From: Patescibacteria group bacterium
GTDB lineage: Bacteria; Patescibacteriota; Microgenomatia; UBA10105; UBA927
Assembly (NCBI GenBank): GCA_035510735.1
Contig: DATKGN010000012.1
Coordinates: forward strand, 9,013 to 73,012
Length of the DNA stretch: 64,000 nucleotides
Direction of reading: 5' to 3'
Part shown: positions 1 to 64,000 of the stretch, in pieces
Position numbering within the stretch: position 1 is the stretch's first letter
Layout of the letters: each line of letters opens with the position of its first letter
Made by a program: the position numbers and the translations under genes
The notes under the pieces: generated by a model
Database searches by the model: none
What the model was told of the DNA's origin: nothing
What the model saw: only the letters and a program-made list of their open reading frames with translations

Positions 1-195
1 GCGAAAGCTCTGGCAGTTAAGGAAGAAAAAAAGCCTGAGGATACGGCGGCCGAAATGCAGAAACAAATGGCAATTATCACACCCATCATGTTTGCGTATT
101 TTGCATTCCAATTCCCCGTGGGACTGGCGCTTTACTGGAATGTTTTTGGCCTTTTTGGTATCATGCAGCAACTCGCAATTAACCGCGAAAAGTGA
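1..195 (+). CDS. yidC: membrane protein insertase YidC, C-terminal fragment (5' end lies outside the window)
   Basis: Frame-1 translation ends ...PIMFAYFAFQFPVGLALYWNVFGLFGIMQQLAINREK*. The conserved YidC/Oxa1 C-terminal P-x-GL-x-LYW motif is present, and a jag/khpB gene follows, which is the classic yidC-jag operon. Confidence 0.7.
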   Translation, partial: AKALAVKEEKKPEDTAAEMQKQMAIITPIMFAYFAFQFPVGLALYWNVFGLFGIMQQLAINREK

Positions 196-270
196 GTATC
201 AGTGTGTCAGCGGCATCAAAGCGTCATCGCAAGGACGCATTGATACGATGAAACATTGACGCTTTTTACA

Positions 271-726
271 ATGGACAACAAAAAAACCGTTCAGACAACA
301 ACCGAAGATCTTCTTTCCCGCCTTGGTATAACGGGTACGGTATCCGTTGATATTGATGAAACCGAAGCGTACCGCGTCAACATTCAGACGGAAGAAACAG
401 GTCTCCTTATTGGATTCCACGGGAAAACGCTGGAGAGTCTTCAGATTATTTTAGGACTCATTGTGTCAAAAGATTTGGGCGCGTGGACGAAAGTCTATGT
501 CAATGTCGGTGACTATCGCGAAAAACGGGAAGAAGCACTCATGCTTATGGCTCAACAAGCGGCTGACCGTGCTATCACCATGGGCCGTCCGGTTGAGCTT
601 TCCCGGCTCTCAGCATCCGAACGCCGCGTTATTCATCTTACATTAAGCGGCGATGAACGGGTCGAGACAGAATCAGTTGGAGAGGGTTTACACCGCGTGC
701 TTCTCGTTAAACCGAAGGTTGCATAA
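271..726 (+). CDS. jag: Jag/KhpB-like RNA-binding protein (KH + R3H domains)
   Basis: ATG at 271 (MDNKKTVQ...); the ORF track begins at a TTG at 256. The C-terminal ASERRVIHLTLSGDERVETESVGEGLHRVLLV matches an R3H domain. It lies immediately downstream of yidC. Confidence 0.7.
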   Translation: MDNKKTVQTTTEDLLSRLGITGTVSVDIDETEAYRVNIQTEETGLLIGFHGKTLESLQIILGLIVSKDLGAWTKVYVNVGDYREKREEALMLMAQQAADRAITMGRPVELSRLSASERRVIHLTLSGDERVETESVGEGLHRVLLVKPKVA

Positions 727-789
727 TCCCCTTTTCTGCTCATTTTTATTTTTCTTCTTTCTGACGTATCATGAGGGGTAATCTCTGTC

Positions 790-2118
790 ATGAACAAGCT
801 CAACCGGATTCATAAATTATTATTTTACGCACTCCTTGTCTTACTGCCGACCCAAATAGGGCTTCATTTTTGGCCAGCGTGGACGTTTGTGCTGGGGAGG
901 CGTGTGGATTATCTCTCCCCCACCCTATTTTTAACGGATATTGTGCTTTTTGCTGTGTTGATGTTTTGGTTTCTCGATTCAGTGAAACATTTTAGAAAAA
1001 CCAAAAAAATAAATAAACCCTCAAAGATTAATCTGTTCATATTTCTTGCAGTCGGCATGCTCATCTGTTTTATTGTCGATAATACAATTCATGCATTGAG
1101 CATTCCGGTTGCTGTTCTCGCTTGGGTAAAGTTTTTTGAGTATATAGCCCTCGGGTTGTATATCGTAAAAACAAAACCTCGTGTTGGCATTGTCACTGTC
1201 TGTTTGGGGCTTGCGATGCTTTATTCATCAATCATTACAATTTTTCAATTTTTCCTCCAGCGTTCAATCGGCGGAATTTTGTGGTGGCTCGGTGAACGGA
1301 CGTTTTCGATTGGCACGCCCGGGATTGCTAAAATTGCATTATGCAATCTTATTCATTCATCCTGTCCGCTTTATCTTCGGCCATACGCCACATTTCCCCA
1401 CCCGAATGTATTAGGCGGATTTTTAGGAGTGGCACTTCTACTGGTGGGAACAATTCCTCATGAAGATGTACGAAAACTTTTACCCCGTGGAGTACGGATT
1501 CAGGAGCCGTTATTATCATTTCTACAGTTCATTCTTTTGGGTGCTGGTGGGGTGTCGTTAATTCTCACATTCAGCAGAAGCGCATGGGCGATGGTTCTAT
1601 TGGCAGTAGTTGCCATCGGGATATCGAAACGAGTGAATGCACTAAAATTTCGTGCAATACTCGGCGGAGCAATCGTATTTTTTGCGGTTATGATTTTCTA
1701 TATCTTCTCTGCTCATTTTTCCGATGAATCACTTATTGTCCGCGAACAATTAAACAGCGCTGCATTCTCCATAATACAGTTTCATCCGTTTATTGGCGTT
1801 GGCTTGGGAAATTTTTTAGTTGCACTCCCCTCTTTTATTCCGTCTCGCGAAGTATATTTTCTTCAGCCGGCGCATAATATTTATCTGCTTCTTCTTTCAC
1901 AGATTGGTTTTTTCGGCATCGCGCTATTGATCGTATTTGCTTATTTTTTGATTCTTCAATTCAAAAAAAATGGTAGAAGCTTCGGGTTTAAAAATAAACG
2001 TTCTGTTTTTCGGATATGTCTGCTTGGGTTACTTTTTATCGGACTTATTGATCATTACTCAGTAACATTACAGCAGGGACAACTGCTCCTCACACTCCTC
2101 ATCTCCATGAGTCTTTAG
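790..2118 (+). CDS. O-antigen ligase / Wzy-like polytopic membrane protein
   Basis: 442 aa with at least 10 predicted TM helices and a large loop, consistent with the O-antigen ligase / Wzy_C family; adjacent to a Wzx-like flippase. Confidence 0.5.
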   Translation: MNKLNRIHKLLFYALLVLLPTQIGLHFWPAWTFVLGRRVDYLSPTLFLTDIVLFAVLMFWFLDSVKHFRKTKKINKPSKINLFIFLAVGMLICFIVDNTIHALSIPVAVLAWVKFFEYIALGLYIVKTKPRVGIVTVCLGLAMLYSSIITIFQFFLQRSIGGILWWLGERTFSIGTPGIAKIALCNLIHSSCPLYLRPYATFPHPNVLGGFLGVALLLVGTIPHEDVRKLLPRGVRIQEPLLSFLQFILLGAGGVSLILTFSRSAWAMVLLAVVAIGISKRVNALKFRAILGGAIVFFAVMIFYIFSAHFSDESLIVREQLNSAAFSIIQFHPFIGVGLGNFLVALPSFIPSREVYFLQPAHNIYLLLLSQIGFFGIALLIVFAYFLILQFKKNGRSFGFKNKRSVFRICLLGLLFIGLIDHYSVTLQQGQLLLTLLISMSL

Positions 2119-2176
2119 CTTTTATATTATTTCAATAAATTTTCGCAATGCCGGCTAGGCATGGTACAATACTTTT

Positions 2177-3481
2177 ATGCCTCAGATGCCTCGAATTAGT
2201 CACTCGGTCCCGAAACAACTTGCGTGGAATACATCGGCTCAGATAGCCGCCCGTGGTATTAGTGCATTGACGACCCTTCTCATGACAATCTTTATTGCAC
2301 GTCATTTTGGTGCGAACGGGTACGGAGATTTTGTTAAAATTACCACGTATATTGCGTTTTTTTATCTTCTTGCAGACTTCGGGTTTAACGCCGTCTACCT
2401 CCAACGGACCCCCTTATCAGCCGGCACCGACGAGAACATTAATGATTCCGCTTGGGAGGATTTACTGGAACTTCGTATAACGGTAGGTTGTTTGCTTGTT
2501 ATCATTGCGGGTGCCTCAGCGTTCATCTTGCCTCAGGGGCCAGCCGGCGGATACACACGCTTTGTACAATTAGGAATACTTCTGTTTGCGCCGTCCATCC
2601 TTTTCCAGGCGATGATCACTTCGGCTAATGCTCTATTCCAAAAATATCTTCGATATGATCTTTCGACGGTTGCTGTGACGATAGGATCATGTATCTCACT
2701 TTTACTAGTCATTCTCGTGACACAGGGAATAATTCCCGGAAACACAATACTCTATTCAACAACCGCGCTATTGGTCGGCGCGGCGGCGACTGCACTTATT
2801 TCACTGTATCTCACCCGGAGACTGCAGATAACCCATTATTCAAGTGTATCGTGGGTGCGTATCCGATCGTTATTTATTGAAGGCTTGCCGCTAGGGGTGA
2901 CACTCCTTTTTAATCTCGTTTACTTCCGGATTGACAGTGTGATACTAACAATCACGAGATCGACTGCAGAAGTTGGTATTTACGGACTTGCATATAAAGT
3001 ATTTGAACTTCCGTTGGTTCTTCCGACGTTTTTCATGAATGCACTTTACCCGATGATGCTCCGTATCACACAAAATACATTTTCGGAAGAGCGGTCATTA
3101 CGGGATGTTGTTTTTAAGTCCAGCGCATTTCTTTTTCTCACATCGCTCATCGTCTTTATTATTGTATGGATAGGTGCGCCGATTGTCGGATTCATTAAAA
3201 ATGATTTTGTTCCGGCGATCGCGGTTCTTCGGATTTTGATTATCGGGCTTCCGTTTTTCTTTCTTTCAAGTCTCACCATGTGGACCCTCATTGCTCACAA
3301 ACGGCAAAAAATGCTGGCGGCTATTTATGGAATTTCGATGGTACTTAATGTTGTATTAAACGCTTTATTTATCCCCCGATTCGGATATATTGCTGCCGCC
3401 TGGATCACTGTAATATCGGAGGGATTTGTTCTTCTTGTCTCAGGCATTGCGGTCATTCCGTTGTTGCATAAGGGGAAATAA
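2177..3481 (+). CDS. oligosaccharide/polysaccharide flippase (MOP/Wzx family)
   Basis: 434 aa, about 12-14 TM helices, N-terminal pattern typical of Wzx/MATE-like polysaccharide biosynthesis proteins. Confidence 0.55.
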   Translation: MPQMPRISHSVPKQLAWNTSAQIAARGISALTTLLMTIFIARHFGANGYGDFVKITTYIAFFYLLADFGFNAVYLQRTPLSAGTDENINDSAWEDLLELRITVGCLLVIIAGASAFILPQGPAGGYTRFVQLGILLFAPSILFQAMITSANALFQKYLRYDLSTVAVTIGSCISLLLVILVTQGIIPGNTILYSTTALLVGAAATALISLYLTRRLQITHYSSVSWVRIRSLFIEGLPLGVTLLFNLVYFRIDSVILTITRSTAEVGIYGLAYKVFELPLVLPTFFMNALYPMMLRITQNTFSEERSLRDVVFKSSAFLFLTSLIVFIIVWIGAPIVGFIKNDFVPAIAVLRILIIGLPFFFLSSLTMWTLIAHKRQKMLAAIYGISMVLNVVLNALFIPRFGYIAAAWITVISEGFVLLVSGIAVIPLLHKGK

Positions 3482-3531
3482 TATTTCCTTGGTTGCGAAA
3501 TAATTCATTTTATTGTAACGTATTACATCTT

Positions 3532-3984
3532 ATGAAACTCATTGTTCACACGGATGGCGGAGCGAGGGGAAATCCGGGGCCCAGCGCGGTCGGCGTTGTC
3601 ATTGAAGAGATTACACAGATGCAGGGGGCGCCCCAAAAGAAAAAAATAATTCAAGAATTCGGTAAGACAATAGGGGAGACAACAAACAACGTCGCAGAAT
3701 ACACGGCAGTAATTGAGGCACTCGAGTGGATAACCAATAATCCAATCAACCAATCAACCAATCAACCAATAATCCAATTTTATTTAGACTCAACATTGGT
3801 TGTTAATCAACTCAATGGGATTTTTAAAGTAAAAGATGCGAGGTTACGTGAGTTACTTATGAAAGCGAAAATTCTTGAACAAGGAATAGACGGTTCAATT
3901 CAGTACAACTCCGTCCCAAGAGAACAAAACACGCGTGCAGATTATCTTGTGAATAAAGCGCTCGATGATAAATTAGTTGCTTAG
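3532..3984 (+). CDS. ribonuclease H (RNase HI-like)
   Basis: MKLIVHTDGGARGNPGPSAVGVV...NNVAEYTAVIEALEW...TRADYLVNKAL. The DGG/E/D/D catalytic residues and a C-terminal NxxAD motif of type-1 RNase H are present. The track start at 3493 is upstream and in frame, but the ATG at 3532 fits the family N-terminus. Confidence 0.65.
   Translation: MKLIVHTDGGARGNPGPSAVGVVIEEITQMQGAPQKKKIIQEFGKTIGETTNNVAEYTAVIEALEWITNNPINQSTNQPIIQFYLDSTLVVNQLNGIFKVKDARLRELLMKAKILEQGIDGSIQYNSVPREQNTRADYLVNKALDDKLVA
3744..3775 (+). repeat. tandem octamer repeat (CCAATCAA x about 3.5) in frame inside the RNase H CDS
   Basis: Sequence ccaatcaaccaatcaaccaatcaaccaataatcc, translated NPINQSTNQPIIQ, forms an extra loop between conserved RNase H blocks. 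Confidence 0.6.
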
Positions 3985-4048
3985 AGTTTAGAACTTAGCA
4001 TATGAGAGCGCAAGATGTACTTTTTATTTTACTAAACTCTTTGCTCTC

Positions 4049-6820
4049 GTGTTGCTAGGCCCTGAAGTCTCCGTGTGTCTAATCCCCTCATGTCGGGTAG
4101 CGCGTATAATGCGTGAACCCCTCCCGTATTTTTCAGTTGTTTTCGGTCAATTGAAATGCCATAATACAACGGCGGAATTTCCGTCTTTTATGGACCCTGC
4201 CAACGAACCAGCGTGGATAAACGAAACTTCTGCTCTCCCGATAGCGCACATTGACGCCCAGGATGAGAGGCGTGTTATCGCCCTGCGGGAATATCTTGAA
4301 TCGAACGGTTGCCAGGTGGCCGTTAATAAACATCCCGACGGAACCGTTTCATATCATATTGCAGTCGGCGATTATTCGTTTGTGAAATCTATTTTTTCAT
4401 CCGAACCCGACACTGCCGAATTACGACTGTCCATTGTCACCGGTTTATTCCCACCTGACGCGGAGAAGCAGTCGAGAGCATTCGGGAAAATTATTGTCAC
4501 AGATGATGAAGTATTTACCCCGGAAGATGTTGTTGAAATCTTTGCATTTTTCTTTGCGGGAAATGATGCGTTCTATGATAAAAGACGAAACGTACATGAG
4601 CATGCACCCGTTGAGGCGAACTCCGGAGTCGGGATTGAGCCACCGGTAACAGCTGAAGATGTTACACAACAGGTTCCGGTGAAAAAGCAGGAATCATCGC
4701 GAGACGGAATTGCACAACTCTTTGAAAACGCCAGTGATAAAGATCGGATAGGAACTATTATTTCCGATGTATATAAAGAAGACTTGGGAAACGACGAGCC
4801 TTCGCAGGTTGCGAAAAAAAATAAACGGAGAAAACGAAAATTACAAAAAGGCATCGGGTTTGTGATGCTCTTTATTTTTTTCATGATGGTAGTTCCGTTT
4901 ATTTGGTATTTTGTGAGTGTCAGCGCAACACTTGCCTCATTTGCCGAGGAAAGTATCCAGTTGAAACAAAGCAATACGACGATCGCTTCGGAACTAAACG
5001 TTGTCGGACACTATTGGTTACAACAATCACGATTTTCGTTTGGACTAGTCAGTGCCCCTTTTCGAATTTTAGGATTTGATGATGTGGTCCGCGGACAGGA
5101 ACGCCTCATTTCTTTTTTGACGGATATTTCTTCGGCGTTTAGTGATTCATTCACCATAATGAAATACGGAAACTCAGTAGCGACTCAGGTACTGTCAGGG
5201 AATAACTCTCCCAACGCCGGATCGCCGGTTTATGCAATGGATCAATTGCGGTTAACCGTCGAATCGTCAACCGGAACTTTAGGGTTAGCGGAAGCTCAGC
5301 TTTCAACGCTCATGAGGGACGGGACGTTTCCATTCTCAATAGGACTGATCAGTTCAGCGGGTGCACAGGCATTACAGTCACTTGCGACACTTCGAAGTGT
5401 TTTGTCGTATGTCGATCAATTACTCATTTTGTATCCTCAGATTACCGGATTTCGTGGACAAAAAACGTATCTCGTGCTTTTACAAAACAGTAATGAACTT
5501 CGGCCGACCGGGGGATTTATCGGAAGCGTCGGACTTATGCATGTTGAAGATGGTGCGGTCTCTGACTTTACGATTCAGGATGTCTATGCCGTTGACGGAC
5601 AGCTCAAGGGGCACGTCGATCCGCCGGGACCGCTAAAGGACCTTATGAACGCGGAACACTGGTACCTCCGTGACAGTAATTGGAATCCTGATTATTTTGA
5701 AAGCGCAACGCAATCGGCGTGGTTTTATCAGAAAGAAACGGGTGTTACGGTTGATGGCGTTATCGCGCTTAATGTTCCGGTTGTTGTTGATTTACTCAAA
5801 GCAACGGGTCCGATTTATCTCCCTGACTATAACGACCGGATTTCTGCCGATAATTTTTTCGGCAAATCATTTTATTACACACAGCATGATTTTTTCCCCG
5901 GGTCGACGCAAAAGAGCGATTTCCTGGGCACATTATCGAGGGCACTGTTGACGACAATCACTTCTGAAAAAAATATAAATCCGATTCTTATTTTCCGTGC
6001 AATAGCAACCGGTCTTGCAAGAAAAGATATCTTGTTTATGTTTACTGACGCTCCTGTACAACAATTGGTTGAATATTTCGGGTGGGCGGGGAGGATGTTT
6101 CAAACTGAGGGGTGTAGCGGAGTTGATAAAACGTTCTGTGTGTTTGATCCATTTGCAGCTGTCGAAGCAAATGTCGGCGTCAATAAAGTAAATTATTTTA
6201 TAAAACGGTCGGCAAATCGGCAAATTGTTATTGCTCCTGATGGCACGGTTTCCGAATCATATTCGCTGACGCTTCGGAATACGTCAAATGAATCAAATGC
6301 CGGAAAAACAAAAGGTGTCGGCGGGGCGTATCTTTCATATCTGCGGTTTTATATTGCGGGAGACGCACTTGTAAACGATGTCACGCTGGACGGACAACCG
6401 GTCCCGTCGCGTGACCCAAAGCAAAAGATCGCACCCAGAGTGCCTTATATAGAAACAACACAGGCTCCTGAGGGGGCGAGAGGAATTGGCGTTGCGTTTT
6501 CGATAGATCCCGGAGTTGAACGAACCCTGAGGATTTCATACAAACGTTCGACTCGTCTCTCATTCGGTCGTGGTGGCGCGACCCTTGACTTACTATATTA
6601 TAAGCACCCGGGAGTGAGTGATCAGAATTTGTCAACCGTTATACAATACCCGTTGTATTGGGGCGCACAAGATGAGTCTCCCCGGCAAGAAGAAACAGTA
6701 GCAGGAGGCTTTTTGTCGGGCTCATCACAGAGCCCGTCGTTGGTTGCAAAAGAGGGGCAACTCGAGTACAATACGACAATCGTTCAGGATCAGTCAAATC
6801 GCATTCTTTTTTCAAAATGA
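4049..6820 (+). CDS. large membrane-anchored protein with a DUF4012-like C-terminal domain
   Basis: 923-aa ORF with a Lys/Arg-rich segment followed by a TM helix (KKNKRRKRKLQKGIGFVMLFIFFMMVVPFIWYF). The large extracytoplasmic part (LRPTGGFIGSVGLMHVEDGAVSDFTIQDVYAVDGQLKGHVDPPGP...) resembles DUF4012 proteins as I recall them. The true start may be an internal Met (for example 4109). The stop overlaps the rplY start as ATGA. Confidence 0.5.
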   Translation: MLLGPEVSVCLIPSCRVARIMREPLPYFSVVFGQLKCHNTTAEFPSFMDPANEPAWINETSALPIAHIDAQDERRVIALREYLESNGCQVAVNKHPDGTVSYHIAVGDYSFVKSIFSSEPDTAELRLSIVTGLFPPDAEKQSRAFGKIIVTDDEVFTPEDVVEIFAFFFAGNDAFYDKRRNVHEHAPVEANSGVGIEPPVTAEDVTQQVPVKKQESSRDGIAQLFENASDKDRIGTIISDVYKEDLGNDEPSQVAKKNKRRKRKLQKGIGFVMLFIFFMMVVPFIWYFVSVSATLASFAEESIQLKQSNTTIASELNVVGHYWLQQSRFSFGLVSAPFRILGFDDVVRGQERLISFLTDISSAFSDSFTIMKYGNSVATQVLSGNNSPNAGSPVYAMDQLRLTVESSTGTLGLAEAQLSTLMRDGTFPFSIGLISSAGAQALQSLATLRSVLSYVDQLLILYPQITGFRGQKTYLVLLQNSNELRPTGGFIGSVGLMHVEDGAVSDFTIQDVYAVDGQLKGHVDPPGPLKDLMNAEHWYLRDSNWNPDYFESATQSAWFYQKETGVTVDGVIALNVPVVVDLLKATGPIYLPDYNDRISADNFFGKSFYYTQHDFFPGSTQKSDFLGTLSRALLTTITSEKNINPILIFRAIATGLARKDILFMFTDAPVQQLVEYFGWAGRMFQTEGCSGVDKTFCVFDPFAAVEANVGVNKVNYFIKRSANRQIVIAPDGTVSESYSLTLRNTSNESNAGKTKGVGGAYLSYLRFYIAGDALVNDVTLDGQPVPSRDPKQKIAPRVPYIETTQAPEGARGIGVAFSIDPGVERTLRISYKRSTRLSFGRGGATLDLLYYKHPGVSDQNLSTVIQYPLYWGAQDESPRQEETVAGGFLSGSSQSPSLVAKEGQLEYNTTIVQDQSNRILFSK

Positions 6821-7539
6821 AAAAATACACACTTACCGGTGAGAAGCGTGAGCTCGTTGGAAAAAAAGTAAAACATCTTCGTCGTGAGGGGAAATTGCCG
6901 GCGACGATATACGGAAAAAAAATAAAAAGTGCTTCAATCTCCATATCTACTGACGCATTTCATAAGGTGTACGAAGAGGCGGGGGAGACGGGACTAGTTC
7001 AACTGTCAGTAGGCGGTGATACCCGGCCTGTTCTTATTCACAGCGTTCAGGTTGATCCGGTGTCGTACGTACCACTCCATGTCGAATTTCATCAAGTAGA
7101 TTTGAAGGAAAAGGTACATGCAAAAGTATCTGTTGAATTGACAGGGGACAGCCCCGCAATTGCGCAAAAATTGGGCGTTCTTCTGTCGGTTCTTAGGGAT
7201 GTTGAGGTCGAAGCATTGCCGACAGATTTGCCCGAAAAAATTTTGGTCGATATTTCAAAACTCGCCGAGGTGAATCAGGAGTTAAAGGTTAGTGATCTCT
7301 CTGTGGCCTCCGGGGTTACTGTGTTAACTGACGGTACTCTGACCATTGTAAAAGTTGGTCCTCTCGTCACCAAGGAAGCGGAAGCACTTGCCGCTTCCGA
7401 AGCCGCCGCAGCAGCTGAAGCCGCCGCACTCAAAGCAGAAGCTGCAACTCCGACCACAGAAGGACAAGTTCCGGCCGCAGAGGGTGCCCCCGCAAAACCT
7501 GAAGCCGCTCAGAACGAAGAAAAGAAGACAACCTCTTAA
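6817..7539 (+). CDS. rplY: 50S ribosomal protein L25 / general stress protein Ctc, with an Ala/Glu/Pro-rich C-terminal tail
   Basis: MKKYTLTGEKRELVGKKVKHLRREGKLPATIYGKK... is a typical L25/Ctc N-terminus. The C-terminal about 70 aa are low-complexity (AAAEAAALKAEAATPTTEGQVPAAEGAPAKPEAAQNEEKK). Confidence 0.75.
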   Translation: MKKYTLTGEKRELVGKKVKHLRREGKLPATIYGKKIKSASISISTDAFHKVYEEAGETGLVQLSVGGDTRPVLIHSVQVDPVSYVPLHVEFHQVDLKEKVHAKVSVELTGDSPAIAQKLGVLLSVLRDVEVEALPTDLPEKILVDISKLAEVNQELKVSDLSVASGVTVLTDGTLTIVKVGPLVTKEAEALAASEAAAAAEAAALKAEAATPTTEGQVPAAEGAPAKPEAAQNEEKKTTS

Positions 7540-7542
7540 TTG

Positions 7543-8112
7543 TTACGGATTTCCTTTTTGGATTTCAGTTATAAGTGAATTGAGCGCCTGATCATTGGGG
7601 TCCAGCGTCTGTGCTTTTTGTAAATAACCTAAGGCTTCCTGAGTGTTTCCGAGTTCGTACGCGAACGTTCCGGTCATGATATACGCATCCCGATAGTCGG
7701 GTTTTTGTACAGTGACACCTTTCCAATATGCGTAATTTTGTTTGAGTTGTTGGGGCTCACCCTGCCATTCCTTGAGAAACGCAGCAGGATCGGTTGTTGC
7801 CCCTAAGACATTTCCGCCTGTGGCATGATAGAGGTCTTCGGCAAGGGTCATCTCCCGTTTTGCATTTTGAGGTAATCCTTGTTTCCAGAAAAAATTTGCA
7901 AGCGCCATATGGCTTTGTGTAGAGAAAGGGGACAGAAGCGTATTTGTAAATAGCATCGAGAATGAAAGGGGGGTGCGGATGATTACTTTTGAGTTAACTA
8001 AAAAAAGTGCCATTAATAAAGCCCAAAGTGTTATTCTGCCTCCCCAATGAAGTGTTTTCATAATTGGTGGTGCGGAGAATAATCGGGAAATCTGCGGGAA
8101 TTTTAGCTTCAT
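7543..8112 (-). CDS. TPR-repeat protein with an N-terminal TM anchor
   Basis: 189 aa; N-terminal hydrophobic helix, then TPR-like repeats (AYWKG...YRDAYIMTGTFAYELGNTQEALGYLQKAQTLDPND). Confidence 0.5.
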   Translation of the reverse strand: MKLKFPQISRLFSAPPIMKTLHWGGRITLWALLMALFLVNSKVIIRTPLSFSMLFTNTLLSPFSTQSHMALANFFWKQGLPQNAKREMTLAEDLYHATGGNVLGATTDPAAFLKEWQGEPQQLKQNYAYWKGVTVQKPDYRDAYIMTGTFAYELGNTQEALGYLQKAQTLDPNDQALNSLITEIQKGNP

Positions 8113-8158
8113 AGACGTTGTGTGTGCTATATTGTAGGGAGCCTAAAGGAGTTTTGCA

Positions 8159-8875
8159 ATGGTCACACCAATAAATGATCGAAACCGTATTGATAAGCTA
8201 CTGTCTTTTCTTGCTGCATCGTATCCAAAAGCGAAAATTGTTCTTCATTATAAAACATCGTGGGAACTTTTAGTCTCGGTTATTTTATCAGCACAGTGTA
8301 CTGACGTCATGGTTAATAAAGTTACCGAGAAGCTTTTTGCAAAATATAGAACCCTTGGAGACTATGTCGCGGCCCCAATCAGTGACTTTGAAAAGGACAT
8401 TAAATCTACAGGGTTCTATCACAATAAAGCAAAGAATATCGTAGCGTCAGCAAGGATGGTTAAAGAAAAATTTGGCGGGAAAGTGCCGAGAACCATGGAA
8501 GAGATACTGACTCTGCCGGGCGTTGCACGAAAAACTGCTAATGTTGTGTTGGGAAATGCATACGGCGTTATTGAAGGGATTGCGGTCGATACGCACGTCC
8601 ATCGTCTAAGCCAACGACTACGCCTTATCGATTTGACGAAAATCGGAGGAAAGAAACTTATGGTGTTTGAGTATGGTGGCAAACCTGTTGTCGATTATAT
8701 AAAGGATGCCGACCCTACAAAAATCGAAAAAGAACTTATGGGCGTCATTCCGCGCGATCAGTGGTTTACCATCAACCACCGACTGATTGATCATGGTCGC
8801 GCTGTATGTAAAGCACAAAATCCGGATTGCGACAATTGTGTACTTAATAAACTCTGTCCATCATCTCGGGTATAA
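8159..8875 (+). CDS. nth: endonuclease III (DNA glycosylase/AP lyase, HhH-GPD family)
   Basis: HhH-GPD motif (LPGVARKTANVVLGNAYGV...GIAVDTHVHRL) and a C-terminal 4-Cys [4Fe-4S] cluster loop (CKAQNPDCDNCVLNKLC). Confidence 0.75.
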   Translation: MVTPINDRNRIDKLLSFLAASYPKAKIVLHYKTSWELLVSVILSAQCTDVMVNKVTEKLFAKYRTLGDYVAAPISDFEKDIKSTGFYHNKAKNIVASARMVKEKFGGKVPRTMEEILTLPGVARKTANVVLGNAYGVIEGIAVDTHVHRLSQRLRLIDLTKIGGKKLMVFEYGGKPVVDYIKDADPTKIEKELMGVIPRDQWFTINHRLIDHGRAVCKAQNPDCDNCVLNKLCPSSRV

Positions 8876-8878
8876 CCC

Positions 8879-9466
8879 ATGAATCAAACGATAGGTATAA
8901 AAGTCATACCGCTCACTATTCTAAACGGAAAATTAATAACGTTTGTATATAACGGTCGAACCCCGTCACGCATTTGGGAAAAGAATGTGACCCTTGAAGC
9001 TACGACTGCACAAATAATACAAACAATTGTCGGACTTGATCCCGGCGACGGATATATCGAACAACTTTATACCATTTCCCGTCCACAGGAGAGAGATTTT
9101 GATATCGCGATCGTTTACTATTTCTTAGTAGCACAGGCACATATTGTGAGTCCTGAGGGTTGGACTGAACGGGTTCACGCGTTAGACCACCCGCTTATCT
9201 CGTATGCAACGCAACGGCTTCGGTGGAAAATCGAATATACGAACGTCGTATACAGCTTATTACCAAATGAGTTTGTGTTAGGGGAATTGCAGCGGGTCTA
9301 CGAAGCAATACTCGGTCGGACGCTCGACAAGAGAAATTTCCGTAAAAAGATTCTTTCCCTCCGCATGCTTGATGACACGGGTAAGAAGCGTTCGCAGGGA
9401 CGCTCAAGGCCCGCTGAAGTATACCGGTTTAAAACGCGCAAACCCACAATTGTTGAAGTCCTCTAA
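8879..9466 (+). CDS. nrtR: NrtR-family transcriptional regulator (Nudix-like N-domain without a Nudix box, plus a C-terminal winged helix)
   Basis: The C-terminal half (LISYATQRLRWKIEYTNVVYSLLPNEFVLGELQRVYEAILGRTLDKRNFRKKILSL) matches the NrtR DNA-binding wHTH signature. It sits directly upstream of pncB-pncA-nadE. Confidence 0.55.
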   Translation: MNQTIGIKVIPLTILNGKLITFVYNGRTPSRIWEKNVTLEATTAQIIQTIVGLDPGDGYIEQLYTISRPQERDFDIAIVYYFLVAQAHIVSPEGWTERVHALDHPLISYATQRLRWKIEYTNVVYSLLPNEFVLGELQRVYEAILGRTLDKRNFRKKILSLRMLDDTGKKRSQGRSRPAEVYRFKTRKPTIVEVL

Positions 9467-9520
9467 CAGTTTCCTTATTGACCTCTGTCTTATCTTCGTG
9501 TACTTTTAACACTATATATT

Positions 9521-9539
9521 AAGTGTACAATATACACTT
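9521..9539. promoter_or_regulatory. candidate NrtR operator: a 7-5-7 palindrome AAGTGTA-CAATA-TACACTT overlapping the pncB start region
   Basis: Perfect inverted 7-mers at 9521-9527 and 9533-9539, with an upstream half-site-like GTGTAC at 9498-9503. The position between nrtR and the first NAD salvage gene is the canonical place for an NrtR site. Confidence 0.35.
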
Positions 9540-10596
9540 TATGCATTATTGGGATATCAACACTATGAACCATATACGAAAGGGGTATTATAGTGCAGTC
9601 TATTTTAATAGAACGAAAAAAATTCTTCAGAATGAGGAGGATAACACTCCTGTGACTATGCAGATTTTTCAACGGAATGATGCGATTCTTTGTGGCGTCG
9701 ATGAGGTTACTGAATTATTGAAGGCGGGTTCGGGATATTGGGAAAGGGATACGTGGATTACTTGTTGGAAAAAACTTCGCGTTATATCACTTTGTGATGG
9801 TGATACCGTAACGTCAAAAGAACCGGTTATGCATATCAGCGGTCCATACATGTATTTTGCACACTTAGAATCTCTGTATTTGGGAATTTTTGCAAGACGA
9901 ACATTAGTGGCGACGAACACGCGGCGTGTTGTTGAAGCGGCAGCTGGTAAACCCGTCATCTGTTTTGCTGATCGGTTTGATCATTTTCTCAACCAGGAAG
10001 GTGATGGATATGCGGCGCATCTTGGTGGGGCAACAGGTGTATGTACACCGGCTCAGGCGTCCTGGTGGGATGGAACTCCTTCAGGAACGATTCCGCACGC
10101 ACTTATTGCGGTGAATGATGGAAATACTATTGACGCGGCTTTGCAATTTGCGAACAATTTTCCGGACGTTCCGCTTATCATCCTCGTCGACTATACCAAT
10201 GATTGTGTAGGAATTGCACTTTCGGTTGCTAAGAGATTGAAAAAAAGACTTTGGGCTGTACGGATTGATACGTCTTTGGATGTTGTTGACGCGTCTTTGA
10301 AAAACGTTTCGCGATCAGCGAGTGGTGTAACACCTATGTTGGTTCAAAATGTACGAAACGCACTTGATCAGGGCGGATTTTCATGGGTAAAGATTGTGGT
10401 TTCCGGTGGATTTAATCCTGATAAAATCCGGCTCTTTGAACGCATGAAAATCCCCGTGGATATCTATGGCGTCGGATCTGCACTCCTGAAAGGAGGGAAT
10501 GATTTTACGGCGGACATCGTCAAGGTGCGGGGTATTCATCAGGCAAAATCAGGACGTTCGTATAGAACAAACAAGCGTTTTCATCAAATACTGTAA
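9523..10596 (+). CDS. pncB: nicotinate phosphoribosyltransferase-family enzyme
   Basis: Weak similarity to NAPRTase-family proteins; context with pncA and nadE under an NrtR-like regulator supports the call. The track start at 9523 is GTG; ATG candidates lie at 9541 and 9565. Confidence 0.5.
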   Translation: MYNIHFMHYWDINTMNHIRKGYYSAVYFNRTKKILQNEEDNTPVTMQIFQRNDAILCGVDEVTELLKAGSGYWERDTWITCWKKLRVISLCDGDTVTSKEPVMHISGPYMYFAHLESLYLGIFARRTLVATNTRRVVEAAAGKPVICFADRFDHFLNQEGDGYAAHLGGATGVCTPAQASWWDGTPSGTIPHALIAVNDGNTIDAALQFANNFPDVPLIILVDYTNDCVGIALSVAKRLKKRLWAVRIDTSLDVVDASLKNVSRSASGVTPMLVQNVRNALDQGGFSWVKIVVSGGFNPDKIRLFERMKIPVDIYGVGSALLKGGNDFTADIVKVRGIHQAKSGRSYRTNKRFHQIL

Positions 10597-10614
10597 TTTC
10601 AAATAGGAGGATAT

Positions 10615-11154
10615 ATGTCAAAGCAAAAATATGCAGTTATTGTCGTTGATATGCTAGAGGATTTTGTTTACGGTACTCTTAAAAATGAACGGGCAAAACG
10701 GATCATTCCGCATATCGCAGCATTACTTACCCATGCGAGAAACAATCATTGGGTTGTTGTCTATGCAAATGACGCCCATTTGCCGGGTGATCCGGAGGAA
10801 AAGGTATGGGGTCCGCATGCGCTTGCGGGAAGCCCCGGTGCACGGGTTATAAAAGAACTTACGCCGCACAACGGTGATTTTGTTTTGGGTAAGCGGACAT
10901 ACAGCTCTTTTTACGAAACCGGATTAGACTTGCTGTTACGTGAAAAAGGAGTGAGTACGGTCATTATTGTCGGCCAGCATACCCATATATGTGTCCGTCA
11001 CACGAGTGCCGATGCGTTTGCAAAAAATTATTCAATCATTATTCCTGAGGATGGTGTTGAATCATTTACTGATGAAGACCATATTGGCGGACTTGCGTAC
11101 CTCAAGATGTGTTACGCGGCAACAATTGTTGAAACGGATCACCTACTACACTGA
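10615..11154 (+). CDS. pncA: isochorismatase-family hydrolase, probably nicotinamidase
   Basis: AVIVVDMLEDF...VVVYANDAH...STVIIVGQHTHICVRHTSADA carries the Asp/Lys/Cys catalytic triad context of nicotinamidase/isochorismatase. Strong SD (AGGAGGA) upstream. Confidence 0.6.
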   Translation: MSKQKYAVIVVDMLEDFVYGTLKNERAKRIIPHIAALLTHARNNHWVVVYANDAHLPGDPEEKVWGPHALAGSPGARVIKELTPHNGDFVLGKRTYSSFYETGLDLLLREKGVSTVIIVGQHTHICVRHTSADAFAKNYSIIIPEDGVESFTDEDHIGGLAYLKMCYAATIVETDHLLH

Positions 11155-11155
11155 T

Positions 11156-11923
11156 ATGGATTCTATCGATCCAAGCCGTGTTACCGCACAGCTCGTTGGG
11201 TTTATAACATCGTCCTTCAAACACGATGGGTATTCGGATGGCCTCATCGGTGTTTCCGGCGGGGTTGACTCTGCGGTAAGTTTGTCGCTTACCGTTTGTG
11301 CGATCGGAGCTGCGCATATTCATCCTGTCTTGTTGCCTTACGGACGACTTAATACTGAGGAGACGAAAGATGCACAAATGATTATTGAGTCATTACATAT
11401 TCCTTTGAATAACATTCATCTTGTTAATATACAACCAATGGTTGATGCGATCGTTGCGTATGATACGCATATGGACGACGGGCGACGCGGAAACATTATG
11501 GCGCGGACGCGGATGATGATCATGTTTGATCTTTCAAAGAAAATGAATATGCTTGTTGTCGGAACAGAAAACAGAACAGAATATCTATTGGGTTACTATA
11601 CCCGATTTGGCGATGAAGCAAGTGATATTGAGCCATTGAAACATCTCTACAAAGCGCATGTATATATGCTCGCCCACTATCTTAAAATTCCGGAAAAAAT
11701 ATGCATAAAACCACCGACAGCCGGTTTATGGTCAGGTCAAACGGATGAGAGGGAATTTGGGTTTCGATATAAAGACGTCGATGAGGTGCTGTTTCTGCAT
11801 TTTGAAAAGCATGTACCCAAAGAAGAAATTGTTCGAAGAGGATATGACATGAGTATGATAGAACGGATTTGGTGGTGGATTTCTAAGGGGGCCTTTAAAG
11901 ATAGAATGCCGCTCGTGCTTTAG
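11156..11923 (+). CDS. nadE: NH3-dependent NAD+ synthetase
   Basis: SGGVDSAV P-loop of N-type ATP pyrophosphatases (GVSGGVDSAVSLSL) and the NadE motif GTENRTEYLLGYYTRFGD. ATG at 11156 lies 1 nt after the pncA stop. The track ORF from 10967 is an in-frame upstream extension through pncA. Confidence 0.8.
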   Translation: MDSIDPSRVTAQLVGFITSSFKHDGYSDGLIGVSGGVDSAVSLSLTVCAIGAAHIHPVLLPYGRLNTEETKDAQMIIESLHIPLNNIHLVNIQPMVDAIVAYDTHMDDGRRGNIMARTRMMIMFDLSKKMNMLVVGTENRTEYLLGYYTRFGDEASDIEPLKHLYKAHVYMLAHYLKIPEKICIKPPTAGLWSGQTDEREFGFRYKDVDEVLFLHFEKHVPKEEIVRRGYDMSMIERIWWWISKGAFKDRMPLVL

Positions 11924-11999
11924 CGCTAGGTTATTGCGTCTTCTATAAACGTGTGATATTCTTCGCCCATTAGTATCTGCCACAAGAAAAGGAGCGAGT

Positions 12000-12722
12000 A
12001 TGCCGAGAGCTAAAAAATCAAAATCTACCCCGAAAAAACAGTCTCGAAGTGCCATGAAGACATTGCATGAAATGATCGATACGAAAACAGAAGACCTGAT
12101 TCCGAACGATCCGACAGCGCCGTCTGATATGCTTCGCGATCCGTCAAGGGCTGCATCGTTCCGATGGGGAGTCGTGCTTGTTCTTTTGGTGGTCATTGCG
12201 ATTGCCTATTTAGGAAACCGCGGATATATCGTTGCGGCTCTTGTGAACGGAAAGCCGATTTTTGGCTGGAATGTGAATCAGGCCATCATGTCGCGCTACG
12301 GGCAGCAGACATTAACAACGATGATCAATGAACAGCTTATTACAGAAGCTGCAAAAAAGCAGGGGGTCGTCATTTCACAAAATGATATTAGCGCAAAAGA
12401 GAACGATCTTATGAAATCATTGGGTCCAGGCGTCAAAATTGATGATGTCCTCAAATATCAAGGGATGTCACGGGCTGATTTTGATGATCAGGTACGGCTA
12501 CAGCTCATTGTTGAGAAGGTGCTTGGGAAAGATGTCGCTGTCAGCGACAGCGAGATTGCCGATTATATTACTAAAAACAAGGATACCCTGACGGCGTCCG
12601 ATGAAGCCGGGATGAATGCGGAAGCTAAGCAGGCAATCTTTTCCCAAAAGATCAATGATAAAGTGCAGACGTGGTTTAGCGCTCTCAAGGCTCAGGCAAA
12701 GATCGTCACATTGTTAAAGTAA
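12000..12722 (+). CDS. membrane-anchored SurA N-terminal-domain chaperone-like protein
   Basis: Lys-rich N-terminus, one TM helix (WGVVLVLLVVIAIAYL), then a SurA_N-like region (NGKPIFGWNVNQAIMSRYGQQTLTTMINEQLITEAA). Followed by a cyclophilin gene. Confidence 0.45.
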   Translation: MPRAKKSKSTPKKQSRSAMKTLHEMIDTKTEDLIPNDPTAPSDMLRDPSRAASFRWGVVLVLLVVIAIAYLGNRGYIVAALVNGKPIFGWNVNQAIMSRYGQQTLTTMINEQLITEAAKKQGVVISQNDISAKENDLMKSLGPGVKIDDVLKYQGMSRADFDDQVRLQLIVEKVLGKDVAVSDSEIADYITKNKDTLTASDEAGMNAEAKQAIFSQKINDKVQTWFSALKAQAKIVTLLK

Positions 12723-12728
12723 TCCTAT

Positions 12729-13421
12729 ATGCGTTCGGCGGCTCTTGTCATTTTTATTATTGTGGCAGTTGGTGTCGGAACGTGGTTTACTTTGTCACGC
12801 AGGTTTGCACCGACCCAGGGGCAACCGTCAAAAACGACGACAGTCACAAAAACAACAGATATGCCACAATCAACACCAGTCGTAAGTGGTAAAAAAACAT
12901 ACGGCGCGCCGCCGCCAATGACGATTGATGTGAATAAAACTTATACGGCGGCGATCACCACATCAAAAGGCGTTATGAAATTGACACTTTTTGCAAAAGA
13001 TACACCGGTCACGGTGAACAATTTCGTCTTCCTCGCAAAAAACGGATTTTACGATCAGACGATATTTCACCGGATTATTAAGGGATTCATGATCCAGGGC
13101 GGTGATCCCAAGGGGGACGGTACGGGAGGACCGGGGTATCAGTTCAATGATGAGCCCATAACGCGAGACTACACACGGGGAACTATCGCGATGGCTAATG
13201 CGGGACCCAATACGAATGGCAGCCAGTTTTTTATCATGCATGCTGATTATCAGTTGCCAAAAGATTATGTTATTTTCGGTTCTATAGATCCATCTGATAC
13301 TGCGAGCCTGTCTACCCTTGATGCGATTGCAAATATCCCGGTCACGATGAGCGCAAGCGGCGAACAGTCAAAGCCCATTGACACGGTAACAGTTTCCAGT
13401 ATTATGGTTGAAGAAAAGTAG
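12729..13421 (+). CDS. peptidyl-prolyl cis-trans isomerase, cyclophilin type, with a signal/TM anchor
   Basis: FHRIIKGFMIQGGDP...GPGYQFNDE...GTIAMANAGPNTNGSQFFI is a canonical cyclophilin signature. Confidence 0.8.
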   Translation: MRSAALVIFIIVAVGVGTWFTLSRRFAPTQGQPSKTTTVTKTTDMPQSTPVVSGKKTYGAPPPMTIDVNKTYTAAITTSKGVMKLTLFAKDTPVTVNNFVFLAKNGFYDQTIFHRIIKGFMIQGGDPKGDGTGGPGYQFNDEPITRDYTRGTIAMANAGPNTNGSQFFIMHADYQLPKDYVIFGSIDPSDTASLSTLDAIANIPVTMSASGEQSKPIDTVTVSSIMVEEK

Positions 13422-13436
13422 CGAACAACTGTTTTT

Positions 13437-15419
13437 ATGCACGCAATTATAGCTGGACTTATTGGGATTATTGCCTCACTCCTTTCAATTATTAGACCTG
13501 TTCCCATATCGCCCCTTAAGCTCTATTGGTTTATTCCTGACGGAGTGAGAGCTGAGCCGACACTCTTTACGGTATATAAGTGGGCAGAGGACGGGAAACT
13601 TCCCAATATTAAAAAACTCATTGATAACGGTTCGTACGGGTATTCGTATCCGAATTTTCCGAGTCACACGCCGACCAATTTCGCTGCGCTTCTGACCGGT
13701 TCGTACCCAGACGTGAACGGTGTTGACGACGGACCGATGCATGTGATCGGGAAACCGCTTGATAAAGTGGCAATTACCGGATTCAGCTCAACGGCGAAAA
13801 AAGTGCCGCCTATCTGGACGACGCTTGAACAGGTTGGCATGAAAGTTGCTATCGTTTCCGTACCGGGTTCAACACCGCCGGAGATTCAAAAAGGCGTCGT
13901 TATACGCGGGCGGTGGGGCGGATGGGGAGCTGACTTTCCGGCATTAAACTATCAGACAAAAGGCGACCTTTCTCAACGGATTCGACAGGGGCGAAGCTCC
14001 CGGTTTTTTTATTTGGGTCCGGAGTTGACACAGTATGATGACAGCGTTGAAGCCACCGGGTGGGCCACACCGCCAACATCATTTTCTCCGCCGAAAGAAG
14101 TAACGCTTGACGCGTGGGGGACGCCTGTGTACCTCTATATTTACGATGCTTCTGACGATCATACAGTCAATTACAATAAAATTGCATTTTCTCTTGACAG
14201 AGCAACCATTTTTGCTGATCTGACAACCGGCGCGTGGGGTAATTGGTCGCCGATAACGCTCAAGTGGCATGCAGGAAATCAAGAGACCGATGTGGCAACA
14301 AGCGTGAAACCGGCGGTTATAAAAGTTGATGCGGACGGGTTTTTCCGTGTACGATTATATTTTGATGCGCTCAATCGCTATATCACGATGCCAGCGGAAG
14401 CCGCGGATATTTTGGAAAAAACCGTCGGCCCCATGGTTGATTTTCCTGATAATTTTCCGGCACAACTTATCTATTATCCGGAGGACAAGAAGATTTTCCA
14501 GGATGAAGCCAACATGTCCTTTGATTGGCATACGAAGGCAATTTCTCAGGTTATCAAAAATTTTACGCCGAACGTTGTCATCCACGATATTTATACGCCG
14601 AACCAGATGCTAACCAGCCGCTGGTGGATGGGATATGTTGATCCGAAAAGTACCCGCTATAATGATGTATCGCAGGCAAACCGGGATCAGTTATGGCAGG
14701 AAGTACAGGGCATGTATAAACAGCTTGATACGATGGTGGGGGAGATTATCAACAATTCCGGACCGAATACCTATATCGTATTTAGCTCCGATCACGGAAA
14801 TGTACCGCTCAATACGTATGTTAATCTCAATAATCTTTTTGCGAAAAACGGATGGTTGAAATTTACCATCAACCCGAAGACAGGAGAGCCGATTATTGAT
14901 TGGGAACATTCCCAGGTCATCTATCTCAAGATGGCGCATGTGTATATAAATCCCAACGGGCTTGGCGGAAATTATTCAAGGGGATCAGGACCCGCGTATG
15001 AGAAATTACGAAACGACGTCATTAAGACGCTGACAGATCTTGCCGATGATAAGGGGGTAAAACCGATCGTTGATATTGTTAAATGGGAAGATGCAAAACA
15101 ATATCTTCAGATGGATCCGGACCGCGCAGGCGATCTTATTATCGCAAACGCCCCGGGGTATGGATTTAACGAAGAAATGTCCAATGACTTAGCCTTATTT
15201 TCCATTCCCGATGTGACCGGATACAAACAGGCAATTATCGCGCGAGATGATCCCGGTATGTGGACACCGTTTATTATCGCAGGTCCCGGGATCAAAGCGC
15301 ATCATTACTTGGGAGATACGCCGTTCTCTTTGGTTGATCAATATCCGACGATTATGAAAGCGCTTGGGGTGCCGATCCCCGGTTTTGTTCAGGGGAAAGC
15401 CCTTGACGTGTTCAAGTAA
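13437..15419 (+). CDS. alkaline phosphatase / nucleotide pyrophosphatase-phosphodiesterase (type I phosphodiesterase) family protein
   Basis: 660 aa with an N-terminal TM helix; YPNFPSHTPTNFAALLTGSYPDVNGV and FSSDHGN fit the metal-binding motifs of the AP/NPP superfamily. Confidence 0.55.
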   Translation: MHAIIAGLIGIIASLLSIIRPVPISPLKLYWFIPDGVRAEPTLFTVYKWAEDGKLPNIKKLIDNGSYGYSYPNFPSHTPTNFAALLTGSYPDVNGVDDGPMHVIGKPLDKVAITGFSSTAKKVPPIWTTLEQVGMKVAIVSVPGSTPPEIQKGVVIRGRWGGWGADFPALNYQTKGDLSQRIRQGRSSRFFYLGPELTQYDDSVEATGWATPPTSFSPPKEVTLDAWGTPVYLYIYDASDDHTVNYNKIAFSLDRATIFADLTTGAWGNWSPITLKWHAGNQETDVATSVKPAVIKVDADGFFRVRLYFDALNRYITMPAEAADILEKTVGPMVDFPDNFPAQLIYYPEDKKIFQDEANMSFDWHTKAISQVIKNFTPNVVIHDIYTPNQMLTSRWWMGYVDPKSTRYNDVSQANRDQLWQEVQGMYKQLDTMVGEIINNSGPNTYIVFSSDHGNVPLNTYVNLNNLFAKNGWLKFTINPKTGEPIIDWEHSQVIYLKMAHVYINPNGLGGNYSRGSGPAYEKLRNDVIKTLTDLADDKGVKPIVDIVKWEDAKQYLQMDPDRAGDLIIANAPGYGFNEEMSNDLALFSIPDVTGYKQAIIARDDPGMWTPFIIAGPGIKAHHYLGDTPFSLVDQYPTIMKALGVPIPGFVQGKALDVFK

Positions 15420-15462
15420 ATTCTTCGATCTGCTACAATGGGTTAAAGAGAGGGTGATATCT

Positions 15463-15747
15463 ATGCCGTGGTATCTAGGAAATAACGTCAGCGTACACAA
15501 TATGTGGTGGGGCGGTGGCTGGCTTTGGTCTATACCAGGTGTATTTATCTTTTTAGCAGCTTGGTCCGTGGTATGGACGGGATTAGCGCTTTGGCATGCC
15601 GGACGACGGTGCGAGAAGTGGTGGTTTATATTTTTCTTATTGGTTCATACTGCAGGCATAGCCGAAATTTTGTACCTTGTATTTGTGGCTAAAATATTTT
15701 CATCGGGAGCAAAACCAATTACCAAAGGACGGAAAAAATCCCGTTAA
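15463..15747 (+). CDS. small two-TM membrane protein (resembles DUF5652)
   Basis: MPWYLGNNVSVHNMWWGGGWLWSIPGVFIFLAAWSVVWTGLALWHAGRRCEKWWFIFFLLVHTAGIAEILYLVF; ATG at 15463 with a GAGAGGG RBS. The track start at 15364 is an upstream in-frame extension. Confidence 0.45.
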   Translation: MPWYLGNNVSVHNMWWGGGWLWSIPGVFIFLAAWSVVWTGLALWHAGRRCEKWWFIFFLLVHTAGIAEILYLVFVAKIFSSGAKPITKGRKKSR

Positions 15748-16853
15748 TGCGAGTTCCGGTGATTTCTGCCCAAATACTTCGTATGAAGACGTGGCAAAAA
15801 CTCAAAGAGCATCCTCAATTGTGGAACCGGTATTTTGTGAGGGAAAAAGTCCTGACTGCCATACGAAGATTTTTCCAAGACCGTAAGTTTCATGAAGTAG
15901 AGACGCCCATTCTCATCGCCCGTCCGCCTGCGGAAAGTTATCTCGAAGTATTCGAAACGACACTTCTTGACCGCGCCCGTAAACCCTCAAAAGCCTATTT
16001 ATCGACGTCTCCCGAGGTACCGCTTAAAAAACTCCTCGTCGCGGGCATTGGAAATTGCTTTGCCCTGACGAAAAGTTTCCGCAATACCGAAACGCAGAGC
16101 GATCTTCATAACCCCGAATTTACTATTCTTGAATGGTATCGGGTCGATGCAGATTACAAGGATATTATGGAAGATTGTGAAGAGTTGCTGCTTTTTATCA
16201 ATACGTATCTGGAGCGTATGGGGAATAATCCGTATAACCTGCGGCCCACGGAACTCATGTATCAGCATAAGCATGTCGATCTTTCCCCGCCGTGGGAGCG
16301 GCTCTCCGTGGCCGGGAGTTTTGCAAAATGGGCTCATATTGATTTTGAAGAGTTTTTTGACTTCAAAAACGCCAAAAACATCGCAACAAAGAAGGGATAC
16401 CGGGTTGAAAAACAAACGACATGGGAGGAATTATACAATCAGATTCTGCTCAACGAAATTGAACCGCATTTGGGTCGGGGGAGACCTACAATTTTGTATG
16501 ATTTCCCCTCCGCGATGGGGGCGCTTGCAAAGAAGAAAAAAGACGATCCCCGATTCGCCGAACGGTTTGAATTTTATATTGAGGGACTTGAACTCGGAGA
16601 TTGTTACAGTGAACTCACCGACGCCAAAGAGCAGAAGGAGCGGTTTGATAACGAGCTTGCCGAAATTAAACGGCTCGGGAAAACGTCGTACGAGTACGAT
16701 CGCGATTTCATCGGTGCATTAAAGGCGGGGCTCCCGACGTGTAGCGGAATTGCCGTCGGTGTTGACCGACTTATCATGCTTTTTGCCAATGCGAAAAAAA
16801 TACAAGACATTTTATTTTTTCCGTCTGAGGAATTATTTACCAAAACGTCATGA
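15747..16853 (+). CDS. epmA: EF-P lysine aminoacylase EpmA-like / class II lysyl-tRNA synthetase-related protein
   Basis: Class II aaRS core motifs (RFFQDRKFHEVETPIL; GNCFALTKSFRNTE...HNPEFTILEWY; a C-terminal motif-3-like GIAVGVDRL). It is too short for a full LysRS, lacks an anticodon-binding domain, and sits near efp. Confidence 0.55.
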   Translation: MRVPVISAQILRMKTWQKLKEHPQLWNRYFVREKVLTAIRRFFQDRKFHEVETPILIARPPAESYLEVFETTLLDRARKPSKAYLSTSPEVPLKKLLVAGIGNCFALTKSFRNTETQSDLHNPEFTILEWYRVDADYKDIMEDCEELLLFINTYLERMGNNPYNLRPTELMYQHKHVDLSPPWERLSVAGSFAKWAHIDFEEFFDFKNAKNIATKKGYRVEKQTTWEELYNQILLNEIEPHLGRGRPTILYDFPSAMGALAKKKKDDPRFAERFEFYIEGLELGDCYSELTDAKEQKERFDNELAEIKRLGKTSYEYDRDFIGALKAGLPTCSGIAVGVDRLIMLFANAKKIQDILFFPSEELFTKTS

Positions 16854-17308
16854 ATATCCGCCTGGCGAACCTGAAGGATCAGGAGAAGGTATTGCTGCTC
16901 CTGAATGAGCTCGGAGAAGTTATTAATGAGGTTGTCCGTTTCGATCCTGATAATGTCCGCGCACATGAATTAGGCAGGGAGAATTATAAACAAGCGATGA
17001 GTAGAGAGGACAGGAGGGTATTTATTGTTGAGCATGAAGGTGATGTAATCGGGGTTGCAACGTTTTTCATACTCACGGATTTCATTACCGGCCGCGCGTT
17101 TGCCCATATCGATGATTTTGTTATCAAAAAAAAGTTTCGGGGAAAAGGGATCGGGGCCAAACTTCTCACATTCATCAAGGAATATGCCAAGAATAATCAC
17201 ATTCGTACCGTCAAGCTCACCTCAAGTCCCCAGTTGACCCGGGCATATAAATTTTATAAACGACACGGCGGAGTCTTTTCCCAGCGGGTGATTAAATTTG
17301 AGGTATAA
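16850..17308 (+). CDS. GNAT family N-acetyltransferase
   Basis: IGVATFFI...FVIKKKFRGKGIGAKLLTFIKEYAKNNHIRTVKLTS contains the GNAT acetyl-CoA binding motif (R/Q-x-x-G-x-G/A). Confidence 0.7.
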   Translation: MNIRLANLKDQEKVLLLLNELGEVINEVVRFDPDNVRAHELGRENYKQAMSREDRRVFIVEHEGDVIGVATFFILTDFITGRAFAHIDDFVIKKKFRGKGIGAKLLTFIKEYAKNNHIRTVKLTSSPQLTRAYKFYKRHGGVFSQRVIKFEV

Positions 17309-18004
17309 ATGGCAGATCAGATAAAAAATGTCATCGCTTCAATCCCTCCCTCCGTTACCGTTGTTGCGGTTACGAAAACATTTCCGTTTGAGCGGGTGCA
17401 GGAAGCGTACACCCAAGAAGCGCGGCATTTTGGAGAAAACAGAGTTCATGAGGCAGAGGAGAAAATTATCTTAGCTCATCAAAACAATATGCGCGACATC
17501 GCCTGGCACATGATCGGGCACGTGCAGGGGAATAAGGCGAGGGACGTTGCAAAACTATTTGATTGTGTCGATTCAGTTGATAGTATTGATCTTGCAAAAC
17601 AACTTGATAAGGAAGCGGCAAGCGCAGGGAAAAAACTGCGCATCCTTCTTGAGGTAAATTTAAGCGGTGAGCTCACGAAGTACGGCTTTGATCTAGCTCA
17701 TTGGGATGGGCAAACGGACAAACGGGACCGGTTTCTGGCGACTATTTCTGATTTGACCCGGTTTTCCAATATTACCATTGAGGGTCTCATGACGATGCCG
17801 CGGTATGTTACCAATCCGGAGGATAACAGGGCCATTTTTCAATCCATGAAAAAACTGTCAGAGACACTGCGTACACAGACTCCGGGTTTTGGATCGGAGC
17901 TTAGCATGGGAACCAGCTGTGATTACCGTGTTGCAATAGAAGAAGGGGCGACTCAGGTGAGGTTGGGGGAGGTATTGTTCGGTAAAAGACCTGTTGTACG
18001 GTAA
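17309..18004 (+). CDS. yggS: YggS-family pyridoxal-phosphate homeostasis protein (alanine racemase N-domain fold)
   Basis: VAVTKTFPFERVQEAYTQEARHFGENRVHEAEEKI...WHMIGHVQGNKARDV matches the YggS/PLPHP family. Confidence 0.75.
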   Translation: MADQIKNVIASIPPSVTVVAVTKTFPFERVQEAYTQEARHFGENRVHEAEEKIILAHQNNMRDIAWHMIGHVQGNKARDVAKLFDCVDSVDSIDLAKQLDKEAASAGKKLRILLEVNLSGELTKYGFDLAHWDGQTDKRDRFLATISDLTRFSNITIEGLMTMPRYVTNPEDNRAIFQSMKKLSETLRTQTPGFGSELSMGTSCDYRVAIEEGATQVRLGEVLFGKRPVVR

Positions 18005-18021
18005 ATTACCTTCACACTCCA

Positions 18022-18050
18022 TTGAAAACAGCCCGATCCGGCGGTATAAT
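18022..18050 (+). promoter_or_regulatory. sigma70-like promoter upstream of efp (TTGAAA - 17 nt - TATAAT)
   Basis: TTGAAA at 18022-18027 and TATAAT at 18045-18050 with a 17-nt spacer. AAGGGGGA RBS at about 18071, 8 nt before the efp ATG at 18087. Confidence 0.5.
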
Positions 18051-18086
18051 ATGATTAATCTCCAGTAGTAAGGGGGATTTTTATTT

Positions 18087-18650
18087 ATGAGCACCATCAC
18101 GACCGCACAATTTTCTAAAGGAATATTTATTGAATTTAAGGGTGAACCTCACCAGATTGTGGACCTTACCTTCGTCAATCCCGGCAAGGGGTCGGCGTTC
18201 GTCCGCGTCAAGCTTAAATCCATAAAAACAGGAAAAGTGCAGGAATTTACGTACAAATCCGGCGAGTCGGCGGAAGAAGTCGTCATTAACACCCAGGAGA
18301 TGCAGTATCTCTATAAAGAAGGGGATAAGTATATTTTCATGGATAATATGTCGTATGAACAATTTTCCGTTCCTGAGGCAATGCTCGGGAATTACGTCAA
18401 TTACCTGAAGCCGAACGATACCTATCAACTCCTTATTAACGGTGAAGATGCCGTCGGCATGCGGTTTCCCAAAAAGGTGCATTTGAAAGTTACCGAAGCT
18501 GATGACGGGGCAAAGGGTAACACCGTTTCGGGAGCCACAAAGACCGTCGTTGTTGAAACCGGCGCCGTCATCACCGTTCCTCTTTTTATTAAACAGGGCG
18601 AAATTATCGCCATCGACCCCGAGACCGGCACATACCTCGAGCGAGGATAA
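18087..18650 (+). CDS. efp: translation elongation factor P
   Basis: MSTITTAQFSKGIFIEFKGEPHQIVDLTFVNPGKGSAFVRVKLKSIKTGK... The conserved modified Lys in the KPGKG loop is present. Confidence 0.85.
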   Translation: MSTITTAQFSKGIFIEFKGEPHQIVDLTFVNPGKGSAFVRVKLKSIKTGKVQEFTYKSGESAEEVVINTQEMQYLYKEGDKYIFMDNMSYEQFSVPEAMLGNYVNYLKPNDTYQLLINGEDAVGMRFPKKVHLKVTEADDGAKGNTVSGATKTVVVETGAVITVPLFIKQGEIIAIDPETGTYLERG

Positions 18651-18669
18651 AGGGTGTTACAATTACCCC

Positions 18670-19443
18670 ATGGAAGAAAAGCGGATCGCCCTTGAGAAAG
18701 GAAATATTACCTATCTTAAAGACGGGAGCGGACCACCTTTATTATTCCTTCATGGCGGGCTTGCTTCACCGCATGCGTATATTCCGTTTATTGAACTTCT
18801 TGCACGGCGTTACACCGTTATCGCTCCAACGCACCCCGGTCACGGAGACTCATTTTCACTTCCTACCTCATGGCAGTTTGAGGATTACGGATTGGTGTAT
18901 GAGCATTTTTTTCAGGCGCTCAACCTGACACCACTCATGATGGTCGGTCATTCGTTCGGAGGGGCAATTGCGTTTTATCTTGCCGGGAAGCGACTGGCCA
19001 CTTCAATTGTCGCATTTGATGCGGTTGGACTTCCCGTTGCCGTAACCCGAAATGAATATCTGGAGACCCTTTCGCATGAGGCGCAGATAATGTTTCCCGA
19101 AGTCGTTAAACGGAAGCAACTTGCTGAGATGCTATCGGCGACGGGTAATATTCTCTATAACTCGTTTAAACACCCAGAGAGCATCTCGTGGCTCGAAACA
19201 AAAGGCACCCGTCTCGACCTGAGTGCCCTCCTTGCGACCATTGATATACCAGTTCATCTTTTTTGGGGTGCTGAAGACCGTATTATCCCGGTTTCCGTGG
19301 GGGAAGCGATGAAAAAAATATTGCCACACGCAACGCTCAAGATTTTTCCGGGCAAAGGACACGCATATATCGCAACCGACCCCGAATTTACGTATAACGA
19401 ATTCATGCAAGTACAGAAAAACAACAAAAATAGTTCTTCGTAA
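18670..19443 (+). CDS. alpha/beta hydrolase fold protein
   Basis: ATG at 18670 (MEEKRIALEKGNITYLKDGSGPPLLFLHGG...), nucleophile elbow GHSFGG, and C-terminal His (GKGHAY). The track ORF from 18502 is an upstream extension overlapping efp. Confidence 0.65.
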   Translation: MEEKRIALEKGNITYLKDGSGPPLLFLHGGLASPHAYIPFIELLARRYTVIAPTHPGHGDSFSLPTSWQFEDYGLVYEHFFQALNLTPLMMVGHSFGGAIAFYLAGKRLATSIVAFDAVGLPVAVTRNEYLETLSHEAQIMFPEVVKRKQLAEMLSATGNILYNSFKHPESISWLETKGTRLDLSALLATIDIPVHLFWGAEDRIIPVSVGEAMKKILPHATLKIFPGKGHAYIATDPEFTYNEFMQVQKNNKNSSS

Positions 19444-19490
19444 TCTTATATTATTTGCCCCCGCGCACTCTTGTACGCTACACTCGTAGT

Positions 19491-20687
19491 ATGCGGTTAA
19501 AACTGCCCAAATGGAAACAATTGCCTCTCTGGCATTGGATTGTGGCCGGAGTCGTTGCTGTTATCGTGGTACTAAGTATTACCACCTGGGCAGTTGATGC
19601 GTGGGATACAATTCAGGAAAAAATACAAGGCACTACATGGGAAAATCAAAAACTTCAAAGTCAGGTCGCAACAATTGCCCAAGAGTTAAGCGATATTCAG
19701 CATCAAGATCAGTACGTAAAGAATAAACAATTATCCTCGGATATTACAGATATTGAGTCGACGTATCAACAGACGGTAGCGACCTATGAAGACCTCCTTC
19801 GGCTCAAGGATGTGGAGAAAGATACGACGAAATACGATGATGCATTCGCTGACGTTCTTTCCCTTCTTTCAAAAAGAAATTACGCATCAGCGGCCTCCGA
19901 ACTTACAACGCTTCAGAATAATATAACTGGTGAGCAGCAAAAAATCGCAAGCTCATTCACGATTCCGAGTAATGTTCCTTCAAGTAATGCTCCGCCGGGG
20001 AGCGGGTTTAGTCAGCAATCGGTGACTACGGACATCGGGACGTTTTTAGTTGATATGATTGCCGCCGATGTAAGTACGACACACGTGTATGTGGATACCG
20101 CATCCTCAGGCACGTGCGGCAACAACTGTCCTGTATTACCTCTCGGAGATTACGTTTCAAGAACCGGCGCATTCGCCGGAGTGAACGGCGGCTATTTTTG
20201 CCCTGCTGATTATCCGAGTTGCGCCGGCAAAACCGGCTCATTTGATACGCTCCTCATGAATAAAAACAAGGTCTATTTTAATTCCGATAACAATGTGTAT
20301 AGCACGGTCCCCGCTGTTATTTTCGGAAACGGATTTATCCGGTTTGTCGGCCGGTCGCTTGAGTGGGGGAGAGATACGGGTATCGATAGCATGATTGCCA
20401 ACCAGCCTCTCGTTCTTTCCGGTGGCACTATCGCCTTCGGTGGAAACGGGGACCCGAAAATGAGTTCAAAAAGCACCCGCGGGTTTGTTGCCAATAAAGG
20501 AAATACTGTCTACATCGGGATGATGTTCAATGCGTCAGTTTCGGATATGGGGCATATTGCAAAAGCGTTGGGGTTTGATAACACATTAAATCTTGATGAT
20601 GGCGGCTCGGCAGCGCTCTGGAGCGGAGGATATAAAGTAGGTCCGGGGCGGAATTTACCGAACGCGATTGTGTTTGTAAGGAAATAA
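19491..20687 (+). CDS. membrane-anchored protein with a C-terminal phosphodiester glycosidase (NAGPA-like/DUF2233) domain
   Basis: N-terminal TM, a coiled-coil region, then GAFAGVNGGYF...GRDTGIDSM...LNLDDGGSAALW, which is characteristic of phosphodiester glycosidase family proteins. Confidence 0.5.
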   Translation: MRLKLPKWKQLPLWHWIVAGVVAVIVVLSITTWAVDAWDTIQEKIQGTTWENQKLQSQVATIAQELSDIQHQDQYVKNKQLSSDITDIESTYQQTVATYEDLLRLKDVEKDTTKYDDAFADVLSLLSKRNYASAASELTTLQNNITGEQQKIASSFTIPSNVPSSNAPPGSGFSQQSVTTDIGTFLVDMIAADVSTTHVYVDTASSGTCGNNCPVLPLGDYVSRTGAFAGVNGGYFCPADYPSCAGKTGSFDTLLMNKNKVYFNSDNNVYSTVPAVIFGNGFIRFVGRSLEWGRDTGIDSMIANQPLVLSGGTIAFGGNGDPKMSSKSTRGFVANKGNTVYIGMMFNASVSDMGHIAKALGFDNTLNLDDGGSAALWSGGYKVGPGRNLPNAIVFVRK

Positions 20688-20734
20688 TTCGCGTTGACAA
20701 CTCGTGTTGTCAATGGAACAATGAAATTATCTCT

Positions 20735-21706
20735 ATGGCAGATCCGATAACAACAGACGATTTGTACGGTTCATCAAACGGTGAAAAAACCCCGCCGCAA
20801 CCGCCCGCGGAACCGGTAAAGACCGTATCACCCATTCCCATTGAGGAAACGCCGGAAATCCTTCCTATTCCTGAAGAGCCGGGGGCACAATTAAAACCGC
20901 AAACCCAATCGGCTCCTGCAACATCCGCACCTCCTGTTCCCAAGCCACAGGCTCCTGCTACTCCTAAAAAACGGTCAGGTTCATGTCTCGGAACATTTTT
21001 TACCATCGTCGTGTTCATCGCATTGTTTATCGCAGGAATACTGTTGAGTAGTTACGTACGGCAATTTTTCCCGAACGGACTCGGGGGAATTTTATCCGTT
21101 TTCAAATCAACAGCAAACTCAAATATCGCGCCAACACCTACGTCCGAGATAGCAAATCCGCAAACCGCAAGCTCCTCGTCAGATTGGAAAACATATCAGG
21201 TGGTAAGCGGTGTGACGAAGTTGCCGTTAACCGGCGTGAGTTTTCAGTTGCCGCCCGATGTGTTACCGCCGATTTGTGACGGGACATCGTGTTCCTCCCA
21301 AGGGACATACCTTTCGGGTGGTACCAGATTCACTGTTGCGCCACGGGGAACCGGACAGCTCCTTCCTGATTACCGCGGCAGTGCAATAAGCGATGTCGGC
21401 GGTATCGTATTTACTGCAAAACCAACAACCGTTGTCGGCCACCCGGCAATGGAATTTACGGGAACGTTTACCGGCCACACTATTTCCGGATACGCATTTT
21501 CCCAGATGCACGGCGATATGATCGCGCTTACTGACTCAACATCCCTGGAAATAAATCACTTTGTACCGAGCGGCATTACTGCCGACTTTGCATCGGATGA
21601 TGCTATTTTTAATAAAATATTACAATCATTGGTCTTACCAACGAGTTCACTCACTCCGTCACCAACTCCAACCTCAGTTCAAACGGCGACGTCATCGGGA
21701 TACTGA
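20735..21706 (+). CDS. Pro/Thr/Ser-rich single-pass membrane protein, unknown function
   Basis: Pro-rich low-complexity N-terminus (PPQPPAEPVKTVSPIPIEETPEILPIPEEPGAQLKPQTQSAPATSAPPVPKPQAPATP), one TM helix, and a C-terminal globular part. Confidence 0.4.
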   Translation: MADPITTDDLYGSSNGEKTPPQPPAEPVKTVSPIPIEETPEILPIPEEPGAQLKPQTQSAPATSAPPVPKPQAPATPKKRSGSCLGTFFTIVVFIALFIAGILLSSYVRQFFPNGLGGILSVFKSTANSNIAPTPTSEIANPQTASSSSDWKTYQVVSGVTKLPLTGVSFQLPPDVLPPICDGTSCSSQGTYLSGGTRFTVAPRGTGQLLPDYRGSAISDVGGIVFTAKPTTVVGHPAMEFTGTFTGHTISGYAFSQMHGDMIALTDSTSLEINHFVPSGITADFASDDAIFNKILQSLVLPTSSLTPSPTPTSVQTATSSGY

Positions 21707-21815
21707 TGTCATCCCCGCGAAGGCGGGGACCCCTGTTTGATTAGTACACAAAAAACGATTCCCGATCCCAACTTGGCCAAGGCTACGTCGGGCGAGGCGG
21801 GTCGGGAATGACAAA
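21707..21815. repeat. MITE/REP-like GC-rich hairpin repeat, 'TGTCATYC...GRAATGACA' family (copy 1), between convergent genes
   Basis: tgtcatccCCGCgaagGCGGggac hairpin at 21707-21733, and gggtcgggaatgacaaaaag at 21797-21816. The termini and GAAG-loop stem match copies at 39827-39885, 48526-48650 and 58861-58987. Confidence 0.55.
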
Positions 21816-21820
21816 AAGAA

Positions 21821-24202
21821 TTAGGGCCACGAGGAAATAATAAGCGGCGTCCCATCCCATCCTTCAATTTTTTGATAGAGCGCTTCCGTCACAAACGGCA
21901 TGAAAGGGTGGAGAAGTTTTAAGATATTCATGTATAAGTGTCGAAGAACGGCAAGCGCCTGCGGATCGCCGGCCTTAAACCGCTCTTTGTTTTTTTCGAG
22001 ATGCACGTCGGCGATCCGGTGCCACGCAAAATCATAGATCGTCTGGGCCGCATCGGAAAGCCGGTAATTTCCCATATATTTCCCGACTTTTGATTTCATC
22101 ATATTAAACTCCGTTATAATCCGTTTGTCGTTAGGATTGGTGAGCGTTTTATGGAACGCCTCATTATAGAAGGGGACGGTGATGTTCTGTGCTTTGGCGG
22201 CGTCAAAATTCATTTGGATAAATCGTCCGATGTTCCAAAGCTTATTGGCAAAGTTCCGCATCCCGCGGATTTTATCTTCGGAGAGAGATTGATCATTGCC
22301 AGCAGCCGTGCCAAATATAAGGGAAAACCGGAGTGCATCAGCGCCATACATATCTGCCATCTTCAGGGGGTTAATCACATTACCCTTGCTTTTGCTCATT
22401 TTTTGGCCTTTAGCATCCCGCACTAGGCCATGGAGGTAAACGGTTTTGAAAGGCACCCTAGAGGTCCTGTAAAGCCCTAGCATGGCCATTCGGCACACCC
22501 ACCAGGGAAGTATATCGTATCCTGTCTCCATGACGCTTGTGGGGTAAAAGTACTCATAGTCTCCTTTAAACGGACTAGCCTCAAGGGTTGCAAACGGCCA
22601 CTGGCCGGAGGAGAACCAGGTGTCAAAGGTGTCTGTTTCTTGTAAGTAATTATTTCCTGGGGCATCTGCTGAAATAACAAATGTAGATTCGGGAGGCGCT
22701 TGGACAGATTGAATGCCATTTTGTATTTCTTCTAACGTAAAGTTTTTTACATGATAATTTTCATCATGAGCTCTATTAGTGTTTCCTTTAAATGTTCGAT
22801 AATCACCCGCAGATTGTGGGTTATGCTGCAAAAGTTCTTGAATTTCTCCACCAACCGTTACATCTTCGTATCTAAACTCAATCTTTAATTTTGGATTTTC
22901 TTCAACTGAGTACCAAACCGGAATCCGTATTCCCCACACTATCTGCCGGCTTATATTCCAGTCATGGAAGTTGGTGAGCCACTGATTGGCTAATTTTTCA
23001 AACCGTTTCGGAACAAACGTAATTTTTTTCTCTTTTATTGCCTTTTTTACGGCATCGGCTAATGGTTTTACTTTCACAAACCATTGTTGCATCGGGAGGG
23101 GTTCAATAACTGTTCCGGACTTGTAGCAAAGGCCGATCCGGTGGGTGTAGTTCTCGTCAATTTTCACCAGCAATCCGTCTTCTTTGAGATGTTCGACCAT
23201 AAGTGGCCGGACTTCTGCAATTTTTTTGCCGTGATAGAGTTCCGCACGTGCGCGATACTTTTCCGGTATATCCTTCTTCGCCAAAAACCAGGAGAAGTCC
23301 ATGCGGCCCTTAAACGTAATAATTGGCGTGACCGGTAAATTATATTTTTGGCCTAATTCAAAATCATGGTGATCATGGGCGGGCGTCACTTTCATAATAC
23401 CGGTCCCGAATTCCATATCTACTTCGGGATCAGCAATTACCGTCATCGTAATCGGTCCCAAGAGTCCCTGAATATCGAGCGTTTTTCCGATCCACTTCTT
23501 ATACCGTTTGTCTTTTGGGTTGACCGCAAGCGCCGTGTCGCGGAATTTAGTTTCAGGCCTCGTGGTTGCAATCGTAAACGGACCGTATTTCATGTAGTAC
23601 AAGGGGTCTTTCCGTTCCTCATATTTGACCTCGAGATCCGAAAATCCGGTGCCGCACTTCGTGCAATAATTGACGAGTCTCATACCTCGATAAATTAATT
23701 TATCGTCGTATAATTTCTTGAACGTTTGATAGACGATTGCGACGACTTTGGGATCAAGGGTAAAAATATTTCTCGACCAGTCCAAAGAAAAGCCTAAACG
23801 TCGAAGTTGATTTTCCATCGTTCCTCGATTTTGGTGTACGAAATCCCAGATGTTTTTGTATAAAGTCTTGCGGTCAAAATCGAAACGGCTTTTACCCTCT
23901 TTTGCAAGCGCTTTTTCATACACATACTGCGTTTCAAAACCCGCGTGGTCGGCGCCCGGGAGCCACAATGTCGGGTCGCCTTTCATGCGGTGATATCTGA
24001 TAAGAATATCCTCGACCACGTACATCGCATGACCTAGATGAAGATCAGCATTTGCGTTCGGGGGAGGGAGGAGGATGGTAAACGGTTCCTTCGTTTTATC
24101 TATTTTGGGTACAAAATACCCGCCCTGTTCCCAGAGTTTATATATTTCAGCCTCCGTCGCTTTCGGATCGTACGCTTTGTCCATAGATCTATTAAACCAC
24201 AA
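21821..24202 (-). CDS. valS: valine--tRNA ligase
   Basis: Class I HIGH (PNANADLHLGHAM) and KMSKS (KMSKSKGN) motifs, ValRS-typical TTRPET-like block (TTRPETKFRDTALAVNPKDKRY), and N-terminal MDKAYDPKATEAEIYKLWEQ. The probable start is the second Met (24184). Confidence 0.85.
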   Translation of the reverse strand: MWFNRSMDKAYDPKATEAEIYKLWEQGGYFVPKIDKTKEPFTILLPPPNANADLHLGHAMYVVEDILIRYHRMKGDPTLWLPGADHAGFETQYVYEKALAKEGKSRFDFDRKTLYKNIWDFVHQNRGTMENQLRRLGFSLDWSRNIFTLDPKVVAIVYQTFKKLYDDKLIYRGMRLVNYCTKCGTGFSDLEVKYEERKDPLYYMKYGPFTIATTRPETKFRDTALAVNPKDKRYKKWIGKTLDIQGLLGPITMTVIADPEVDMEFGTGIMKVTPAHDHHDFELGQKYNLPVTPIITFKGRMDFSWFLAKKDIPEKYRARAELYHGKKIAEVRPLMVEHLKEDGLLVKIDENYTHRIGLCYKSGTVIEPLPMQQWFVKVKPLADAVKKAIKEKKITFVPKRFEKLANQWLTNFHDWNISRQIVWGIRIPVWYSVEENPKLKIEFRYEDVTVGGEIQELLQHNPQSAGDYRTFKGNTNRAHDENYHVKNFTLEEIQNGIQSVQAPPESTFVISADAPGNNYLQETDTFDTWFSSGQWPFATLEASPFKGDYEYFYPTSVMETGYDILPWWVCRMAMLGLYRTSRVPFKTVYLHGLVRDAKGQKMSKSKGNVINPLKMADMYGADALRFSLIFGTAAGNDQSLSEDKIRGMRNFANKLWNIGRFIQMNFDAAKAQNITVPFYNEAFHKTLTNPNDKRIITEFNMMKSKVGKYMGNYRLSDAAQTIYDFAWHRIADVHLEKNKERFKAGDPQALAVLRHLYMNILKLLHPFMPFVTEALYQKIEGWDGTPLIISSWP

Positions 24203-24403
24203 AAAAAGGTACCCGATATTTTATAAGGACCCTTCGACTATGCTCAGGGTGGTACCACCTTATTTGCTTCTTATTATTGCTGTTACGGGCAAACCCGGTC
24301 AACTTACTCTTAGTTCAGATGACAGCTCATCCCGTGACTGGCGGGATTCAGATGCATTTAGGCTATTATAGCGTGATATTTATGAAGATGTCAAAAGACG
24401 TCT

Positions 24404-25264
24404 TTACAACTCATCGAGTTTGACGTTGTCGGGTTTCTGGTCTTTAACGAGCTCGAGATAGCGCTCGGTTGTAGAGAGTCGCTTGTGTCCGACAAGTTTC
24501 GATAGTGTGGTGATTGGCGTTCCCGCCATCAGATGATGGGCGATGAAGGTGTGCCGGAGATCGTTGACCTTCGCGCCTTCAATGCCTGCGATTCGGAAAT
24601 ACCGGTCAATGGCTGTTCTGATATTGCGGATTAAAAGCGGCCGTCCGGTTTTGGTGATAAACAGGGCTTTGCTTTGTCCGGTTGTCCCCCGTACGGTCAA
24701 ATAACGGTCGAGTGCTTCTTTACCTGCTTTATTCAGCGGCACATTTCGCTCTGCGTGTCCCTCCTGGGAGGCAATATGAAGTTCTGTTTCTTTAATATCG
24801 TCAAGCGAAAGGTTGGCAAGTTCGCCAATCCTGAGGCCCGTCTGCAAAAATACTTCAACGATTGCGTAGATACGGACGTCACCCCTGCATGCATCGCGAA
24901 GGGCGCGGTATTCAATTTTGGAAAGAATCCGCGGCGGCTTTACTTCGTATTTGGGATGTTCAATTTCAATTGCCGGATCTGATGTGACGATACCGGCGGC
25001 CTTTAAAAAGCGGAAAAAGGTTTTAATGGAATTGATTTTCCGGGAGATCGACTTGGGAGTATAGCTGTCGCTGGCGAGTTTCTTCAGGAATGCATCAAGT
25101 TCATCCCGGGTAATTTCGTTAATTGTTTTTTTCCCGGTATTTGCCAAAAACAGGGTAAGTTGTTCAATATCTTTGCCGTATGCTACGATGGTAGCGCGAG
25201 CGCGTTTCCGGCTCTCAAGATATTGTGTAAATTGTAGATGAGCGTCTTTTAGTATAACTGACAT
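24404..25264 (-). CDS. xerC: tyrosine site-specific recombinase, XerC/XerD-like
   Basis: 286 aa, N-terminal SAM-like core-binding domain, C-terminal catalytic residues (R...HTFIAH..., LVGHKRLSTTERY). Its length and layout fit Xer-type recombinases rather than integron IntI. Confidence 0.7.
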   Translation of the reverse strand: MSVILKDAHLQFTQYLESRKRARATIVAYGKDIEQLTLFLANTGKKTINEITRDELDAFLKKLASDSYTPKSISRKINSIKTFFRFLKAAGIVTSDPAIEIEHPKYEVKPPRILSKIEYRALRDACRGDVRIYAIVEVFLQTGLRIGELANLSLDDIKETELHIASQEGHAERNVPLNKAGKEALDRYLTVRGTTGQSKALFITKTGRPLLIRNIRTAIDRYFRIAGIEGAKVNDLRHTFIAHHLMAGTPITTLSKLVGHKRLSTTERYLELVKDQKPDNVKLDEL

Positions 25265-25397
25265 GTAATTGTCTTTGTGGCAGGTTTAGAGCTGAATATC
25301 ACTCTAATCGTAAAGAGAATAACCTATAATATCATGAAAAAAGTTTGTTTGCAAGTATCAGTTTATTGTCAGGCTATTTGAAGCTAAACATACGGAT

Positions 25398-25754
25398 ATG
25401 AAGGTATTCAGTCATCCATTTGTCCGGTTAGGAATCATTATTGTTGGATGTTTCATTATTATAGGTATGGCTCAATCCATTATTTCAGATTTACAACGCA
25501 ACGATATCGTGGCTGAGCGGAAAAGTACGCTTGCCCAAGAGGAGAAGAGAAATGAGGCGTTACAGGAAGAGATGCGTGTGGCGACCAGTGCATCGTTTAT
25601 CGAAAAACAGGCACGGGATAAGTTGGGACTTGCAAAATCCGGAGATACGATCGTTCTTATGACTACTCCGAGAAATGTTCCGCCGTCAGACTGGAATCCG
25701 GGCACTGAGGCAAATTTGACCACCTGGCAACGATGGTGGAAGCTGTTTTTCTAG
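25398..25754 (+). CDS. ftsB: septum formation initiator family protein (FtsB/DivIC-like)
   Basis: N-terminal TM helix, a coiled coil, then FIEKQARDKLGLAKSGDTIV, which is typical of FtsB/DivIC. Confidence 0.6.
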   Translation: MKVFSHPFVRLGIIIVGCFIIIGMAQSIISDLQRNDIVAERKSTLAQEEKRNEALQEEMRVATSASFIEKQARDKLGLAKSGDTIVLMTTPRNVPPSDWNPGTEANLTTWQRWWKLFF

Positions 25755-25860
25755 GGAAGCCCTCCGCATCTTACCGTTCGCCTTTCCAGTACTATTTCCT
25801 TCGGCTTTGCTCAGGATAAACTGTACACGGCTCACGGAGCGATTACTGGAGGGCATTGTT
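25755..25860 (-). ncRNA. ffs: candidate small (4.5S-type) SRP RNA
   Basis: Minus-strand read: ...GCCCUCCAGUAAUCGCUCCGUGAGCCGUGUACAGUUUAUCCUGAGCAAAGCCGAAGGAAAUAGUACUGGAAAGGCGAACGGUAAGAUGCGGAGGGC. The core GUUUAUCCUGAGCAAAGCCGAAGGAAAUAG aligns with the E. coli 4.5S domain IV motif GUUUACCAGGUCAGGUCCGGAAGGAAGCAG. The 5' GCCCUCC and 3' GGAGGGC close the molecule. Length is about 100 nt. Confidence 0.45.
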
Positions 25861-25919
25861 ATTTCTAAACTCTCCTTCTCCGCCAGTTGGCGGATCAGGA
25901 TCGTTAAGAAATATCAATG

Positions 25920-25991
25920 TGCCAGCGGCAGGAATCGGACCTGCTACCCATGCCTTATGAAGACACTGCTCTACCAATGAGCTACGCTGGC
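25920..25991 (-). tRNA. tRNA-Met (anticodon CAT), elongator type; 3' CCA not encoded
   Basis: Minus-strand GCCAGCG-UA-GCUC-AUUGGUA-GAGC-A-GUGUC-UUCAUAA-GGCAU-GGGUA-GCAGG-UCCGAUU-CCUGC-CGCUGGC-A gives a clean cloverleaf with CAU at positions 34-36 and U33/A37. The G1-C72 pair and absence of a GGG/CCC anticodon stem argue against initiator. tRNA-Ile(CAU) cannot be excluded from sequence alone. Confidence 0.85.
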
Positions 25992-26060
25992 AACAGGCTC
26001 TATTGTACTAATTTCAGATTCAAAAGACAACGACTTAAGCCCATAATAACGTTGTTTTGT

Positions 26061-26735
26061 TCACTGCCGTTTTAATCCCTCTATCCATCCGTGGATTTTT
26101 CGAAGCAAATCAGTGCTTTTGGATACGCGTATACGAATAACGCCGTGATAGTCCTCCGGATGGTCGTATAGTTTTTTCCATCGGACTTTCTGAAAAAATG
26201 GCTTTTGGAATTGCTCTTTTGAAATTGATAATTGGCTTGCCCAATATGATTCGATATCAGCGACTTTATCTCTATATGCCTCATTGACTCCAACTCGGAG
26301 TTTTAAGCGATCATTGGTAATATTACAGCATTTTTGAAGCCAATTGATAAAAAATTTTGCCATTAACGGGTCTAAATTTGCGAATCCCACTTGATTATCT
26401 TTTTTGAATCCCTCAGCCCAATAGAGGCTAATACCTGAAATAAACAATTCCCGTTCCGTTAGTTGGTCAACGTCGCGAATACCATCTTTTAGAAGCTGTA
26501 GCGTTTTTTCTCGACGTTTCTTTTGTTGGGTTTTTACATACGCAAGTCTTCGGCCGTAATACGGGTCGTGTTGTCGTTTCTCAAGTATGGCAATTTGGGT
26601 TGGCGTAAGTTCAATGTCCTTACACCATTGGCTTACTGTGCTTGAAGAAACATGTAATCTGTAGGCGATCGTTTTTACTCCAAGTCCTCGTTTTCGAAGG
26701 GTTCTGGCTTTTCGTCGCAAGAGTGGTTTGGCCAT
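26061..26735 (-). CDS. HTH-domain protein of unknown function (N-terminal DNA-binding HTH; C-terminal domain with an LxxAEG motif)
   Basis: The N-terminus (LRKRGLGVKTIAYRLHVSSSTVSQWCKDIEL) is a transposase/terminase-like HTH. The remaining 130 aa have no recognisable catalytic motif, though ISGISLYWAEGFKKD is loosely LAGLIDADG-like. It is the first gene after tRNA-Met. Confidence 0.4.
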   Translation of the reverse strand: MAKPLLRRKARTLRKRGLGVKTIAYRLHVSSSTVSQWCKDIELTPTQIAILEKRQHDPYYGRRLAYVKTQQKKRREKTLQLLKDGIRDVDQLTERELFISGISLYWAEGFKKDNQVGFANLDPLMAKFFINWLQKCCNITNDRLKLRVGVNEAYRDKVADIESYWASQLSISKEQFQKPFFQKVRWKKLYDHPEDYHGVIRIRVSKSTDLLRKIHGWIEGLKRQ

Positions 26736-26744
26736 ATAGATTTA

Positions 26745-26780
26745 TTATTATAATAGCCTAGGTTCGATTATGAAGTCAAT
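26745..26780 (-). promoter_or_regulatory. sigma70-like promoter for the HTH gene (minus-sense TTGACT - 18 nt - TATTATAAT)
   Basis: Minus-strand read: cattgacttcataatcgaacctaggctattataataataaatctatATG. The -35 corresponds to plus 26775-26780 and the -10 to about 26745-26753. Confidence 0.4.
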
Positions 26781-26879
26781 GTAGGTTGACGCAGTGACGA
26801 AAGATAAAGTATAATCTCTATGTTCTTTAATGAACCGCGGGGTAGTGTAGAGTAGCACAGAAGGCTCAAGTATGGGCTG

Positions 26880-26896
26880 TCTTGAAATTTTCAAGA
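26880..26896. promoter_or_regulatory. 17-bp perfect palindrome TCTTGAAA-T-TTTCAAGA (candidate operator) in a 390-nt noncoding leader
   Basis: Seen directly in the sequence; about 145 nt upstream of the HTH gene start, inside the 26736-27124 region that has no convincing ORF. Confidence 0.3.
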
Positions 26897-27084
26897 TAGA
26901 ATTTGGCTGTATCGGTGAAGTCCCAACATATAGTGGATAATACCGAGGCAATCTCTGATGAATATTGGAGCGAGTCCGTAGAGACTATACGCCAAATCCG
27001 TCGACCGACGGAATGATATAGTCCGACACTCTCAGGAATGGGAGATAACAGGAAAGCATAATCTTCTAGACCAGGCGCGCCTCC

Positions 27085-27115
27085 TGGCCCCGCAACATAC
27101 TCTAGTTTAGAGCGT
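27085..27115 (-). repeat. cassette-boundary element, copy 0 (partial: CCCCGCAACATAC...TTTAGAGCG), 10-40 nt 3' of the MFS gene stop
   Basis: Shares the CCCGCAACATA core and downstream TAGAGCG with the copies at 28394, 29516, 30341 and 31086. Confidence 0.4.
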
Positions 27116-27124
27116 ACAAACTCT

Positions 27125-28345
27125 CTATTCAATAGAACTATCAACCAAATGTGATTCATCAATCCGGAAAAATAATGCCCCGGCGATTATACATATTCCC
27201 ATTAATATAAATGCTATTGGGATAGACCGATCTGCTAGGGCGCCAATAACAGGACCCATGACGGCCACATAGAAACTGGAAAGCATCGCAATAAACGATA
27301 ACAGCGTGGCTCTGGTTTCACTTGGTATATGCCTATTCGTATAGTCAATAAAGAGTGGATTTTGAAAAGCTGCCGATCCGTAGTTAAGACAGAAGAACGT
27401 AATTGCCAGCCAGGGACTACTCGTTATTGCCATAAGTCCAAAGAAAATTCCCGGTAACAAAGTAAAAATAAGCAACGCAGTTTTACCTCCTAATTTCTTT
27501 TCTATGAAATACGCGTATTTTGAAGACAGGAGAACGAATGAGCCACCGATGGCATAGGCTAACCCAAACCATTGGCCTTGAATGTGGAGGTTTAGAAAAT
27601 ACGGCTGATATAGGCTAATAAGATATGCCGTAAACGGTGTGGTAAATATTGCTAATACCACTAATCGACTCAATTTTCGATTTTGTTTCAATAGTGAAAT
27701 ACTTTTTGATAACAATTCTTTGGGCGAAAGTTTATGGGTAATTTCTAATCTTTGTGGTTCTTTGATAAATAAGCTTATTAGTAAAGCGATACCCACGCTC
27801 CCGATTGTTAAGAGTATTGCAAGAATAAATCTGCTTGTGACTAATTGAGCTACAATGAAGCTACTTACCCCTGCGCCAAGAATCGTAGATAATCCTTTAT
27901 ACGCCATAATAGACCCCATCGTTTTTTGAGTCTCATTTTGTCTGTTGTTTTCTTTGAGAGAATCAATAATAAGCGCATCAAAAGCACCGCTCCAAAAGGA
28001 AAATCCCAGCCCAGCAGCAATAGCGCAGAGAATAAACATCGGAAAAGAGTTGCTAAACAAAAAGATCGCTTCTCCTAAAAGTTGCAAAATTAAGGCCATG
28101 ACGATTGCTGATTTACGACCATACTTATCTGCAAACATACCTGTAAAAACAGTGGTAAGAACTAAAGTTATTGTTCCAATGCCATTTAGTGATTCAATCT
28201 GAGTGAGACTTAATCCGTGATTTTGATACCATAATGTGGCAATCGGAAGATAAAAGTAGAGCGCTGAAAAGAAGTTAATCAGCGTAGCTTTTGTGATGTT
28301 GTCCCATGTTATGTGGACCAATGATAGTCTATTTGCCATACGCAT
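27125..28345 (-). CDS. MFS transporter
   Basis: 406 aa, 12 TM helices, MFS signature-like G-x-x-x-D-K-x-G-R-K (FADKYGRKSAIV) in loop 2-3. Confidence 0.7.
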   Translation of the reverse strand: MRMANRLSLVHITWDNITKATLINFFSALYFYLPIATLWYQNHGLSLTQIESLNGIGTITLVLTTVFTGMFADKYGRKSAIVMALILQLLGEAIFLFSNSFPMFILCAIAAGLGFSFWSGAFDALIIDSLKENNRQNETQKTMGSIMAYKGLSTILGAGVSSFIVAQLVTSRFILAILLTIGSVGIALLISLFIKEPQRLEITHKLSPKELLSKSISLLKQNRKLSRLVVLAIFTTPFTAYLISLYQPYFLNLHIQGQWFGLAYAIGGSFVLLSSKYAYFIEKKLGGKTALLIFTLLPGIFFGLMAITSSPWLAITFFCLNYGSAAFQNPLFIDYTNRHIPSETRATLLSFIAMLSSFYVAVMGPVIGALADRSIPIAFILMGICIIAGALFFRIDESHLVDSSIE

Positions 28346-28393
28346 ATTCTCTCATAATTCTGAAGGTAATGGCATTAAAGAGGGCTGACGGAG

Positions 28394-28430
28394 GAATAGG
28401 TTCTAAGTTCTTGTAACCCTCGCAACATAG
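28394..28430 (-). repeat. cassette-boundary element, copy 1: AATAGGTTCTAAGTTCTTGTAACCCTCGCAACATAGG (plus-strand read)
   Basis: About 37-nt conserved element between gene A (stop 28625) and the MFS gene (start 28345); a GCTGAC box lies just upstream on the plus strand. Confidence 0.55.
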
Positions 28431-28624
28431 GCCAAATTTTCCGTCATACGGGGCTGTATTAGTTTTTCTTCGTTCTATGAATCAGTGTCCCAGCTTCCAT
28501 ACGTAGTCTAAGGAGATCACGCGAACTAATCTTTCTTTAAACTGTTTCAAAGATTCTTTAAGAAATCTTAGATAGATCAAATAGATTGCTGCTGAGAGGT
28601 TTTTTGAATAAGAATTATCTATAC

Positions 28625-29353
28625 TTATCCTGTTTGCAATAGATATGAATCGTGAAGTTTGACGTAAGCTTCATTGAGATTAGTTTTAAATTGTTCGGGA
28701 TCGGTAGGTAATGAATACTGGGTGGGATTTGGATAAAATACTAAATTATCAACGCCACTCTCTTCAAGTTTATACGCATTTTTTAGGTGTTTATATTCAT
28801 AGTATATATTTGCATGTACCCAATGGTTATTTGCTAGATTGATGCCGTAAGATTCATAATTTGGATCATCATAATGATGTAAGGTTACCAAAAGGCTGTC
28901 TGATAGCATTTCGGGGCGACCCGCTTCTTTATGTGAACTAACACCTCCGCCCTGACTCATGCCTGTTCCAGGATAGGAAACATTGTCGACAACAGTTACT
29001 AAAGGTCTTCCCTTCCAAGTTTTGTATGTAAAAGCGAATTGCAGGTGAACAGTTGCTGAATCTATGGAATGATTGGTTGTGACAGTGTCTTTTTTAATAG
29101 GGTTGCCGATAATATCCGCGATTTTTTGAAATCGTTGTTGTACACCAAAAACATCATTAAATTCCACAAGTTTTGCAATTTCTAATTGAACTTTTTTATC
29201 TCGCACTGCAAGTCTGGAAATTTCATCCTGCTGTTTTGCTAATAATTGCTGTTGTTCAGAAAGTGTTAGATTGGTTTTTGATACTGCTTTTGCATCCCTC
29301 AGTTCTTTAGGTCTTCCTTGAAGGCGTTTGGCTAAATCTTCTAAGTCGTTCAT
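28625..29353 (-). CDS. hypothetical protein A (coiled-coil N-terminus, Tyr/His-rich C-terminal domain)
   Basis: 242-aa ORF with good coding periodicity and no recognisable family; C-terminal HHYDDPNYESYGINLANNHWVHANIYYEYKH; AT-rich. Confidence 0.5.
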   Translation of the reverse strand: MNDLEDLAKRLQGRPKELRDAKAVSKTNLTLSEQQQLLAKQQDEISRLAVRDKKVQLEIAKLVEFNDVFGVQQRFQKIADIIGNPIKKDTVTTNHSIDSATVHLQFAFTYKTWKGRPLVTVVDNVSYPGTGMSQGGGVSSHKEAGRPEMLSDSLLVTLHHYDDPNYESYGINLANNHWVHANIYYEYKHLKNAYKLEESGVDNLVFYPNPTQYSLPTDPEQFKTNLNEAYVKLHDSYLLQTG

Positions 29354-29515
29354 ATAGATTATTCTGACAGGCTAATTATAGCACGTAAGGTAAAATTTTT
29401 CGTGCTACATAACAGTTAACATTTTTCCGTATAAAACTGCTGGAATAGGAGATGCTGACCCGTCTTATGATTTGAACAACAGTCGGATAACCATACTATG
29501 CCTACAAAGATATGT

Positions 29516-29556
29516 AATAGGTTCTAAGTTCTTGTAAACCCGCAAAAAATATAAGG
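29516..29556 (-). repeat. cassette-boundary element, copy 2: AATAGGTTCTAAGTTCTTGTAAACCCGCAAAAAATATAAGG
   Basis: 38-74 nt 3' of gene B's stop and about 165 nt 5' of gene A's start; the downstream TAGAGCG is shared with copy 0. Confidence 0.55.
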
Positions 29557-29594
29557 ATAGAGCGTCTATATGTTCTATTTATTATTTTGATTTT

Positions 29595-30257
29595 TTACTC
29601 TGATTCTTGAGCGACAACATTGGCTCTGGGGAAAATTTCGTGAGTTGGTGAGTAGTCATCAGAAATAAAACCAACTTTCAGCATTGAGCGAACAGCATCT
29701 AATTGATTTTTTTCTCCCTGTTCAGCGAGGATCACTGCGGCCTCAATTGCCGCACCAGTAAACCAACCTCCTGCTATTTCCTGCTCTTTATTCGTATTTG
29801 GAATACCTAATGTAATAGCTGTGAATCTTCCCCAAAAATCCCACAGATACCAACGAAACACGTCTGGCGGATTACCATTGTTGATCAAGTTAGGCTTCCG
29901 ATATATAGTGCCGGTTTCTTTGTTGCCGGTTTTAATGAGCTCCATCAGTGCCTGTGTCCAGCGCTGCCGTTCAGGGCGATTGGTGTAAGCAAAGGGGATA
30001 GGAAGTTCGAGGGCATCTTTCGTTGTTAGTATTGTATGAGCCTGGTTAACGGCAGCCAGTCCTTGAGTGTGATTACCTGATTTGAGAAGAAGATTAACTT
30101 TTTGTACTGATTTGCTGAGGGTTGTAATTTCTCGAAAGAGAAGTCCTTCTGTAGAGATAACAGTGCTGATAGCCTCTTGTAGTTGTAAACCCTCATCCGC
30201 GAGGTAGCGTGTAATACCTCGAAAGGTCACCTCAAGTCTTTGTTCCTGCGAAATCAT
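29595..30257 (-). CDS. hypothetical protein B
   Basis: 220-aa ORF with no recognisable family (…PDVFRWYLWDFWGRFTAITLGIPNTNKEQEIAGGWFTGAAIEAAV…). A TGcTATAAT extended -10 lies 6 nt upstream of the ATG, suggesting a near-leaderless mRNA. Confidence 0.5.
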   Translation of the reverse strand: MISQEQRLEVTFRGITRYLADEGLQLQEAISTVISTEGLLFREITTLSKSVQKVNLLLKSGNHTQGLAAVNQAHTILTTKDALELPIPFAYTNRPERQRWTQALMELIKTGNKETGTIYRKPNLINNGNPPDVFRWYLWDFWGRFTAITLGIPNTNKEQEIAGGWFTGAAIEAAVILAEQGEKNQLDAVRSMLKVGFISDDYSPTHEIFPRANVVAQESE

Positions 30258-30340
30258 GGTCGGATTATAGCATGGGGAGCGTCCTTATGATCAATGTTGC
30301 CAATCTATCATTCTGTAATATGATTGATAGTTGGAAAGAT

Positions 30341-30376
30341 AGTAGGTTCTAAATTCTTGTTGCCCCGCAACATAGG
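30341..30376 (-). repeat. cassette-boundary element, copy 3: AGTAGGTTCTAAATTCTTGTTGCCCCGCAACATAGG
   Basis: 21-58 nt 3' of gene C's stop and about 85 nt 5' of gene B's start; GTTGC-CCC-GCAAC forms a perfect 5-bp hairpin in this copy. Confidence 0.55.
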
Positions 30377-30400
30377 TGATTTGGAGCTTATTGTGAGTAT

Positions 30401-31177
30401 TTACAAAGCGTTAACAAGGGCTTTGATCGCTTCTGAAAAGTCAGAAATTTCTATATCTTTATAGATCCAACCAATCTCGTCCATGCCTGTTGCGTACGAA
30501 CATTCGTGATAGCGAGATGGTTTGGTTAAGACGGCGTTGATAGGGTTTTCTCCGACTTGTGTGCCAAATGATTGTAAATAGTCATTCAGGGAATGTATTT
30601 CTTTCGCAATATACTTGGTTTGCGGAGGGCTATTTGAGATTGCAATGATGGTTCCGGAAAAACCCATGAATCGCAGTAATATTGCAAAATGAGTTGCATT
30701 TGGATGATAAAGATCATCTGGCATTACACCGCTTACGGACCAATTGCCTCGGTCTGGTTTTTTTATCGGTTCAAACGCAACCCCGCGCTTTTGTGCAATA
30801 AGTGACAGCATATTTTCTGTTGGCTTCCAATCGCCCCAATTTGTTTCATATTTGTTGTCTAATACCACGACATCGGCCGCGCGGTCCATTAACCCCAACG
30901 CCTTTACCATAAGATCATCCCCGCTGGCTGCGGTGAGTATTTCAGGCTGTGCCAGAGAAGGAGATGCTTGAAGAACGGAGCTCCAAGCTTGACTTGTCCA
31001 AGCAGCGGATCCTTCTTCATCATCTGCAATAACCACCCGTATACTTCCAGGTACCTCGCTTGATTTTAGTGACTCAAAATTCATAGTTTTGTAATCCCCC
31101 GCAACAAAATTAGTTTGGCTATTTCCAAACAAATGATACGTTATATTATTTTTTCCCCATTGCCTGATAATCGTCAA
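30401..31177 (-). CDS. hypothetical protein C (possibly an SGNH/GDSL-like hydrolase fold)
   Basis: 258 aa. A C-terminal D-x-x-H-P block (PDDLYHPNATH) resembles SGNH block V, and an N-terminal VVIADDEEGS block may correspond to block I; the similarity is weak. The first 31 codons overlap the sulfatase 3' end; an alternative start at 31084 (MNFESLK), preceded by GGGGGA, avoids the overlap. Confidence 0.45.
   Translation of the reverse strand: MTIIRQWGKNNITYHLFGNSQTNFVAGDYKTMNFESLKSSEVPGSIRVVIADDEEGSAAWTSQAWSSVLQASPSLAQPEILTAASGDDLMVKALGLMDRAADVVVLDNKYETNWGDWKPTENMLSLIAQKRGVAFEPIKKPDRGNWSVSGVMPDDLYHPNATHFAILLRFMGFSGTIIAISNSPPQTKYIAKEIHSLNDYLQSFGTQVGENPINAVLTKPSRYHECSYATGMDEIGWIYKDIEISDFSEAIKALVNAL
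31086..31110 (-). repeat. cassette-boundary element, copy 4 (TTTGTAATCCCCCGCAACAAAAT), 36-60 nt 3' of the sulfatase stop
   Basis: Same YTTGTAAYCCCCGCAACA core. It overlaps the SD/5' end of gene C depending on the start choice. Confidence 0.45.
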
Positions 31178-32687
31178 AAAGCGTACGCGCGATGTCCAGA
31201 TGTGAAAACAGAACGTTATTTTGTTCTCCCGGGTCTTTTTGAATATCGTAGAGCTCAGTAGGGAGCCATTGATTATCCTTTGGGTATAAAAATAATTTCC
31301 AGTTGCCGCGACGCAAGGTTCTATTTAACTCAACATCGCCATCCGCAACGAGGATGCGGTCGGGGAGAGGTGTACCGCCGATTGCAGGCACAAGGCTTAA
31401 TCCCTGATACGTATTGTGGGTTTTTATGCCGACGATATCGAGAATCGTCGGGAGTAAATCGACGGATTGTACGTTTGCATCGATCGTTTTTTTTGCCGTG
31501 TTTGGAATGTACATAATAAGCGGAATTCTGATATTGGAGTCGTAGGTGGTTGCATGTTCTATTTGTCCATGCTCCATAAATTCCTCTCCGTGATCGGCAG
31601 TTATGATGACGATGGTGTTGTCGCGTACTGTTTTGTCCTGCAAAAATGCGAGAAGGTTTGCAATCCGGGATGTGTCCATTTCATGAATCCGCTGATCATA
31701 TAAGGCTCGGAGATAATCAACGTTAGTAGAATTTTTCGTATCAATATGCTCTCTATATAGAATGCTGTAACTGTAATATGCGGAAATCGGTTTAGTATCA
31801 ATGGGATCTTCCATTTGGGCTTTTTGAATGATATTTCGCATCTTGTCGTAGTCTCCGGGATACTTTTTTAAATCGTTAACAAGAGCGGTGAGCGTTTTTG
31901 CTTCTCCAGGGCCAAGATTGTGTTTTTGTACATCATCTGGTATCTGCTGGATAAGAAAATTAATAACATCATTGGTCATTACCCTGAGCTCACTGTGTTT
32001 TGTCGGGATTGTGGGAACGATGGTTTTCGCATAAAGGAACGGGCGGTCATCAATAAGATACGGCGCATGGACGTCATACGTGTGGAGAAATAAAAACGTT
32101 TTTTTTCCGTTTTCAACATTCGTTTTGAAATCAGTAAGGGCGCTGTCCCATGAAATCGTATCCTCGTTATATATTTCATCAATGCCGCGGTTATAGACAG
32201 AGTAGATTGGAAGCGTATTGTCATTGATTCCCATAAGGAACGATGTTGTATAGCCATTGTCTTTCAATATTTGCGGAAGAAACGGAACGCTACGGCTGAG
32301 GTAATTGCTCTCATCAATCACGCCGTGCGTGTACGGATATAATCCCGTGAAAATTGAAACATGGCTCGGAAGCGTCCATGTGGCGTTTGAGTACATATGA
32401 CTGAAGAAGATGCTATTTTTTGCAAGTAGACAAAGATTAGGTGCCGTGTCACGGGAATATCCGTAACAAGGGAGATGGTTGGCGCTTAATGTGTCGAGTG
32501 ATACCAGAATGATATTGCAATGCACACATAGTGGTTTTGGAGCTTGAAAATGGGCCACAATCTGTGTATGAAATCTAATAATGAGGAATAAAAAAAGGAT
32601 TATTTCAACACCAGTGAGTATCCACAAAAATTTTTGGTATTTGCGTGAAAGCCGCATATTTTTTATGCTAGTAGATAATGGGTCCAT
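31146..32687 (-). CDS. sulfatase-family protein (LTA synthase/arylsulfatase-like) with an N-terminal TM anchor
   Basis: ILVSLDTLSANHLPCYGYSRDTAPNL...SNATWTLPSHVSIFTGLYPYTHGV...TADHGEEF matches the sulfatase metal-binding core. A Cys in the CxxxR-like position is not obvious, so it may be LtaS/EptA-like rather than a true arylsulfatase. Confidence 0.65.
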   Translation of the reverse strand: MDPLSTSIKNMRLSRKYQKFLWILTGVEIILFLFLIIRFHTQIVAHFQAPKPLCVHCNIILVSLDTLSANHLPCYGYSRDTAPNLCLLAKNSIFFSHMYSNATWTLPSHVSIFTGLYPYTHGVIDESNYLSRSVPFLPQILKDNGYTTSFLMGINDNTLPIYSVYNRGIDEIYNEDTISWDSALTDFKTNVENGKKTFLFLHTYDVHAPYLIDDRPFLYAKTIVPTIPTKHSELRVMTNDVINFLIQQIPDDVQKHNLGPGEAKTLTALVNDLKKYPGDYDKMRNIIQKAQMEDPIDTKPISAYYSYSILYREHIDTKNSTNVDYLRALYDQRIHEMDTSRIANLLAFLQDKTVRDNTIVIITADHGEEFMEHGQIEHATTYDSNIRIPLIMYIPNTAKKTIDANVQSVDLLPTILDIVGIKTHNTYQGLSLVPAIGGTPLPDRILVADGDVELNRTLRRGNWKLFLYPKDNQWLPTELYDIQKDPGEQNNVLFSHLDIARTLFDDYQAMGKK

Positions 32688-33316
32688 TTACAATGATAGC
32701 GCGGCGGCTGCTTTTTATTTTCGGTGTCGTTCTGATAATCTTCGTCGGTTACATTCTGATTAAGAATTTGTTTTCCTGTAATGCATATCGGTGTCTCGTG
32801 TTTTCCGGCAAAGGGTCATGGCGTACCCGCGAAGTGTATGAGGAAACACAAACGGCGTGGCGCGGTCTCATTAACGATCCGAGATTTCTTGTACGCCTTG
32901 AAGAAGTGAGGAACGTTGATGCAAAAAGCGCAAACGAACTGACGAAGATTACCGTCATGAAGCTTTTAGGTTTATTTGATTCGGCGCGGTCACCATACCC
33001 GGGGGCAATTACGAATGAAGTTGTGTGTCAGGATGATTTTAAACCGAAAGGCGGCGTATTTACGAACACTGTCGGTGTCGACGTGTCATTTTATACGGGG
33101 TATCTTGACAGCCGTATGCAGTACGGCAGTTGTGTCGAGGATCAGGTAGCCTATCACGGGAGTCTCGGTATATTTTACTGTCCGAATATTCGGGAGTGGT
33201 ATGAAGTGGAACTTATAGCTCCTAAAGGGAAAACCGAGCCTTCGGACTGGTACAAATCATTATTTTATACCGTTCATTGTCGAAATCCCGGCATTTCGTC
33301 CGGTTTGACTTTTTGA
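32678..33316 (+). CDS. hypothetical membrane-anchored protein, divergent from the sulfatase gene
   Basis: 212 aa with an N-terminal TM helix (LLFIFGVVLIIFVGYILI), Cys-containing ectodomain, and no family match. Confidence 0.4.
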   Translation: MGPFTMIARRLLFIFGVVLIIFVGYILIKNLFSCNAYRCLVFSGKGSWRTREVYEETQTAWRGLINDPRFLVRLEEVRNVDAKSANELTKITVMKLLGLFDSARSPYPGAITNEVVCQDDFKPKGGVFTNTVGVDVSFYTGYLDSRMQYGSCVEDQVAYHGSLGIFYCPNIREWYEVELIAPKGKTEPSDWYKSLFYTVHCRNPGISSGLTF

Positions 33317-33333
33317 CGTTGAAATGCGATAAT
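33305..33333 (+). promoter_or_regulatory. strong sigma70-like promoter (TTGACT - 17 nt - GATAAT) overlapping the stop of the preceding gene
   Basis: TTGACT at 33305-33310 and GATAAT at 33328-33333, with no ORF downstream for about 480 nt. Confidence 0.45.
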
Positions 33334-33339
33334 CTATTT

Positions 33340-33505
33340 TAGTTGAATCAAACGCGCTGATCCGGATGGTTGGAACCGGGGAGCGGCACAAAAGTATGTG
33401 ACGGAGGCGAAACCGTAAAAGGCTGCAACATATGTCGCATAAGCGGAGTATGTCATGAATGAGGTTACCTCATTATTTTGACGAACTCCCCGCAAGGGGA
33501 TTTTT
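33340..33505 (+). ncRNA. candidate small RNA of about 165 nt, bounded by the promoter above and tandem intrinsic terminators
   Basis: Predicted TSS near 33340. An AATGAGG-TTA-CCTCATT hairpin plus U-tract lies at about 33460-33480, and a UCCCC-GCAA-GGGGA hairpin plus UUUUUU at 33486-33505. Internal GC-rich helices are present and no ORF exceeds 8 codons. Confidence 0.35.
33486..33505 (+). terminator. Rho-independent terminator (CTCCCC-GCAA-GGGGA + T6)
   Basis: Seen directly in the sequence. Confidence 0.5.
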
Positions 33506-33710
33506 TGATGGCTCGTTAACGAATGAATTCGTATTCGTGAGTTTATGAGCCGATCAATCCTCCTAACGTCGCTCCTTGAGCCGCGCTACGAATAGTAGGG
33601 CGGCCCGCAATGCTTCGCAATGCGAGGCGGACGGGTAAAGCGAAAGGGAAGATGGGGAGGGTGTAGGTCAAAGTGAGTTAACGAATCAAGGTGGCACAGT
33701 CCCGGAGTGG

Positions 33711-33766
33711 GCCCTTGGAGATTTCTTTTGTCGTGGCGGCAAAAGAAGTTTGCAAGGGCTTTTTTG
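33711..33766 (+). terminator. long imperfect hairpin (GCCCTTG...TTTCTTTTG...CAAAAGAA...CAAGGGC) followed by T6; terminator or attenuator before the next CDS
   Basis: Seen in the sequence; it closes a second structured GC-rich noncoding stretch (33516-33766). Confidence 0.35.
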
Positions 33767-33810
33767 TGTTTATGCGAGCCTGTTGTTACGTATTTAATAA
33801 GGATAAATAT

Positions 33811-34383
33811 ATGGGAATAGAAGCTGTATCAGCATATTTTAATATCGAAAACCCGAATAGAAGGGGATCACAAGTTATGGGACAAAGAGCGGTTGAATTG
33901 GCGGGGGAGCCGTTTCTGTTGCACGAGGATGTATTTAGCAGTGAGCAGGTAGAACGTATGAAGAAAACATCGTATCACTTAGGTACGGGTCATCGGCAAT
34001 TTTTTGGATTTGACCGATATCCGGAGACGATCATTATGACTGATAACGCGCATAACTGTTTGGCCGGGCTGTGTATGCTCGACAAAGGAATTTTTGTTTT
34101 TCATGATCCGCCAATGAAAATTTCAAGAGCCAAACTGTCACCTCCAAGAGGAAAGATAAAAGAGAAAATAATCGGCGGAGCGCTGGATTATTGGAGGGCG
34201 ACTCAGGCGATGTATGAGCGCGAATGTGGCTCAGGCTTTCAGTATATACAAAAACCTGAAGGTCATAGTGAGAATGTGGATTATAGCTTTGCTTTTGTTA
34301 TTGATATGGCTCAAAGAACGGTGACCTATGGGTATTATTACAACCCAAAAGGAATAAGTGGTGATGGATGGATTTGGGATTAA
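33811..34383 (+). CDS. hypothetical protein
   Basis: ATG at 33811 with an AAGGA RBS (MGIEAVSAYF...). Contains NAHNCLAGLCML and a later EGHSEN, compatible with but not diagnostic of a papain-like Cys/His pair. The track ORF from 33691 extends into the structured leader. Confidence 0.4.
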   Translation: MGIEAVSAYFNIENPNRRGSQVMGQRAVELAGEPFLLHEDVFSSEQVERMKKTSYHLGTGHRQFFGFDRYPETIIMTDNAHNCLAGLCMLDKGIFVFHDPPMKISRAKLSPPRGKIKEKIIGGALDYWRATQAMYERECGSGFQYIQKPEGHSENVDYSFAFVIDMAQRTVTYGYYYNPKGISGDGWIWD

Positions 34384-34483
34384 TATGAATAGAACCTATT
34401 GGATAAAAACAAAAGGCCGGGAATATTGGCGAAGCAATCCGCTTGTTATTCCTGTATAAATTTAGTTTTTTTTGGAGGATAGT

Positions 34484-35791
34484 ATGAAACAAAATATATT
34501 AGGAAGCCGGGAGCTTCCGGAAACGTATCTCAATCTCCCGTATTATTTGAATAAATATTTGGGCGAGCTCTCTCCCCCGCCGCTTGATCCAAAGACGATG
34601 CAGCCTGTAGGACCGGGAGCGCTTGCGCCGCTTTTCCCGATGGCACTTATCAAACAGGAGGTTTCTCTGGAAAAAGAGATTCCTATCCCGGGCGAAGTAC
34701 GGGAGTTGTACGAGATGTACAGACCAACGCCGCTTATCCGGGCTAAACGGTTGGAGCGACTGCTCGATACGCCCGCGCGTATCTATTTTAAATATGAGGG
34801 GGCGTCACCGGTTGGGAGCCATAAACTCAACACCGCCCTAGCACAAGCGTATTACAACAGGAAGGAAGGAATTCTTGCGCTTACTACCGAGACGGGAGCG
34901 GGTCAATGGGGGAGCGCACTTGCACTTGCCTGTCGGCTGTTCGGTCTCCGATGTCGCGTATTTATGGTACGGGCGTCCTATGATCAAAAGCCGTACCGGC
35001 GGACAGTGATGGAGCTGTACGGCGCGAGAGTCAGTGCAAGCCCGTCAACGGAGACGGAGGCAGGGCGTTCTTTTTTGGCGAAGGATCCTGCAACGTCCGG
35101 GAGCTTAGGGATGGCAATTTCAGAGGCCATTGAGGTAGCCGCATCGCACACCCTCACGCACTATGCGCTAGGAAGCGTCCTTAATCATGTGCTTTTGCAC
35201 CAGACCATTATCGGTCAGGAGGCGAAAAAGCAGCTTGAGAAGGAGGGAGTGTATCCCGACATTGTCATCGGGTGCTGCGGCGGGGGAAGCAATCTCGCGG
35301 GGATCAGTTTTCCCTTTCTTGCGGATAAACTTTCCGGCCATACGAAGCATCTTCGCGTGGTTGCGGTTGAACCGACCGCGTGTCCGAGTCTGACGAAAGG
35401 CGAGTATCGCTACGATTCGGGAGACACGGCAGGGATGACGCCACGTCTTAAGATGTACACGATGGGAAGTGATTTTATGCCGTCACCCATCCATGCCGGA
35501 GGCTTGCGGTATCACGGCGACTCGCCTTTAGTGAGTTTTTTGTACCACAAAAAACTCATTGAAGCCATCGCGTATGACCAGAAAGAGGTGTTTGAGGCTG
35601 CGCGGACGTTCGCCGGGTCTGAAGGAATCATCCCTGCGCCGGAATCGGCGCATGCTATACGTCACGCAATCGTTGAAGCGCGGCGGGCAAAAGAAGAGGG
35701 TAAGAAGAAAACAATCTTATTTAACCTCTCCGGGCACGGGCTTTTGGACCTGGGCGCATATGAAGAGTTTTTGAAAGGAAGGATGAAGTAA
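34484..35791 (+). CDS. TrpB-like PLP-dependent enzyme (tryptophan synthase beta-related family)
   Basis: ATG at 34484 with a [21 protein letters not shown]...[22 protein letters not shown] (PLP-Lys context) ...[15 protein letters not shown]...[12 protein letters not shown] has the TrpB/CysK fold II signature but a TrpB-related architecture of about 435 aa. Confidence 0.55.
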
Positions 35792-35845
35792 TGGAAAGGC
35801 GACGGCCTGTTATTAAATAGGCCGTCGCCACAAACAGGAGTTTAT

Positions 35846-36724
35846 ATGAGTGAAGAAAATTTATTATCTTTGGGAGCAACTCCGGACGATGATATAACAC
35901 CGGAGCGCTATGCTGTGGCAATTGAGCAATTGGAGGAATTCAGCCGTTTAGATCTTTTGGATATTAAATCGTTGGCGGACTTATCAACTGTAACTGCGTT
36001 AGTCAGATCCGCACTACGAGATATTATTGTTTCAGCTGGTGAATTAGATAAATATTCTATATCGGAGGTTTCGGTACCTGACATAGAAGGAAATCCAAGA
36101 ACTGGTATTCTACCAGGGTTCTATAATTACGAACACGAATTTGTTAAAGAACTTATTCACTTATCAATTGAGCAATACGGTGACGACGAACGTCTTATTC
36201 TCATTAAGCTTCAAAAATCCGTTGTAGATTTGCGTACTGATGAACAAGAACGACTGCGGATTCTCAATATTGTAAAAGGTTACGTGCCAGAGTTAATAAA
36301 TGGTATAACAGATGCCCTTCGTGGATTTAGTCCAGGAGGAGATTTAGATCAAACGATTCATACGGCTCTTATGGAAGTAATACAAGAAGCAATGGGTGGA
36401 ACAAGCAAGAAAGAGAGATCAGTCAATGCGAATACAATTATTAACGAAGTTATTAAATATCTCATTCATAGAATTGAAGAAGGACATGGTCCCATGAGGG
36501 AGATGCATGTTAACATGCCGGTTCGAAAGCATTTTGATGAATGTATGCCTGAAGAGCTAAAAGCCGTTGATTGTCTAAACGGTTTAGGTGTCTTCAGTCC
36601 TATAGATGAGCCTGACAATGTGCTAACTCACCAAGCGTTTTTTAGAGTATTTCAGGAGATCGTGAGAGACGTGTTGCCGACATTTCCTAAACCGTTTCAA
36701 GAGAAAAGAGAGGAAGCATTATGA
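35846..36724 (+). CDS. hypothetical protein (AT-rich relative to its flanks)
   Basis: 292 aa, acidic, no family match; about 38% GC against about 50% in the neighbouring TrpB-like and racemase genes. Confidence 0.45.
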   Translation: MSEENLLSLGATPDDDITPERYAVAIEQLEEFSRLDLLDIKSLADLSTVTALVRSALRDIIVSAGELDKYSISEVSVPDIEGNPRTGILPGFYNYEHEFVKELIHLSIEQYGDDERLILIKLQKSVVDLRTDEQERLRILNIVKGYVPELINGITDALRGFSPGGDLDQTIHTALMEVIQEAMGGTSKKERSVNANTIINEVIKYLIHRIEEGHGPMREMHVNMPVRKHFDECMPEELKAVDCLNGLGVFSPIDEPDNVLTHQAFFRVFQEIVRDVLPTFPKPFQEKREEAL

Positions 36725-37428
36725 AACAGAACAAACAAATCATTGGTGTGCTTGGCGGCATGGGGCCGCAGGCAAGTTGCGAGTTATATCGATTGCTTAT
36801 TGAAGGGGCAAGACGCAAGTTTGGTGCACGGATGAACGATGAGTACCCGGAAGTACTCATTGATTCGGTTCCGGTTCCTGATGCCTATGCGGATTTGACA
36901 AAAATGGAGGAAGTGGCACGAATGCTCGAAGACCGGATAAGCAGAATGACTCAGTATGGAGCTACATCCATATCAATGGCGTGTAATACCGTTTGTTTAT
37001 TTGCGGATCGGCTGCAGAAGAGGACGCCGCTGCCTGTAATTTCCGTTGTTGATGAAGTGGTGCGTGAAGTATCCAAGCATCATAAAAAGGTTTTATTGCT
37101 TGCTTCCTCAACGTCACTACGGCTCGGGTTATATCAAATTCGGCTTGCACGCGCAGGAATGTCTTATATGGTACCGGAGCCAAAGGAATATGACTTGTTG
37201 GATAGTCTCATTTTAGAAGTACTTGGGGGTCGAGATCGGAAGGATTTAATGGAAAAGTTGGTACATTTGGTTGAGCGACATGTTGCCTGTGAGAATATCG
37301 AAGCAATTGTTTTAGGGTGCACTGAATTGCCGCTTATATTCCCGACGGATAACCGTTTTCCGGTTTACAGTTCGCTTTCCGTACTCGCCGAAAGCTTATT
37401 AAAACGGTATTATAAGGAGGCCATATGA
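36721..37428 (+). CDS. aspartate/glutamate/hydantoin racemase-family protein
   Basis: IIGVLGGMGPQAS...SMACNTV...VLGCTELPLIF shows the two conserved Cys-containing blocks of Asp/Glu racemases. Confidence 0.7.
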   Translation: MKQNKQIIGVLGGMGPQASCELYRLLIEGARRKFGARMNDEYPEVLIDSVPVPDAYADLTKMEEVARMLEDRISRMTQYGATSISMACNTVCLFADRLQKRTPLPVISVVDEVVREVSKHHKKVLLLASSTSLRLGLYQIRLARAGMSYMVPEPKEYDLLDSLILEVLGGRDRKDLMEKLVHLVERHVACENIEAIVLGCTELPLIFPTDNRFPVYSSLSVLAESLLKRYYKEAI

Positions 37429-39824
37429 ATCTGAAAGATAAAATTGAATCAATTCTAGAAGAGAAAAAAGTTACCTATCGTTTTATTCCGCTGCCGGAAG
37501 ATTTGCCGCCGGATGTGCCATCGCATGCTGCGTTCCATGGAATTGGGATGAAAAACGCGATGACGACTATTTTGTACCGTACGGAAAAAGGGATTATCGC
37601 TGCAGTGAAGCGGGCTGATACAAAAGTTGACCCTAATCGATTAAAGGTTCTCGCGAAGGTAAAGGAGTTACAGTTTGCGTTAGAGGAAGATCTGAAACAA
37701 TTAGGCGTTGAGGTTGGCATGGTCCCATATCTTGGGCTTGATGCTCCGTTTTATATTGATACGTCGGTATTGGAAATCGGGAAAGCATACGGAACGGCAG
37801 CAATGAAAACCATGGGCATGGTGATGGACGCCAAAGACATGCCGAAGGTAAACGGCGGAACTGTCGGGGACTTTGCCATAGAAGTACCTACGGCAAGTTT
37901 AGAAAAATATGTACAAACGATAGATGCGCTTAAGAGTAGCGGTCTTTCGTATGAACTTATTAAACATCCGCCTATTAAAACCGTAGAAGAAGGTTTGGCA
38001 TATTTAGGAATTACTGCTGATCAGGGTGTGTCGACATTACTTTACAAAACAGAGAGCGGACCGGTTGCAGTGCTCAGGCGCGATGATCATCAACTATCAG
38101 ACCAAAAGATTAAAACTGCTCTTCAGATAAAAAGTCTTCTGATGTGTAAGCCGGCCGAGATTCTCGAGTTAACCGGTTGCGAGTCGGGGTATGTGTCGCC
38201 ATATAATCCGAAGATGACGATGCTTATGGATCAAACAATACTCGAAAAGAAGGTAGTGTATTTAGGTACTGGCAGCCCGGAATATGATTTGAAAATTAAA
38301 CCAAAGGATCTCGCAGTTTTCACCCACGCAAAAACTGCGGACGTTATTGAGTCAGGAGTTATCCGGTCAAAGCGCCGCATAGTCTCAGGGATCACCCCGA
38401 GCGGTGACGGGACGCTACACATCGGCAACTATCTTGGTGCGGTAGAGCAGTTTATACGGTTTGCGAAATCGTTTGAATGTTTTCTCTTTGTCGCCGACAT
38501 GCATGGACTTACGACGATCCAAGATAAAAAGCACTTATCAGGGAATATTGAAGCGTTAATTTTGAACGAACTTGCGCTTCTTATGGGATTTTTAACCAAA
38601 GAAGAATTTGAACGAATTGTGTTTTATCGACAATCGGATATCGCGATGCACGGTGAATTACAGTCTATTATCAATAACGTGACGCCGTTGGGACTACTTA
38701 AACGCGCTCATGCATATAAAGATAAACTTGCAAAAGACATATCGGAGGATGACATCAACCTCGGGCTTTTTAATTATCCAATTCTTATGGCGGCTGACAT
38801 CATTATGTATAACGCAGACATCGTGCCTGTGGGGAAGGACCAAAAACAGCATGTAGAAATTACCCGAGATATTGCTGAGCGGTTTAATAAAACGTACAAG
38901 AAGAAAATATTTACCCTACCGGAACCGCTTATTCCGCAGGAAGTCGGTGCGATCATCGGGACCGACGGAAAACGCAAAATGAGTAAAAGTCTCGGGAATA
39001 TCATCGCTATATTTGAACCGGAGGATGTTATCAGGAAGCAAGTGATGAGTACGTATACCGATCCTACCCGAAAACACGCGACCGATCCCGGACATATCGA
39101 GGGGAATATGGTGTTTACATACTTAGACTATTTCGGTGATAAGCAGCAGGTTATCAAGATGAAGGAAGAGTATAAGAAGGGAAAGATTTCTGATGTCGCC
39201 GTCAAAGAATATTTGTTTAAGAGCCTTATAAAATACTTTGCACCAGCGAGAAAAGCATACGAAGAGCTTAAAAATAATCCGGAGATGGTAAAAGAAATCC
39301 TTAGACGCGGACAAGAGCGTGCGCTCGCGATTGCGTTACGGAAAATGAGAGACGTGCGTGAGGTAATCGGGCTTACCACACGGTATTCATTTTCAAGCTC
39401 TATGGCGAAAAACAAAATTAATATTGGATCCCCAATCCCTCCTTCGTCAAAGACTATGGATGGGCACGGCGGGTCGGGGATGACAATTTCCATCGACGAT
39501 TTTGCTCATGTCGAACTCCGGGTCGGAAAAGTCGTCGAAGCGAAAAATAAAGAGGGGAGCGAGAGACTCATCCGATTGGTGGTTGATATTGGCGAGGAAA
39601 AATCGCGGATTATATTCACTGGTGTGCGGCCATTCGGCTATCAACCCTCGGATTTTGCAGGAAAACAATTTTTATTCATCACCAATCTTGCTCCGCGCAA
39701 GATGCTTGATGAGGAGTCACAGGGGATGATCCTCGCGGTTGATGGTCCTTCGACAGGCTCAGGATTGAATAAACCAATATTCGTGAGTGCCGAGGGGATG
39801 CCCATCGGTGCAAAAATAAGATAA
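37425..39824 (+). CDS. trpS: tryptophan--tRNA ligase fused to two N-terminal YbaK/ProX-like deacylase domains and a C-terminal tRNA-binding (Trbp111/EMAP-like) domain
   Basis: Residues about 1-290 form two tandem YbaK-like repeats (each with …G/KTI/LLY+TE.G….V/A.RD/AD…-type blocks). Residues about 310-640 carry the TrpRS core: GITPSGDGTLHIGNYLGAV (HIGH variant), and KMSKS (GKRKMSKSLGN). The C-terminal DFAHVELRVGKVVEAKNKEG...LIRLVVDIGEEKSRIIFTGVRPF...ITNLAPRKM is an OB-fold tRNA-binding domain. Confidence 0.65.
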   Translation: MNLKDKIESILEEKKVTYRFIPLPEDLPPDVPSHAAFHGIGMKNAMTTILYRTEKGIIAAVKRADTKVDPNRLKVLAKVKELQFALEEDLKQLGVEVGMVPYLGLDAPFYIDTSVLEIGKAYGTAAMKTMGMVMDAKDMPKVNGGTVGDFAIEVPTASLEKYVQTIDALKSSGLSYELIKHPPIKTVEEGLAYLGITADQGVSTLLYKTESGPVAVLRRDDHQLSDQKIKTALQIKSLLMCKPAEILELTGCESGYVSPYNPKMTMLMDQTILEKKVVYLGTGSPEYDLKIKPKDLAVFTHAKTADVIESGVIRSKRRIVSGITPSGDGTLHIGNYLGAVEQFIRFAKSFECFLFVADMHGLTTIQDKKHLSGNIEALILNELALLMGFLTKEEFERIVFYRQSDIAMHGELQSIINNVTPLGLLKRAHAYKDKLAKDISEDDINLGLFNYPILMAADIIMYNADIVPVGKDQKQHVEITRDIAERFNKTYKKKIFTLPEPLIPQEVGAIIGTDGKRKMSKSLGNIIAIFEPEDVIRKQVMSTYTDPTRKHATDPGHIEGNMVFTYLDYFGDKQQVIKMKEEYKKGKISDVAVKEYLFKSLIKYFAPARKAYEELKNNPEMVKEILRRGQERALAIALRKMRDVREVIGLTTRYSFSSSMAKNKINIGSPIPPSSKTMDGHGGSGMTISIDDFAHVELRVGKVVEAKNKEGSERLIRLVVDIGEEKSRIIFTGVRPFGYQPSDFAGKQFLFITNLAPRKMLDEESQGMILAVDGPSTGSGLNKPIFVSAEGMPIGAKIR

Positions 39825-39826
39825 AA

Positions 39827-39885
39827 CTGGATTCCCGCCGGAGTTTACCCCGTACTTGATGCGGGGCGGAAATGACAAGCTATGT
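39827..39885. repeat. MITE/REP-like hairpin repeat (copy 2): CTGGATTCCCGCCGGAG...GCGGGGCGGAAATGACAAG
   Basis: Shares the CTGGATTCC...GGAATGACAA termini with copies in polA (48566-48647) and at 58939-58965; lies between convergent trpS and the REC gene. Confidence 0.5.
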
Positions 39886-39929
39886 AGGGGCCGGTTGGGG
39901 AGAAAATCCGCTAATACAATTGCTGGAGG

Positions 39930-40325
39930 TTATTCGCTTAAGAATCCTTTTATTTTATTGATAACCTGATCGGGCGTGTAATCGCTTTTAATCATATATC
40001 CACGGGCTCCGAGTGACGTTGCGCTGGCAACAGCAGTCTCCTGACCAAGATTTGATAAGACAACAACCGCTTTATTTGGTAGAACAGGCGGGGTTTCGTT
40101 TTTCAGTTTTTCAAGAATCTTTAATCCGTCCATTTTGGGGAGCATGATATCAAGGAGAACGAGATCATATCCGCCTTCATGCATTTTCTGATACGCTTCG
40201 TCTCCATCAACCGCATGATCAACAACAAATCCCTCTTCTTCAAAAATATCGATATAGAGCTCTCTGATGTATTGATCGTCTTCAACAACGAGGATTTTTT
40301 TCGGTAGCGGTGGTACATCTGTCAT
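39930..40325 (-). CDS. stand-alone response regulator receiver (CheY-like)
   Basis: KILVVEDDQYIRELYIDIFEEEGFVVDHAVDGDEAYQKMHEGGYDLVLLDIMLPKMDGLKILEKLK has the phospho-acceptor Asp in LLDIMLP and the conserved Lys in SDYTPDQVINKIK context; no output domain. Confidence 0.75.
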   Translation of the reverse strand: MTDVPPLPKKILVVEDDQYIRELYIDIFEEEGFVVDHAVDGDEAYQKMHEGGYDLVLLDIMLPKMDGLKILEKLKNETPPVLPNKAVVVLSNLGQETAVASATSLGARGYMIKSDYTPDQVINKIKGFLSE

Positions 40326-40329
40326 ACGT

Positions 40330-41808
40330 TCAGTGTAGCTGACCCTCTCCTGGCTGTAAAGCTGGTGAAACGATATGTTGTGCTATGGGAAGAGTAAACG
40401 TGAACGTAGAGCCTTTTCCGTATTCCGAAAGCGCGGTAATGTTGCCGCCGTGAAGTTCGACATATTGTTTGCAAATATAGAGTCCGAGCCCTGATCCGCT
40501 TCCCGTGATGGTCACATATGATCCTTCCAGCCGGCCGAATTTCGTGAATAATTTTGCCATATCTTCAGCTCGGATGCCATGCCCCGTGTCAATAATAGAT
40601 GTTTCAATCACCGTATCTTTTGCTCTCATGATAATGCGGATCGTCCCGTCCTGTGGAGTAAATTTATAGGCGTTGCCGACAAGATTTTCCAATACCTGGC
40701 GAATTTTTTCCCGGTCAATGGATACCTCCGGCAGATTATCCGGGGCGTCAAGTGATAGGTTAATATGGAGTTCAGCGGTTTTCGCCTGAAATTCATTAAG
40801 AATGTCCGATGCCAAGTTTTTGAGATTGATATTTTCCCGCTTAAGTTGGACCTTACCGCTTTCAATTCGTGAGATATCAAGCATCTCATTCACGAGGTGA
40901 ATGAGCCGTTCCGTTGAGTTATATACGCGATTTATATACTCTTTCGCCTTTGGTTCCAGAGGGCCAGCCTTATTATTTAATACGAGCCATGCATAACTTT
41001 TTATCGCTGTCATGGGTGTCCGAAGTTCATGAGAGGCGAGCGAAACGAATTCGTTTTTGAGTTTATCGAGAAGTTCCAGTTTTTGGTTTGCAACCTGGAG
41101 TTTACTATTGGTTTTTTGAATGTTTTCCAGAAGCTTTGCGTGGTCTATGGTGATGGCCACCATACCAATAAGCTCCGAAAGAGTTTCTTTCTCCATTCGG
41201 GAAAGGTCATCAACATTTTTAGATAATCCCAGTGATAAAACCCCCAATGCACGATCTCCAAGAACGAGAGGATAGATGATGATCGTTTTGACTTTTGTAA
41301 TCCGCTTTATGGAATCCGCCGTTTCCTGATTGACCAAGGGGGTGAGAATGTCGAGGATATTGTCAGTAACTTTTTGTTCCACGTCGCGGATCGCTCTGAT
41401 GGTTAAATTATTTGCGTCATCAAGGGGAATAACTGCTTCTTCAAGTGGTTTACCTACGAGTTTAAGGCCTTCAAGCATCTGAGGACTTTTTGTCATGGCA
41501 ACCGGGCGAAGAACGTTTGCCTTTTTATCAACGAGAGTTATAATAGCGGCCGCAAAATTGAGCTCTCTGACGATTGTATCGGCGATGAGTTGCGTGACTT
41601 CAGCGACAGATTTGGCCTGCGTTGTGATGTCGGAAAGCCGACGTAGGATAAGAAGTGTTTTGTTGCGGATGGAAAGTTCGAAATTTTGCTTGTAGATTGC
41701 CTGACTAGCTTTTGCGATCAAAACCTCATCGTCATTAGTTTTATCAGTCAAAGGAGGGAACTTGGAAGATTGAGCAGAACCGATGCGAACAGGGTCTTGA
41801 GCAGGCAT
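40330..41808 (-). CDS. GAF-domain sensor histidine kinase (cytoplasmic)
   Basis: N-terminal GAF-like region, HisKA H-box (ASHELRTPMTAI), and HATPase N, G1 (IIDTGHGI) and G2 (GSGLGL) boxes. Confidence 0.75.
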   Translation of the reverse strand: MPAQDPVRIGSAQSSKFPPLTDKTNDDEVLIAKASQAIYKQNFELSIRNKTLLILRRLSDITTQAKSVAEVTQLIADTIVRELNFAAAIITLVDKKANVLRPVAMTKSPQMLEGLKLVGKPLEEAVIPLDDANNLTIRAIRDVEQKVTDNILDILTPLVNQETADSIKRITKVKTIIIYPLVLGDRALGVLSLGLSKNVDDLSRMEKETLSELIGMVAITIDHAKLLENIQKTNSKLQVANQKLELLDKLKNEFVSLASHELRTPMTAIKSYAWLVLNNKAGPLEPKAKEYINRVYNSTERLIHLVNEMLDISRIESGKVQLKRENINLKNLASDILNEFQAKTAELHINLSLDAPDNLPEVSIDREKIRQVLENLVGNAYKFTPQDGTIRIIMRAKDTVIETSIIDTGHGIRAEDMAKLFTKFGRLEGSYVTITGSGSGLGLYICKQYVELHGGNITALSEYGKGSTFTFTLPIAQHIVSPALQPGEGQLH

Positions 41809-41845
41809 ACTTTCATTATAGATCAGTTAGACTTCCTAAGAAGCC

Positions 41846-42130
41846 TCATTTGAGAATATCCGGAAGATCTTTATCTGAGATGGATAGTTGAGATTCTTTG
41901 ATGGCCTCCTTGCATACTTCTATGGAAGCTTTGCCAAAGAGTCGTTCAAATCGCTTCACGAGATTAGTTAATACCTCTTTTTCATTGCCTGTTATACGAA
42001 TGGTGTTTGAAGAATCAACCGTAATTCCGGTAACCATTTTTGCTTGATCGACAGCTAGAGGGCCAATTACGAGAAGTTGTCCCTTTAAAATGCTTGTCGC
42101 AAGCGCGGAATACAAGGTGGTGTCTGTCAT
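41846..42130 (-). CDS. small hypothetical protein (94 aa)
   Basis: ORF whose start overlaps the stop of the upstream membrane-protein gene by 4 nt (42127-42130), suggesting co-translation; no family match. Confidence 0.35.
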   Translation of the reverse strand: MTDTTLYSALATSILKGQLLVIGPLAVDQAKMVTGITVDSSNTIRITGNEKEVLTNLVKRFERLFGKASIEVCKEAIKESQLSISDKDLPDILK

Positions 42131-42951
42131 GGTGACTTTGACTGTAAGCGGTCAAACACTGTTTTAAATTGCAAAAGTGCGAGCGTCATAAGGAAATATG
42201 AAAATAGATACATATAATCATTTATCCCCCCGGCAAGCCATGTTCCACGACTTGCTTGATACAGAAACACATAATCAGAGAGGAATTGGAAACATAATGC
42301 AAACAAAATGAAGATTACCTTATTCTTCATGATTCCCCCTAGTACCCCTTTCGAAAGTAAATAAGTAAGTATTGCAAATGAAACATATGTCGCTTGTCCA
42401 AGGGGAGCTACAAATTCAAGAATGATGCTTGCCGGGTGGTTCCAATCGAATTTGTATCCCTGCAAAAATAGTAAGTATCCTAAAAATAACATAATAAATG
42501 GGATGAAAAGTGCCTGAATTTTTTGTTTATACGTTCGAAGATTAATAGCTACGCCAGATGCTTTAGCGAGGTAAAATGTGCCCAAGATAGAAAATGGGAT
42601 GCTGCTGAAATACCCAATATCTCCGATTGTTGGATACGGTGTCGGAGTGTGAAGTATAAGTGGATAATACGCATATGCTATTTGTCCAAATATTTGTCCA
42701 CCGAGTGCAGCAGAGAAAAATAAGAGTGCTTTCCCTATCACACTGTGGATTCCTCCCCATTTTTGTGCGATGAGTAGTCCCCATAGCATGCCCCATATTG
42801 CCATGATGACATAAATACTTATGAAATCACCTAGGAAACGTTTCTCCGGGGTAGGGCTGAATGAAGGCGCAACACGCCACCATATAGTCAGTACGATTAA
42901 TAAGACTGTGGCAACCTTCGCTTGCCACTCTTTTTTAATTGTTTCCATCAT
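42127..42951 (-). CDS. polytopic membrane protein, unknown function
   Basis: 274 aa with about 8 TM helices; part of the speH-like/ATP-grasp/GNAT operon. Confidence 0.45.
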   Translation of the reverse strand: MMETIKKEWQAKVATVLLIVLTIWWRVAPSFSPTPEKRFLGDFISIYVIMAIWGMLWGLLIAQKWGGIHSVIGKALLFFSAALGGQIFGQIAYAYYPLILHTPTPYPTIGDIGYFSSIPFSILGTFYLAKASGVAINLRTYKQKIQALFIPFIMLFLGYLLFLQGYKFDWNHPASIILEFVAPLGQATYVSFAILTYLLSKGVLGGIMKNKVIFILFALCFQFLSDYVFLYQASRGTWLAGGINDYMYLFSYFLMTLALLQFKTVFDRLQSKSP

Positions 42952-42984
42952 ATATTTTCACGATAGGTTGTATTGTGGGGCGTG

Positions 42985-43746
42985 TCAAGTATTGATGGAG
43001 TGGAGCATCCACACATTCGGTTCGACGTATGTTCCTCTATCATTTTCAAGATTTATATCCACCGGAACTAATGCTCCTTTTACGACGTAGAGACCACTTG
43101 TGGGAAAATTTATGTCAGTCCACCGTTTCCATTGGGCTACAGTGTCTTCTACGGTCATTGATGCGGGAGCAAGTTTTAGTATTTTTGCACCTAGCCGCCA
43201 ATGGATACCAATCCAGGGATCGAACGGTTCATCTGATGATAGAGACATGGTCCGTTGAAGATACGCTTCAATGGAAATCAGCGGATACTGAGACTTGAGT
43301 GAAGGTCGAACAGGCGCTATCAAATTGTCAAATCCATGCGATTTGGCAATTTCTTTCATGGCTTCAATCATCCGTCTGCTGAGACCCAGGCCGCGCAGCT
43401 CCGGCTTTAAAGTAATTTCGAGCGCACAGAGGGTGTTGGGTTGTTTTCCCGTTTTATATTGTTCAAATGCTAGTTCGTGTGCTTGCCCCCAGCCGGTTGG
43501 TAACCCGTCATTTGTGTGATCCCATGCTATTGGCAGGCTTAAACCACGAGCCACGACTTCACCGCTCGTGGGGTCGATCATGGCGTATTGGTAGTCAGGA
43601 AATATGTATTTCAGGCTTTCCCAATATTGCTTTGAGTACTGCTCTTGGAGCATAAAGGGTGGCCAATATGCAGCGAATTGATCTACTTCAGACTGAAGTT
43701 CCGGATGTTTTTGAAGGGTAAGTATTTCGTAACTCATATGACCCAC
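42985..43746 (-). CDS. GNAT-fold acyltransferase-like protein
   Basis: ALEITLKPELRGLGLSRRMIEAMKEIAKSHGFDNLIAPVRP has an R-x-x-G-x-G/S acyl-CoA binding-like motif in a GNAT beta4-alpha3 context. Confidence 0.45.
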   Translation of the reverse strand: MGHMSYEILTLQKHPELQSEVDQFAAYWPPFMLQEQYSKQYWESLKYIFPDYQYAMIDPTSGEVVARGLSLPIAWDHTNDGLPTGWGQAHELAFEQYKTGKQPNTLCALEITLKPELRGLGLSRRMIEAMKEIAKSHGFDNLIAPVRPSLKSQYPLISIEAYLQRTMSLSSDEPFDPWIGIHWRLGAKILKLAPASMTVEDTVAQWKRWTDINFPTSGLYVVKGALVPVDINLENDRGTYVEPNVWMLHSINT

Positions 43747-43812
43747 TTTATGTTTCTTCGCTCACAGATTTGCAGTTAGTATACTATCTTTAGTGCGACT
43801 GTTTGGTTCGTG

Positions 43813-45120
43813 CTAGGTGACTTTTGCCTCAAATATTGTCTTAACTTTTTGTAGGATCATCTGCGTCCGTTTCCACGAATCAGCTGCGATAGCGATATAT
43901 AATGATTTCCATGGGAGCATGCCCACATGAAATGGGATAACGCCCTCGGCACGTGGATTTTTTGCTGTAATAAGAAGTCTATTTGCTAATAGATGTGAAT
44001 AAATATCAGAAAATAATGCATGTTTTTTTAGGTGGATATGAGTTGTACAAAATCCACTGCCAATTTTCCCCCTAACTGCCAGAAGCATTTCAAGCGGTAA
44101 TGCCGTGAATGGAGTTCTTGCGTTTAATTCTAATAATATTGCTGAATCAGGATCAGCGAGCGTTTCTGCGGGAGATGTTATCAGAAAATCAGGTCCAAAC
44201 GAACCCGTTGCACCCTGCGCGGCCAGAGTTTGAGCTAATCGTTTTAAATGTCGTATAAGAGAGTTTCGCGCATTCTTGGAGATAGAAAGAGGTCTGGCTC
44301 CAATATATGTGACACCGTCAGCATCAATCATTTGTTGCCATGCAGCACATATAAAAGGGTTCGCACCCGGAGGGATTTCTATATGAGTGCCAACTGATAT
44401 GCAGTTTTCCAGCCAACCCTCTATAATGATTTTTTCTTTGTATTCCCGGAATGGTCTATTGAGTACAGAGACTACGAGTTGTTCTGCATTGTGGATACGA
44501 ATGGTTTGAAATTTTTTACTCAAGTATCCATTTACAGAGACATCATGTTTTATCACTATATAGTCAAATTGACTCGTAAGTGATTTGATTGCCTCCTTAA
44601 TCTGCTTCATGGTTGAGCAGACGTAGCCGGTGGGGGTAGGGATTTGTGCTTTTTTTGCTAGTAATCGAATGCCGCTTTTGGTGCCATAACGATTGTTGTG
44701 TTTCGCCGACCCATATATGTTAATGTTAAGAGCTTTAGCAAGTGCCTCTTCATGTTTAGTAAATGCAAATGGCAACAAGCGGACATTGCTATCAATTGTC
44801 TGCTTTATGAGATGGAGTGCCCATGGGTTGTGAAGAATTGTGGTCGACAGAAATGCGCGCTTTGTGACACCTGAAAGATTTATGATTTTTCCGCTTGGAA
44901 TGAGTGAATGAATGTATGAAATGTAGTTTGGATCAATATCTCGGACCACAGCAATATTTGTGTTATTTAGCCCTGCAAGGAAAAAACCTTCCTGCATTTG
45001 TTCAAATACGATGTTGTCCCATATGTCGATGGTTTGAGACCCTACGAGGAGAAGTTGTTTGGATTTGTAACCCGGTTTGAAGTACTCCTCCATATTGAGT
45101 GGTGGATTCGTTTGATTCAT
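43813..45120 (-). CDS. ATP-grasp domain carboxylate-amine ligase-like protein
   Basis: KSGIRLLAKKAQIPTPTGYVCSTMKQIKEAIKSL...YIVIKHDVSVNGYLSK...GSFGPDFLI...ILLELNARTP contains the ATP-grasp Mg/ATP-binding E-x-N-x-R end motif and preceding blocks; about 150-aa pre-ATP-grasp N-domain. Confidence 0.55.
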   Translation of the reverse strand: MNQTNPPLNMEEYFKPGYKSKQLLLVGSQTIDIWDNIVFEQMQEGFFLAGLNNTNIAVVRDIDPNYISYIHSLIPSGKIINLSGVTKRAFLSTTILHNPWALHLIKQTIDSNVRLLPFAFTKHEEALAKALNINIYGSAKHNNRYGTKSGIRLLAKKAQIPTPTGYVCSTMKQIKEAIKSLTSQFDYIVIKHDVSVNGYLSKKFQTIRIHNAEQLVVSVLNRPFREYKEKIIIEGWLENCISVGTHIEIPPGANPFICAAWQQMIDADGVTYIGARPLSISKNARNSLIRHLKRLAQTLAAQGATGSFGPDFLITSPAETLADPDSAILLELNARTPFTALPLEMLLAVRGKIGSGFCTTHIHLKKHALFSDIYSHLLANRLLITAKNPRAEGVIPFHVGMLPWKSLYIAIAADSWKRTQMILQKVKTIFEAKVT

Positions 45121-45319
45121 GGGGAATGTTTAATACGGTGAATACCGTTTCTCATGGAACCGTTTTATAAATTGCCAGTGTGAGGTCGCGTCGGGGTTGC
45201 CCAAGCCAAAAATTTGAAAGATATTGGAGTCCGTTTACGTACGTTCCTTCTCGCATACTCTGGTCGCCAAAAAGGTTATTACTACTATTTGGTTACCTAC
45301 GTTTGTGGGAAACCTAGGG

Positions 45320-45811
45320 TTATTTATTTATCGTTGGATACTGTAAACCTCGTTTGACGATTTGCAGTTCATGTTCTTTGAACGGAAAAGTTTTTTTGAT
45401 GTACCGAAGGAGCTCCTTAACATGGTTTTCAAAATTGCTGCATGAATACAGATCGAACGTAAAAAAACCACGCTTCGCGAATGTGTGGATGGAAATATGG
45501 GATTCCTTGATGAGGATGACCCCAGAAATACCTCCCGGGTCTCGATGAGAGGCGGATTCGTCAGCGTTGGCAATGAGTGGTGTGCTTAACCGGCACATTC
45601 CAATTTTTTCAGGAATCTCGTACAAAAATTTGTAAATGAGTTTCATATCGTTAAGGCGATCAAATGGGACGTCATACGCATCAAGCATCAGATGCATTCC
45701 CAATGTCGTTTTACCATTTGCCACGGGAAATAATTTCTTTTTGGACATATCGAACGATAGGATGTTACAACTTTGTAACATTAGCATAAGATTTACTTCT
45801 TCTTTAGTCAA
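45320..45811 (-). CDS. speH: pyruvoyl-dependent S-adenosylmethionine decarboxylase proenzyme family protein (SpeH-like)
   Basis: GMHLMLDAYDV...VILIKESHISIHTFAKRGFFTFDLYSC aligns with the bacterial/archaeal SpeH GRHLxxExYxC...[26 protein letters not shown] block, including the ES|H self-cleavage site. Confidence 0.6.
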   Translation of the reverse strand: MTKEEVNLMLMLQSCNILSFDMSKKKLFPVANGKTTLGMHLMLDAYDVPFDRLNDMKLIYKFLYEIPEKIGMCRLSTPLIANADESASHRDPGGISGVILIKESHISIHTFAKRGFFTFDLYSCSNFENHVKELLRYIKKTFPFKEHELQIVKRGLQYPTINK

Positions 45812-45877
45812 GCATATTTAACAAATATGGGATTATGTGCTATCTTCTTTAACGGCACTGCCCTAATACAATAAACA

Positions 45878-46108
45878 ATGATACGGGCGGGGATACGAAT
45901 TCAAAAAAAGAGGCGCGAGAGGGGTCTAACTGTTCAGCAGCTCGCTTCTTGTATTGGCGTTTCGAGAAGCTACCTTACGCTCATAGAAAACGGTAAGCGG
46001 TCGTTTCCCAAAAAGCTTGTAATTCCTCTTGCGAAATCCCTCAAGCTTTCTAAAAAAGTGGTGTATCAGTGGTTTTTGCAAGATGCCATGGAAGAGTTAC
46101 GCCTGTAG
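45878..46108 (+). CDS. XRE-family HTH transcriptional regulator (76 aa), divergent from the speH-like operon
   Basis: RRERGLTVQQLASCIGVSRSYLTLIENGKRSFPKKLVIPLAKSL is a canonical Cro/C1-type HTH. Confidence 0.65.
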   Translation: MIRAGIRIQKKRRERGLTVQQLASCIGVSRSYLTLIENGKRSFPKKLVIPLAKSLKLSKKVVYQWFLQDAMEELRL

Positions 46109-46194
46109 AATTTTGAGAGCAGTAATCGTGGCAGAGCGACGAGAAACTCCCCGTTCAGCTTCAATTAGTGGTATAATGAACGCTCAATATACTT

Positions 46195-48093
46195 ATGGCA
46201 GAAAAAACTATACAGAAACCAAAACGCCCCGCAAACGGCAAAAAAGTCGGGAAGATGTTTGAATTTAAGTTTGAATTAAATTTTAAAAACATCATTATCG
46301 GATTGTTTATTATTTTCCTCATCTTTTCGCTTATCGGAAGCCTCAACGGACAAAACAGTCTGACGCCCGAAAAGCCATTGTCGACGGTTATAAGTGATGT
46401 AAAGGCGGGAAAAGTTGAACGGATTGACGTTGAGGATACGAAACTTACCGTACAGTACAAAAACGGTGATAAGGTTGTATCCCACAAAGAACCACAGGAA
46501 TCGCTTGTCCGGACGCTTGAAACATCGGGAGCTGATCCGAGTAAAACTGAAATTAATATAAAAGATACGAGTGCCGGTCAATTATGGATAGGGATAATTT
46601 CCAATATTTTGCCTCTCGTCCTCACGGTGCTTTTTTTCCTTTTTCTGTTCCGGCAAGCGCGGGGCGCCCAGGATAATCTTTTCAGTTTCGGTCAAAGCAA
46701 GGCGCGAATATTTCAGAAGGATCTGCCAAAAGTGACATTTGCCGATGTTGCCGGGGTCGATGAGGCAAAAAAAGAATTGGAAGAGGTTGTCGATTTCTTA
46801 AAAAATCCTGCAAAATATAAAGCTCTTGGCGCCCGGACGCCCAAGGGCGTTATCCTTGTCGGCCCCAGCGGAACAGGGAAAACACTCCTTGCCAAGGCGA
46901 TGGCGGGGGAAGCACACACCGCATTTTTCAGTATTGCAGGAAGTGAATTTATGGAGATGCTCGTCGGGGTAGGAGCCGCGAGAGTCCGCGACCTCTTTGC
47001 TAATGCAAAAAAGAGCGCGCCCGCAATCATTTTCATTGATGAAGTTGATGCGATTGGACGCATGCGGAGTGTCGGCATCATGGGGGGTCATGATGAGCGG
47101 GAACAGACGCTCAATCAGATTCTTGTCGAGATGGACGGATTTGAACCGAATACTGCGGTCCTTATCGTTGCCGCAACAAACCGAGGAGATCTTTTAGATC
47201 CCGCACTTCTTAGGCCCGGACGGTTTGACCGTCGGGTTGTATTAGATTTGCCCGATATGGAAGGCCGTAAGGCTATATTGAAGATTCACGCGAGAGGTAA
47301 GCCGTTTGTCATCAATCTCGATTGGGATAAGGTTTCTAAACGGACTGTCGGATTTAGTGGGGCAGATTTGGAAAATATGCTCAATGAGGCCGCGATTTTA
47401 GCCGCCCGCGAGAATAAAAAAGAAATCGATATGAAAGATATCGAAGAGGCGGCAACGAAAGTAAAGCTCGGTCCTGAGAAAAAACGCCTGCAGAGCGATT
47501 TAGACCGGAAAATGACCGCGTATCACGAAGGCGGACATGCGGTCGTCTCGTATTTTAGTCCGAACCTCGATATTGTTCATCGGATTAGTATCGTTTCCCG
47601 TGGTATGGCGCTTGGCTATACACTCGCTCCTCCTGAAAAGGATCGCCTCCATGAAACGAAGTCTCGGCTTATTGAGGAAATTGCCATGACGATGGGTGGG
47701 AGGGCGGCAGAGCAGTTGATTTTCAATGAAATGACGAGCGGTGCGGCCAACGATATCGATCAAGCGACACGGATTGCCCGCTATATGGTAATGGAATTTG
47801 GCATGAGCGATCTTGGACCCATCAACTTCGGTCCTCAGATGGATATCACCGAGTGGGGGAAAAGCATGATGGAGCAAAATCCTGTGTCCCAGGATATGCA
47901 AAGTGCTATCGACCGGGAAGTCAAAAAGTTTTTGGATGAGGGATACCGGAAGGCCGCTGAAATTCTCAAGAAACATCGGAAACAACTTGACCTTATTGCT
48001 GAGGCGCTTATCAAGAAAGAAACAGTCGAAAGTGAAGAGTTTGAAGCACTTATGGGCGGGCCGAAAGAACGGACACTCAGTAACAAACAATAA
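46195..48093 (+). CDS. ftsH: ATP-dependent zinc metalloprotease FtsH
   Basis: Two N-terminal TM helices, AAA Walker A (GPSGTGKT), Walker B (IIFIDEVDA), SRH, and the zinc protease HEGGH motif ([10 protein letters not shown]). A TGgTATAAT extended -10 at 46169-46177 lies upstream. Confidence 0.9.
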
Positions 48094-48157
48094 GTCCACC
48101 TCATCGACTGGTCGCCCGCGAGGCGACAATAACAAAATAATCGAATATAATAGCCCC

Positions 48158-49237
48158 ATGAATCGTTTGGTTCTCATTGACGGAAACGCAGTACTCCACC
48201 GCGCCTTTCACGCCATTCCTCCTTTGACTGCCCCTGACGGGAGTGTGGTAAATGCGGTGTACGGTTTTGCCACAATGCTTCTCCGGCTGTATCACGATTT
48301 GAATCCCACATATATGATTGTGGCGTTTGACCGGCCGAAACCAACCTTTCGGAAAAAAATGTATAAAAAATATCAGGCGACCCGGCCGAAGATGGATGAA
48401 GCGCTCGTCGGACAAATTGAGAAAGTGCATGAACTTGTGAGAGCCTTTGGGATTCCGATCTTTGAAAAAGATGGATTTGAGGCGGACGACGTCATTGGAA
48501 CGCTTTGTAAGAAAGCACTCGGGTCTGTCATCCCGGGCTTGACCCGGGATCCATCTTCTCGTCAAAAACTGGATTCCGGCTCGGAGGCCGAAATGACAAT
48601 ACAGAAAACTGGATTCCGGCTCGGAGGCCGGAATGACAACAAGAATAATATCGATCAGATTATTATTGTGACGGGAGACCGAGATATCCTTCAGCTTGTT
48701 GATGAGACAACATATGTCTATATGCCGACCAAAGGATTATCGGAAGCGAAATTATATAAAGATGCGGACGTAAAAGAACGTATGGGTGTCGCACCCAAAA
48801 AAATTCCGGATTTTAAAGGGCTTGCCGGAGATGCCTCTGATAACTATCCGGGCGTCGAAGGGATTGGACCTAAAACTGCAATTGCGCTTCTTGAGCGATT
48901 CGGTTCCGTCGAGGGAGTTTATATAGCGCTCAAGAAGAAAGACAAACGACTCAAAGAAGTTTCCTCTTCAGTTATTAAAAAACTGGAAGCAGGCAAAAAG
49001 GATGCAGCACTCTCAAAGGATCTCGCAACCATCAGAACTACTGTTGATGTCACGCCAACATTTGATAAGCCGATGACGTCACTTGATACAAAAGAGGCGC
49101 GGAAGTTTTTTGATCACATGCATTTTCACTCATTATTGAAACGCCTGACGAACGGGGGAGCGACTGTTGAAATGAAAAAAACCAAGAAGAGTGAAAAAAC
49201 AAAAGATACGTCTGGCGAACAACAACAGTTATTTTAA
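48158..49237 (+). CDS. stand-alone 5'-3' exonuclease (Pol I N-terminal domain-like, FEN family), interrupted by an in-frame repeat insertion
   Basis: MNRLVLIDGNAVLHRAFHA...AFDRPKPTFRKKMYKKYQATRP...FEADDVIG...IVTGDRDILQL...H3TH region. There is no polymerase domain, and the ORF ends at 49237. The track start at 47903 overlaps the ftsH 3' end. Confidence 0.7.
   Translation: MNRLVLIDGNAVLHRAFHAIPPLTAPDGSVVNAVYGFATMLLRLYHDLNPTYMIVAFDRPKPTFRKKMYKKYQATRPKMDEALVGQIEKVHELVRAFGIPIFEKDGFEADDVIGTLCKKALGSVIPGLTRDPSSRQKLDSGSEAEMTIQKTGFRLGGRNDNKNNIDQIIIVTGDRDILQLVDETTYVYMPTKGLSEAKLYKDADVKERMGVAPKKIPDFKGLAGDASDNYPGVEGIGPKTAIALLERFGSVEGVYIALKKKDKRLKEVSSSVIKKLEAGKKDAALSKDLATIRTTVDVTPTFDKPMTSLDTKEARKFFDHMHFHSLLKRLTNGGATVEMKKTKKSEKTKDTSGEQQQLF
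48526..48650. repeat. composite MITE/REP-like insertion inside the exonuclease CDS: one CTTGA-loop hairpin module plus two tandem ~41-bp 'CTGGATTCCGGCTCGGAGGCCGRAATGACAA' modules
   Basis: 48533-48560 tgtcatcccgggcttgacccgggatcc is near-identical to 58877-58906. 48566-48606 and 48607-48647 are two direct copies. The total of about 126 bp (42 codons) stays in frame, encoding LGSVIPGLTRDPSSRQKLDSGSEAEMTIQKTGFRLGGRNDNKNN between conserved FEN blocks. Confidence 0.6.
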
Positions 49238-49238
49238 T

Positions 49239-49868
49239 ATGCGACGAATTCACTTTTATCACAATACAAAAGATGAAACGCATTGTTATCAGGCGTCTCT
49301 ACGCATGATACTTAAGTATTTTTTGCCTCACGAAAATTTTACCTTTAAACAACTTGACGTAATGACGGGTAAGAAAGAGGGTTTGTGGTCATGGATAATG
49401 CAGGGTGCTATTGCGCTTAAGAAAAGAGGGTTTGAGATAAAAGATATTGAGTCGTTCGATTACAAATCATTTTTGCATAGTCCTAAAGAATACCTACATA
49501 CTCTGGCAAGCAAAGATGTCGTGGATACGTGGATTCAATACAGTGATATCGAGGCGGAAAAACGTAATGCAGAGAAATTTATTAAAGAAGTTGAATTTGA
49601 AAAACGACAGCCGCATTATAGAGATATTATTGATTTATTGGGTAAGAAATATCTTCTGATATGCAATATAAATATAAAAACCCTCAACCGTAAAATGGGG
49701 TACGCCGGACATTTCGTTCTTATATTTCGTGCAACTGAGCATACTATTTGGCTTCACGATCCGGGACTTCCACCGAGAAAAAAAAGAAGGGTAACTCGGA
49801 GAGTATTTGAAGAGGCTTGGGCATATCCTAATGAGAAAGCGAAAAATATCGTTGCGTTTAAGAGATAG
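49239..49868 (+). CDS. stand-alone peptidase C39-like (papain-fold, BtrH/DUF3335-like) domain protein
   Basis: ETHCYQASLRMILKYF (Cys box), ...GHFVLIF...HDPG (His/Asp region). ATG at 49239, 2 nt after the exonuclease stop. Confidence 0.45.
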   Translation: MRRIHFYHNTKDETHCYQASLRMILKYFLPHENFTFKQLDVMTGKKEGLWSWIMQGAIALKKRGFEIKDIESFDYKSFLHSPKEYLHTLASKDVVDTWIQYSDIEAEKRNAEKFIKEVEFEKRQPHYRDIIDLLGKKYLLICNINIKTLNRKMGYAGHFVLIFRATEHTIWLHDPGLPPRKKRRVTRRVFEEAWAYPNEKAKNIVAFKR

Positions 49869-49971
49869 ATATGAAAATCGCAATTGTACATGACCCCAAA
49901 CCGTGCTTGCTTGCTCGCAGGGGCTACGTCCCTGCCTCGCAAGAGCGCAGTTTCGGGGCAAGTTTTTTACT

Positions 49972-51285
49972 ATGAAAATTGCTTTAGTACACGATTTCCT
50001 TCGTGAGTATGGGGGTGCAGAGAGGGTTGTAGAAGCCTTGCATGAACTGTGGCCGGAAGCCCCTCTTTATACAGCATTTGTCGATTGGGAAGCGCTCGGA
50101 AGCCATGCCTACCGGTTTAAAAATTGGGACATCCGTCCGAGTTGGGTGCAGCATAACTGGCTGGTTAAAAAATTCCATTCGCCTTTACGGTTTTTGGCAC
50201 CTGATGTGTGGGGAAGTTTTGATCTTTCAGGCTACGATGTGGTTATCTCAAGCAGCGGTTGGTTTATGTGCCGGGGAGTAAATACTGGACGCGCGAAGGT
50301 CAGTGTGCCGTGGTTCTCGCGCCGTCAAGGTCCAGATCTTTTTTCCCTCCATGATCGTACAACTGCCAAGGCTGTGACGGCGCTCAAAACGACACACCTC
50401 CCCGCATATCGTCATGGGCCTCTTCATATTTGTTATATTCATCACCCTCCGCGCAATCTCTACGGATATGCGACCGGAAGCAATCTTCAAAAATATTGGC
50501 CGGTACGTGTATATACAACGATTATTAATTTTTTCCTCCGGCATTATGATTTCGCGACCGCGCAGAAGGTGGACTATTTTGTCGCCAACTCCAAAGAAAC
50601 GGCTAAAAGGGTCACAAAGTTTTATCGAAGAGATTCGACAGTTATTTATCCGCCAGTCGATGTGAGCGTAACAAGCGACAAACAACATGCAACAAGTCAG
50701 AAACAAAACATGTCGCATGTCCCTGGTCACATGTCTCAATCAGATTATTTTCTTAGCGTTGGCCGGTTAACATATTCCAAGCGAATTGATCTGGCAATTA
50801 TTGCATGCAATAAGCTTAAACTTCCGTTAAAAATCGTCGGGAAGGGGAAAGAGGAAACGTATTTACGTTCGATTGCGGCCCGTCCGCCATCGGCTGACGC
50901 CGAAGGCGCTGCCGGGTGGAGCCCGACTATAGAATTTATCGGCGGCGTATCAGATGCGGAATTATCAAAACTTTATGCCGGTGCAAGAGGATTTATATTC
51001 TGTGCTCTTGATGAGGATTTCGGTATGGTTCCGGTTGAGTCGATGGCACATGGCGTTCCGGTTATTGCGCTGGGGCAGGGAGGCGTGTTGGAAACTGTTA
51101 TCGACGGGAAAACAGGAGTGCTATTTAAAGACGCAACAACCGAAAGTCTTGAAACAGCCCTTAAAAAATTCATGCGTATGAAAAAAGATTGGTCGAGAGA
51201 CTGTGTCGCACAGGCAAAGAAATTCAGTAAGGAGAATTTTCAAAATGCATTTAAGAAATTCGTGGATGATAAATTTTTTGAGTAA
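49972..51285 (+). CDS. glycosyltransferase family 4 (GT-B fold) with GC-rich in-frame insertions
   Basis: MKIALVHDFLREYGGAERVVEAL... and the C-terminal E-x7-E region (FGMVPVESMAHGVPVIALGQGGVLETVIDGKTG). The segments 50281-50400 and 50880-50925 are GC-rich and hairpin-containing (GCGCGAAGG..., ACGCCGAAGGCGCT) and add about 40 and about 12 residues between conserved blocks. The track start at 49903 is an upstream extension. Confidence 0.7.
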   Translation: MKIALVHDFLREYGGAERVVEALHELWPEAPLYTAFVDWEALGSHAYRFKNWDIRPSWVQHNWLVKKFHSPLRFLAPDVWGSFDLSGYDVVISSSGWFMCRGVNTGRAKVSVPWFSRRQGPDLFSLHDRTTAKAVTALKTTHLPAYRHGPLHICYIHHPPRNLYGYATGSNLQKYWPVRVYTTIINFFLRHYDFATAQKVDYFVANSKETAKRVTKFYRRDSTVIYPPVDVSVTSDKQHATSQKQNMSHVPGHMSQSDYFLSVGRLTYSKRIDLAIIACNKLKLPLKIVGKGKEETYLRSIAARPPSADAEGAAGWSPTIEFIGGVSDAELSKLYAGARGFIFCALDEDFGMVPVESMAHGVPVIALGQGGVLETVIDGKTGVLFKDATTESLETALKKFMRMKKDWSRDCVAQAKKFSKENFQNAFKKFVDDKFFE

Positions 51286-51298
51286 ACAAGCTCCAAAT

Positions 51299-51508
51299 AT
51301 GAACAATCCAGAACAGATTATCATTCCAAAGAGTGCAATGATTAATTTGAGTCATCACGAGGACGATGATGTATTCATTGTAGAAACCCCTATCATAGCA
51401 ATTCCTGTTGGCAAGTTAGAGAATGGAGGAATTCCCGTGCGAATCCCCAGCTTGGATCCAGAACGGACATATTATTACCACCAACCAGAGAAAAGCGCCA
51501 CAGAGTAG
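51299..51508 (+). CDS. small hypothetical protein (69 aa) upstream of the ABC transporter
   Basis: MNNPEQIIIPKSAMINLSHHEDDDVFIVETPIIAIPVGKLENGGIPVRIPSLDPERTYYYHQPEKSATE; weak evidence for coding. Contains an internal Gly-Gly after an acidic/hydrophobic stretch. Confidence 0.25.
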   Translation: MNNPEQIIIPKSAMINLSHHEDDDVFIVETPIIAIPVGKLENGGIPVRIPSLDPERTYYYHQPEKSATE

Positions 51509-51522
51509 CGTATAATTCACTT

Positions 51523-53328
51523 ATGGCGGCCCCAGTTCTTGAAGTTTCAGGACTTACGAAGCAGTACGGCGATTTTGTTGCCGTTAACCACATATCTTTT
51601 GGCGTGAAGGAGGGGGAAATTGTAGGACTTTTGGGTCCGAATGGAGCCGGGAAAACAACGACAATTCAGATGCTGTTGGGTTTAACAAAACCATCAAACG
51701 GAATTGTCCGATTTTTCGGTCATGATCTTGAATCCCATCATGAAGAAATCATGGAACGCATCAACTACGTCTCCGCGTATTCTGAAATGCAGTCGAGAGT
51801 TACGGTGAAAGAGAGTCTGGAAGTGTTTGCAGGTCTGTATGCGGTAACAAATAGTAAAAAGAAAATTGACGACGTCGTTGAGCTTTTGGGTATTTCTCAT
51901 AAAATGAACTCGCTCTACTGGTATCTCTCCTCAGGCGAAAAAGCACGGGTGAATATGGCCAAAGCCCTCCTTAATAATCCGGAGCTCATCCTCATGGATG
52001 AGCCGACTGCGAGCTTAGATCCGGAAATCGTCAATACCATACTTAATCTCATTGCCAATATGCGTAAAACCGAGCGGATTGCGATACTTTACACGAGCCA
52101 CAATATGAGTGAAGTGAGTCGGCTTTGTGACCGCGTTATTTTCCTCCATCATGGGGCTATTATTGCGACGGATACGCCGTTAGGATTATCCAGGCGCGTC
52201 GGAGTCGCGACACTACGGCTGACATTTGATAAGGACCTTCGGCCCGTGACGAAATACCTTCTCACTGAAAAATACGAATATACTATGGTGAATCCGCATA
52301 TGGTGTTGGTGTCGCTTGATGAAAAGGAAATTCCGAAAGTATTATTCGGTCTTAAAAACGCGGGAGTTTGGATTACCGACATCGAAATCGAAAAACCGGA
52401 TCTTGAAGACGTGTTTTTGGCTGTTGCCAAGGGAGGCGCTGCCGCACTCGACAATAACATTGTTGATGTTTCAGACGTCGATGCGACACAAGGGTCTGTA
52501 TTTCTCAATACCTCTGACGGCATTGAGAAACGGTCTCTACGCATGCGTTGGCACAGGGTTAAAATCATCGTTTTTTATGCCTGGCACCACCTGAGTCACA
52601 GTGTGGAAACGTGGATGGATATCTTTTGGTTTCCCATGATCCAGGCGTTTGTTTTCGGCGGCGTTGCGGTATTTTTTTCCCGTATAAGCGGTGGATCATC
52701 CGGAATATTTGTCGTTATGGGCATTATTCTCTGGTATGCGATGGAGGCGGGGACTTATTCCATAACCGTCGGTACGCTTTGGGAGGTTTGGGCCCACAGT
52801 TTCAGCAGTTTATTTGTGAGCCCCTTAACCATCGAAGAGTTTGTTGTAGGACATATGCTATTCGGATTGTTTAAGCAGGTCAGCACTGTGGCTATTCTAT
52901 CCATCGTCGGATATCTGACATTTCATTTTTCTATATTTTCTGTCGGCATGACACTTCCCGTGCATTTGCTCCTTCTTATCATCTTCGGCAATGCGGTCGG
53001 CATGTTTACTTTGGGGATGATATTACGGCTTGGTACCAGGCTCCAGTCGCTTGCGTGGGGGTTTATTTATATTATTCAGCCGATTGTCGGAGTTTTTTAT
53101 CCGGTATCGGTTCTTCCATCAGTCGTTCAGAAGATCGCCTATGCATTGCCGCCGACGTATATTTTTGAATCAGCGCGTGCTGCAGTTCTGACCGGCAGTC
53201 CGATTTGGAATAATCTTGAGATCGCAGGTGTGCTAAATATTGCCTATTTTGTCCTTTCCTATCTCTTTATGAAAGATATGTGGGAATGGGCGCGAAGGAC
53301 CGGAGCGCTTGCGAGGATGGAAGAGTGA
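51523..53328 (+). CDS. ABC transporter, fused ATP-binding domain + ABC-2 type permease
   Basis: Walker A (GPNGAGKTT), ABC signature (LSSGEKARV), Walker B (ILMDEPTASLD), H-loop (TSHNM); a C-terminal 6-TM ABC-2-like permease. Confidence 0.75.
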   Translation: MAAPVLEVSGLTKQYGDFVAVNHISFGVKEGEIVGLLGPNGAGKTTTIQMLLGLTKPSNGIVRFFGHDLESHHEEIMERINYVSAYSEMQSRVTVKESLEVFAGLYAVTNSKKKIDDVVELLGISHKMNSLYWYLSSGEKARVNMAKALLNNPELILMDEPTASLDPEIVNTILNLIANMRKTERIAILYTSHNMSEVSRLCDRVIFLHHGAIIATDTPLGLSRRVGVATLRLTFDKDLRPVTKYLLTEKYEYTMVNPHMVLVSLDEKEIPKVLFGLKNAGVWITDIEIEKPDLEDVFLAVAKGGAAALDNNIVDVSDVDATQGSVFLNTSDGIEKRSLRMRWHRVKIIVFYAWHHLSHSVETWMDIFWFPMIQAFVFGGVAVFFSRISGGSSGIFVVMGIILWYAMEAGTYSITVGTLWEVWAHSFSSLFVSPLTIEEFVVGHMLFGLFKQVSTVAILSIVGYLTFHFSIFSVGMTLPVHLLLLIIFGNAVGMFTLGMILRLGTRLQSLAWGFIYIIQPIVGVFYPVSVLPSVVQKIAYALPPTYIFESARAAVLTGSPIWNNLEIAGVLNIAYFVLSYLFMKDMWEWARRTGALARMEE

Positions 53329-53351
53329 CATGACAAAGATTGCATTTTTGT

Positions 53352-53379
53352 TTGACAAATCAGGAAATTTTGCTAATAT
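53352..53379 (+). promoter_or_regulatory. sigma70-like promoter (TTGACA - 16 nt - TAATAT) upstream of the UMP kinase-like gene
   Basis: TTGACA at 53352-53357 and TAATAT at 53374-53379. Confidence 0.45.
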
Positions 53380-53421
53380 ATAGAGAACGCGTCAAATGGC
53401 GCGTTTTTGTAGCATAAACGA

Positions 53422-54126
53422 ATGACTAATAACGGAAATGTTTTTGTTCTCTCCCTCGGCGGATCACTCGTTGTCCCCAACGGTGGTATTGATACTAAAT
53501 TCCTTTGCGACTTCAACGCATTCATACGAGACCAAATCTCCTCCAAAAAGAGGAGATTTTTTATTACGGTGGGCGGAGGCGGGACAACAAGACACTATCA
53601 GAAAGCAGCTTCAGAAGTGCGGAGGGAACAGGTTGATGATATTGATTTGGATTGGCTTGGACTTCATGCAACGCGGCTCAATGCTCAACTCATCAGAACC
53701 ATTTTCCGTGATATCGCTGACCAACGGGTCATAAAACACTATGAGGTCATACTCAAGATTGATAGACCGGTGGCAATAGCAGCCGGATGGAAACCGGGAT
53801 GGAGCACGGATTACTGTGCAGTCACGATTTGTCAGGACTACAACATTCCCTCCCTCATTAACCTCACTAATATCGACCACGTTTACGACAGCGACCCGAG
53901 AACAAATCCCAAAGCAAAAGCCCTCAAAGACATCTCCTGGAAAAAATACAGGGGTATGATCGGGGATAAATGGGTTCCCGGAATGAATGCGCCGTTTGAT
54001 CCTGTGGCCTCTAAATTAGCGGAAGATCTTGAAGTGACTGTAAAAATTCTTGACGGGAAAAATCTTCGCAATCTTGCATCAGCCCTCGATGATAAATCCT
54101 TTACCGGCACGATCATCCATACGTAG
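53422..54126 (+). CDS. pyrH: amino-acid kinase family protein, probably archaeal-type UMP kinase
   Basis: VLSLGGSLVVPNGGID...ITVGGGGTTR...C-terminal GTIIH resembles archaeal PyrH (GGSVL...VVGGG...GTTI) rather than the longer bacterial form; 234 aa. Confidence 0.5.
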   Translation: MTNNGNVFVLSLGGSLVVPNGGIDTKFLCDFNAFIRDQISSKKRRFFITVGGGGTTRHYQKAASEVRREQVDDIDLDWLGLHATRLNAQLIRTIFRDIADQRVIKHYEVILKIDRPVAIAAGWKPGWSTDYCAVTICQDYNIPSLINLTNIDHVYDSDPRTNPKAKALKDISWKKYRGMIGDKWVPGMNAPFDPVASKLAEDLEVTVKILDGKNLRNLASALDDKSFTGTIIHT

Positions 54127-54146
54127 TCGTGTGGTAGAATAGGCCG

Positions 54147-55220
54147 ATGATTCTTGATGCGCTCACTCTTCAACAATTTCGAAGCTACGCAAAGCAAACA
54201 TTTACGTTTTCTCCTCATGCAACTCTTATTGTCGGTGTGAACACAGCGGGGAAGACGAATATTTTGGAAGCTATTTATTTTATTGCGACCGGAAAAAGTT
54301 TTCGCGCCGACCAGGATCGCGAGGCGATCAGATGGGGGCAGGATTTGGGCAGGATAAAAGGATTGGTAGGAGAGACAAAATTAGAAATCGTCATGACTGG
54401 AAGTATGTTAACCGGTGAGTCTGCGCCTTCAAAACGATATTTCGTAAACGGGGTAGCGAGACGTCTCATTGATTTTATCGGCAATTTTCGCGCGGTACTT
54501 TTTTGGCCGGAACACCTTGAACTTATTACCGACAGCCCGAGTACGCGGAGAAAATATTTGGATAGTGTGCTCATCCAGGTTGACCGGGAATACAGAAGAA
54601 ATCTATTATCCTATGAACGGGGATTGCGGCAAAGAAATAAATTATTGGATATTATTTTCGAAGGGAAAGCGTCGAGGAGTCAGCTCGTCTTTTGGAATCA
54701 GCTTCTTATAAAATCAGGGGGCTACCTGACGGAAGCACGCGCAACCTATATTGCATTTATCAACGCGTCGTATATCGCCGGCGCGTCGTACCGTATTATT
54801 TATGACAAAAGTGTGATATCTGAGTCCCGGTTGGTTCAATACGCCGATGAAGAGATATCCGCAAAGGCGACACTCGTCGGACCGCACAGGGATGATATTA
54901 TATTTCAAAAGCCGGAGCGGAAAGGCGAGTGGATAGATTTGAGTAAATACGGAAGCCGCGGTGAACAACGGCTCGCAATTTTATGGTTAAAACTCGCTGA
55001 AGTTTCATATGTGGAAGAGCGGGTAGGTGAGCGTCCGACGCTTCTTCTTGATGATATTTTTTCGGAGTTGGATTCTGCCCACAGGAGACTGGTCATGGAT
55101 CTTATCGGGAAACAGCAAACCATTATTACAACGGCAGAGCCAGAGGTGACCGCCCTTATGAAACGGGAATATCCACGAATAGGTGTTATATCTCTTGATG
55201 ATAGAACTGTTGTAAAATAA
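54147..55220 (+). CDS. recF: DNA replication and repair protein RecF
   Basis: MILDALTLQQFRSYAKQTFTFSPHATLIVGVNTAGKTNILEAIYFIATGKSFRA (Walker A), and a C-terminal signature/D-loop (LLLDDIFSELD). Confidence 0.8.
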   Translation: MILDALTLQQFRSYAKQTFTFSPHATLIVGVNTAGKTNILEAIYFIATGKSFRADQDREAIRWGQDLGRIKGLVGETKLEIVMTGSMLTGESAPSKRYFVNGVARRLIDFIGNFRAVLFWPEHLELITDSPSTRRKYLDSVLIQVDREYRRNLLSYERGLRQRNKLLDIIFEGKASRSQLVFWNQLLIKSGGYLTEARATYIAFINASYIAGASYRIIYDKSVISESRLVQYADEEISAKATLVGPHRDDIIFQKPERKGEWIDLSKYGSRGEQRLAILWLKLAEVSYVEERVGERPTLLLDDIFSELDSAHRRLVMDLIGKQQTIITTAEPEVTALMKREYPRIGVISLDDRTVVK

Positions 55221-55224
55221 CCTT

Positions 55225-56067
55225 ATGCAACCTGTAACACGTAAAGATTTAGCGGGACTTTTTGTTCCTGGGCCCGGTTCACATAAGGGGCAAAACGGAC
55301 GATTGCTCGTTATAGGCGGAAGTGAATTGTTTCATGCGGCGAGTCTTTGGGCGCTGACGGTCGCATCCAGGATTGTTGATTTGGTTCATTTTGCATCGGT
55401 TCCTGAGAATAACGAAATCGTTCTGCGAGCAAAAGAGGAATTTCGAAACGGGATCGTTATCCGGCGGGATGATATTGATGCCTATATCAAAGAAGATGAC
55501 TGTATTCTTATCGGTGTTGGTATGACAAGGGACCGCGAAACGGAAGCATTGACGAACCGTCTTTTAAAAGACTATCCCAAAAAACAGTGGGTTATCGATG
55601 CAGGTGCGCTCCAGATGATGGACCTTGCTCTCATGCCGCAGGATGCGATTATCACGCCGCATCACGGTGAGTTTACCATCGTTTGGGAGAAGGCGGTCGT
55701 ACAACACCCTGAGATTGCCGTCAACGTGACCGATGAAGATAAAGTAAAGGTATTCGGCGATCTTTATAGATGCATTGTGTTATTAAAAGGTCGGGAGGAT
55801 TTGGTATATGGGAACGAAATTTGTCATCGTGTGAGTGGGGGTAACGCTGGGATGACAAAAGGTGGAACCGGGGACGTGCTTTCGGGGCTTGCTGCGGCCC
55901 TTGTAACGAAAAATAATCCACTTCTTGCCGCAACAGCGGCAAGCTTTATTAATAAAAAAGCCGGAGATACGTTATATAAAACAGTCGGGCCGTATTTTAA
56001 TACGACCGATTTGGCAAATCAAATTCCCGCCACAATGAAGCAATTGTTTGTTAGCGAAGAAAATTGA
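55225..56067 (+). CDS. nnr: NAD(P)H-hydrate dehydratase (YjeF C-terminal/Nnr, carbohydrate-kinase fold)
   Basis: GSHKGQNGRLLVIGGSELFHAASLWA...TPHHGEF...GGTGDVLSGLAAAL is the YjeF_C signature. Confidence 0.75.
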   Translation: MQPVTRKDLAGLFVPGPGSHKGQNGRLLVIGGSELFHAASLWALTVASRIVDLVHFASVPENNEIVLRAKEEFRNGIVIRRDDIDAYIKEDDCILIGVGMTRDRETEALTNRLLKDYPKKQWVIDAGALQMMDLALMPQDAIITPHHGEFTIVWEKAVVQHPEIAVNVTDEDKVKVFGDLYRCIVLLKGREDLVYGNEICHRVSGGNAGMTKGGTGDVLSGLAAALVTKNNPLLAATAASFINKKAGDTLYKTVGPYFNTTDLANQIPATMKQLFVSEEN

Positions 56068-57241
56068 CCGTCAAAAGGATCTGATTAAAGATTACCACGT
56101 GCTGATTTTGATAGAGAATCGATAAATTTGTGGGATTATATGGGTGTAGACTTAACAGAACATATTGGTTGTTTTGTCTGACGAATCTTGTGAATGCTGT
56201 TACTGTTTGTGGCAAACCGGCGGGAGGAGCAAGAATCTGATATGCACCGAATTCTCCGACCTGATCGTATGGTATTTGAGTTTGTCCTAACGTATAGTAA
56301 TAATGTGGATTGTTGCCGATTCCTACAACGTCTCCTAATTTATTAGTGTCCACATATGTTCCAAGAGAGATACCATCGGGAACGGTGAATGATTTTGCAA
56401 TAATGTAATGAATATGGTCATCGCTTGCAAATTGAACTTGGTTCTCTTCCGGAACAACACTCCATGTAGATGGATATTGTAGGGAAAAGGTCTTTGTCGG
56501 ATCTTGGTATGTATTCCATTTTGCGATCGCTGTGCTATCGAGAAATTTTAATGACGACAATATAGCGTTAACAACTTCCTTATCTTCCGGTTTTGTTGAA
56601 TAACGGATAGCATATACCGCGTAATTACCCTGTACAACGTAAAGAGCAATCGGAAGAGTGGCACTTGAATTTGGTAGGACACTGTTTGCGTCCTTATCGT
56701 GAAATTTAACAGATTGAACACTCCAGCTGGGATAGTTGAATTCTAATCCGCTACGAATATTACTTAATTTATCATCTATGTTTGTCATCGTTGTGTCGTA
56801 TTGAATTTCCATAATATTACTTAACCCATTAACGATCTGAATTGTGTTTTCGTTGGCTTTTACCAGCGTGTAATCGTCCGGGTAACTCAATTGATAATTT
56901 GCGTTTGTGTTTTGATAGATAATCCACTTGTGTGTTTTGTTTGAAGCTGCGGGATTTGCTGTATTTGTAGGCTCACTGTTGATTGATTTTAACTGAAGTG
57001 GTTGAAGCGTTGTTCGCGCGGGTGATTGTGATTGCATTTTTGGCAGAAGGTAGAATCGATAACCGGCAAATACAATGCCCCCGATAACGAGAAGACTTAT
57101 GAAAATGATAATTATGACAGTAGATTTATTTTGATGCGTCGTAGGGGGTTGAACAGGAGGAGTCCCCTTTGACTCTGTTGGCGATTGAGCGATAGTTTGT
57201 TCCACATTCTTAGTATACAGATTATTTTTCCATTTTTTCAA
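56051..57241 (-). CDS. hypothetical secreted/membrane-anchored protein (396 aa)
   Basis: N-terminal TM anchor after a Pro/Thr-rich linker (QPPTTHQNKSTVIIIIFISLLVIGGIVFAGY); a beta-rich ectodomain with many Tyr/Asn; no family match. Confidence 0.45.
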   Translation of the reverse strand: MKKWKNNLYTKNVEQTIAQSPTESKGTPPVQPPTTHQNKSTVIIIIFISLLVIGGIVFAGYRFYLLPKMQSQSPARTTLQPLQLKSINSEPTNTANPAASNKTHKWIIYQNTNANYQLSYPDDYTLVKANENTIQIVNGLSNIMEIQYDTTMTNIDDKLSNIRSGLEFNYPSWSVQSVKFHDKDANSVLPNSSATLPIALYVVQGNYAVYAIRYSTKPEDKEVVNAILSSLKFLDSTAIAKWNTYQDPTKTFSLQYPSTWSVVPEENQVQFASDDHIHYIIAKSFTVPDGISLGTYVDTNKLGDVVGIGNNPHYYYTLGQTQIPYDQVGEFGAYQILAPPAGLPQTVTAFTRFVRQNNQYVLLSLHPYNPTNLSILYQNQHVVIFNQILLTVNFLR

Positions 57242-57497
57242 TGAGGCGCGATAAATTTACCGTCACAATAACTGCAAGGATCGTTACAAGAATAGCATAA
57301 ATAAGTAGCGAGATAAATCCGCTCCCGAAAGGAAGATGTGGTTTTATATATACGCTTACTAATTCTTGAATTGCATTATTCCAGGCAAGAGCCGCAACGA
57401 GTCCGAATCCACTCGTCGCAAGAGTCACCATCTGTTGTAAAACGGCCTTATGTAGTTGCTTTTTTGGCTCACCTCCTGATTGCTTTTTTACATCCAT
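57222..57497 (-). CDS. small two-TM membrane protein (resembles DUF5654)
   Basis: …LQQMVTLATSGFGLVAALAWNNAIQELVSVYIKPHLPFGSGFISLLIYAILVTILAVIVTV…; the ORF start is 2 nt from the start of the divergent Fic gene. Confidence 0.4.
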   Translation of the reverse strand: MDVKKQSGGEPKKQLHKAVLQQMVTLATSGFGLVAALAWNNAIQELVSVYIKPHLPFGSGFISLLIYAILVTILAVIVTVNLSRLIEKMEK

Positions 57498-58602
57498 GAG
57501 GGTATTATACGGTTATTCTGCGGGAAAATACAATTCTGTGGATTTCATCCTACTTATGTATACACCGAATTATACGATCACGAATAAAATTCTCAAATAT
57601 ATGGGCATTATTGAGGCTGCTAAAGAGGTGATTGAGAATGCCCCATTGGTACCTGCGTGGGAAGCGAAATTTCGAGAAGACGCTATGGTCCGTACCGTCC
57701 ATCATGGGACACACATAGAAGGGAACGAATTATCGTTCGGTGAAGCGGAGAAAGTGCTAGCTGGCGCCAAGATTGTCGGGCGTGATCGGGATATTCAGGA
57801 GGTCCTTAATTACCGGAATGTTCTTAAATTTATTGAAGGATATGATAAGAAGGAAATCACGGAAGAATCGTTGAAGCGCATTCATGAGATGACGGTTCAT
57901 CGGATATTGCCAGACACCGCCATCGGGGTTTATCGAAAGACGCAAGTGGTTGTGAAAAATAGCCAAACAGGAGAGGTAACGTTCCGTCCGCCACCTGCAG
58001 TTGAGGTTCCGTTTCTGATTGCCTCATTTTTGCAGTGGCTCAATGGAACGAACTCTGAAGATATTCACACGGTCATTAAAGCGGGCATTGCGCATTATGA
58101 GATTGTCCGCATCCATCCGTTCCTTGACGGGAACGGCAGGGTTGCACGGGGAGTTGCGACCCTGGTTTTGTTTAAAGACGGGTACGATATTAAGCGCTTC
58201 TTTTCACTTGAGGAACACTATGACCAGGAGCCGTTGTCCTATTATGACGGGCTACAAAGCGTGGGACGCTTAAACGGTAATTTGACTCCATGGCTTGAAT
58301 ATTTTTCGGAAGGCCTTGCTATTGAACTTACCCGCATCAAAGAAAAAATTAAAACGCTTTCAACGGATTTAAAGCTCAAAAAATCGCTTGGAGGGCAACC
58401 GTTAACGCTTACCGAGCGCCAGATTAAAATCGTCGAGTTCGTTCAGGAAAACGGATTTTTACAGAATAAGTCATTTTTTGAATTATTTCCCATGATATCC
58501 GAGGATACGGTTCTTCGAGAATTGAAGGACCTTATTAAAAAGGGTATAGTGAAAAAAGAAGGCACGACCAAAGGCGTACGGTATGTGCTACGAAGTACAT
58601 AA
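57496..58602 (+). CDS. Fic-family protein (AMPylase/phosphocholine transferase fold) with a C-terminal winged-helix domain
   Basis: Canonical Fic motif HPFLDGNGRVARG (HxFx[DE]GNGR) at residues about 203-215; an N-terminal Fic_N-like region. An inhibitory (S/T)xxxE(G/N) motif is not obvious; TVHHGTHIEGN is a candidate. The true start may be an internal Met. Confidence 0.75.
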   Translation: MRVLYGYSAGKYNSVDFILLMYTPNYTITNKILKYMGIIEAAKEVIENAPLVPAWEAKFREDAMVRTVHHGTHIEGNELSFGEAEKVLAGAKIVGRDRDIQEVLNYRNVLKFIEGYDKKEITEESLKRIHEMTVHRILPDTAIGVYRKTQVVVKNSQTGEVTFRPPPAVEVPFLIASFLQWLNGTNSEDIHTVIKAGIAHYEIVRIHPFLDGNGRVARGVATLVLFKDGYDIKRFFSLEEHYDQEPLSYYDGLQSVGRLNGNLTPWLEYFSEGLAIELTRIKEKIKTLSTDLKLKKSLGGQPLTLTERQIKIVEFVQENGFLQNKSFFELFPMISEDTVLRELKDLIKKGIVKKEGTTKGVRYVLRST

Positions 58603-58670
58603 TAATCCAATAAACAAATAATCGAATAATAACTACATTCGTTTATTGAAATACAATTGGATTATTTACT

Positions 58671-58856
58671 ATGAATCTATCCGGCCCAGGAATCACATAT
58701 GTGTTTCTTATTATCCCGTCGATTTTTGCCTTAGTTGTCGTCATTCAGGGGATCGAAAAGCTGACCCGTGATGATCATGAGGGATATGTTGCATTAGGAT
58801 TCGGAATATTTTTTCTTATACTCATTGCCGCTGCCTACGTATTATTTATTCAATGA
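58671..58856 (+). CDS. small two-TM membrane protein (61 aa)
   Basis: Hydrophobic ORF MNLSGPGITYVFLIIPSIFALVVVIQG...FGIFFLILIAAAYVLFIQ; weak evidence. Confidence 0.3.
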   Translation: MNLSGPGITYVFLIIPSIFALVVVIQGIEKLTRDDHEGYVALGFGIFFLILIAAAYVLFIQ

Positions 58857-58860
58857 AGTC

Positions 58861-58987
58861 AGTTGTCATTCCTTTTTTGTCATCCTCGGGCTTGACCCGA
58901 GGATCAGCTTTCTGATAAAAAGTTATCAAAACCAAAAACGGTTCCCGCCTTCGCGGGAATGACAAACGACAGTGAGGATGACAAAAA
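58861..58987. repeat. composite MITE/REP-like hairpin repeat cluster (copy 4) with nested termini TTGTCATTCC...GGAATGACAA and TTGTCATCC...GGATGACAA
   Basis: 58877-58906 ttgtcatcctcgggcttgacccgaggat (9-bp stem, CTTGA loop); 58939-58965 cggttcccgccttcgcgggaatgacaa (7-bp stem, CTTC loop); 58974-58982 ggatgacaa. It lies in the 5' leader of the DNA ligase gene. Confidence 0.55.
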
Positions 58988-58994
58988 ACCAAAT

Positions 58995-60722
58995 ATGAAG
59001 TTTTCAGAGCTTGCTGGGTATTTCAAACGACTGGACAAGACCGCGTCACGGAATGAAATGACGGAGATCCTTGCGGATTTGTTCCGGCACGTACAAAAGG
59101 ATGAAATCGGTAAAATTTGTTACCTTCTTCTCGGGCGAGTTGTTCCACTGTATGAGGCCGTCGAATTCGGCGTTGCCGACAAGTTTATGATCCGCGCGAT
59201 CGCGCTTGCATACGACACCGATCAGGATCATGTTGTTTCGGCGTTCAAAAAAACAGGGGACCTTGGGATGGCGGCCGAAATCTGTGCACTGCAAAAAAAA
59301 CGAAAGCATTCAGATATAGAAGTTTCAAAAGTGTATGACGCGTTATTTTCTGTTGCCAATGAAGGGGGACAGGGATCGCAGGAGAAGAAAATCGGTTTAC
59401 TTGCCGGTCTTCTTTCATCCATGGACGCACTTTCAGCACGGTATCTGGCGAGAATTCCGCTTGATAAACTCCGTCTGGGATTTTCCGATATGACCATGCT
59501 TGATAGTCTGTCATGGATGGTCGCAGGCGATAAATCACTTCGTCCGGTGCTTGAAACCACATACAACGTCCGCCCGGACATCGGGTATCTTGCGCAAACG
59601 GTTAAATCCGACGGTGTTAAAGGTCTTTCTCACATTCATGCGAAAGTCGGTGCTCCTATTCTTGCGTCACTTTGCGCACGGCTTCCGAATGCCGATGAAA
59701 TGATCAAAAAAATGGGAGAAGTTGCCGTTGAACCAAAATATGATGGCGTAAGGGTGCAGATTCATTTCAGACGGGGGAAATTCGTTGCATCCTACTCACG
59801 GAATTTGGAAAATACGACCGCGATGTTTCCGGAACTCGAACAAATTGGCGCGGAATTAAACGGAGACGAAGTTATCCTGGATTCCGAAGCGATCGGGTAC
59901 GATAAACAACATGATAAACTCATCTCATTTCAGGAAACGATGACCCGCAAACGGAAGCACGGAATTGCACAAGCGTCTCAAACAATGCCCCTAAAATTTT
60001 ACGTTTTCGATATTTTATACAAAGACGGTAAGGAATTGTTATCCATTCCGCTACGGGAGCGCCGTAAGATACTTGAGGCAACCCTTAAACAAAAAGAAAA
60101 CCGGTGTCTTATGCTTTCCCCTGAAATAATAACGCGCGATGCAAATGAAATCCGCAGGTATCATAATGAACAGTTAAAAAAAGGCCTTGAAGGAGCGGTG
60201 GTCAAAAAATGGGATAGCATCTATGAGCCCGGACGGACCGGATATCACTGGGTTAAGTTTAAAGAGGAAGAGGGAAAAACCGGTAAACTCACCGATACAA
60301 TTGACGCAGTCATCATGGGATATTCTCGGGGGGAAGGGAAGCGGTCGGGGTTTGGGATAGGCATGTTCCTTGTGGGAGTGAGGAAAGGCGATAGTTTTGT
60401 GACGGTGACTAAAATCGGTACCGGGGTGTCTGATGAATTATGGAAGGATCTCCATCAAAAGCTTCACACTATTAAAGTGTCGGTAAAACCAAAAGAATAT
60501 GGGGAGGTAAATAAATTATTTATTCCCGACGTTTGGGTCGCGCCCCGCATAGTTGTTGAGATAGCAGGTGATGATCTGACAAAATCATCCACCCATGGCG
60601 CCGGCGTTGCCGTACGATTTCCGAGGCTCGTCCGGATACGCATAGACAAATCGCCGCAGCAAGCTACAACAGTCAGTGAAATTGAGGGGATGTTTAATAG
60701 GCAGAAACAATCGCCCCTTTAA
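58995..60722 (+). CDS. lig: ATP-dependent DNA ligase (archaeal/eukaryotic-type)
   Basis: Adenylation motif I KxDGxR (EPKYDGVRVQIH), motifs III-V and the OB domain; ATG at 58995 (MKFSELAGYF). The track start at 58959 reads through the repeat cluster. Confidence 0.8.
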   Translation: MKFSELAGYFKRLDKTASRNEMTEILADLFRHVQKDEIGKICYLLLGRVVPLYEAVEFGVADKFMIRAIALAYDTDQDHVVSAFKKTGDLGMAAEICALQKKRKHSDIEVSKVYDALFSVANEGGQGSQEKKIGLLAGLLSSMDALSARYLARIPLDKLRLGFSDMTMLDSLSWMVAGDKSLRPVLETTYNVRPDIGYLAQTVKSDGVKGLSHIHAKVGAPILASLCARLPNADEMIKKMGEVAVEPKYDGVRVQIHFRRGKFVASYSRNLENTTAMFPELEQIGAELNGDEVILDSEAIGYDKQHDKLISFQETMTRKRKHGIAQASQTMPLKFYVFDILYKDGKELLSIPLRERRKILEATLKQKENRCLMLSPEIITRDANEIRRYHNEQLKKGLEGAVVKKWDSIYEPGRTGYHWVKFKEEEGKTGKLTDTIDAVIMGYSRGEGKRSGFGIGMFLVGVRKGDSFVTVTKIGTGVSDELWKDLHQKLHTIKVSVKPKEYGEVNKLFIPDVWVAPRIVVEIAGDDLTKSSTHGAGVAVRFPRLVRIRIDKSPQQATTVSEIEGMFNRQKQSPL

Positions 60723-60762
60723 TGCGAATAGCGTTCATTTGCCGTATAATGCAGAAGAATTT

Positions 60763-61593
60763 ATGTTAAAACCGCGTTTTTCCGTTATTATTCCGACATT
60801 GAACGAAGAAAAGTTTCTCCCAAAACTCCTCACATCACTTACGCAGCAGACGGTGAAAAATTTTGAAGTGATCGTGGTTGACGCTTCACCGGATAATCGT
60901 ACGATTGCTGCTGCAAAACGGTTTGAAAAAAGTCTTCCGATAACTATAAAACAGCACGAAGTAAAAGGAGTTTCGCGCCAACGGAATAGTGGCGCCAAAT
61001 TGTCAAAAGCCGATTGGTTAATTTTTATCGATGCCGACAGTATATTGTTTCCTAATTTTATCGAGCGAATTACCAGATTCATAGATAAAAAGCATTCCAG
61101 ATTTTTTACCACATGGCTTAAAGCTGACAGTGAGGAGCCGGGGGATGCCATTGGGGGGTTTTTATTGAATATGGGGATTGAAGGGAGTGTTCTTATTGAA
61201 CGACCCTGGGCGCCGGGTCCATTGACGGCAGTGCGGCGGGATGTGTTTGAGAGCGTCGGCGGATATAACGAAAATGTTACATTTGCTGAAGATCATGAAC
61301 TCGGCGTCATGATCTACCGTAAAGGAGTCGCTTTTGACATATTGCGGGAGATTCTCTACATCTATTCGTTTCGCCGATTCAGAAAAGAGAAAAGCCTAAA
61401 AATTTTTAATCGGTGGTTAAAGTCGACCTTGAGCATCGTATTTACGCATAAGGGGTTGAAATATATGCCCGGATTTATCGGTGGGGGAAGTATTTATGAG
61501 CAATCGCCGCAGGAGAAAAAGAAGGGGAGTGTGTTTTTTTCACGACTAGGACAACGTATAGATAAGGTTATCCGTGAACTTGTTGCATCATGA
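60763..61593 (+). CDS. glycosyltransferase family 2 (paralog 1)
   Basis: FSVIIPTLNEEKFLPKLLTSLTQQTVKNFEVIVVDASPDNRT...WLIFIDADS (DxD) GT-A fold; ATG at 60763, TATAAT at 60746-60751. Confidence 0.7.
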   Translation: MLKPRFSVIIPTLNEEKFLPKLLTSLTQQTVKNFEVIVVDASPDNRTIAAAKRFEKSLPITIKQHEVKGVSRQRNSGAKLSKADWLIFIDADSILFPNFIERITRFIDKKHSRFFTTWLKADSEEPGDAIGGFLLNMGIEGSVLIERPWAPGPLTAVRRDVFESVGGYNENVTFAEDHELGVMIYRKGVAFDILREILYIYSFRRFRKEKSLKIFNRWLKSTLSIVFTHKGLKYMPGFIGGGSIYEQSPQEKKKGSVFFSRLGQRIDKVIRELVAS

Positions 61594-62402
61594 TTTCGAT
61601 TATCATCCCCACACTTAACGAGGAAAAATTTCTTCCAAAATTATTAGAATCACTCACTGTTCAAACGGTGAAGGATTTTGAGGTGATTGTAGTTGACGGG
61701 TCATCAAAGGATAAAACAGTAGAGCTGGCGTATACCTTTTCTTCAAAGCTTCCCAAATTGACGGTTGTTGTCAGCGGTAGAGCGAGTCTTCCGCTACAGC
61801 GCAATCTGGGGGCACAAAAGGCAGAAGGGGATTGGCTTGTGTTTATTGATGCCGACAGTATTTTACTTCCCTATTCGGTTGGGCGGATAGAACAATATAT
61901 TAAAGATGAACGTCTCAAATTTTTTACCGCCTGGTGCCGGCCGGACAGTGAAGTCCAGGGAGATGCGTTTATAACACTTTTTTGGAATATTGCGGTAGAG
62001 AGTTTGAATCGTTTTAAAAGACCAATGGCTCCCGGACCGCTTACCGCGGTTGATAGGGCTACATTTATGCTTGTCGGGGGGTACGACGAAGGTCATGCAT
62101 TTAACGAGGATATTGATTTTAGTCTGCGATTAGATAAAAAGGGTGTTAAGCTGCAAATTATTAGGGAAACGCTTTATGTTGTATCACTGCGACGGCTTCG
62201 AACCCAAGGAACATTACATGTAGTTCAACAGTACGCACAAGCAGCGTTGCCGATTCTTTTCTTTAAGCGACCACTCAGCTATATGCCGGGGTATGTCATG
62301 GGGGGACAGGTATATGATAAAAAGAAAAAACAATTTAAGCCTTCTGTAATAAAACAATACGAGACGAAACTAAAAAACCTTATGAAAGAATTCCTTGAAT
62401 AA
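61590..62402 (+). CDS. glycosyltransferase family 2 (paralog 2, tandem duplicate)
   Basis: MISIIIPTLNEEKFLPKLLESLTVQTVKDFEVIVVDGSSKDKT...WLVFIDADS; clear paralog of the upstream gene over its full length, with a 4-nt start/stop overlap. Confidence 0.7.
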   Translation: MISIIIPTLNEEKFLPKLLESLTVQTVKDFEVIVVDGSSKDKTVELAYTFSSKLPKLTVVVSGRASLPLQRNLGAQKAEGDWLVFIDADSILLPYSVGRIEQYIKDERLKFFTAWCRPDSEVQGDAFITLFWNIAVESLNRFKRPMAPGPLTAVDRATFMLVGGYDEGHAFNEDIDFSLRLDKKGVKLQIIRETLYVVSLRRLRTQGTLHVVQQYAQAALPILFFKRPLSYMPGYVMGGQVYDKKKKQFKPSVIKQYETKLKNLMKEFLE

Positions 62403-62465
62403 CAATGCCCCAGCACAACGCTTACCTCCTCTCGAGGTCTACGTCCTGGCATCGGAAGGGCGCGT

Positions 62466-63983
62466 ATGCGGGGCAAGCAACTTATTATGCAAGTAATAGC
62501 AGATCTTCAATTGCATTCAAAATATTCACGGGCGGTATCGCCTCAAATGATTTTACCGCAGATATGTGCATGGACGAAACGGAAAGGGATGGGGCTTGTG
62601 GCGACCGGGGATTGGACACATCCGCTCTGGATGAAGGAAATTAAGGATAATCTGGAAGAATTGGGGAACGGACTTCTCAGGCTGAAGCCGGCGGTAGAAG
62701 AGAGAGAACTGAAGATAGAGAAGGTAAATCCAACTTCTCCCCTTAATTCTCTTCCATCTCCTCTTTTTCTTCTCGCTACCGAAGTTTCCTGTATTTATTC
62801 TCAGGGAGGGAAGGGGAGACGGGTCCATACACTCATTTGGGTGCCGACGCTCGCCGCAACCGACAAAATCAATAAAGAGATGACGCGTCAGGGGTGTAAT
62901 CTCATGAGTGACGGGCGGCCGATAATCGGACTTACCTCTATTCAAGTGGCTGAGCTCGTGTTGACCATTGAACCTCATGCACTTATCATTCCTGCGCACG
63001 CATGGACACCGTGGTTCTCCGTGTTTGGCAGCATGAGCGGGTTTAACAGTATCGAAGAGGCGTATGGTCCGTTTGCAAAACATATATACGCTGTCGAGAC
63101 GGGCTTATCGAGTAACCCGTCGATGAATTGGCGCATCAAAGAGCTGGATAACCGGTCGATTGTATCGTTTTCCGATGCGCATAGCGGACCGAAATTGGGA
63201 CGCGAGTCAACGGTTTTTAATATTCCGGACGGGAAATTAAGCTATGATTCCATTTATGATGCAATTAAACAACCGTTTGGCGGCGCTCAGGTCGTTTCGT
63301 CAAATTCAAGAGTTCTTCGATCTCCGGCTTCCGCTGGAGCCCCTGCGGCGAAGAACTCGAATTTGCCAAAACTCCCCGCGCCGTTCATTTCTTATACTAT
63401 TGAATTCTATCCTGAGGAGGGAAAATATCATTGGACCGGGCATCGGGCATGTAATATCCGTTGGGGTCCGAAGCAGACAGCCAAAAACGGTACCACGTGT
63501 CCGGTATGCGGGAAACCCTTAACCCAGGGCGTTGAGCAGCGCGTCAGCGAGCTTGCCGGGCGGAGTGAAGAAGATCTGAAGCTTACCATTGAGTCAGAAG
63601 CGATTTATCAGGGTGGCGCTCTTGTAAACGTTACGAAAAGCAAAGCATTCCCGAACCGTGCACCATTTGTTATGCTCGTACCCCTTCAGGAAATCATTGC
63701 TGAGTGCATAGGTTCCCCTGTGGCCAGTCCCAAGGTGCAGACGCCCTACCTTCAGCTTACCGATGCGTTAGGCGGCGAATTTTCAGTACTTTTGAAGTCA
63801 TCGCATAAAGAAATAGAGCACATTGCGGGCGAGCGCGTCGCTGTGGGGGTTGAAAAAGTCAGACGTGGCGACATCGTGATTGACCCCGGCTATGACGGCG
63901 TTTTCGGCGTCGTAAAATTGTGGCGTGAAGGTGAAGAAAAACCTCTTATCGATAGTTCGAGAGAACAGCTTAGAATCCTGTAA
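62466..63983 (+). CDS. PHP-domain protein with a Zn-ribbon, endonuclease Q-like
   Basis: ADLQLHSKYSRA (PHP motif I), multiple His/Asp blocks (PAHAWTPWFS; FSDAHS), and C-x2-C...C-x2-C (TTCPVCGKPL) as in the EndoQ family. The end is near the window edge. Confidence 0.45.
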   Translation: MRGKQLIMQVIADLQLHSKYSRAVSPQMILPQICAWTKRKGMGLVATGDWTHPLWMKEIKDNLEELGNGLLRLKPAVEERELKIEKVNPTSPLNSLPSPLFLLATEVSCIYSQGGKGRRVHTLIWVPTLAATDKINKEMTRQGCNLMSDGRPIIGLTSIQVAELVLTIEPHALIIPAHAWTPWFSVFGSMSGFNSIEEAYGPFAKHIYAVETGLSSNPSMNWRIKELDNRSIVSFSDAHSGPKLGRESTVFNIPDGKLSYDSIYDAIKQPFGGAQVVSSNSRVLRSPASAGAPAAKNSNLPKLPAPFISYTIEFYPEEGKYHWTGHRACNIRWGPKQTAKNGTTCPVCGKPLTQGVEQRVSELAGRSEEDLKLTIESEAIYQGGALVNVTKSKAFPNRAPFVMLVPLQEIIAECIGSPVASPKVQTPYLQLTDALGGEFSVLLKSSHKEIEHIAGERVAVGVEKVRRGDIVIDPGYDGVFGVVKLWREGEEKPLIDSSREQLRIL

Positions 63984-64000
63984 GTCACATTGGCCATTGA

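What the first reader, a model, noticed from the sequence alone, without database searches (positions are those of the whole stretch)
27085..32687. Cassette-array-like arrangement: five unrelated same-strand genes, each followed by a conserved ~35-nt boundary element
Five consecutive minus-strand genes (MFS transporter, three family-less proteins A/B/C, sulfatase) share no protein similarity. Yet each is followed 10-190 nt after its stop by the same element. Its plus-strand consensus is AATAGGTTCTAAGTTCTTGTAACCC(T)CGCAACATAGG, equal to minus-sense CCTATGTTGCG(A)GGGTTACAAGAACTTAGAACCTATT. Copies are at 27085-27115 (partial), 28394-28430, 29516-29556, 30341-30376 and 31086-31110 (half). Flanking short boxes (GCTGAC, CTTATGA, TAGAGCG) are also shared between copies. 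Conserved intergenic sites between non-homologous ORFs in one orientation are the hallmark of a site-specific cassette array, as with integron attC sites or other recombinase-driven shufflons. The region is AT-rich (about 38-40% GC against about 48% for core genes) and begins right after a tRNA-Met and a tyrosine recombinase. The element also contains a tandem heptamer AGAACTT-AGAACCT, so it could alternatively be a regulator-binding site shared by a co-regulated regulon. Neither a cassette system of this form nor this motif is something I recognise.
Basis: seen in the sequence. Interest (0 to 1): 0.72.

Follow-up and report, generated by a model that had tools for sequence, protein, structure and literature searches.

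The report
Gene cassettes stacked behind initiator tRNA
Four unrelated single genes sit in a row directly behind a hidden, intron-split initiator tRNA gene of a Gottesmanbacteria (CPR) genome, each closed by the same 20-base element end fused to a copy of the tRNA's last bases, which is the footprint of repeated site-specific insertion of small mobile DNA pieces.

Summary
The repeat is real and far beyond chance. There are three strong copies and one decayed copy.

The fifth "partial copy" (27085-27115) is the true 3' end of an initiator tRNA-fMet gene on the + strand (26836-27097). tRNA finders miss this gene because a group I intron splits it at position 33/34.

Read in the tRNA's sense, the motif has two parts. 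The first is a 20-nt block, TAGGTTCTAAGTTCTTGTAA. The second is a duplicate of the tRNA's last 9-14 nt (CCCCGCAACA...), usually followed by a terminator hairpin.

The same composite site lies downstream of tRNA-fMet, on the same strand, in other Patescibacteria. There it bounds quite different cargo. Close relatives with conserved flanks carry one different cassette, or none and then no motif.

In one relative (L047) the segment between the tRNA and the motif begins with a large serine recombinase gene that ends inside the tRNA.

I read the array as tandem, recombinase-less integrative cassettes accreted at a tRNA gene, with the newest next to the tRNA. This is the architecture of the Dehalococcoides ssrA islands. 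It is not an integron, not dif, and not an operator.

The cassette idea is supported. The attC analogy, the gene-to-element pairing and the role of the neighbouring Xer gene are not. This is a new member of a known kind, of moderate interest.

The parts
26836..26866 (+). tRNA-fMet (initiator-type, anticodon CAU), exon 1, ending at U33
   Evidence: Exact match to the 5' part of ARAGORN-called CPR tRNA-Met(CAU) genes. Exons 1+2 are 71/71 identical to the uninterrupted gene of L027 and 70/71 to that of L029. There is a C1 x A72 mismatch.
26867..27056 (+). Group I intron (190 nt, no ORF) inserted at tRNA position 33/34
   Evidence: Rfam RF00028: 48.7 bits (gathering score 50), E 2e-10. The orthologous intron in L031 scores 57.6 bits. 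The intron follows a U and ends in G. Position 33/34 is the site reported as common for tRNA-fMet introns (PMC13011429).
27057..27097 (+). tRNA-fMet exon 2. Its last bases, CCCCGCAACA (27088-27097), are the sequence repeated at every cassette boundary.
27098..28396 (.). Cassette 1, newest and tRNA-proximal: own hairpin (27100-27126) plus the MFS transporter gene 27125-28345 (-)
   Evidence: Pfam MFS_1 1e-29. Absent from sister genome L027. It is inserted between the tRNA 3' end and the native terminator.
28397..28431 (+). Boundary copy 1: block 1 TAGGTTCTAAGTTCTTGTAA (28397-28416) plus tRNA-end repeat CCCTCGCAACATAGG
   Evidence: profile E 8e-11; coordinates
28432..28465 (+). Relic of the native tRNA-fMet terminator (CCGTCATACGGGGCT), displaced from the tRNA by cassette 1
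   Evidence: Aligns with the sequence directly after tRNA-fMet in L027 and L024 (alignment A3)
28466..29517 (.). Cassette 2: orphan gene A, 28625-29353 (-)
   Evidence: No Pfam, NCBIfam, PHROG or PADLOC hit. The only homologue is 38% identical and lies at another locus of the sister MAG.
29518..29551 (+). Boundary copy 2: perfect block 1 plus decayed tRNA-end repeat ACCCGCAAAAAATA, followed by hairpin ATAGAGCGTCTAT
   Evidence: Profile E 4.6e-9
29552..30342 (.). Cassette 3: orphan gene B, 29595-30257 (-)
30343..30376 (+). Boundary copy 3: block 1 with 3 mismatches plus exact tRNA-end repeat CCCCGCAACATAGG
   Evidence: Profile E 4.3e-8
30377..31077 (.). Cassette 4, oldest: orphan gene C, 30401-31084 (-). 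Its ATG lies inside the decayed block 1.
   Evidence: Called as 227 aa in public contigs
31078..31108 (+). Boundary copy 4, decayed: AATTCATAGTTTTGTAA-TC plus exact CCCCGCAACAAA, abutting the sulfatase terminator
   Evidence: Same position as the good copy of L027 (8234-8202), next to the shared flank TTTTTCCCCATTGCC. The profile hit alone is not significant (E 1.6).
31146..32687 (-). Sulfatase gene. It is conserved distal flank of the array in the sister genome, not shown to be a cassette.
   Evidence: 84% identical in L027 at the same place. L017 has a 47% identical sulfatase next to a motif copy.
26061..26735 (-). HTH + LAGLIDADG-like protein gene, 100 nt upstream of and divergent from tRNA-fMet. 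Its presence is variable. It is a candidate free-standing homing endonuclease; a link to the cassettes is unproven.
24404..25264 (-). Xer-type tyrosine recombinase. It is core synteny with DivIC, tRNA-Met and tRNA-fMet, and is not shown to act on the array.
   Evidence: XerC, XerD and XerA models score about 150-164 bits; the IntI model scores 69.5 bits against a cutoff of 265. It occupies the same place in relatives with and without cassettes.

Best explanation
**What it is.** The region is a tandem array of four small, recombinase-less integrative cassettes: MFS, A, B and C. They accreted at the 3' end of the initiator tRNA gene (tRNA-fMet, + strand, split by a group I intron).

**The boundary.** Each cassette ends, on the side away from the tRNA, with a conserved 20-nt element arm (block 1). 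The arm is fused to a duplicate of the last 9-14 nt of the tRNA gene and is usually followed by a tRNA-type terminator hairpin. This is an attR-type junction: element arm + common core + former tRNA flank.

**How cassettes enter.** Insertion is Campbell-type, at the core inside the tRNA 3' end. The incoming DNA restores the tRNA end and supplies a terminator. Earlier cassettes are pushed outward, where their sites decay.

**The recombinase.** It is not in the cassettes and acts in trans. The best candidate (inferred, about 0.35-0.4) is a large serine recombinase family found at this same tRNA in relatives. Under that reading block 1 would be the P half-site of its attP. Recombinase-less cassettes would be left behind when the recombinase module excises at a proximal attR. 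They could be co-mobilised when excision uses a distal attR (accretion-mobilisation, CIME-like).

**Shown versus inferred.**
- Shown: the anatomy, the tRNA anchoring, the cross-lineage conservation of the site, the presence/absence polymorphism, and the recombinase-bearing version.
- Inferred: the recombination chemistry, the enzyme, and current mobility.
For: 1. **The site ends in the tRNA's own 3' end.** The motif ends with the exact 3' end of tRNA-fMet and has the tRNA's polarity.
2. **Co-orientation in other genomes.** In 7 of 9 independent loci with enough upstream sequence, tRNA-fMet lies co-oriented upstream of the motif: 0.5-1.5 kb in L016, L018, L019, L024 and L027, 1.3-4 kb in the window, and 1.7 kb in L041.
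3. **Same site, different cargo.** Cargo includes GNAT, methyltransferase, Bax1-I, GIY-YIG, Fic and orphans, in either orientation. Records are titled Jorgensenbacteria, Gottesmanbacteria and Patescibacteria.
4. **Relatives with conserved flanks differ.**
   - L027 (Xer 97%, PALP 91%, sulfatase 84%) has one different 240-aa cassette plus one motif.
   - L041 has GIY-YIG and a 363-aa gene.
   - L031/L032, L033 and L042/L043 have tRNA-fMet plus a terminator, no extra genes and no motif.
5. **Insertion point of the newest cassette.** The native tRNA-fMet terminator of L027 and L024 is found in the window after boundary copy 1. So the MFS cassette plus block 1 was inserted exactly between the tRNA end and its terminator.
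6. **Age gradient.** Block 1 matches run 20/20, 20/20, 17/20 and about 12/18 going outward. GC runs 0.387, 0.362, 0.423 and 0.437. L016 and L018 also have decayed distal copies.
7. **Longer repeats elsewhere.** In L019 the repeat extends about 48 nt, covering the tRNA end plus terminator.
8. **A recombinase-bearing version.** In L047 a perfect 11-nt repeat GCCCCGCAACA occurs only at the tRNA end and at the motif. It bounds 6.2 kb whose tRNA-proximal gene is a 576-aa large serine recombinase. The last codons of that gene are read from the opposite strand of the tRNA. L029 has a 63% identical recombinase in the same position.
9. **A described precedent.** The same architecture is published for Dehalococcoides ssrA islands (PMC3146451).
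Against: - No cassette-borne recombinase was found in the window or in most loci.
- No circular form or empty/occupied polymorphism was seen within the window's own population. All 14 contigs are syntenic.
- The serine-recombinase link rests on one clear locus (L047). L029 has only a truncated block 1, 9 kb from the tRNA, and no motif at the end of its recombinase module.
- Sequences following the tRNA in recombinase-less arrays share no conserved P' arm with the recombinase-bearing loci.
- The P/P' inverted symmetry is weak.
- Searches of viral contigs for the site and for recombinase relatives found nothing.
- L017 and L023 carry motif copies with no tRNA-fMet inside the fetched 3.6-6 kb upstream.
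Confidence: 0.6

Rival explanations
1. Homology- or homing-driven cassette exchange. Cassettes move between genomes by homologous recombination after DNA uptake or a double-strand break. The ultra-conserved tRNA-fMet gene serves as one homology anchor and block 1 plus hairpin as the other. The adjacent HTH-LAGLIDADG protein would bind or cleave the 20-bp pseudo-palindromic block 1 (GGTTCTAAG-TT-CTTGTAACC).
For: - A LAGLIDADG-like fold with invariant LYWAEG lies next to tRNA-fMet in the window, L041 and L047, and upstream of tRNA-Met in L019.
- Block 1 is 7/10 pseudo-palindromic, similar to homodimeric LAGLIDADG targets (my own inspection and general knowledge).
- Three copies (L016, L021, L026) carry an extra inverted AGAACTTAG just upstream.
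- All three sequence-checked genomes with the HTH gene outside the window also have the motif.
Against: - The motif is present without the HTH gene in L027, L024, L018 and L016.
- Homologous replacement does not by itself create a direct repeat of the tRNA end at each boundary.
- The palindrome is not significant after allowing for all possible centres (my estimate is p of about 0.05-0.1).
- The protein more simply fits a free-standing homing endonuclease serving the ORF-less intron.
Confidence: 0.15
2. Xer/dif-type system. The motif is the chromosome's dif-like site for the neighbouring single Xer recombinase. The cassettes are IMEX-like elements that integrated at dif and multiplied the site.
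For: - Xer lies 1.6 kb from the tRNA, and this neighbourhood is conserved.
- Xer is unusually conserved: 85-97% identity where LeuRS is 52-86%.
- Single-Xer systems with an adjacent dif are known for XerS/difSL (my own knowledge).
Against: - The motif is absent from relatives that keep the same Xer gene: L031/L032, L033 and L042/L043.
- There are no 11-6-11 inverted arms.
- Cumulative GC skew rises monotonically through the region, so this is not a terminus.
- The site contains the tRNA 3' end and follows the tRNA's polarity.
Confidence: 0.05
3. Integron-like platform with attC-type folded sites.
For: Unrelated single genes are separated by a shared site, a tyrosine recombinase lies nearby, and the newest cassette appears proximal.
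Against: - No ssDNA hairpin forms on either strand.
- The IntI model scores 69.5 bits against a cutoff of 265, while the Xer models score 150-164 bits.
- Cargo orientation is not fixed across loci.
- The site is half tRNA gene.
Confidence: 0.02
4. Shared regulatory or insulator module. The motif is an operator, promoter or terminator unit of a co-regulated gene set. It has stops in all three frames in the tRNA sense, followed by a terminator.
For: - A tandem heptamer AGGTTCT-AAGTTCT is present.
- Stops TAG, TAA and TAA fall in three frames.
- A hairpin with a T-run follows most copies.
- Some cargo ORFs use the motif's stop codons (L016, L022).
Against: - The distance to downstream start codons ranges from 0 to 163 nt. 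Genes A and B have their own TGnTATAAT box next to the ATG.
- Orientation relative to cargo varies between loci.
- The element is absent from relatives with no extra genes.
- The included tRNA 3' end has no regulatory rationale.
Confidence: 0.05

Closest known systems
Dehalococcoides ssrA-specific genomic islands (McMurdie et al. 2011, PMC3146451)
   Same: - Tandem islands lie directly downstream of a single-copy t(m)RNA gene.
- Each is bounded by a direct repeat of the gene's 3' end.
- A short conserved element-derived motif sits immediately upstream of the repeat and does not align with the gene itself.
- A serine recombinase of about 540 aa lies on the reverse strand next to attL in some islands, while many islands lack any integration module and are interpreted as cis-mobilisable.
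- L047 reproduces this layout.
   Different: - The target is the initiator tRNA gene, not tmRNA.
- The host is Patescibacteria.
- Units are mostly single genes of 0.7-1.3 kb rather than multi-gene islands.
- The arm is conserved across records titled as different CPR groups.
- The recombinase link is seen clearly in only one locus here.
Cis-mobilisable elements and accretion-mobilisation at tRNA or fda sites (Streptococcus ICESt3/CIME; reviewed in PMC5704250)
   Same: Integrase-less elements are flanked by att sites, stacked in tandem with an integrase-bearing element, and mobilised in cis or trans (my own knowledge; the term appears).
   Different: No conjugation or mobilisation genes are present here, and no experimental excision has been shown.
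Integron cassette arrays (IntI, attI, attC)
   Same: Single-gene units of unrelated function are separated by a shared site. The newest unit appears proximal to the fixed site, and distal sites decay.
   Different: - The site is not a folded attC.
- There is no IntI.
- The fixed site is a tRNA gene end.
- Cargo orientation is free.
SCCmec and pseudo-SCC composite islands at the 3' end of rlmH (my own knowledge)
   Same: Tandem elements, some without recombinase genes, are separated by direct repeats that contain the 3' end of the target gene. Serine recombinases (Ccr) act on them.
   Different: The target there is a protein-coding gene, the elements are much larger, and the lineage is different.
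Group I intron at position 33/34 of bacterial tRNA-fMet (PMC13011429)
   Same: Same insertion site. The intron follows a U and ends in G. It is ORF-less and occurs in Patescibacteria.
   Different: This is only the anchor of the array, not the cassette system itself.

Membership tests
Integron | IntI-type integrase (with the IntI-specific insertion) adjacent to the array | tested here: not met
   NCBIfam integron integrase TIGR02249 scores 69.5 bits (cutoff 265). XerC, XerD and XerA models score 150-164 bits.
Integron | attC sites: imperfect inverted repeats that fold as single-stranded DNA | tested here: not met
   Three copies folded on both strands gave MFE -0.8 to -4.9 kcal/mol and z from +1.5 to -1.45 against shuffles.
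Integron | Cassette ORFs co-oriented, with the site at the ORF 3' end | tested here: not met
   In the window the cargo is antisense to the site's polarity. In L016, L018, L019, L022, L026, L027 and L041 it is sense.
tDNA-specific integrative islands in tandem (ssrA-GI / CIME type) | Array starts at the 3' end of a t(m)RNA gene and shares its polarity | tested here: met
   Window 27088-27097 onward. The same holds in L016, L018, L019, L024, L027, L041 and L047.
tDNA-specific integrative islands in tandem (ssrA-GI / CIME type) | Direct repeat of the gene's 3' end at each distal boundary | tested here: met
   9-14 nt in the window, a perfect 11 nt in L047, and about 48 nt in L019.
tDNA-specific integrative islands in tandem (ssrA-GI / CIME type) | Presence/absence and content polymorphism between relatives with conserved flanks | tested here: met
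   Window compared with L027, L031, L033, L041 and L042.
tDNA-specific integrative islands in tandem (ssrA-GI / CIME type) | A site-specific recombinase encoded at attL in at least some members | tested here: inconclusive
   Large serine recombinase genes end inside tRNA-fMet in L047 and L029. L047's segment ends at the motif. L029's does not.
tDNA-specific integrative islands in tandem (ssrA-GI / CIME type) | Excision to a circular form, with attB restored | not testable with these tools
   This needs raw reads or experiments. All 14 contigs of the same population are syntenic.
Xer/dif (and IMEX) | Site present wherever the Xer gene is present | tested here: not met
   L031/L032, L033 and L042/L043 keep Xer (85-90% identical) but have no motif at up to 5 mismatches or by profile search.
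Xer/dif (and IMEX) | Two inverted arms of about 11 bp around a 6-8 bp spacer; located at the replication terminus | tested here: not met
   The only dyad has 7/9 matching arms with a 2-nt spacer (inspection). Cumulative GC skew rises monotonically across the window.
Group I intron in tRNA-fMet | Match to the group I covariance model, and exons that join to a tRNA | tested here: met
   48.7 bits, E 2e-10, just under the gathering score of 50. The orthologue in L031 scores 57.6 bits. The joined exons are 71/71 identical to L027's intronless gene. ARAGORN does not call the joined sequence because of its odd T-loop.
LAGLIDADG homing endonuclease (protein 26061-26735) | LAGLIDADG fold with a conserved acidic residue at the end of the motif helix | tested here: inconclusive

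The most novel reading that the evidence does not exclude
Patescibacteria possess an integron-like gene-capture platform. The initiator tRNA gene end acts as the fixed acceptor site. A resident, chromosomally encoded enzyme captures and shuffles single-gene cassettes through a composite site of about 35-70 nt (block 1 + tRNA end + hairpin). That enzyme would be the conserved neighbouring Xer-type recombinase or the HTH-LAGLIDADG protein. Under this reading the cassettes are not passive remnants of serine-recombinase elements. This would be a dedicated horizontal gene-acquisition organ in organisms with minimal genomes.
Probability: 0.15. Interest if true: 0.8.

Novelty: new member of a known kind. 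Interest (0 to 1): 0.5.

Why it matters
**Gene acquisition in CPR bacteria.** How ultra-small CPR bacteria acquire genes is poorly known. This locus gives a concrete, searchable signature: tRNA-fMet followed by TAGGTTCTAAGTTCTTGTAA-CCCCGCAAC. The signature marks recently acquired genes across Patescibacteria. It defines an integration hotspot in an essential gene. It also points to a candidate serine recombinase and att pair that could be tested as a genetic tool for these organisms.

**Annotation.** The initiator tRNA is missed by standard tools. ARAGORN and the Rfam tRNA model at gathering threshold miss the intron-split gene in the window. They also miss the intronless gene of L027. As a result, islands anchored on this tRNA are invisible to tRNA-based island finders.

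**Limits.** If the cassettes are only dead remnants, the interest is limited to comparative genomics.

Tried and rejected
**Readings of the motif that failed**
- Sigma-70 or ECF promoter. There is no consistent -35/-10 spacing, and A and B have their own TGnTATAAT next to the ATG.
- An RNA gene. Rfam has no match at any threshold other than the tRNA and the intron. The site is less structured than shuffles.
- A degenerate tRNA-Met fragment in the spacers (the TCATAAG and GTCAGC boxes). This similarity was not reproducible across copies.
- A primer-binding-site-like complement of the mature tRNA 3' end. The repeats follow the gene's genomic flank (CAACATAGG, plus terminator) rather than CCA, so they derive from DNA.
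- dif (see rivals).

**Searches that found nothing useful**
- Viral contig scans for the site: 0 hits for the 20-mer and for the block1-core pattern. Two hits for an 18-mer fall inside a phage ORF at 34% GC without the tRNA part and are judged chance.
- Relatives of the serine recombinase in viral contigs: none.
- Homologue of gene A as a test of cassette mobility. The only homologue (38%) lies at an unrelated locus without the motif.
- Strain-level polymorphism through exact-protein look-ups of A, B and Xer: one arrangement only.
- Metagenome hit L025 is a chance match inside a coding region of a brine contig.
- A repeat of the tRNA end at the distal end of the L029 recombinase module: none found.

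Full report
**1.

The region 27-32.7 kb carries five minus-strand genes: an MFS transporter, three proteins without any family hit (A, B, C) and a sulfatase. None resembles another.

A shared element lies between them.
- The 22-nt left part occurs twice exactly, with 0 expected by chance.
- The repeat finder reports a three-copy family at 28394, 29515 and 30340.
- A profile built from 17 copies in many genomes scores the three window copies at E 8e-11 to 4e-8. It finds nothing else in the 64 kb except a weak hit at 31088.
- The array is present in 14 independent public contigs of the same population.

**2. The hidden anchor**

An Rfam scan at E-value threshold found a group I intron at 26857-27045 on the + strand, with 48.7 bits and E 2e-10. 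Its flanks are the two halves of a CPR-type initiator tRNA.
- Exon 1: 26836-26866.
- Intron: 26867-27056.
- Exon 2: 27057-27097.

The joined exons are 71/71 identical to the uninterrupted gene of the sister genome L027. They are 70/71 identical to an ARAGORN-called tRNA-Met(CAU) in L029. The gene has the C1 x A72 mismatch of bacterial initiators. The intron sits at 33/34, the position reported as common for tRNA-fMet introns in bacteria (PMC13011429).

**3. Anatomy of the motif**

Read on the + strand, in the tRNA's sense, each copy has three parts.
- Block 1: TAGGTTCTAAGTTCTTGTAA, preceded by a loose AGATAA.
- A spacer of 0-2 nt.
- CCCCGCAAC(A/C)(A), which is the last bases of tRNA-fMet.

Most copies are followed by a hairpin with a T-run, as are the tRNA-fMet genes themselves. 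The site is not self-complementary and folds no better than shuffled sequence on either strand. In the tRNA sense it carries stop codons in all three frames.

**4. The site is not private to this genome**

One scan of 185,579 species genomes and one scan of JGI metagenomes, with stringent patterns, returned 12 loci. One (L025) is a chance match inside a coding region. The record titles name Jorgensenbacteria, Gottesmanbacteria, 'Patescibacteria group' and two MAGs labelled Gammaproteobacteria. Those two carry the CPR-type tRNA-fMet, so the label is probably wrong.

Wherever enough upstream sequence was available, tRNA-fMet lies on the same strand upstream of the motif: 0.5-1.5 kb in L016, L018/L020, L019 and L024. 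The later-fetched L027, L041 and L047 behave the same way. L017 and L023 are the exceptions within the fetched range.

The genes enclosed are different each time, and they lie in either orientation.
- GNAT acetyltransferases
- an NNMT-like methyltransferase
- Bax1-I
- GIY-YIG plus a small ORF
- Fic
- orphan proteins

Several loci hold arrays with decayed distal copies: L016 has three units; L018, L022, L017 and L041 have two.

**5. Relatives with the same flanks differ in content**

Homologues of the neighbouring Xer gene identify the organism as Ca. Gottesmanbacteria. They also gave contexts at graded distance. All share Xer, DivIC, tRNA-Met and tRNA-fMet, and most have LeuRS next to Xer.

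| Locus | Xer identity to window | Content downstream of tRNA-fMet | Motif |
|---|---|---|---|
| Window | (reference) | MFS, A, B, C | 3 strong + 1 decayed |
| L027 | 97% | one unrelated 240-aa gene | 1 copy, abutting the same sulfatase 3' end |
| L041 | 89% | GIY-YIG cassette, then a 363-aa gene | 1 copy + 1 decayed boundary |
| L031/L032 | 90% | terminator, then core genes | none |
| L033 | 89% | core genes directly | none |
| L042/L043 | 85% | terminator, then core genes | none |

- L027 also shares PALP at 91% and the sulfatase at 84%. Its tRNA-fMet has no intron, and it has no HTH, MFS, A, B or C gene.
- The motif was sought at up to 5 mismatches and by profile in the empty-site genomes.

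So the motif comes and goes with the extra genes. That excludes a constitutive host site such as dif.

**6. Where and in what order insertion happened**

The terminator that directly follows tRNA-fMet in L027 and L024 is (A/T)(G/T)CCCGTT(T/C)ATACGGGCT. In the window it is found after boundary copy 1 (28432-28465). The window's tRNA is followed by a different hairpin (alignment A3).

Hence the MFS gene together with block 1 was inserted exactly between the tRNA end and its native terminator. Block 1 belongs with the gene on its tRNA-proximal side.

Two gradients point the same way going outward.
- Block 1 matches: 20/20, 20/20, 17/20 and about 12/18.
- GC content: 0.387, 0.362, 0.423 and 0.437.

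Both fit proximal insertion with distal ageing. In L019 the repeat extends over about 48 nt, covering the tRNA end plus terminator. This shows that the duplicated segment is gene DNA, not mature tRNA.

**7. A recombinase-bearing version**

L047 comes from a Gottesmanbacteria contig of 1.02 Mb. There the exact 11-mer GCCCCGCAACA occurs only at the tRNA-fMet end and at a good motif copy 6.2 kb downstream.

The first gene of that segment is a 576-aa large serine recombinase with Resolvase and Recombinase domains. It lies on the opposite strand. Its last ten codons (LLRGLESHQV) are read from the complement of the tRNA 3' end.

L029 has a 63% identical recombinase in the same position. It has only a truncated block 1, 9 kb away, and no repeat at the end of its module.

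This layout matches the one described for Dehalococcoides ssrA islands (PMC3146451).
- A serine recombinase lies next to attL.
- The islands stand in tandem.
- The boundary repeat is 20 bp, preceded by a conserved 15-bp element-derived motif.
- Many islands have no integration module and are interpreted as cis-mobilisable.

On this reading block 1 is the P half-site of attP. Its length of 20-25 bp beside the common core is what large serine recombinase half-sites require (my own knowledge). The window's four units are then recombinase-less derivatives. Excision between attL and the nearest attR would remove the recombinase module and leave the cargo bounded by block 1 + core. This step is inferred.

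**8. Other neighbours**

The 286-aa tyrosine recombinase scores as a generic XerC/XerD/XerA and far below the integron-integrase cutoff. It is core synteny whether or not cassettes are present.

The HTH protein at 26061-26735 belongs to a family of 386 CPR proteins.
- LYWAEGFKKD is invariant.
- The gene is variably present.
- In the window, L041 and L047 it sits within about 100 nt of an intron-containing tRNA-fMet.

This suggests a free-standing homing endonuclease partnered with the ORF-less intron. A role at block 1 cannot be excluded and is kept as a rival.

**9. Verdict**

The finding is real. Its core idea, a cassette array bounded by recombination sites, is supported by comparative evidence. 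The mechanism is best filed with tandem tDNA-specific integrative elements rather than integrons.

I found no description of this tRNA-fMet system in the searchable literature. The kind is nevertheless well known.

Unresolved points:
- which enzyme acts on the site;
- whether the window's cassettes are still mobile;
- why block 1 is so strongly conserved across lineages.

Noticed in passing
window 26836-27097 (+): The initiator tRNA-fMet gene is split by a 190-nt ORF-less group I intron at position 33/34. ARAGORN and the Rfam tRNA model at gathering threshold both miss it. The CPR initiator has a non-canonical T-loop (CGCGCCT here, CGCGACT or TGCGACT elsewhere, with no T54-Psi55-C56). Even the spliced or intronless form is not called by ARAGORN.
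   Followed up: yes
window 26061-26735 (-): An HTH + LAGLIDADG-like protein belongs to a family of 386 CPR proteins of about 225 aa. It is variably present. In the window, L041 and L047 it lies within about 100 nt of an intron-containing tRNA-fMet. It may be a free-standing homing endonuclease cooperating with the ORF-less intron.
   Followed up: partly
window 25755-25862, between DivIC and tRNA-Met: A GC-clamped element of about 95 nt (GCCCTCC...GGAGGGC) folds far better than shuffles on the minus strand (-39.6 kcal/mol, z -4.06). It has a recognisable homologue in L018 (about 5830-5930), directly after that locus's motif terminator. Rfam has no match for it. It may be an undescribed small RNA.
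   Followed up: partly
L016 450-557 and L019 2272-2170: A leader of about 105 nt lies directly upstream of tRNA-fMet. It begins with a duplicate of the tRNA's first 13 nt (CGCGGGGTAGTGT), followed by conserved hairpins. It is present in two MAGs labelled Gammaproteobacteria that otherwise look like CPR.
   Followed up: no
window 24404-25264 (-), compared with L023, L027, L029, L031, L033, L041, L042: The Xer-type recombinase is 85-97% identical across genomes whose LeuRS is only 52-86% identical and whose DivIC is 36-84% identical. This is unusual conservation for a recombinase.
   Followed up: no
L029 7431-9176 and L047 7947-9677: Large serine recombinase ORFs terminate inside the tRNA-fMet gene on the opposite strand. 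Their C-terminal residues LLRG(L/Q)ES..V are encoded by the tRNA's acceptor and T-stem. The protein's tail would therefore change on excision.
   Followed up: partly
window 33317-33810 (+): A long untranslated leader lies ahead of the gene that precedes the PALP enzyme. It includes a 23-nt-arm hairpin followed by a T-run (33711-33765). A similar leader with a GGTGGTACC-type box occurs in L033. It looks like a riboswitch or T-box leader, but Rfam reports nothing at gathering threshold.
   Followed up: no
window 29354-29400 and 30258-30275 (- strand): Genes A and B have extended -10 boxes (TGCTATAAT) ending 21 nt and only 6 nt before their ATG, with no Shine-Dalgarno sequence. Gene B is probably leaderless.
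   Followed up: no
L016 685-1209 and 1848-2372: Two paralogous GNAT genes occupy the first and third cassettes of one array, each followed by its own boundary site. This points to cassette duplication within an array.
   Followed up: no

What the first reader, a model, noticed from the sequence alone, without database searches (positions are those of the whole stretch)
37425..39824. Unusual aaRS architecture: TrpRS fused to two YbaK/ProX-type trans-editing domains and a C-terminal tRNA-binding domain
TrpRS is a class I synthetase with no known editing domain. Here a single 799-aa ORF joins two tandem YbaK/ProX-like deacylase folds, a complete TrpRS catalytic core (LHIGN / KMSKS) and a Trbp111/EMAP-type OB-fold tRNA-binding domain. 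The two N-terminal domains could deacylate mischarged tRNAs, or could have been recruited for an unrelated function. The gene directly follows an Asp/Glu racemase and a TrpB-like PLP enzyme, which raises the question of whether D-amino acids or Trp analogues are present that would need proofreading.
Basis: partly seen in the sequence, partly recalled or inferred. Interest (0 to 1): 0.6.

Follow-up and report, generated by a model that had tools for sequence, protein, structure and literature searches.

The report
Tryptophan tRNA synthetase with editing-like domains
A candidate-phylum (Patescibacteria) bacterium makes its ordinary tryptophan-charging enzyme with two extra proofreading-type domains at the front and a tRNA-binding domain at the back, which matters because this enzyme family is not known to proofread and this bacterial version appears undescribed.

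Summary
ORF 37425-39824 (+) encodes 799 aa with four parts: two tRNA_edit (YbaK/ProX/INS fold) domains, each above Pfam's threshold on its own; a complete bacterial-type TrpRS; and a Trbp111-type tRNA_bind domain. It is not an assembly artefact. The identical protein occurs on five contigs from four or more samples, and at least 87 related protein clusters carry one or two such domains.

New here:
- The appended domains fall into three distinct types (A, B, C), combined modularly (A-W-T, C-W-T, CB-W(-T), AB-W-T). The window has the rare A+B form.
- The gene is the positional orthologue of the plain trpS of relatives.
- All three types lack the Lys that the literature calls strictly conserved and essential in this superfamily. 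Each has an extra Lys/Arg directly across the β-hairpin instead.
- Both domains are conserved almost as well as the catalytic core.
- TrpB-like adjacency recurs in relatives; the racemase does not.

The function is untested. My best guess is that these are accessory aminoacyl-tRNA hydrolases acting on tRNATrp. The rivals are tethered trans-editing of other tRNAs and non-catalytic tRNA handling. I rate it a new variant of a known kind, of moderate to high interest.

The parts
37425..39824 (+). Whole gene: 799-aa TrpRS with two N-terminal INS-like domains and a C-terminal tRNA-binding domain (architecture A-B-W-T)
   Evidence: ORF; domains; identical product on 5 independent contigs
37425..37904 (+). 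INS/YbaK-fold domain, type A (aa 1-160). The Lys column is Thr47 (37563-37565), the cross-strand Lys62-Arg63 is at 37608-37613, and the conserved loop VGMVPYLGL is at 37713-37739
   Evidence: tRNA_edit 49.5 bits alone; profile against PDB 1WDV gives E 1e-8; clustering into type A; AF2 pLDDT about 80-97
37905..38363 (+). INS/YbaK-fold domain, type B (aa 161-313). The Lys column is Ser203 (38031-38033), the cross-strand Arg218-Arg219 is at 38076-38081, and the GXXXP-type loop GYVSP is at 38187-38201
   Evidence: tRNA_edit 89 bits alone; phmmer against 1WDV gives E 9.5e-13 with residue alignment; the type-B profile gives E 1e-16; Foldseek TM 0.90
38364..39404 (+). Bacterial-type TrpRS body (aa 314-660): Rossmann catalytic domain plus helical anticodon-binding domain. 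LHIGN is at 38415-38429, VGKDQ at 38829-38843 and KMSKS at 38976-38990
   Evidence: TIGR00233 272.6 bits against a cut-off of 176.75; tRNA-synt_1b 196 bits; motifs located
39405..39479 (+). Flexible, poorly conserved linker (aa 661-685)
   Evidence: pLDDT below 50 for aa 660-685; 25% identity to L009, against 72-80% in the domains
39480..39821 (+). Trbp111/EMAP-type OB-fold tRNA-binding domain (aa 686-799)
   Evidence: tRNA_bind 66.5 bits against a cut-off of 27; matches the MetRS C-terminal domain models; present in 102 of 120 relatives
36721..37428 (+). Asp/Glu-racemase-family gene. Its stop overlaps the trpS start (ATGA). Not found next to trpS in any relative examined
   Evidence: absent from L005-L013
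35846..36724 (+). 292-aa protein of unknown function, whose stop overlaps the racemase start (ATGA). Seen only in this genome
   Evidence: No Pfam family above threshold; only L001 and L003 (the same genome) match
34472..35791 (+). TrpB-like (TrpB2) PLP enzyme, first gene of the co-directional cluster. This adjacency to the fused trpS recurs in relatives
   Evidence: NF009057 689.5 bits and TIGR01415 630 bits; directly upstream of the fused trpS in L007 and L010
33913..34383 (+). Conserved unknown gene of about 156 aa ('n159') that also lies just upstream of the fused trpS in relatives
   Evidence: 50% identity to L006 5479-5940 and L013 3857-4318; no Pfam match

Best explanation
SHOWN. This is the housekeeping, bacterial-type tryptophanyl-tRNA synthetase of a Microgenomates-group Patescibacterium (CPR). 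It carries three accessory modules: two N-terminal INS-superfamily (YbaK/ProX-fold) domains of different lineage-specific types (A, then B) and a C-terminal Trbp111-type tRNA-binding domain. In this lineage the N-terminal modules are swapped, doubled or lost between close relatives. When present, they are under purifying selection comparable to the catalytic core. All of them have replaced the superfamily's A76-phosphate-binding Lys with a small residue, and all carry an extra Lys/Arg at the directly opposite position of the neighbouring β-strand.

INFERRED (about 0.4; the confidence score below refers to this part). The modules are still aminoacyl-tRNA hydrolases. They act on the 3' end of the tRNATrp held by the TrpRS dimer and the Trbp111 domain, that is, post-transfer editing in cis or across the dimer. 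The linkers to the Rossmann-fold N-terminus are very short (about 5-10 residues). That N-terminus lies at the active site, so the modules sit where the CCA end could swing into them. The relocated basic residue would take over the Lys role. Types A and B would clear different non-cognate products. The plausible substrates are (i) tRNATrp charged with Trp analogues that a promiscuous TrpB2 could make from scavenged indoles, and (ii) D-Trp-tRNATrp.
For: - Architecture and family. Fold: AF2 pLDDT 87.8; Foldseek TM 0.84-0.90 to APE2540, Thermus ProX and YbaK.
- Real and widespread: identical protein in four or more samples. Among the 120 best homologues plus the query (121 proteins), 88 carry one or two edit domains.
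- Three domain types and their combinations: with hhalign A-B E 8e-20 and C-B E 2e-29.
- Housekeeping orthology: the plain TrpRS+tRNA_bind gene P0099 sits in the same DivIC...trpS-FtsH-5'3'exonuclease-GT-SMC synteny as the fused genes. Core motifs are intact.
- Purifying selection: third codon positions are saturated (0.42-0.47 identity), yet amino-acid identity is 72-78% in A and 71-73% in B, against 79-80% in the core and 25% in the linker.
- Substrate-loop retention: GYVSP in B aligns with GGVPP, GGISP and GSLGP of solved members.
- Charge relocation: the Lys column is T/A/S/P while the next strand has K/R-R. Among 144 representative domains the counts are 98 with K and non-basic, 27 without K and basic, 18 without K and non-basic, and 1 with K and basic. 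The DSSP hairpin register pairs T47 with K62 and S203 with R218.
- Coupling to the synthetase's own chemistry: INS-like domains have joined aromatic-amino-acid synthetases repeatedly. Examples are the N-terminal types here; a C-terminal fusion to TrpRS (P0267); a fusion to archaeal-type TyrRS (P0204); and a free-standing A-like gene 33 nt upstream of pheS (L018).
- Autonomous homologues exist, for example P0121 on a complete genome, as expected for an enzyme module.
- TrpRS is one of the few synthetases that make chiral errors (PMC10123102).
- TrpB2 lies next to the fused trpS in three genomes.
Against: - No activity was or could be measured.
- The Lys that is absent here is described as strictly conserved, and its mutation dramatically impairs deacylation in every member tested (PMC10164551).
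- The relocation idea rests on a secondary-structure register, not on coordinates. The Lys/basic-residue association is not corrected for phylogeny, and 18 Lys-less representatives have no compensating basic residue.
- Type A keeps only part of the GXXXP loop, and type C keeps little of it.
- Close relatives do without any edit domain (33 of 121), so whatever is edited is not a universal problem.
- TrpRS has no known natural near-cognate among the 20 amino acids.
- The only studied TrpRS with an editing-fold appendage, the Plasmodium AlaX-like domain, was concluded to provide tRNA binding rather than editing (PMC3680381).
- The racemase link is unique to this genome.
- Whether this lineage has the D-aminoacyl-tRNA deacylase DTD was not determined.
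Confidence: 0.4

Rival explanations
1. Non-catalytic recruitment. The INS-like folds have lost deacylase activity and serve as tRNA acceptor-end handling or affinity modules, as protein-protein adaptors, or as ligand sensors that tune TrpRS.
For: - The hallmark Lys is missing from all three TrpRS-fused types, and K-to-A abolishes activity in all tested members (PMC10164551).
- The Plasmodium TrpRS AlaX-like appendage was judged to give tRNA binding rather than editing (PMC3680381).
- The YbaK-like fold is reused in non-translation proteins such as SadB (9QZK) and Maqu_0641 (3MEM), which appear among the fold hits.
- The domains are dispensable in close relatives.
Against: - A dedicated tRNA-binding domain is already present at the C-terminus, so extra generic affinity seems redundant.
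- Two different, separately conserved types in tandem suggest distinct specificities.
- The substrate-loop motif is invariant in type B.
- Free-standing single-domain Lys-less homologues are common. That is hard to explain for a pure adaptor.
Confidence: 0.3
2. Tethered trans-editing. The domains are general trans-editing factors for errors made by other synthetases (for example Ala/Cys/Abu on tRNAPro, or Ser/Thr on several tRNAs). They are merely anchored on the TrpRS-Trbp111 scaffold in a genome-reduced organism, like a miniature multi-synthetase complex.
For: - The closest solved relatives are the ProXp-x-type proteins 1WDV and 2CX5, the ProRS INS domain and YbaK. All characterised INS members edit small amino acids (PMC11295145).
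- The Plasmodium TrpRS-AlaX fusion was originally read as a trans-factor covering for AlaRS (PMC3240968).
- A free-standing B-like protein sits in a context unrelated to trpS.
- The non-specific Trbp111 domain could recruit any tRNA.
Against: - INS-like domains have fused repeatedly and independently to TrpRS specifically, at both termini, and to TyrRS. This argues for coupling to the host synthetase.
- Other INS-aaRS fusions that have been characterised edit the host's own errors (ProRS).
- None of the characterised subfamily models is matched above cut-off.
- The very short linkers fix the domains beside the TrpRS active site.
Confidence: 0.2
3. Artefact. The 799-aa ORF results from mis-assembly or a frameshift that joins separate genes.
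For: One relative (L008/P0037) shows the gene split into 501-aa and 137-aa pieces, so sequence errors or pseudogenes do occur in this family.
Against: - The identical full-length product is found on five contigs from four or more independent samples.
- Full-length AB and CB architectures occur in several other assemblies.
- The N-terminus MNLKDKIE is conserved across type-A proteins.
- The AF2 model is confident across both junctions.
Confidence: 0.01

Closest known systems
ProRS INS domain and ProXp-ala-ProRS fusions (bacterial ProRS; Plasmodium and Trypanosoma ProRS)
   Same: A YbaK/INS-fold module sits in the same polypeptide as a synthetase. In the protozoan case it is N-terminal. The fold and the Pfam family (PF04073) are the same.
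   Different: The host here is a class I (Ic) TrpRS, not the class II ProRS. There are two modules of different types in tandem. The hallmark Lys is absent. No substrate is known.
Plasmodium falciparum cytosolic TrpRS with N-terminal AlaX-like domain (PMC3240968, PMC3680381)
   Same: A TrpRS carries an N-terminal domain of an editing-factor fold, although TrpRS has no canonical editing need. This is the only precedent I found for TrpRS.
   Different: The editing fold is different (AlaX, not INS/YbaK). The host is a eukaryote-type TrpRS, and the fusion was described as unique to alveolates. That domain was judged to be a tRNA-binding aid rather than an editor.
ProXp-x-type free-standing factors (T. 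thermophilus TTHA1699 2CX5/2Z0K; A. pernix APE2540 1WDV)
   Same: These are the best sequence and structure matches for types A and B (E 1e-8 to 1e-16; TM 0.84-0.90, rmsd 1.5-2.9 Å).
   Different: They are single-domain proteins that keep the Lys (vKTLiv / vKSLvf). ProXp-x deacylates Abu- and Ala-tRNA. Identity to the domains here is only 24-31%.
C-terminal Trbp111/EMAP-like domain of bacterial MetRS and free-standing Trbp111/CsaA
   Same: The same OB-fold tRNA_bind domain is appended C-terminally to a class I synthetase.
   Different: The host here is TrpRS. In this CPR lineage the TrpRS+tRNA_bind form is the norm (102 of 120 relatives).
D-aminoacyl-tRNA deacylase (DTD)
   Same: This is a functional analogy only. 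DTD removes D-Trp, D-Tyr and D-Phe from tRNA, which are the error classes of aromatic synthetases. INS-like domains turn up fused or adjacent to the same synthetases.
   Different: The fold is unrelated. No evidence here shows that INS-like domains act on D-aminoacyl-tRNA. DTD presence in this lineage was not determined.

Membership tests
INS superfamily (Pfam tRNA_edit PF04073: ProRS INS, YbaK, ProXp-*) | Profile match above the curated threshold, for each domain on its own | tested here: met
   aa 1-160 scores 49.5 bits and aa 161-313 scores 89 bits, against a cut-off of 25.5
INS superfamily (Pfam tRNA_edit PF04073: ProRS INS, YbaK, ProXp-*) | YbaK/ProX α/β fold | tested here: met
   AF2 model with mean pLDDT 87.8. 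Foldseek: 1WDV TM 0.90 at 1.5 Å, 2Z0K 0.87, 1DBU 0.86, 2DXA 0.83
INS superfamily (Pfam tRNA_edit PF04073: ProRS INS, YbaK, ProXp-*) | Strictly or nearly universally conserved Lys (Ec INS K279, Hi YbaK K46, Cc ProXp-ala K45) that binds the C75-A76 phosphate | tested here: not met
   That column is Thr47 in domain A and Ser203 in domain B. Across relatives it is A/T/V/P (type A), invariant S (type B) and A/S (type C). The feature's importance is taken from PMC10164551
INS superfamily (Pfam tRNA_edit PF04073: ProRS INS, YbaK, ProXp-*) | GXXXP-type substrate-binding loop | tested here: inconclusive
   Domain B has GYVSP aligned to GGVPP, GGISP and GSLGP. Domain A has G98-M-V-P101, with the Pro one position early. 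Type C has SGAASV, with no Pro. That this loop is a defining feature is from my own knowledge of the family
INS superfamily (Pfam tRNA_edit PF04073: ProRS INS, YbaK, ProXp-*) | Hydrolysis of a mischarged aminoacyl-tRNA | not testable with these tools
   Needs deacylation assays
YbaK (Cys-tRNAPro deacylase) subfamily | Equivalog model score above cut-off | tested here: not met
   TIGR00011 scores 45.3 against a cut-off of 153.25. NF007951 scores 22.7 against 243
ProXp-x subfamily (represented by PDB 2CX5) | Close sequence relationship to the characterised members, with retention of their active-site Lys | tested here: not met
   Only 24-31% identity to 2CX5 and 1WDV, and the Lys is replaced. 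This is the nearest solved neighbour, not a family assignment
Bacterial tryptophan--tRNA ligase (TIGR00233) | Equivalog score above cut-off, with class I HIGH and KMSKS signatures and the GxDQ Asp | tested here: met
   272.6 bits against 176.75. LHIGN at aa 331-335, KMSKS at aa 518-522, VGKDQ at aa 469-473
Bacterial tryptophan--tRNA ligase (TIGR00233) | Orthology with the lineage's housekeeping trpS (same genomic position) | tested here: met
   trpS-FtsH-5'3'exonuclease-glycosyltransferase-SMC synteny is shared with the unfused P0099 and with fused relatives. Whether this genome also has a second TrpRS is unknown
Trbp111/EMAP-type tRNA-binding domain (PF01588) | Profile match above threshold | tested here: met
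   66.5 bits against a cut-off of 27. All-β OB-like secondary structure over aa 698-786
Synthetases with a cis-editing domain (Ile, Leu, Val, Thr, Ala, Pro, Phe) | The appended domain hydrolyses the host synthetase's own misacylated product | not testable with these tools
   Only the co-linearity and the short linkers are shown. TrpRS is not among the seven families

The most novel reading that the evidence does not exclude
Lys-less INS-like domains are a previously unrecognised proofreading system for aromatic aminoacyl-tRNAs. On TrpRS they clear D-Trp-tRNATrp and/or tRNATrp charged with non-canonical tryptophans made by TrpB2 from scavenged indoles. That would make TrpRS the eighth synthetase family, and the first of subclass Ic, with genuine cis-editing. 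Types A, B and C would be interchangeable specificity cartridges, and the catalytic basic residue would have migrated to the neighbouring β-strand.
Probability: 0.3. Interest if true: 0.85.

Novelty: new variant of a known kind. Interest (0 to 1): 0.62.

Why it matters
Textbook and review accounts say that TrpRS needs and has no editing domain. [quoted passage not shown] This lineage contradicts those accounts at the sequence level in three ways:
- a bacterial class Ic synthetase carries one or two such domains;
- the domains come in three swappable types;
- all of them lack that Lys.

If the domains are active, three things follow. They would extend the list of proofreading synthetases. They would reveal which tryptophan-related errors matter in genome-reduced, scavenging CPR bacteria. 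They would also show a variant catalytic arrangement of a well-studied fold. If the domains are inactive, they are a clean bacterial example of an editing fold converted to another use. Either way the proteins are small, soluble-looking and directly testable. TrpRS variants with built-in discrimination against Trp analogues or D-Trp would also interest genetic-code engineers.

Tried and rejected
- Assembly or frameshift artefact: rejected.
- The two domains as a recent tandem duplication: rejected. They are only 22% identical and belong to separate families that also occur singly.
- Membership of YbaK proper: rejected on equivalog scores.
- The racemase as a conserved partner: rejected. It is absent from all nine related loci.
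- Operon signals: the promoter/terminator scan of 33300-40100 found no more sites than shuffled sequence. Co-transcription is therefore inferred only from the ATGA overlaps.
- RNA elements: Rfam found nothing (no T-box leader, for example) except a tRNA-Met at 25919-25991.
- Another INS-like gene or a DTD gene in the window: none found.
- The genome-contig scan returned only 5 loci, too few for phylogenetic profiling.
- Candidate free-standing type-A homologues: P0125 is not on record, and P0128 is a contig-end fragment.
- The chapter that defines ProXp-7, -8 and -9 (Kuzmishin Nagy 2020) is not in the library. I therefore could not test whether types A, B or C fall into those uncharacterised clusters.
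- Literature searches for a described bacterial TrpRS-INS fusion found nothing. That is absence from this library only.
- Pocket-size analysis was not possible because the model coordinates are not exposed.


Full report
**The observation.**
The window holds one uninterrupted ORF at 37425-39824 (+) of 799 codons. Pfam finds two tRNA_edit stretches, a class I W/Y catalytic domain and a tRNA_bind domain. Each N-terminal half passes the tRNA_edit gathering threshold on its own (49.5 and 89 bits, against 25.5), and the C-terminus scores 66.5 bits for tRNA_bind. The centre is a bona fide bacterial TrpRS. TIGR00233 scores 272.6 bits against a cut-off of 176.75, and LHIGN, VGKDQ and KMSKS are all present.

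An AlphaFold model of aa 1-313 is confident (mean pLDDT 87.8). It superposes on APE2540 (TM 0.90, 1.5 Å), Thermus ProX, and H. influenzae and E. coli YbaK. The full-length model is also confident (mean pLDDT 86.4), except for the KMSKS loop and the aa 660-685 linker.

**Not an artefact.**
The identical 799-aa product is called on five contigs from one ENA assembly and three Logan assemblies. Proteins with the same A-B-TrpRS-tRNA_bind order, at 72-77% identity, occur in other assemblies (P0001, P0002, L009). One relative (L008) has the gene split in two, which looks like a sequencing error or a pseudogene.

**Who has it.**
The hits that carry names are Gottesmanbacteria, Roizmanbacteria, Microgenomates and 'Patescibacteria group', so the window comes from a CPR bacterium. 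I clustered the N-terminal domains of the 120 best homologues plus the query. They fall into three clearly separate types:
- type A: 51 copies; this is domain 1 here;
- type B: 25 copies; this is domain 2 here;
- type C: 33 copies; absent here.

With W for the TrpRS core and T for tRNA_bind, the architectures are A-W-T 43, W-T 33, C-W-T 16, CB-W 12, CB-W-T 5, A-W 4, AB-W-T 3, B-W-T 2, B-W 2 and AB-W 1. The window's A+B form is therefore the rare one. B always abuts the core when it is present.

The types are homologous but distant: A-B are 22% identical (hhalign E 8e-20) and C-B are 30% identical (E 2e-29). On a neighbour-joining tree of the TrpRS core the architectures are interleaved. The minimum numbers of changes are 25 for A, 17 for C, 8 for B and 6 for T on 120 tips. 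That tree has no support values. The pattern nonetheless suggests frequent gain, loss or exchange.

**Housekeeping gene, accessory modules.**
The unfused TrpRS+tRNA_bind gene P0099 lies in the same DivIC...trpS-FtsH-5'-3'-exonuclease-glycosyltransferase-AA-kinase-SMC-Fic neighbourhood as the fused genes of L006, L007 and L012. The window shows the same downstream order. The fused gene is thus the positional orthologue of the lineage's normal trpS, and the edit domains are optional additions.

They are not decaying, however. Between the window and L005 or L009, third codon positions are near saturation (0.42-0.47 identity). Amino-acid identity is still 72-78% in A, 71-73% in B, 79-80% in the core and 75-76% in tRNA_bind, but only 25% in the linker.

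**A non-canonical active site.**
The literature states that the Lys equivalent to ProXp-ala K45 is strictly (elsewhere 'nearly universally') conserved in the INS superfamily, that it contacts the C75-A76 phosphate, and that its mutation dramatically impairs deacylation in every member tested (PMC10164551). I aligned the query against PDB sequences. I also aligned the type A, B and C profiles against PDB, against each other, and against 150 library representatives. In all of these the column is Thr47 in domain A and Ser203 in domain B. Across relatives it is A/T/V/P in type A, invariant Ser in type B, and Ala/Ser in type C.

All three types instead have a dibasic K/R-R motif (VKRAD, LRRDDHQ, IRRGD). 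Canonical members have a hydrophobic residue followed by R, P or S at that place. Among 144 representative domains the counts are:

| Lys column | Extra basic residue | Count |
|---|---|---|
| K | no | 98 |
| not K | yes | 27 |
| not K | no | 18 |
| K | yes | 1 |

All 11 TrpRS-fused representatives are Lys-less, and 10 of those 11 carry the extra basic residue. Fisher's test gives 3e-16, but it is not corrected for shared ancestry.

In the AF2 models the two strands form a hairpin with a two-residue turn (E45-53/E56-63 and E201-209/E212-219). That register puts T47 opposite K62 and S203 opposite R218, on the same face of the sheet. I read this as a possible relocation of the phosphate-binding charge. 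It is an inference from register, not from coordinates. Domain B keeps the GXXXP-type loop (GYVSP). Domain A keeps G..VP. Type C mostly does not.

**Context.**
The gene is the last of a co-directional run of five genes:
- n159 (33913-34383, unknown function);
- TrpB-like enzyme (34472-35791);
- a 292-aa unknown (35846-36724);
- an Asp/Glu-racemase-family gene (36721-37428);
- trpS.

The last two junctions are ATGA overlaps. In nine related loci the slot upstream of the fused trpS is filled in one of two ways. Either the TrpB-like gene is there (L007, L010, and the window). Or there is a pair made of an unknown 283-330-aa gene overlapping a second, archaeal-type TrpRS of about 360 aa (TIGR00233 194-197 bits in L005 and L006, 174 bits in the L008 copy, against a cut-off of 176.75), as in L005, L006, L008, L009, L012 and L013. 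The racemase and the 292-aa gene occur only in this genome. The tryptophan theme of the locus is therefore conserved, and the D-amino-acid hint is not.

**Wider pattern.**
The exhaustive representative search with aa 1-313 gave 654 hits at E ≤ 1e-3 but only 38 at E ≤ 1e-10, so these domain types are a narrow group. The hits include:
- more distant N-terminal fusions to other TrpRS subtypes (P0126, P0130, P0135, P0138, P0194);
- a TrpRS with a C-terminal INS-like domain (P0267);
- a Lys-bearing YbaK-like domain fused to an archaeal-type TyrRS (P0204; NF006330 378 bits);
- a free-standing A-like gene 33 nt upstream of pheS (L018);
- a true free-standing B-like gene (P0121, 54% identical) on a complete 1.45-Mb genome.

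The repeated association with the aromatic-amino-acid synthetases is suggestive, because these enzymes are among the few that make chiral errors (PMC10123102). It rests on single examples, however.

**Interpretation.**
The shown part is that this is the housekeeping TrpRS with selectively maintained, modular, non-canonical INS-fold appendages and a Trbp111 domain.

I think the appendages most likely remain aminoacyl-tRNA hydrolases working on tRNATrp bound to the same dimer (about 0.4). The reasons are as follows:
- Other characterised INS-synthetase fusions edit the host's own errors.
- Fusion to TrpRS has happened more than once.
- The linkers to the Rossmann N-terminus are only about 5-10 residues.
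- The substrate loop is kept in type B.
- Autonomous homologues exist.
- A separate tRNA-binding domain already supplies generic affinity.

The candidate substrates are Trp analogues made by a promiscuous TrpB2 from scavenged indoles, or D-Trp.

The main rival (about 0.3) is loss of catalysis. The fold would then be reused for tRNA handling or regulation, as concluded for the AlaX-like appendage of Plasmodium TrpRS (PMC3680381), and in line with the missing Lys. A second rival (about 0.2) is a trans-editing factor for other tRNAs that is simply tethered to TrpRS, which is how the Plasmodium fusion was first read (PMC3240968). The artefact explanation is excluded.

**Comparison and novelty.**
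The 2024 review lists seven synthetase families with editing domains. [quoted passage not shown] My full-text searches found no description of a bacterial TrpRS-INS fusion. Public records call these proteins simply 'tryptophan--tRNA ligase'. The nearest precedents are the ProRS fusions (same fold, different host) and the alveolate TrpRS-AlaX fusion (same host family, different fold). I therefore class this as a new variant of a known kind.

Noticed in passing
L005 240-2298; L006 3538-5464; L008 1788-3705; L009 5865-7791; L012 5722-7633; L013 1916-3833: Six close relatives carry a second, archaeal/eukaryote-type TrpRS of about 360 aa (NF008925 about 250 bits; TIGR00233 194-197 bits in L005 and L006, above the 176.75 cut-off, and 174 bits in the L008 copy). 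It lies 1-2 genes upstream of the fused bacterial-type trpS. It is always preceded by, and overlaps, an unknown 283-330-aa gene with no Pfam or NCBIfam match. This pair occupies the slot that the TrpB-like gene fills in the window, L007 and L010. The window itself has no such TrpRS.
   Followed up: partly
window 33913-34383 (+); L006 5464-5943; L013 3857-4318: A conserved protein of about 156 aa and unknown function (50% identity between genomes, no Pfam match) sits just upstream of the trpS locus in several relatives.
   Followed up: partly
window 35846-36724 (+): A 292-aa protein with no family match is wedged between the TrpB-like gene and the racemase, and its stop overlaps the racemase start. 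It was found only in this genome's own contigs.
   Followed up: partly
P0267 (499 aa), P0204 (527 aa), L018 342-1502: There are other unusual INS-domain associations. One is a TrpRS with a C-terminal INS-like domain. Another is a Lys-bearing YbaK-like domain fused to an archaeal-type TyrRS. A third is a free-standing type-A-like gene 33 nt upstream of pheS.
   Followed up: partly
P0134, P0136, P0141, P0151, P0152, P0190 and others: A sizeable group of free-standing proteins of about 150-175 aa, annotated as YbaK/EbsC family (some from Terriglobales), has Pro in place of the supposedly invariant Lys ('APTLI/APTFV'). These proteins have no compensating basic residue. The 'strictly conserved Lys' rule therefore fails for a whole uncharacterised branch.
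   Followed up: partly
L008 6001-7916: In one relative the A-B-TrpRS gene is split into a 501-aa ORF and a 137-aa ORF, and its tRNA_bind region is also broken. Transposase genes lie nearby. This is a pseudogene or an assembly error.
   Followed up: no
window 15747-16853 (+): A 368-aa protein consists only of a class II (D/K/N) synthetase catalytic domain, with no anticodon-binding domain. It may be a synthetase paralogue of the EpmA/AsnA type.
   Followed up: no
window 39930-41808 (-): A response regulator and a GAF-HisKA-HATPase histidine kinase converge on the 3' end of trpS. The same pair follows the fused trpS in L010.
   Followed up: no
window about 26000-37400 compared with L016/L017: Compared with the unfused relative, the window has roughly 20 kb of extra genes between the class I synthetase/tRNA-Met region and trpS. 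They include an MFS transporter, a sulfatase and the TrpB-like/racemase cluster. The GC content dips to 0.38-0.40 at 26-30 kb, so this may be an acquired segment.
   Followed up: no
fold hits 9QZK (SadB) and 3MEM: YbaK-like folds occur in Pseudomonas SadB and in a Marinobacter signalling protein. These are examples of the fold used outside tRNA editing.
   Followed up: no

Follow-up and report, generated by a model that had tools for sequence, protein, structure and literature searches.

Alignments with orthologues show that the gene for a 5′-3′ exonuclease / flap endonuclease (FEN) in this Patescibacteria genome carries a derived, in-frame insertion of 120 bp. The inserted segment very probably consists of three CGTC-tagged REP units and is a selfish or neutral passenger in a linker of the enzyme, tolerated there and not a functional module. 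The insert shares nucleotide-level identity with dispersed repeat units, and these elements turn up again in frame inside other genes. All coordinates refer to the window, which is the whole stretch of 64,000 nucleotides (64 kb) that was analyzed.

The host gene

The host of the insertion (48158..49237, + strand) encodes a protein of 359 amino acids with the Pfam domains 5_3_exonuc_N and 5_3_exonuc. A PDB search matched the product to Pol I and FEN structures, and the structure model superposed on bacterial FEN and on ExoIX with TM scores of 0.7-0.8, normalised to the target. The gene order FtsH-exo-GT4 is common to the window and the exonuclease orthologues. The ORF is full length, and the orthologue alignment showed that all invariant catalytic and DNA-binding columns are kept. 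Comparison with the gene of orthologue P0002 gave a dN/dS of 0.06, by which the exonuclease gene is under strong purifying selection. With this ratio and its intact catalytic residues, the gene looks functional.

The insertion and its site

DNA and protein alignments with the closest orthologue placed the 120-bp (40-codon) insertion at 48518..48637 of the + strand, where it encodes LGSVIPGLTRDPSSRQKLDSGSEAEMTIQKTGFRLGGRND. These limits were taken from the DNA alignment with P0002 and are accurate to a few nucleotides. P0002, a protein of 319 amino acids that is 88% identical, lacks exactly 40 residues (LGSV...GRND). In the other aligned short-linker orthologues (P0004, P0005, P0007, P0008, P0009 and P0011) the linker measures 0-4 residues. 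The insert is derived, because the orthologues have such a short linker and the 88%-identical P0002 is without the segment. The insertion is not datable since the nearest empty-site orthologue is distant, with a dS of about 1.06 between the two genes.

The initial annotation had proposed an in-frame insertion of dispersed palindromic modules in a conserved FEN / Pol I-type 5′ nuclease, and the orthologue alignments bear this out, with the site found empty in the nearest relatives. The size given there, 126 bp or 42 codons, is corrected by the P0002 alignment to a net 120 bp or 40 codons. Its statement that the insertion introduces neither a frameshift nor a stop codon holds: the exonuclease gene stays open because the insert has a length divisible by three and is read in the only frame of the + strand that is free of stop codons. 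The GC content of the insert is 57%, compared to 44% for the rest of the exonuclease gene.

In alignments with Pol I and FEN structures from the PDB, the query passes from residue 120 to residue 167 while the targets move by about 5 residues. The insertion site lies between the helix formed by residues 109-120, which follows the FEADD metal ligands, and the strand of residues 167-171, which precedes the TGDRD motif. By secondary-structure logic, the insert-bearing end of this helix and strand would point away from the metal-binding carboxylates E108/D110/D111 and D174/D176. The insert is probably translated as a 40-residue Gly/Ser/Arg-rich surface loop that the model suggests to be disordered. 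The modeling proposed in the initial annotation recovered a FEN fold with the insert as a loop, and the flanking domains outside the insert were modeled with confidence; the loop itself was of low confidence (pLDDT <50 at residues 123-162), and we infer both its translation and its exposure at the surface. Predicted tryptic peptides of the loop include DPSSR, LDSGSEAEMTIQK and TGFR.

When the insert and its flanks were compared, neither a target-site duplication nor a flanking direct repeat was found. About 7 nt of the 120 lie outside the repeat units described below. An Rfam scan of the whole window returned only a tRNA and nothing at the insert site. An intron, an intein and translational bypassing were rejected, as the segment is only 120 nt long, in frame and stop-free, and carries no ribozyme or intein signature.

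The same linker varies in length among the orthologues, and P0003, P0023, P0030, P0038 and P0062 carry other inserts. The inserts at this loop are not all CGTC units: those of P0003 and P0062 are A-rich octamer-like repeats and that of P0030 is a GTGACA-type repeat. At a second site, an insert in P0062 and P0077 (ESGIPS.SLRAGMNH) resembles the long-loop units of the window.

Architecture of the repeat units

The insert contains three copies of one kind of hairpin unit, composed of a TGTC tag, a stem of 8-9 bp starting with AT, a loop of 3-6 nt and a CCA tail. Unit X (48526..48554, + strand) has the TGTC tag, the stems ATCCCGGG and CCCGGGAT separated by the loop CTTGA, and the tail CCAT; it matches the degenerate SRM motif. 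Unit Y1 (48569..48598, − strand) reads TGTC-ATTTCGGC-CTCCGA-GCCGGAAT-CCAG in the reverse orientation and has one stem mismatch, a G to A change at 48590. Unit Y2 (48609..48638, − strand) is the consensus copy, TGTC-ATTCCGGC-CTCCGA-GCCGGAAT-CCAG. The Y stems ATTCCGGC and GCCGGAAT enclose the 6-nt loop CTCCGA; alternatively, Y can be folded with a 9-bp stem containing one mismatch and a 4-nt loop. X and Y, which had been described as different modules, are thus the same kind of unit, with X in the forward and both Y copies in the opposite orientation.

X and Y1 form an inverted dimer of 73 nt (48526-48598) with the TGTC tags outermost, and the extra Y copy follows 40 bp further on. Y1 and Y2 are held in two tandem periods (48565..48644), each consisting of 35 nt that are identical at 34/35 positions and 5 divergent nt. 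The step from 48565 to 48605 gives a tandem period of 40 bp, not the 41 bp assigned at first. The insert strand is predicted to fold with a z score of −3.3, both as DNA and as RNA, and the predicted RNA fold has an energy of −50.7 kcal/mol.

Copies elsewhere in the window

The 64 kb hold nine to ten units, three inverted dimers included, and one further dimer lies beyond the end of the window. The SRM degenerate motif, HGTCWYN(0-2)YYVSBRHN(0-5)WNVSBRGN(0-2)RNCYNB, had 3 matches in the window as compared to 0.26 in shuffled sequences, and a generic unit detector found 6 units versus 1.04 in shuffles. Units of this class also form an inverted dimer with outermost TGTC tags in the intergenic DNA between two convergent genes (21707..21813), where the dimer begins directly after a stop codon. 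A second in-frame case was found in a TrpRS-like ORF, where, according to the Pfam domain limits, a long-loop unit encoding GSPIPPSSKTMDGHGGSGMT occupies a linker (39428..39485, − strand); this segment is missing from 9/9 homologues. A unit variant immediately 3′ of the TrpRS stop codon (39824..39878, − strand) is situated between convergent genes. The DNA ligase ORF has at its 5′ end an inverted dimer (58878..58964) formed by an X-type unit and a canonical NTS-like unit, TGTCATTCCCGCGAAGGCGGGAAC, and the annotated ATG lies inside a unit. Compared with the 28-nt NTS consensus, the unit at 58937-58964 has no more than 5 mismatches.

Copies in other metagenome contigs

Identical units are widespread. 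X is identical at 29/29 positions to positions 8199-8223 plus tail of metagenome locus L230, and more than 120 unrelated metagenome contigs contain an identical copy of the 25-nt core of Y. The X-Y dimer aligns end to end with copies in a LeuRS gene (L175), in DUF2298 genes (L168 and L230) and in an intergenic copy of the same MAG, and an in-frame dimer is present in two diverged LeuRS orthologues. These alignments define the X-Y dimer as a discrete element that recurs. Upstream of TGTC, the copies have unrelated sequences. Y also occurs in frame with a different partner, in genes for glycosyltransferase and pseudouridine synthase on other metagenome contigs.

Among the metagenome loci, 67/85 close unit pairs have the tags outermost. 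Location inside coding sequence is the minor case, as 14/89 Y units in the metagenome contigs fall inside long ORFs and units are rarer in ORFs than random positions (16% vs 55%). The unit-bearing long ORFs have genuine Pfam domains (LeuRS, GT4, GT2, DUF2298, N6_N4 methylase and pseudouridine synthase). In L230, L160 and L051, small Ssn-like GIY-YIG genes (PF01541) are flanked by single units in inverted orientation with the tags outermost.

Proposed origin of the insert

The most plausible course of events is that an inverted X-Y dimer, an extra Y copy and about 7 nt of filler together added 120 bp to the exonuclease gene, and that this insertion landed in a short linker of a stand-alone flap endonuclease. 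A state with the X-Y dimer only would, at 80 bp, be out of frame, and the extra Y might have restored the frame. The repeat would then have been translated as a loop that the enzyme tolerates, and the insertion would have survived as harmless. We assume the insert to be neutral; the loop, or the structure of its mRNA or DNA, may have a function.

The mobilizing enzyme would, by analogy, be an Ssn-type GIY-YIG single-strand nuclease or another hairpin-recognizing enzyme acting on extruded hairpins. A regular expression and phmmer searches with two GIY-YIG sequences found no GIY-YIG protein among the ORFs of the window. No GIY-YIG, RAYT, Y1 or other transposase domain was present in the window and about 10 kb beyond it, which together cover about 74 kb of the genome. 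The named top matches of the GIY-YIG homologue search came from Nitrospinae, Bipolaricaulota and Desulfobacteraceae, and a PDB search with the GIY-YIG ORF gave only a weak match to UPF0213.

Alternative explanations

The repeat cluster could also be a functional switch or regulator, in which slippage between the Y copies or hairpin-stimulated deletion toggles the FEN reading frame, making it a contingency or mutator locus, or in which the structure of the mRNA or single-stranded DNA tunes expression. The 34/35 identity of the two tandem copies, a period of 40 bp that is not a multiple of 3, and the strong predicted DNA and RNA structure of the insert are in line with such a role, as are tandem unit arrays elsewhere, e.g. 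in L230, where three copies follow one another at a period of 41 bp. Di Nocera et al. raised the speculative idea that mutators might arise through REPs in repair genes (PMC3733652). However, low slippage rates are expected with only two copies, and no length variants are known; the insert-bearing allele is known from one genome, and no other protein falls in its cluster. A change by one 40-bp copy in either direction would abolish the function of a gene under strong purifying selection, and the null allele would have no obvious way back except exact re-duplication. The presence of the same elements in unrelated genes and in intergenic DNA suggests that they have no gene-specific role. The slipped-strand and phase-variation reading of the initial annotation received no support in the analysis, and we regard a switch or regulatory function as unlikely. 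More doubtful still is the specific proposal that the two 40-bp Y copies form a reversible frame switch, with hairpin-stimulated slippage giving rise to FEN-null, hyper-recombinogenic or mutator subpopulations and with REP invasion being selected rather than merely tolerated. If it were true, selection would favor the entry of REPs into the replication and repair genes of reduced genomes, which Di Nocera et al. noted and left unexplained.

REP-like repeats and 40-bp tandem duplications are classic trouble spots of assembly, and the insert might reflect a mis-join or a spurious duplication of Y caused by short repeats in the MAG. Logan (short-k) assemblies of the same organism indeed gave the neighboring genes and no full-length copy of the exonuclease. 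Yet the exonuclease gene is identical in two deposited assemblies, a 102-kb NCBI contig and a 52.9-kb ENA contig (k141_6690413), which may share reads. A read pair is moreover longer than the insert, which keeps the frame exactly, and equivalent in-frame dimers occur in many independent contigs, including the two diverged LeuRS orthologues, which makes an artefact very improbable. To the same degree we doubt that the exonuclease gene is a decaying pseudogene of which the insertion is a symptom. Repeat invasion of coding sequence often goes with gene decay in reduced genomes, but here the full-length ORF with its retained catalytic and DNA-binding columns, the low dN/dS, the conserved synteny and the confident FEN-fold model of the flanking domains argue otherwise. 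An ordinary variable loop specific to the lineage, grown by local duplication and resembling dispersed repeats by chance, would fit the variable length of the linker and the A-rich octamer-like or GTGACA-type inserts of orthologues, but this reading is effectively refuted by stretches of 25-29 nt that are identical to units at other loci of the window and in more than 120 unrelated contigs, by the palindromic architecture that is kept with different stems, and by the deviating GC content.

Implications

In-frame palindromes were reportedly described in Rickettsia protein genes in 2000, in work attributed to Ogata and coworkers (2000 and 2002), and CGTC and GTAG REPs followed in several phyla in 2013; the present case adds an ultra-small Patescibacteria genome to this range. 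Two genes of an essential type, those for FEN and TrpRS, are affected within 64 kb, and other uncultivated bacteria have the same 70-nt dimer in LeuRS and DUF2298 genes. In proteins of such genomes, ‘extra loops’ that are specific to a lineage can thus be repeat DNA and not adaptive insertions. Peptides encoded by the repeats (VIPASEPES, LDSGSEAGMT, WIPGQARDD and similar ones) can seed false homology, and gene callers may start ORFs within units, as at the DNA ligase gene. The analysis also ties the work on Ssn and NTS to intragenic copies, which that work left unconsidered. How such elements are understood to work is unchanged by the present case.

Comparison with known repeat systems

CGTC-tagged REPs are defined by a CGTC tag (with the variants TGTC and CCTC), a stem of 8-9 bp that opens with two complementary A/T pairs, a loop of 4-5 nt and a CCA tail; they mostly form inverted dimers and lie after genes or between convergent genes (PMC3733652). 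The units of the window follow this plan. TGTC precedes the stem in X, Y1, Y2 and other window units, X has the tail CCAT and both Y units the tail CCAG, and the stem and loop agree as well, although the 6-nt loop of Y is slightly beyond the 4-5 nt range. The units are dispersed, multi-copy and mostly intergenic, and often arranged as inverted dimers. Inverted dimers predominate here as in the superfamily, as do positions after genes or between convergent genes, and in both a minority of the units sits in frame within coding sequence. CGTC and GTAG REPs have been found in frame in genes for Pol I, tRNA synthetases and pseudouridine synthase, where dimers encode 20-30 amino acids and clusters 43-82, and no RAYT flanked by CGTC units was found by Di Nocera et al. 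(PMC3733652). The Pol I hosts reported there are full-length, whereas the host described here is a stand-alone FEN. Further differences are that the present insert combines a dimer with one extra unit in tandem and that the host belongs to the Patescibacteria (CPR), outside the five phyla listed in 2013. A literature search linking CPR or Patescibacteria with REP, REPIN or MITE found nothing relevant.

The units also share features with the Neisseria Transformation Sequence (NTS) and the Ssn-related motifs (SRM), repeats tied to the GIY-YIG ssDNA nuclease SsnA. Cleavage and binding by SsnA depend critically on the GTC that precedes the palindrome and on the C that immediately follows it (PMC11893778), and X, Y1 and Y2 all have both. 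X and two other window units match the SRM motif; Y1 and Y2 deviate from it at stem positions, and Y shares the head GTCATTCC and the tail GGAATCYRG of the NTS consensus. The small GIY-YIG genes flanked by units on other contigs reproduce the NTS-ssnA-NTS arrangement that is typical of genes for SsnA-like (cd10448) proteins. The paper on NTS and SRM (PMC11893778) covers neither intragenic copies nor Patescibacteria.

Two inverted REP units with a short spacer that can fold into one long hairpin are also seen in REPINs, which are mobilized by RAYT (IS200/IS605-like) transposases encoded between the same REPs (Bertels & Rainey), and the Neisseria ATTCCCGCGCAGGCGGGAATC repeat has been treated as a REPIN (bioRxiv 10.1101/2021.07.10.451892). 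Despite this doublet architecture, the elements do not represent a REPIN/RAYT system, as the tag is TGTC/CGTC instead of GTAG and no Y1-transposase domain occurs among the called genes of the locus. Nor are they classical MITEs: their outer units serve as inverted termini, yet no target-site duplication is present.

Like RPE-type elements, the insert is a palindromic repeat that lies in frame within a conserved protein gene, keeps the ORF open without destroying the gene and is missing from orthologues. The classic RPE-1 is longer (about 100-150 bp), consists of a single palindrome and belongs to a different sequence family. The analogy with the Rickettsia elements drawn in the initial annotation proved better than claimed, since the units fall in the same CGTC-REP superfamily as RPE-4 and RPE-6, which are classified as CGTC-4 and CGTC-1 REPs, respectively, CGTC-1 being the Neisseria dRS3 repeat (PMC3733652). 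Judged by their sequence features, the units match this superfamily together with Neisseria dRS3/NTS and RPE-4/-6, where the link to the RPEs follows the published classification (PMC3733652). The in-frame insertion of REPs is an already described kind of event, and the present case is new mainly for the host group.

Repeat insertion in the exonuclease gene

The exonuclease ORF (48158-49237, plus strand) encodes a 359-aa protein with the Pfam domains 5_3_exonuc_N and 5_3_exonuc. PDB chains of Pol I and FEN enzymes aligned with residues 2-120 and 165/167-332, and between these blocks some 46 residues of the exonuclease were skipped as compared to about 5 in the Pol I/FEN targets. The nearest of 6,753 homologues, P0002 (319 aa, 88% identity over aligned columns), has an empty site and lacks exactly 40 residues of the window protein. 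The linker at the insertion point is also just 0-4 residues long in six more orthologues (P0004, P0005, P0007, P0008, P0009 and P0011), and the insertion is therefore real and derived. In the DNA alignment with the P0002 gene the gap measured 120 bp (48518-48637, edges accurate to a few nt). The initial annotation of an in-frame repeat insertion was thus right in outline, but its size is 120 bp or 40 codons instead of the proposed 126 bp or 42 codons. An identical exonuclease gene is carried by a second deposited assembly (ENA k141_6690413, 52.9 kb). The G+C content of the insert is 57% versus 44% in the remainder of the gene, and its only stop-free frame on the coding strand is the one in use. 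No target-site duplication was visible around the insert.

The insert contains unit X (48526-48554, plus strand; TGTC-ATCCCGGG-CTTGA-CCCGGGAT-CCAT) and units Y1 (48569-48598) and Y2 (48609-48638), both on the minus strand with the structure TGTC-ATT(T/C)CGGC-CTCCGA-GCCGGAAT-CCAG. Together these make up 113 of the 120 nt; the other 7 nt have no counterpart in further copies. X and Y had been described as distinct modules. Since all three share the TGTC tag, a stem of 8-9 bp that opens with A·T pairs, the short loop and the CCA tail, they represent a single unit type in opposite orientations. An inverted dimer of 73 nt with the tags outermost is made up of X and Y1, and Y2 is an additional tandem copy. 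The tandem period is 40 bp rather than 41 bp (48565 to 48605; 34 of 35 positions identical, followed by 5 divergent nt). The region folds much more stably than shuffled sequences (z about −3.3 for both DNA and RNA), and besides the hairpin of each unit a single long hairpin pairing X with Y2 was predicted.

State of the host gene and position of the loop

Once the 120 bp were removed, the exonuclease and P0002 genes aligned codon for codon, with a dN/dS of 0.06 at a dS of about 1.06. Every invariant column of the family is kept, including the acidic residues of the FEADD and TGDRD motifs. The initial annotation had raised the possibility of phase variation, in which the tandem Y repeat would expand or contract by slippage. 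Gain or loss of one 40-bp copy would indeed shift the frame, and tandem unit arrays are known elsewhere, such as three copies with a 41-bp period in the metagenomic locus L230. However, the exonuclease has only two copies, variant alleles are not known, and strong constraint acts on the gene; a switch function is very improbable.

The AlphaFold2 model of the exonuclease (mean pLDDT 70, pTM 0.71) is confident in its N- and C-terminal domains. Its superposition on M. smegmatis FenA, E. coli ExoIX and Pol I 5' nucleases gave TM scores of 0.7-0.8, normalized to the target. Residues 123-162 have pLDDT values below 50 and link the C-terminus of helix 109-120 with the N-terminus of strand 167-171. 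Because the metal ligands lie at the opposite ends of these elements, with E108/D110/D111 at the start of the helix and D174/D176 after the strand, the inserted loop is predicted to leave the protein on the side that points away from the active site. The linker is length-variable in other orthologues, where the inserts are other types of repeats, and the site is thus permissive.

Tandem 8-nt repeats occur in the window at 3732-3778 and 58601-58630 (AACCAATC / AATAATCA), and repeats of a similar A-rich, octamer-like type are part of the reading frame (QNSKSKIQNKSK...) at the insertion loop of the exonucleases P0003, P0023 and P0062. A second in-frame insert is common to P0038, P0062, P0067 and P0077 (loci L123 and L250); it lies ca. 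25 codons after GIGPKTA in another loop and reads …ESGIPS(A/S)SLRAGMNH…, its DNA (GGAATCCCTTCGGCCTCGCTCAGGGCGGGTATGAATCA) being similar to the long-loop units of the window. Between the exonuclease and a GT4 glycosyltransferase gene the window has an ORF of ca. 209 aa (49239-49868, plus strand) with a faint Peptidase_C39 match; orthologous loci have the order FtsH-exo-GT4 without an intervening gene.

Other units in this genome

An intergenic X-Y inverted dimer (TGTCATCCCAGGCTAGAACTGGGATCCA ... rc TGTCATTCCGGCCTCTGAGCCGGAATCCG) is present on the same contig ca. 1.7 kb past the end of the window (L247, 14128-14197), in the spacer 3' of a peptidyl-tRNA hydrolase gene, so this genome carries the dimer family at dispersed sites. 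In the window the published SRM motif (Ssn-related motif) gave 3 matches versus 0.26 in dinucleotide shuffles, and a generic unit detector gave 6 versus 1.04. An inverted dimer at 21707-21813 lies between convergent genes and begins immediately 3' of a stop codon. A minus-strand long-loop variant at 39428-39485 forms a second in-frame insertion, encoding GSPIPPSSKTMDGHGGSGMT in an inter-domain linker of a TrpRS-like ORF, and was missing in all nine homologues; another minus-strand unit (39824-39878) directly follows the stop codon of this ORF. The TrpRS-like ORF itself (37425-39824, plus strand, 799 aa) combines two N-terminal YbaK/ProX-type tRNA_edit domains with tRNA-synt_1b and a C-terminal tRNA_bind domain and has an additional STGSG close to the C-terminus; its homologues are ca. 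450 aa and have no editing domains.

A further inverted dimer (58878-58964) overlaps the annotated start of an ATP-dependent DNA ligase ORF (58959-60722). The annotated ATG falls within a repeat unit (58941-58964, GGGAATGACA); the real start may be a Met further downstream, and thus such units can mislead gene callers.

Distribution of the X-Y dimer

The exact 25-nt Y core (CATTYCGGCCTCCGAGCCGGAATCC) was found in more than 120 metagenome contigs (L125-L244 among the matches listed) from many environments and with G+C contents of 0.39 to 0.62. Beyond the tag, a specific stem-loop variant is therefore common to very different genomes, suggesting either horizontal spread or strong constraint. Among the metagenome matches listed, 67 of 85 close unit pairs were inverted with the tags outermost, mostly spanning 69-83 nt. 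The exonuclease dimer aligned end to end with dimers of L175, L168 and L230 and with the intergenic copy of this MAG; as judged from these alignments, the X-Y dimer is a discrete and widely shared element.

Units were rarer in long ORFs than random positions (14 of 89, 16%, versus 55%, among the metagenome matches listed). Intragenic units sit in genuine genes, encoding LeuRS (L175, and L219 as judged by a near-identical flanking peptide), DUF2298 membrane proteins, GT4 and GT2 glycosyltransferases, an N6/N4 DNA methylase and an RluA-type pseudouridine synthase. In-frame REPs in DNA polymerase I, tRNA synthetases and pseudouridine synthases have been known since 2013, dimers encoding 20-30 aa and clusters 43-82 aa (PMC3733652), and the host genes found here repeat this pattern. 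Named CPR genomes also carry units within long ORFs (L022, L043, L054), a count to be taken as a maximum, since GC-rich DNA often contains stop-free ORFs.

Origin and relation to known repeats

The CGTC-tagged REP superfamily was defined by Di Nocera et al. in 2013 by a CGTC, often TGTC, tag, 8-9 bp stems opening with A·T, 4-5 nt loops and a CCA tail; the units are chiefly inverted dimers, chiefly intergenic and 3' of genes, and include Neisseria dRS3 and Rickettsia RPE-6 (both CGTC-1) and RPE-4 (CGTC-4) (PMC3733652). The window units share all of these features, except for the 6-nt loop of Y. In 2025, Chenal et al. defined the Neisseria Transformation Sequence (NTS, CGTCATTCCCGCGMAVGCGGGAATCYRG), of which the dRS3 repeat is a part, and the degenerate SRM, which across bacteria adjoins small GIY-YIG ssDNA nucleases (SsnA, cd10448) (PMC11893778). 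For SsnA, the GTC preceding the palindrome is important for cleavage and the C following it for binding (PMC11893778). Unit X fits the SRM motif, whereas Y has the head and tail of NTS but fails the strict SRM regular expression because its stem differs. A scan for GTCATTCC-N10-40-GGAATCCAG with one genome per species gave at least 120 loci in many phyla, with four CPR genomes among the matches listed.

Most likely, a mobile or once-mobile CGTC-REP dimer with an additional unit entered a tolerant linker, persistence would have been restricted to an allele of multiple-of-three length lying in the sole open frame, and translation of the repeat would now yield a disordered loop. Published views differ on what mobilizes these units: a dedicated transposase was not found by Di Nocera et al. 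(PMC3733652), Bertels and Rainey regarded the repeat of Neisseria as a REPIN that a Group 2 RAYT serves (bioRxiv 10.1101/2021.07.10.451892), and Chenal et al. called the NTS-ssnA-NTS arrangement IS-like (PMC11893778). The latter layout is matched by small GIY-YIG ORFs (Pfam PF01541) that have an inverted unit on either side, again with outermost tags. Two of these ORFs are in L230 (2140-2609 and 5780-6131, with CGTC/NTS-type brackets) and others in L160 and L051, and these contigs carry the very X and Y units of the exonuclease. The three tandem units of L230 adjoin one of its GIY-YIG ORFs, and a DUF2298 gene of the same contig carries an in-frame X-Y dimer. Because no GIY-YIG or Y1 transposase gene was found in the ca. 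74 kb of this genome examined, we infer the mobilizing enzyme by analogy; the gene-less X-Y dimer, which has the same geometry as the GIY-YIG brackets, is compatible with a non-autonomous derivative.

Our literature search found no report of such repeats for Patescibacteria. The exonuclease insertion is an instance of a phenomenon known for Rickettsia RPEs and CGTC/GTAG REPs; new are the host group, the dimer-plus-one architecture, and the direct tie of intragenic copies to the NTS/SRM repeats described in work on Ssn.
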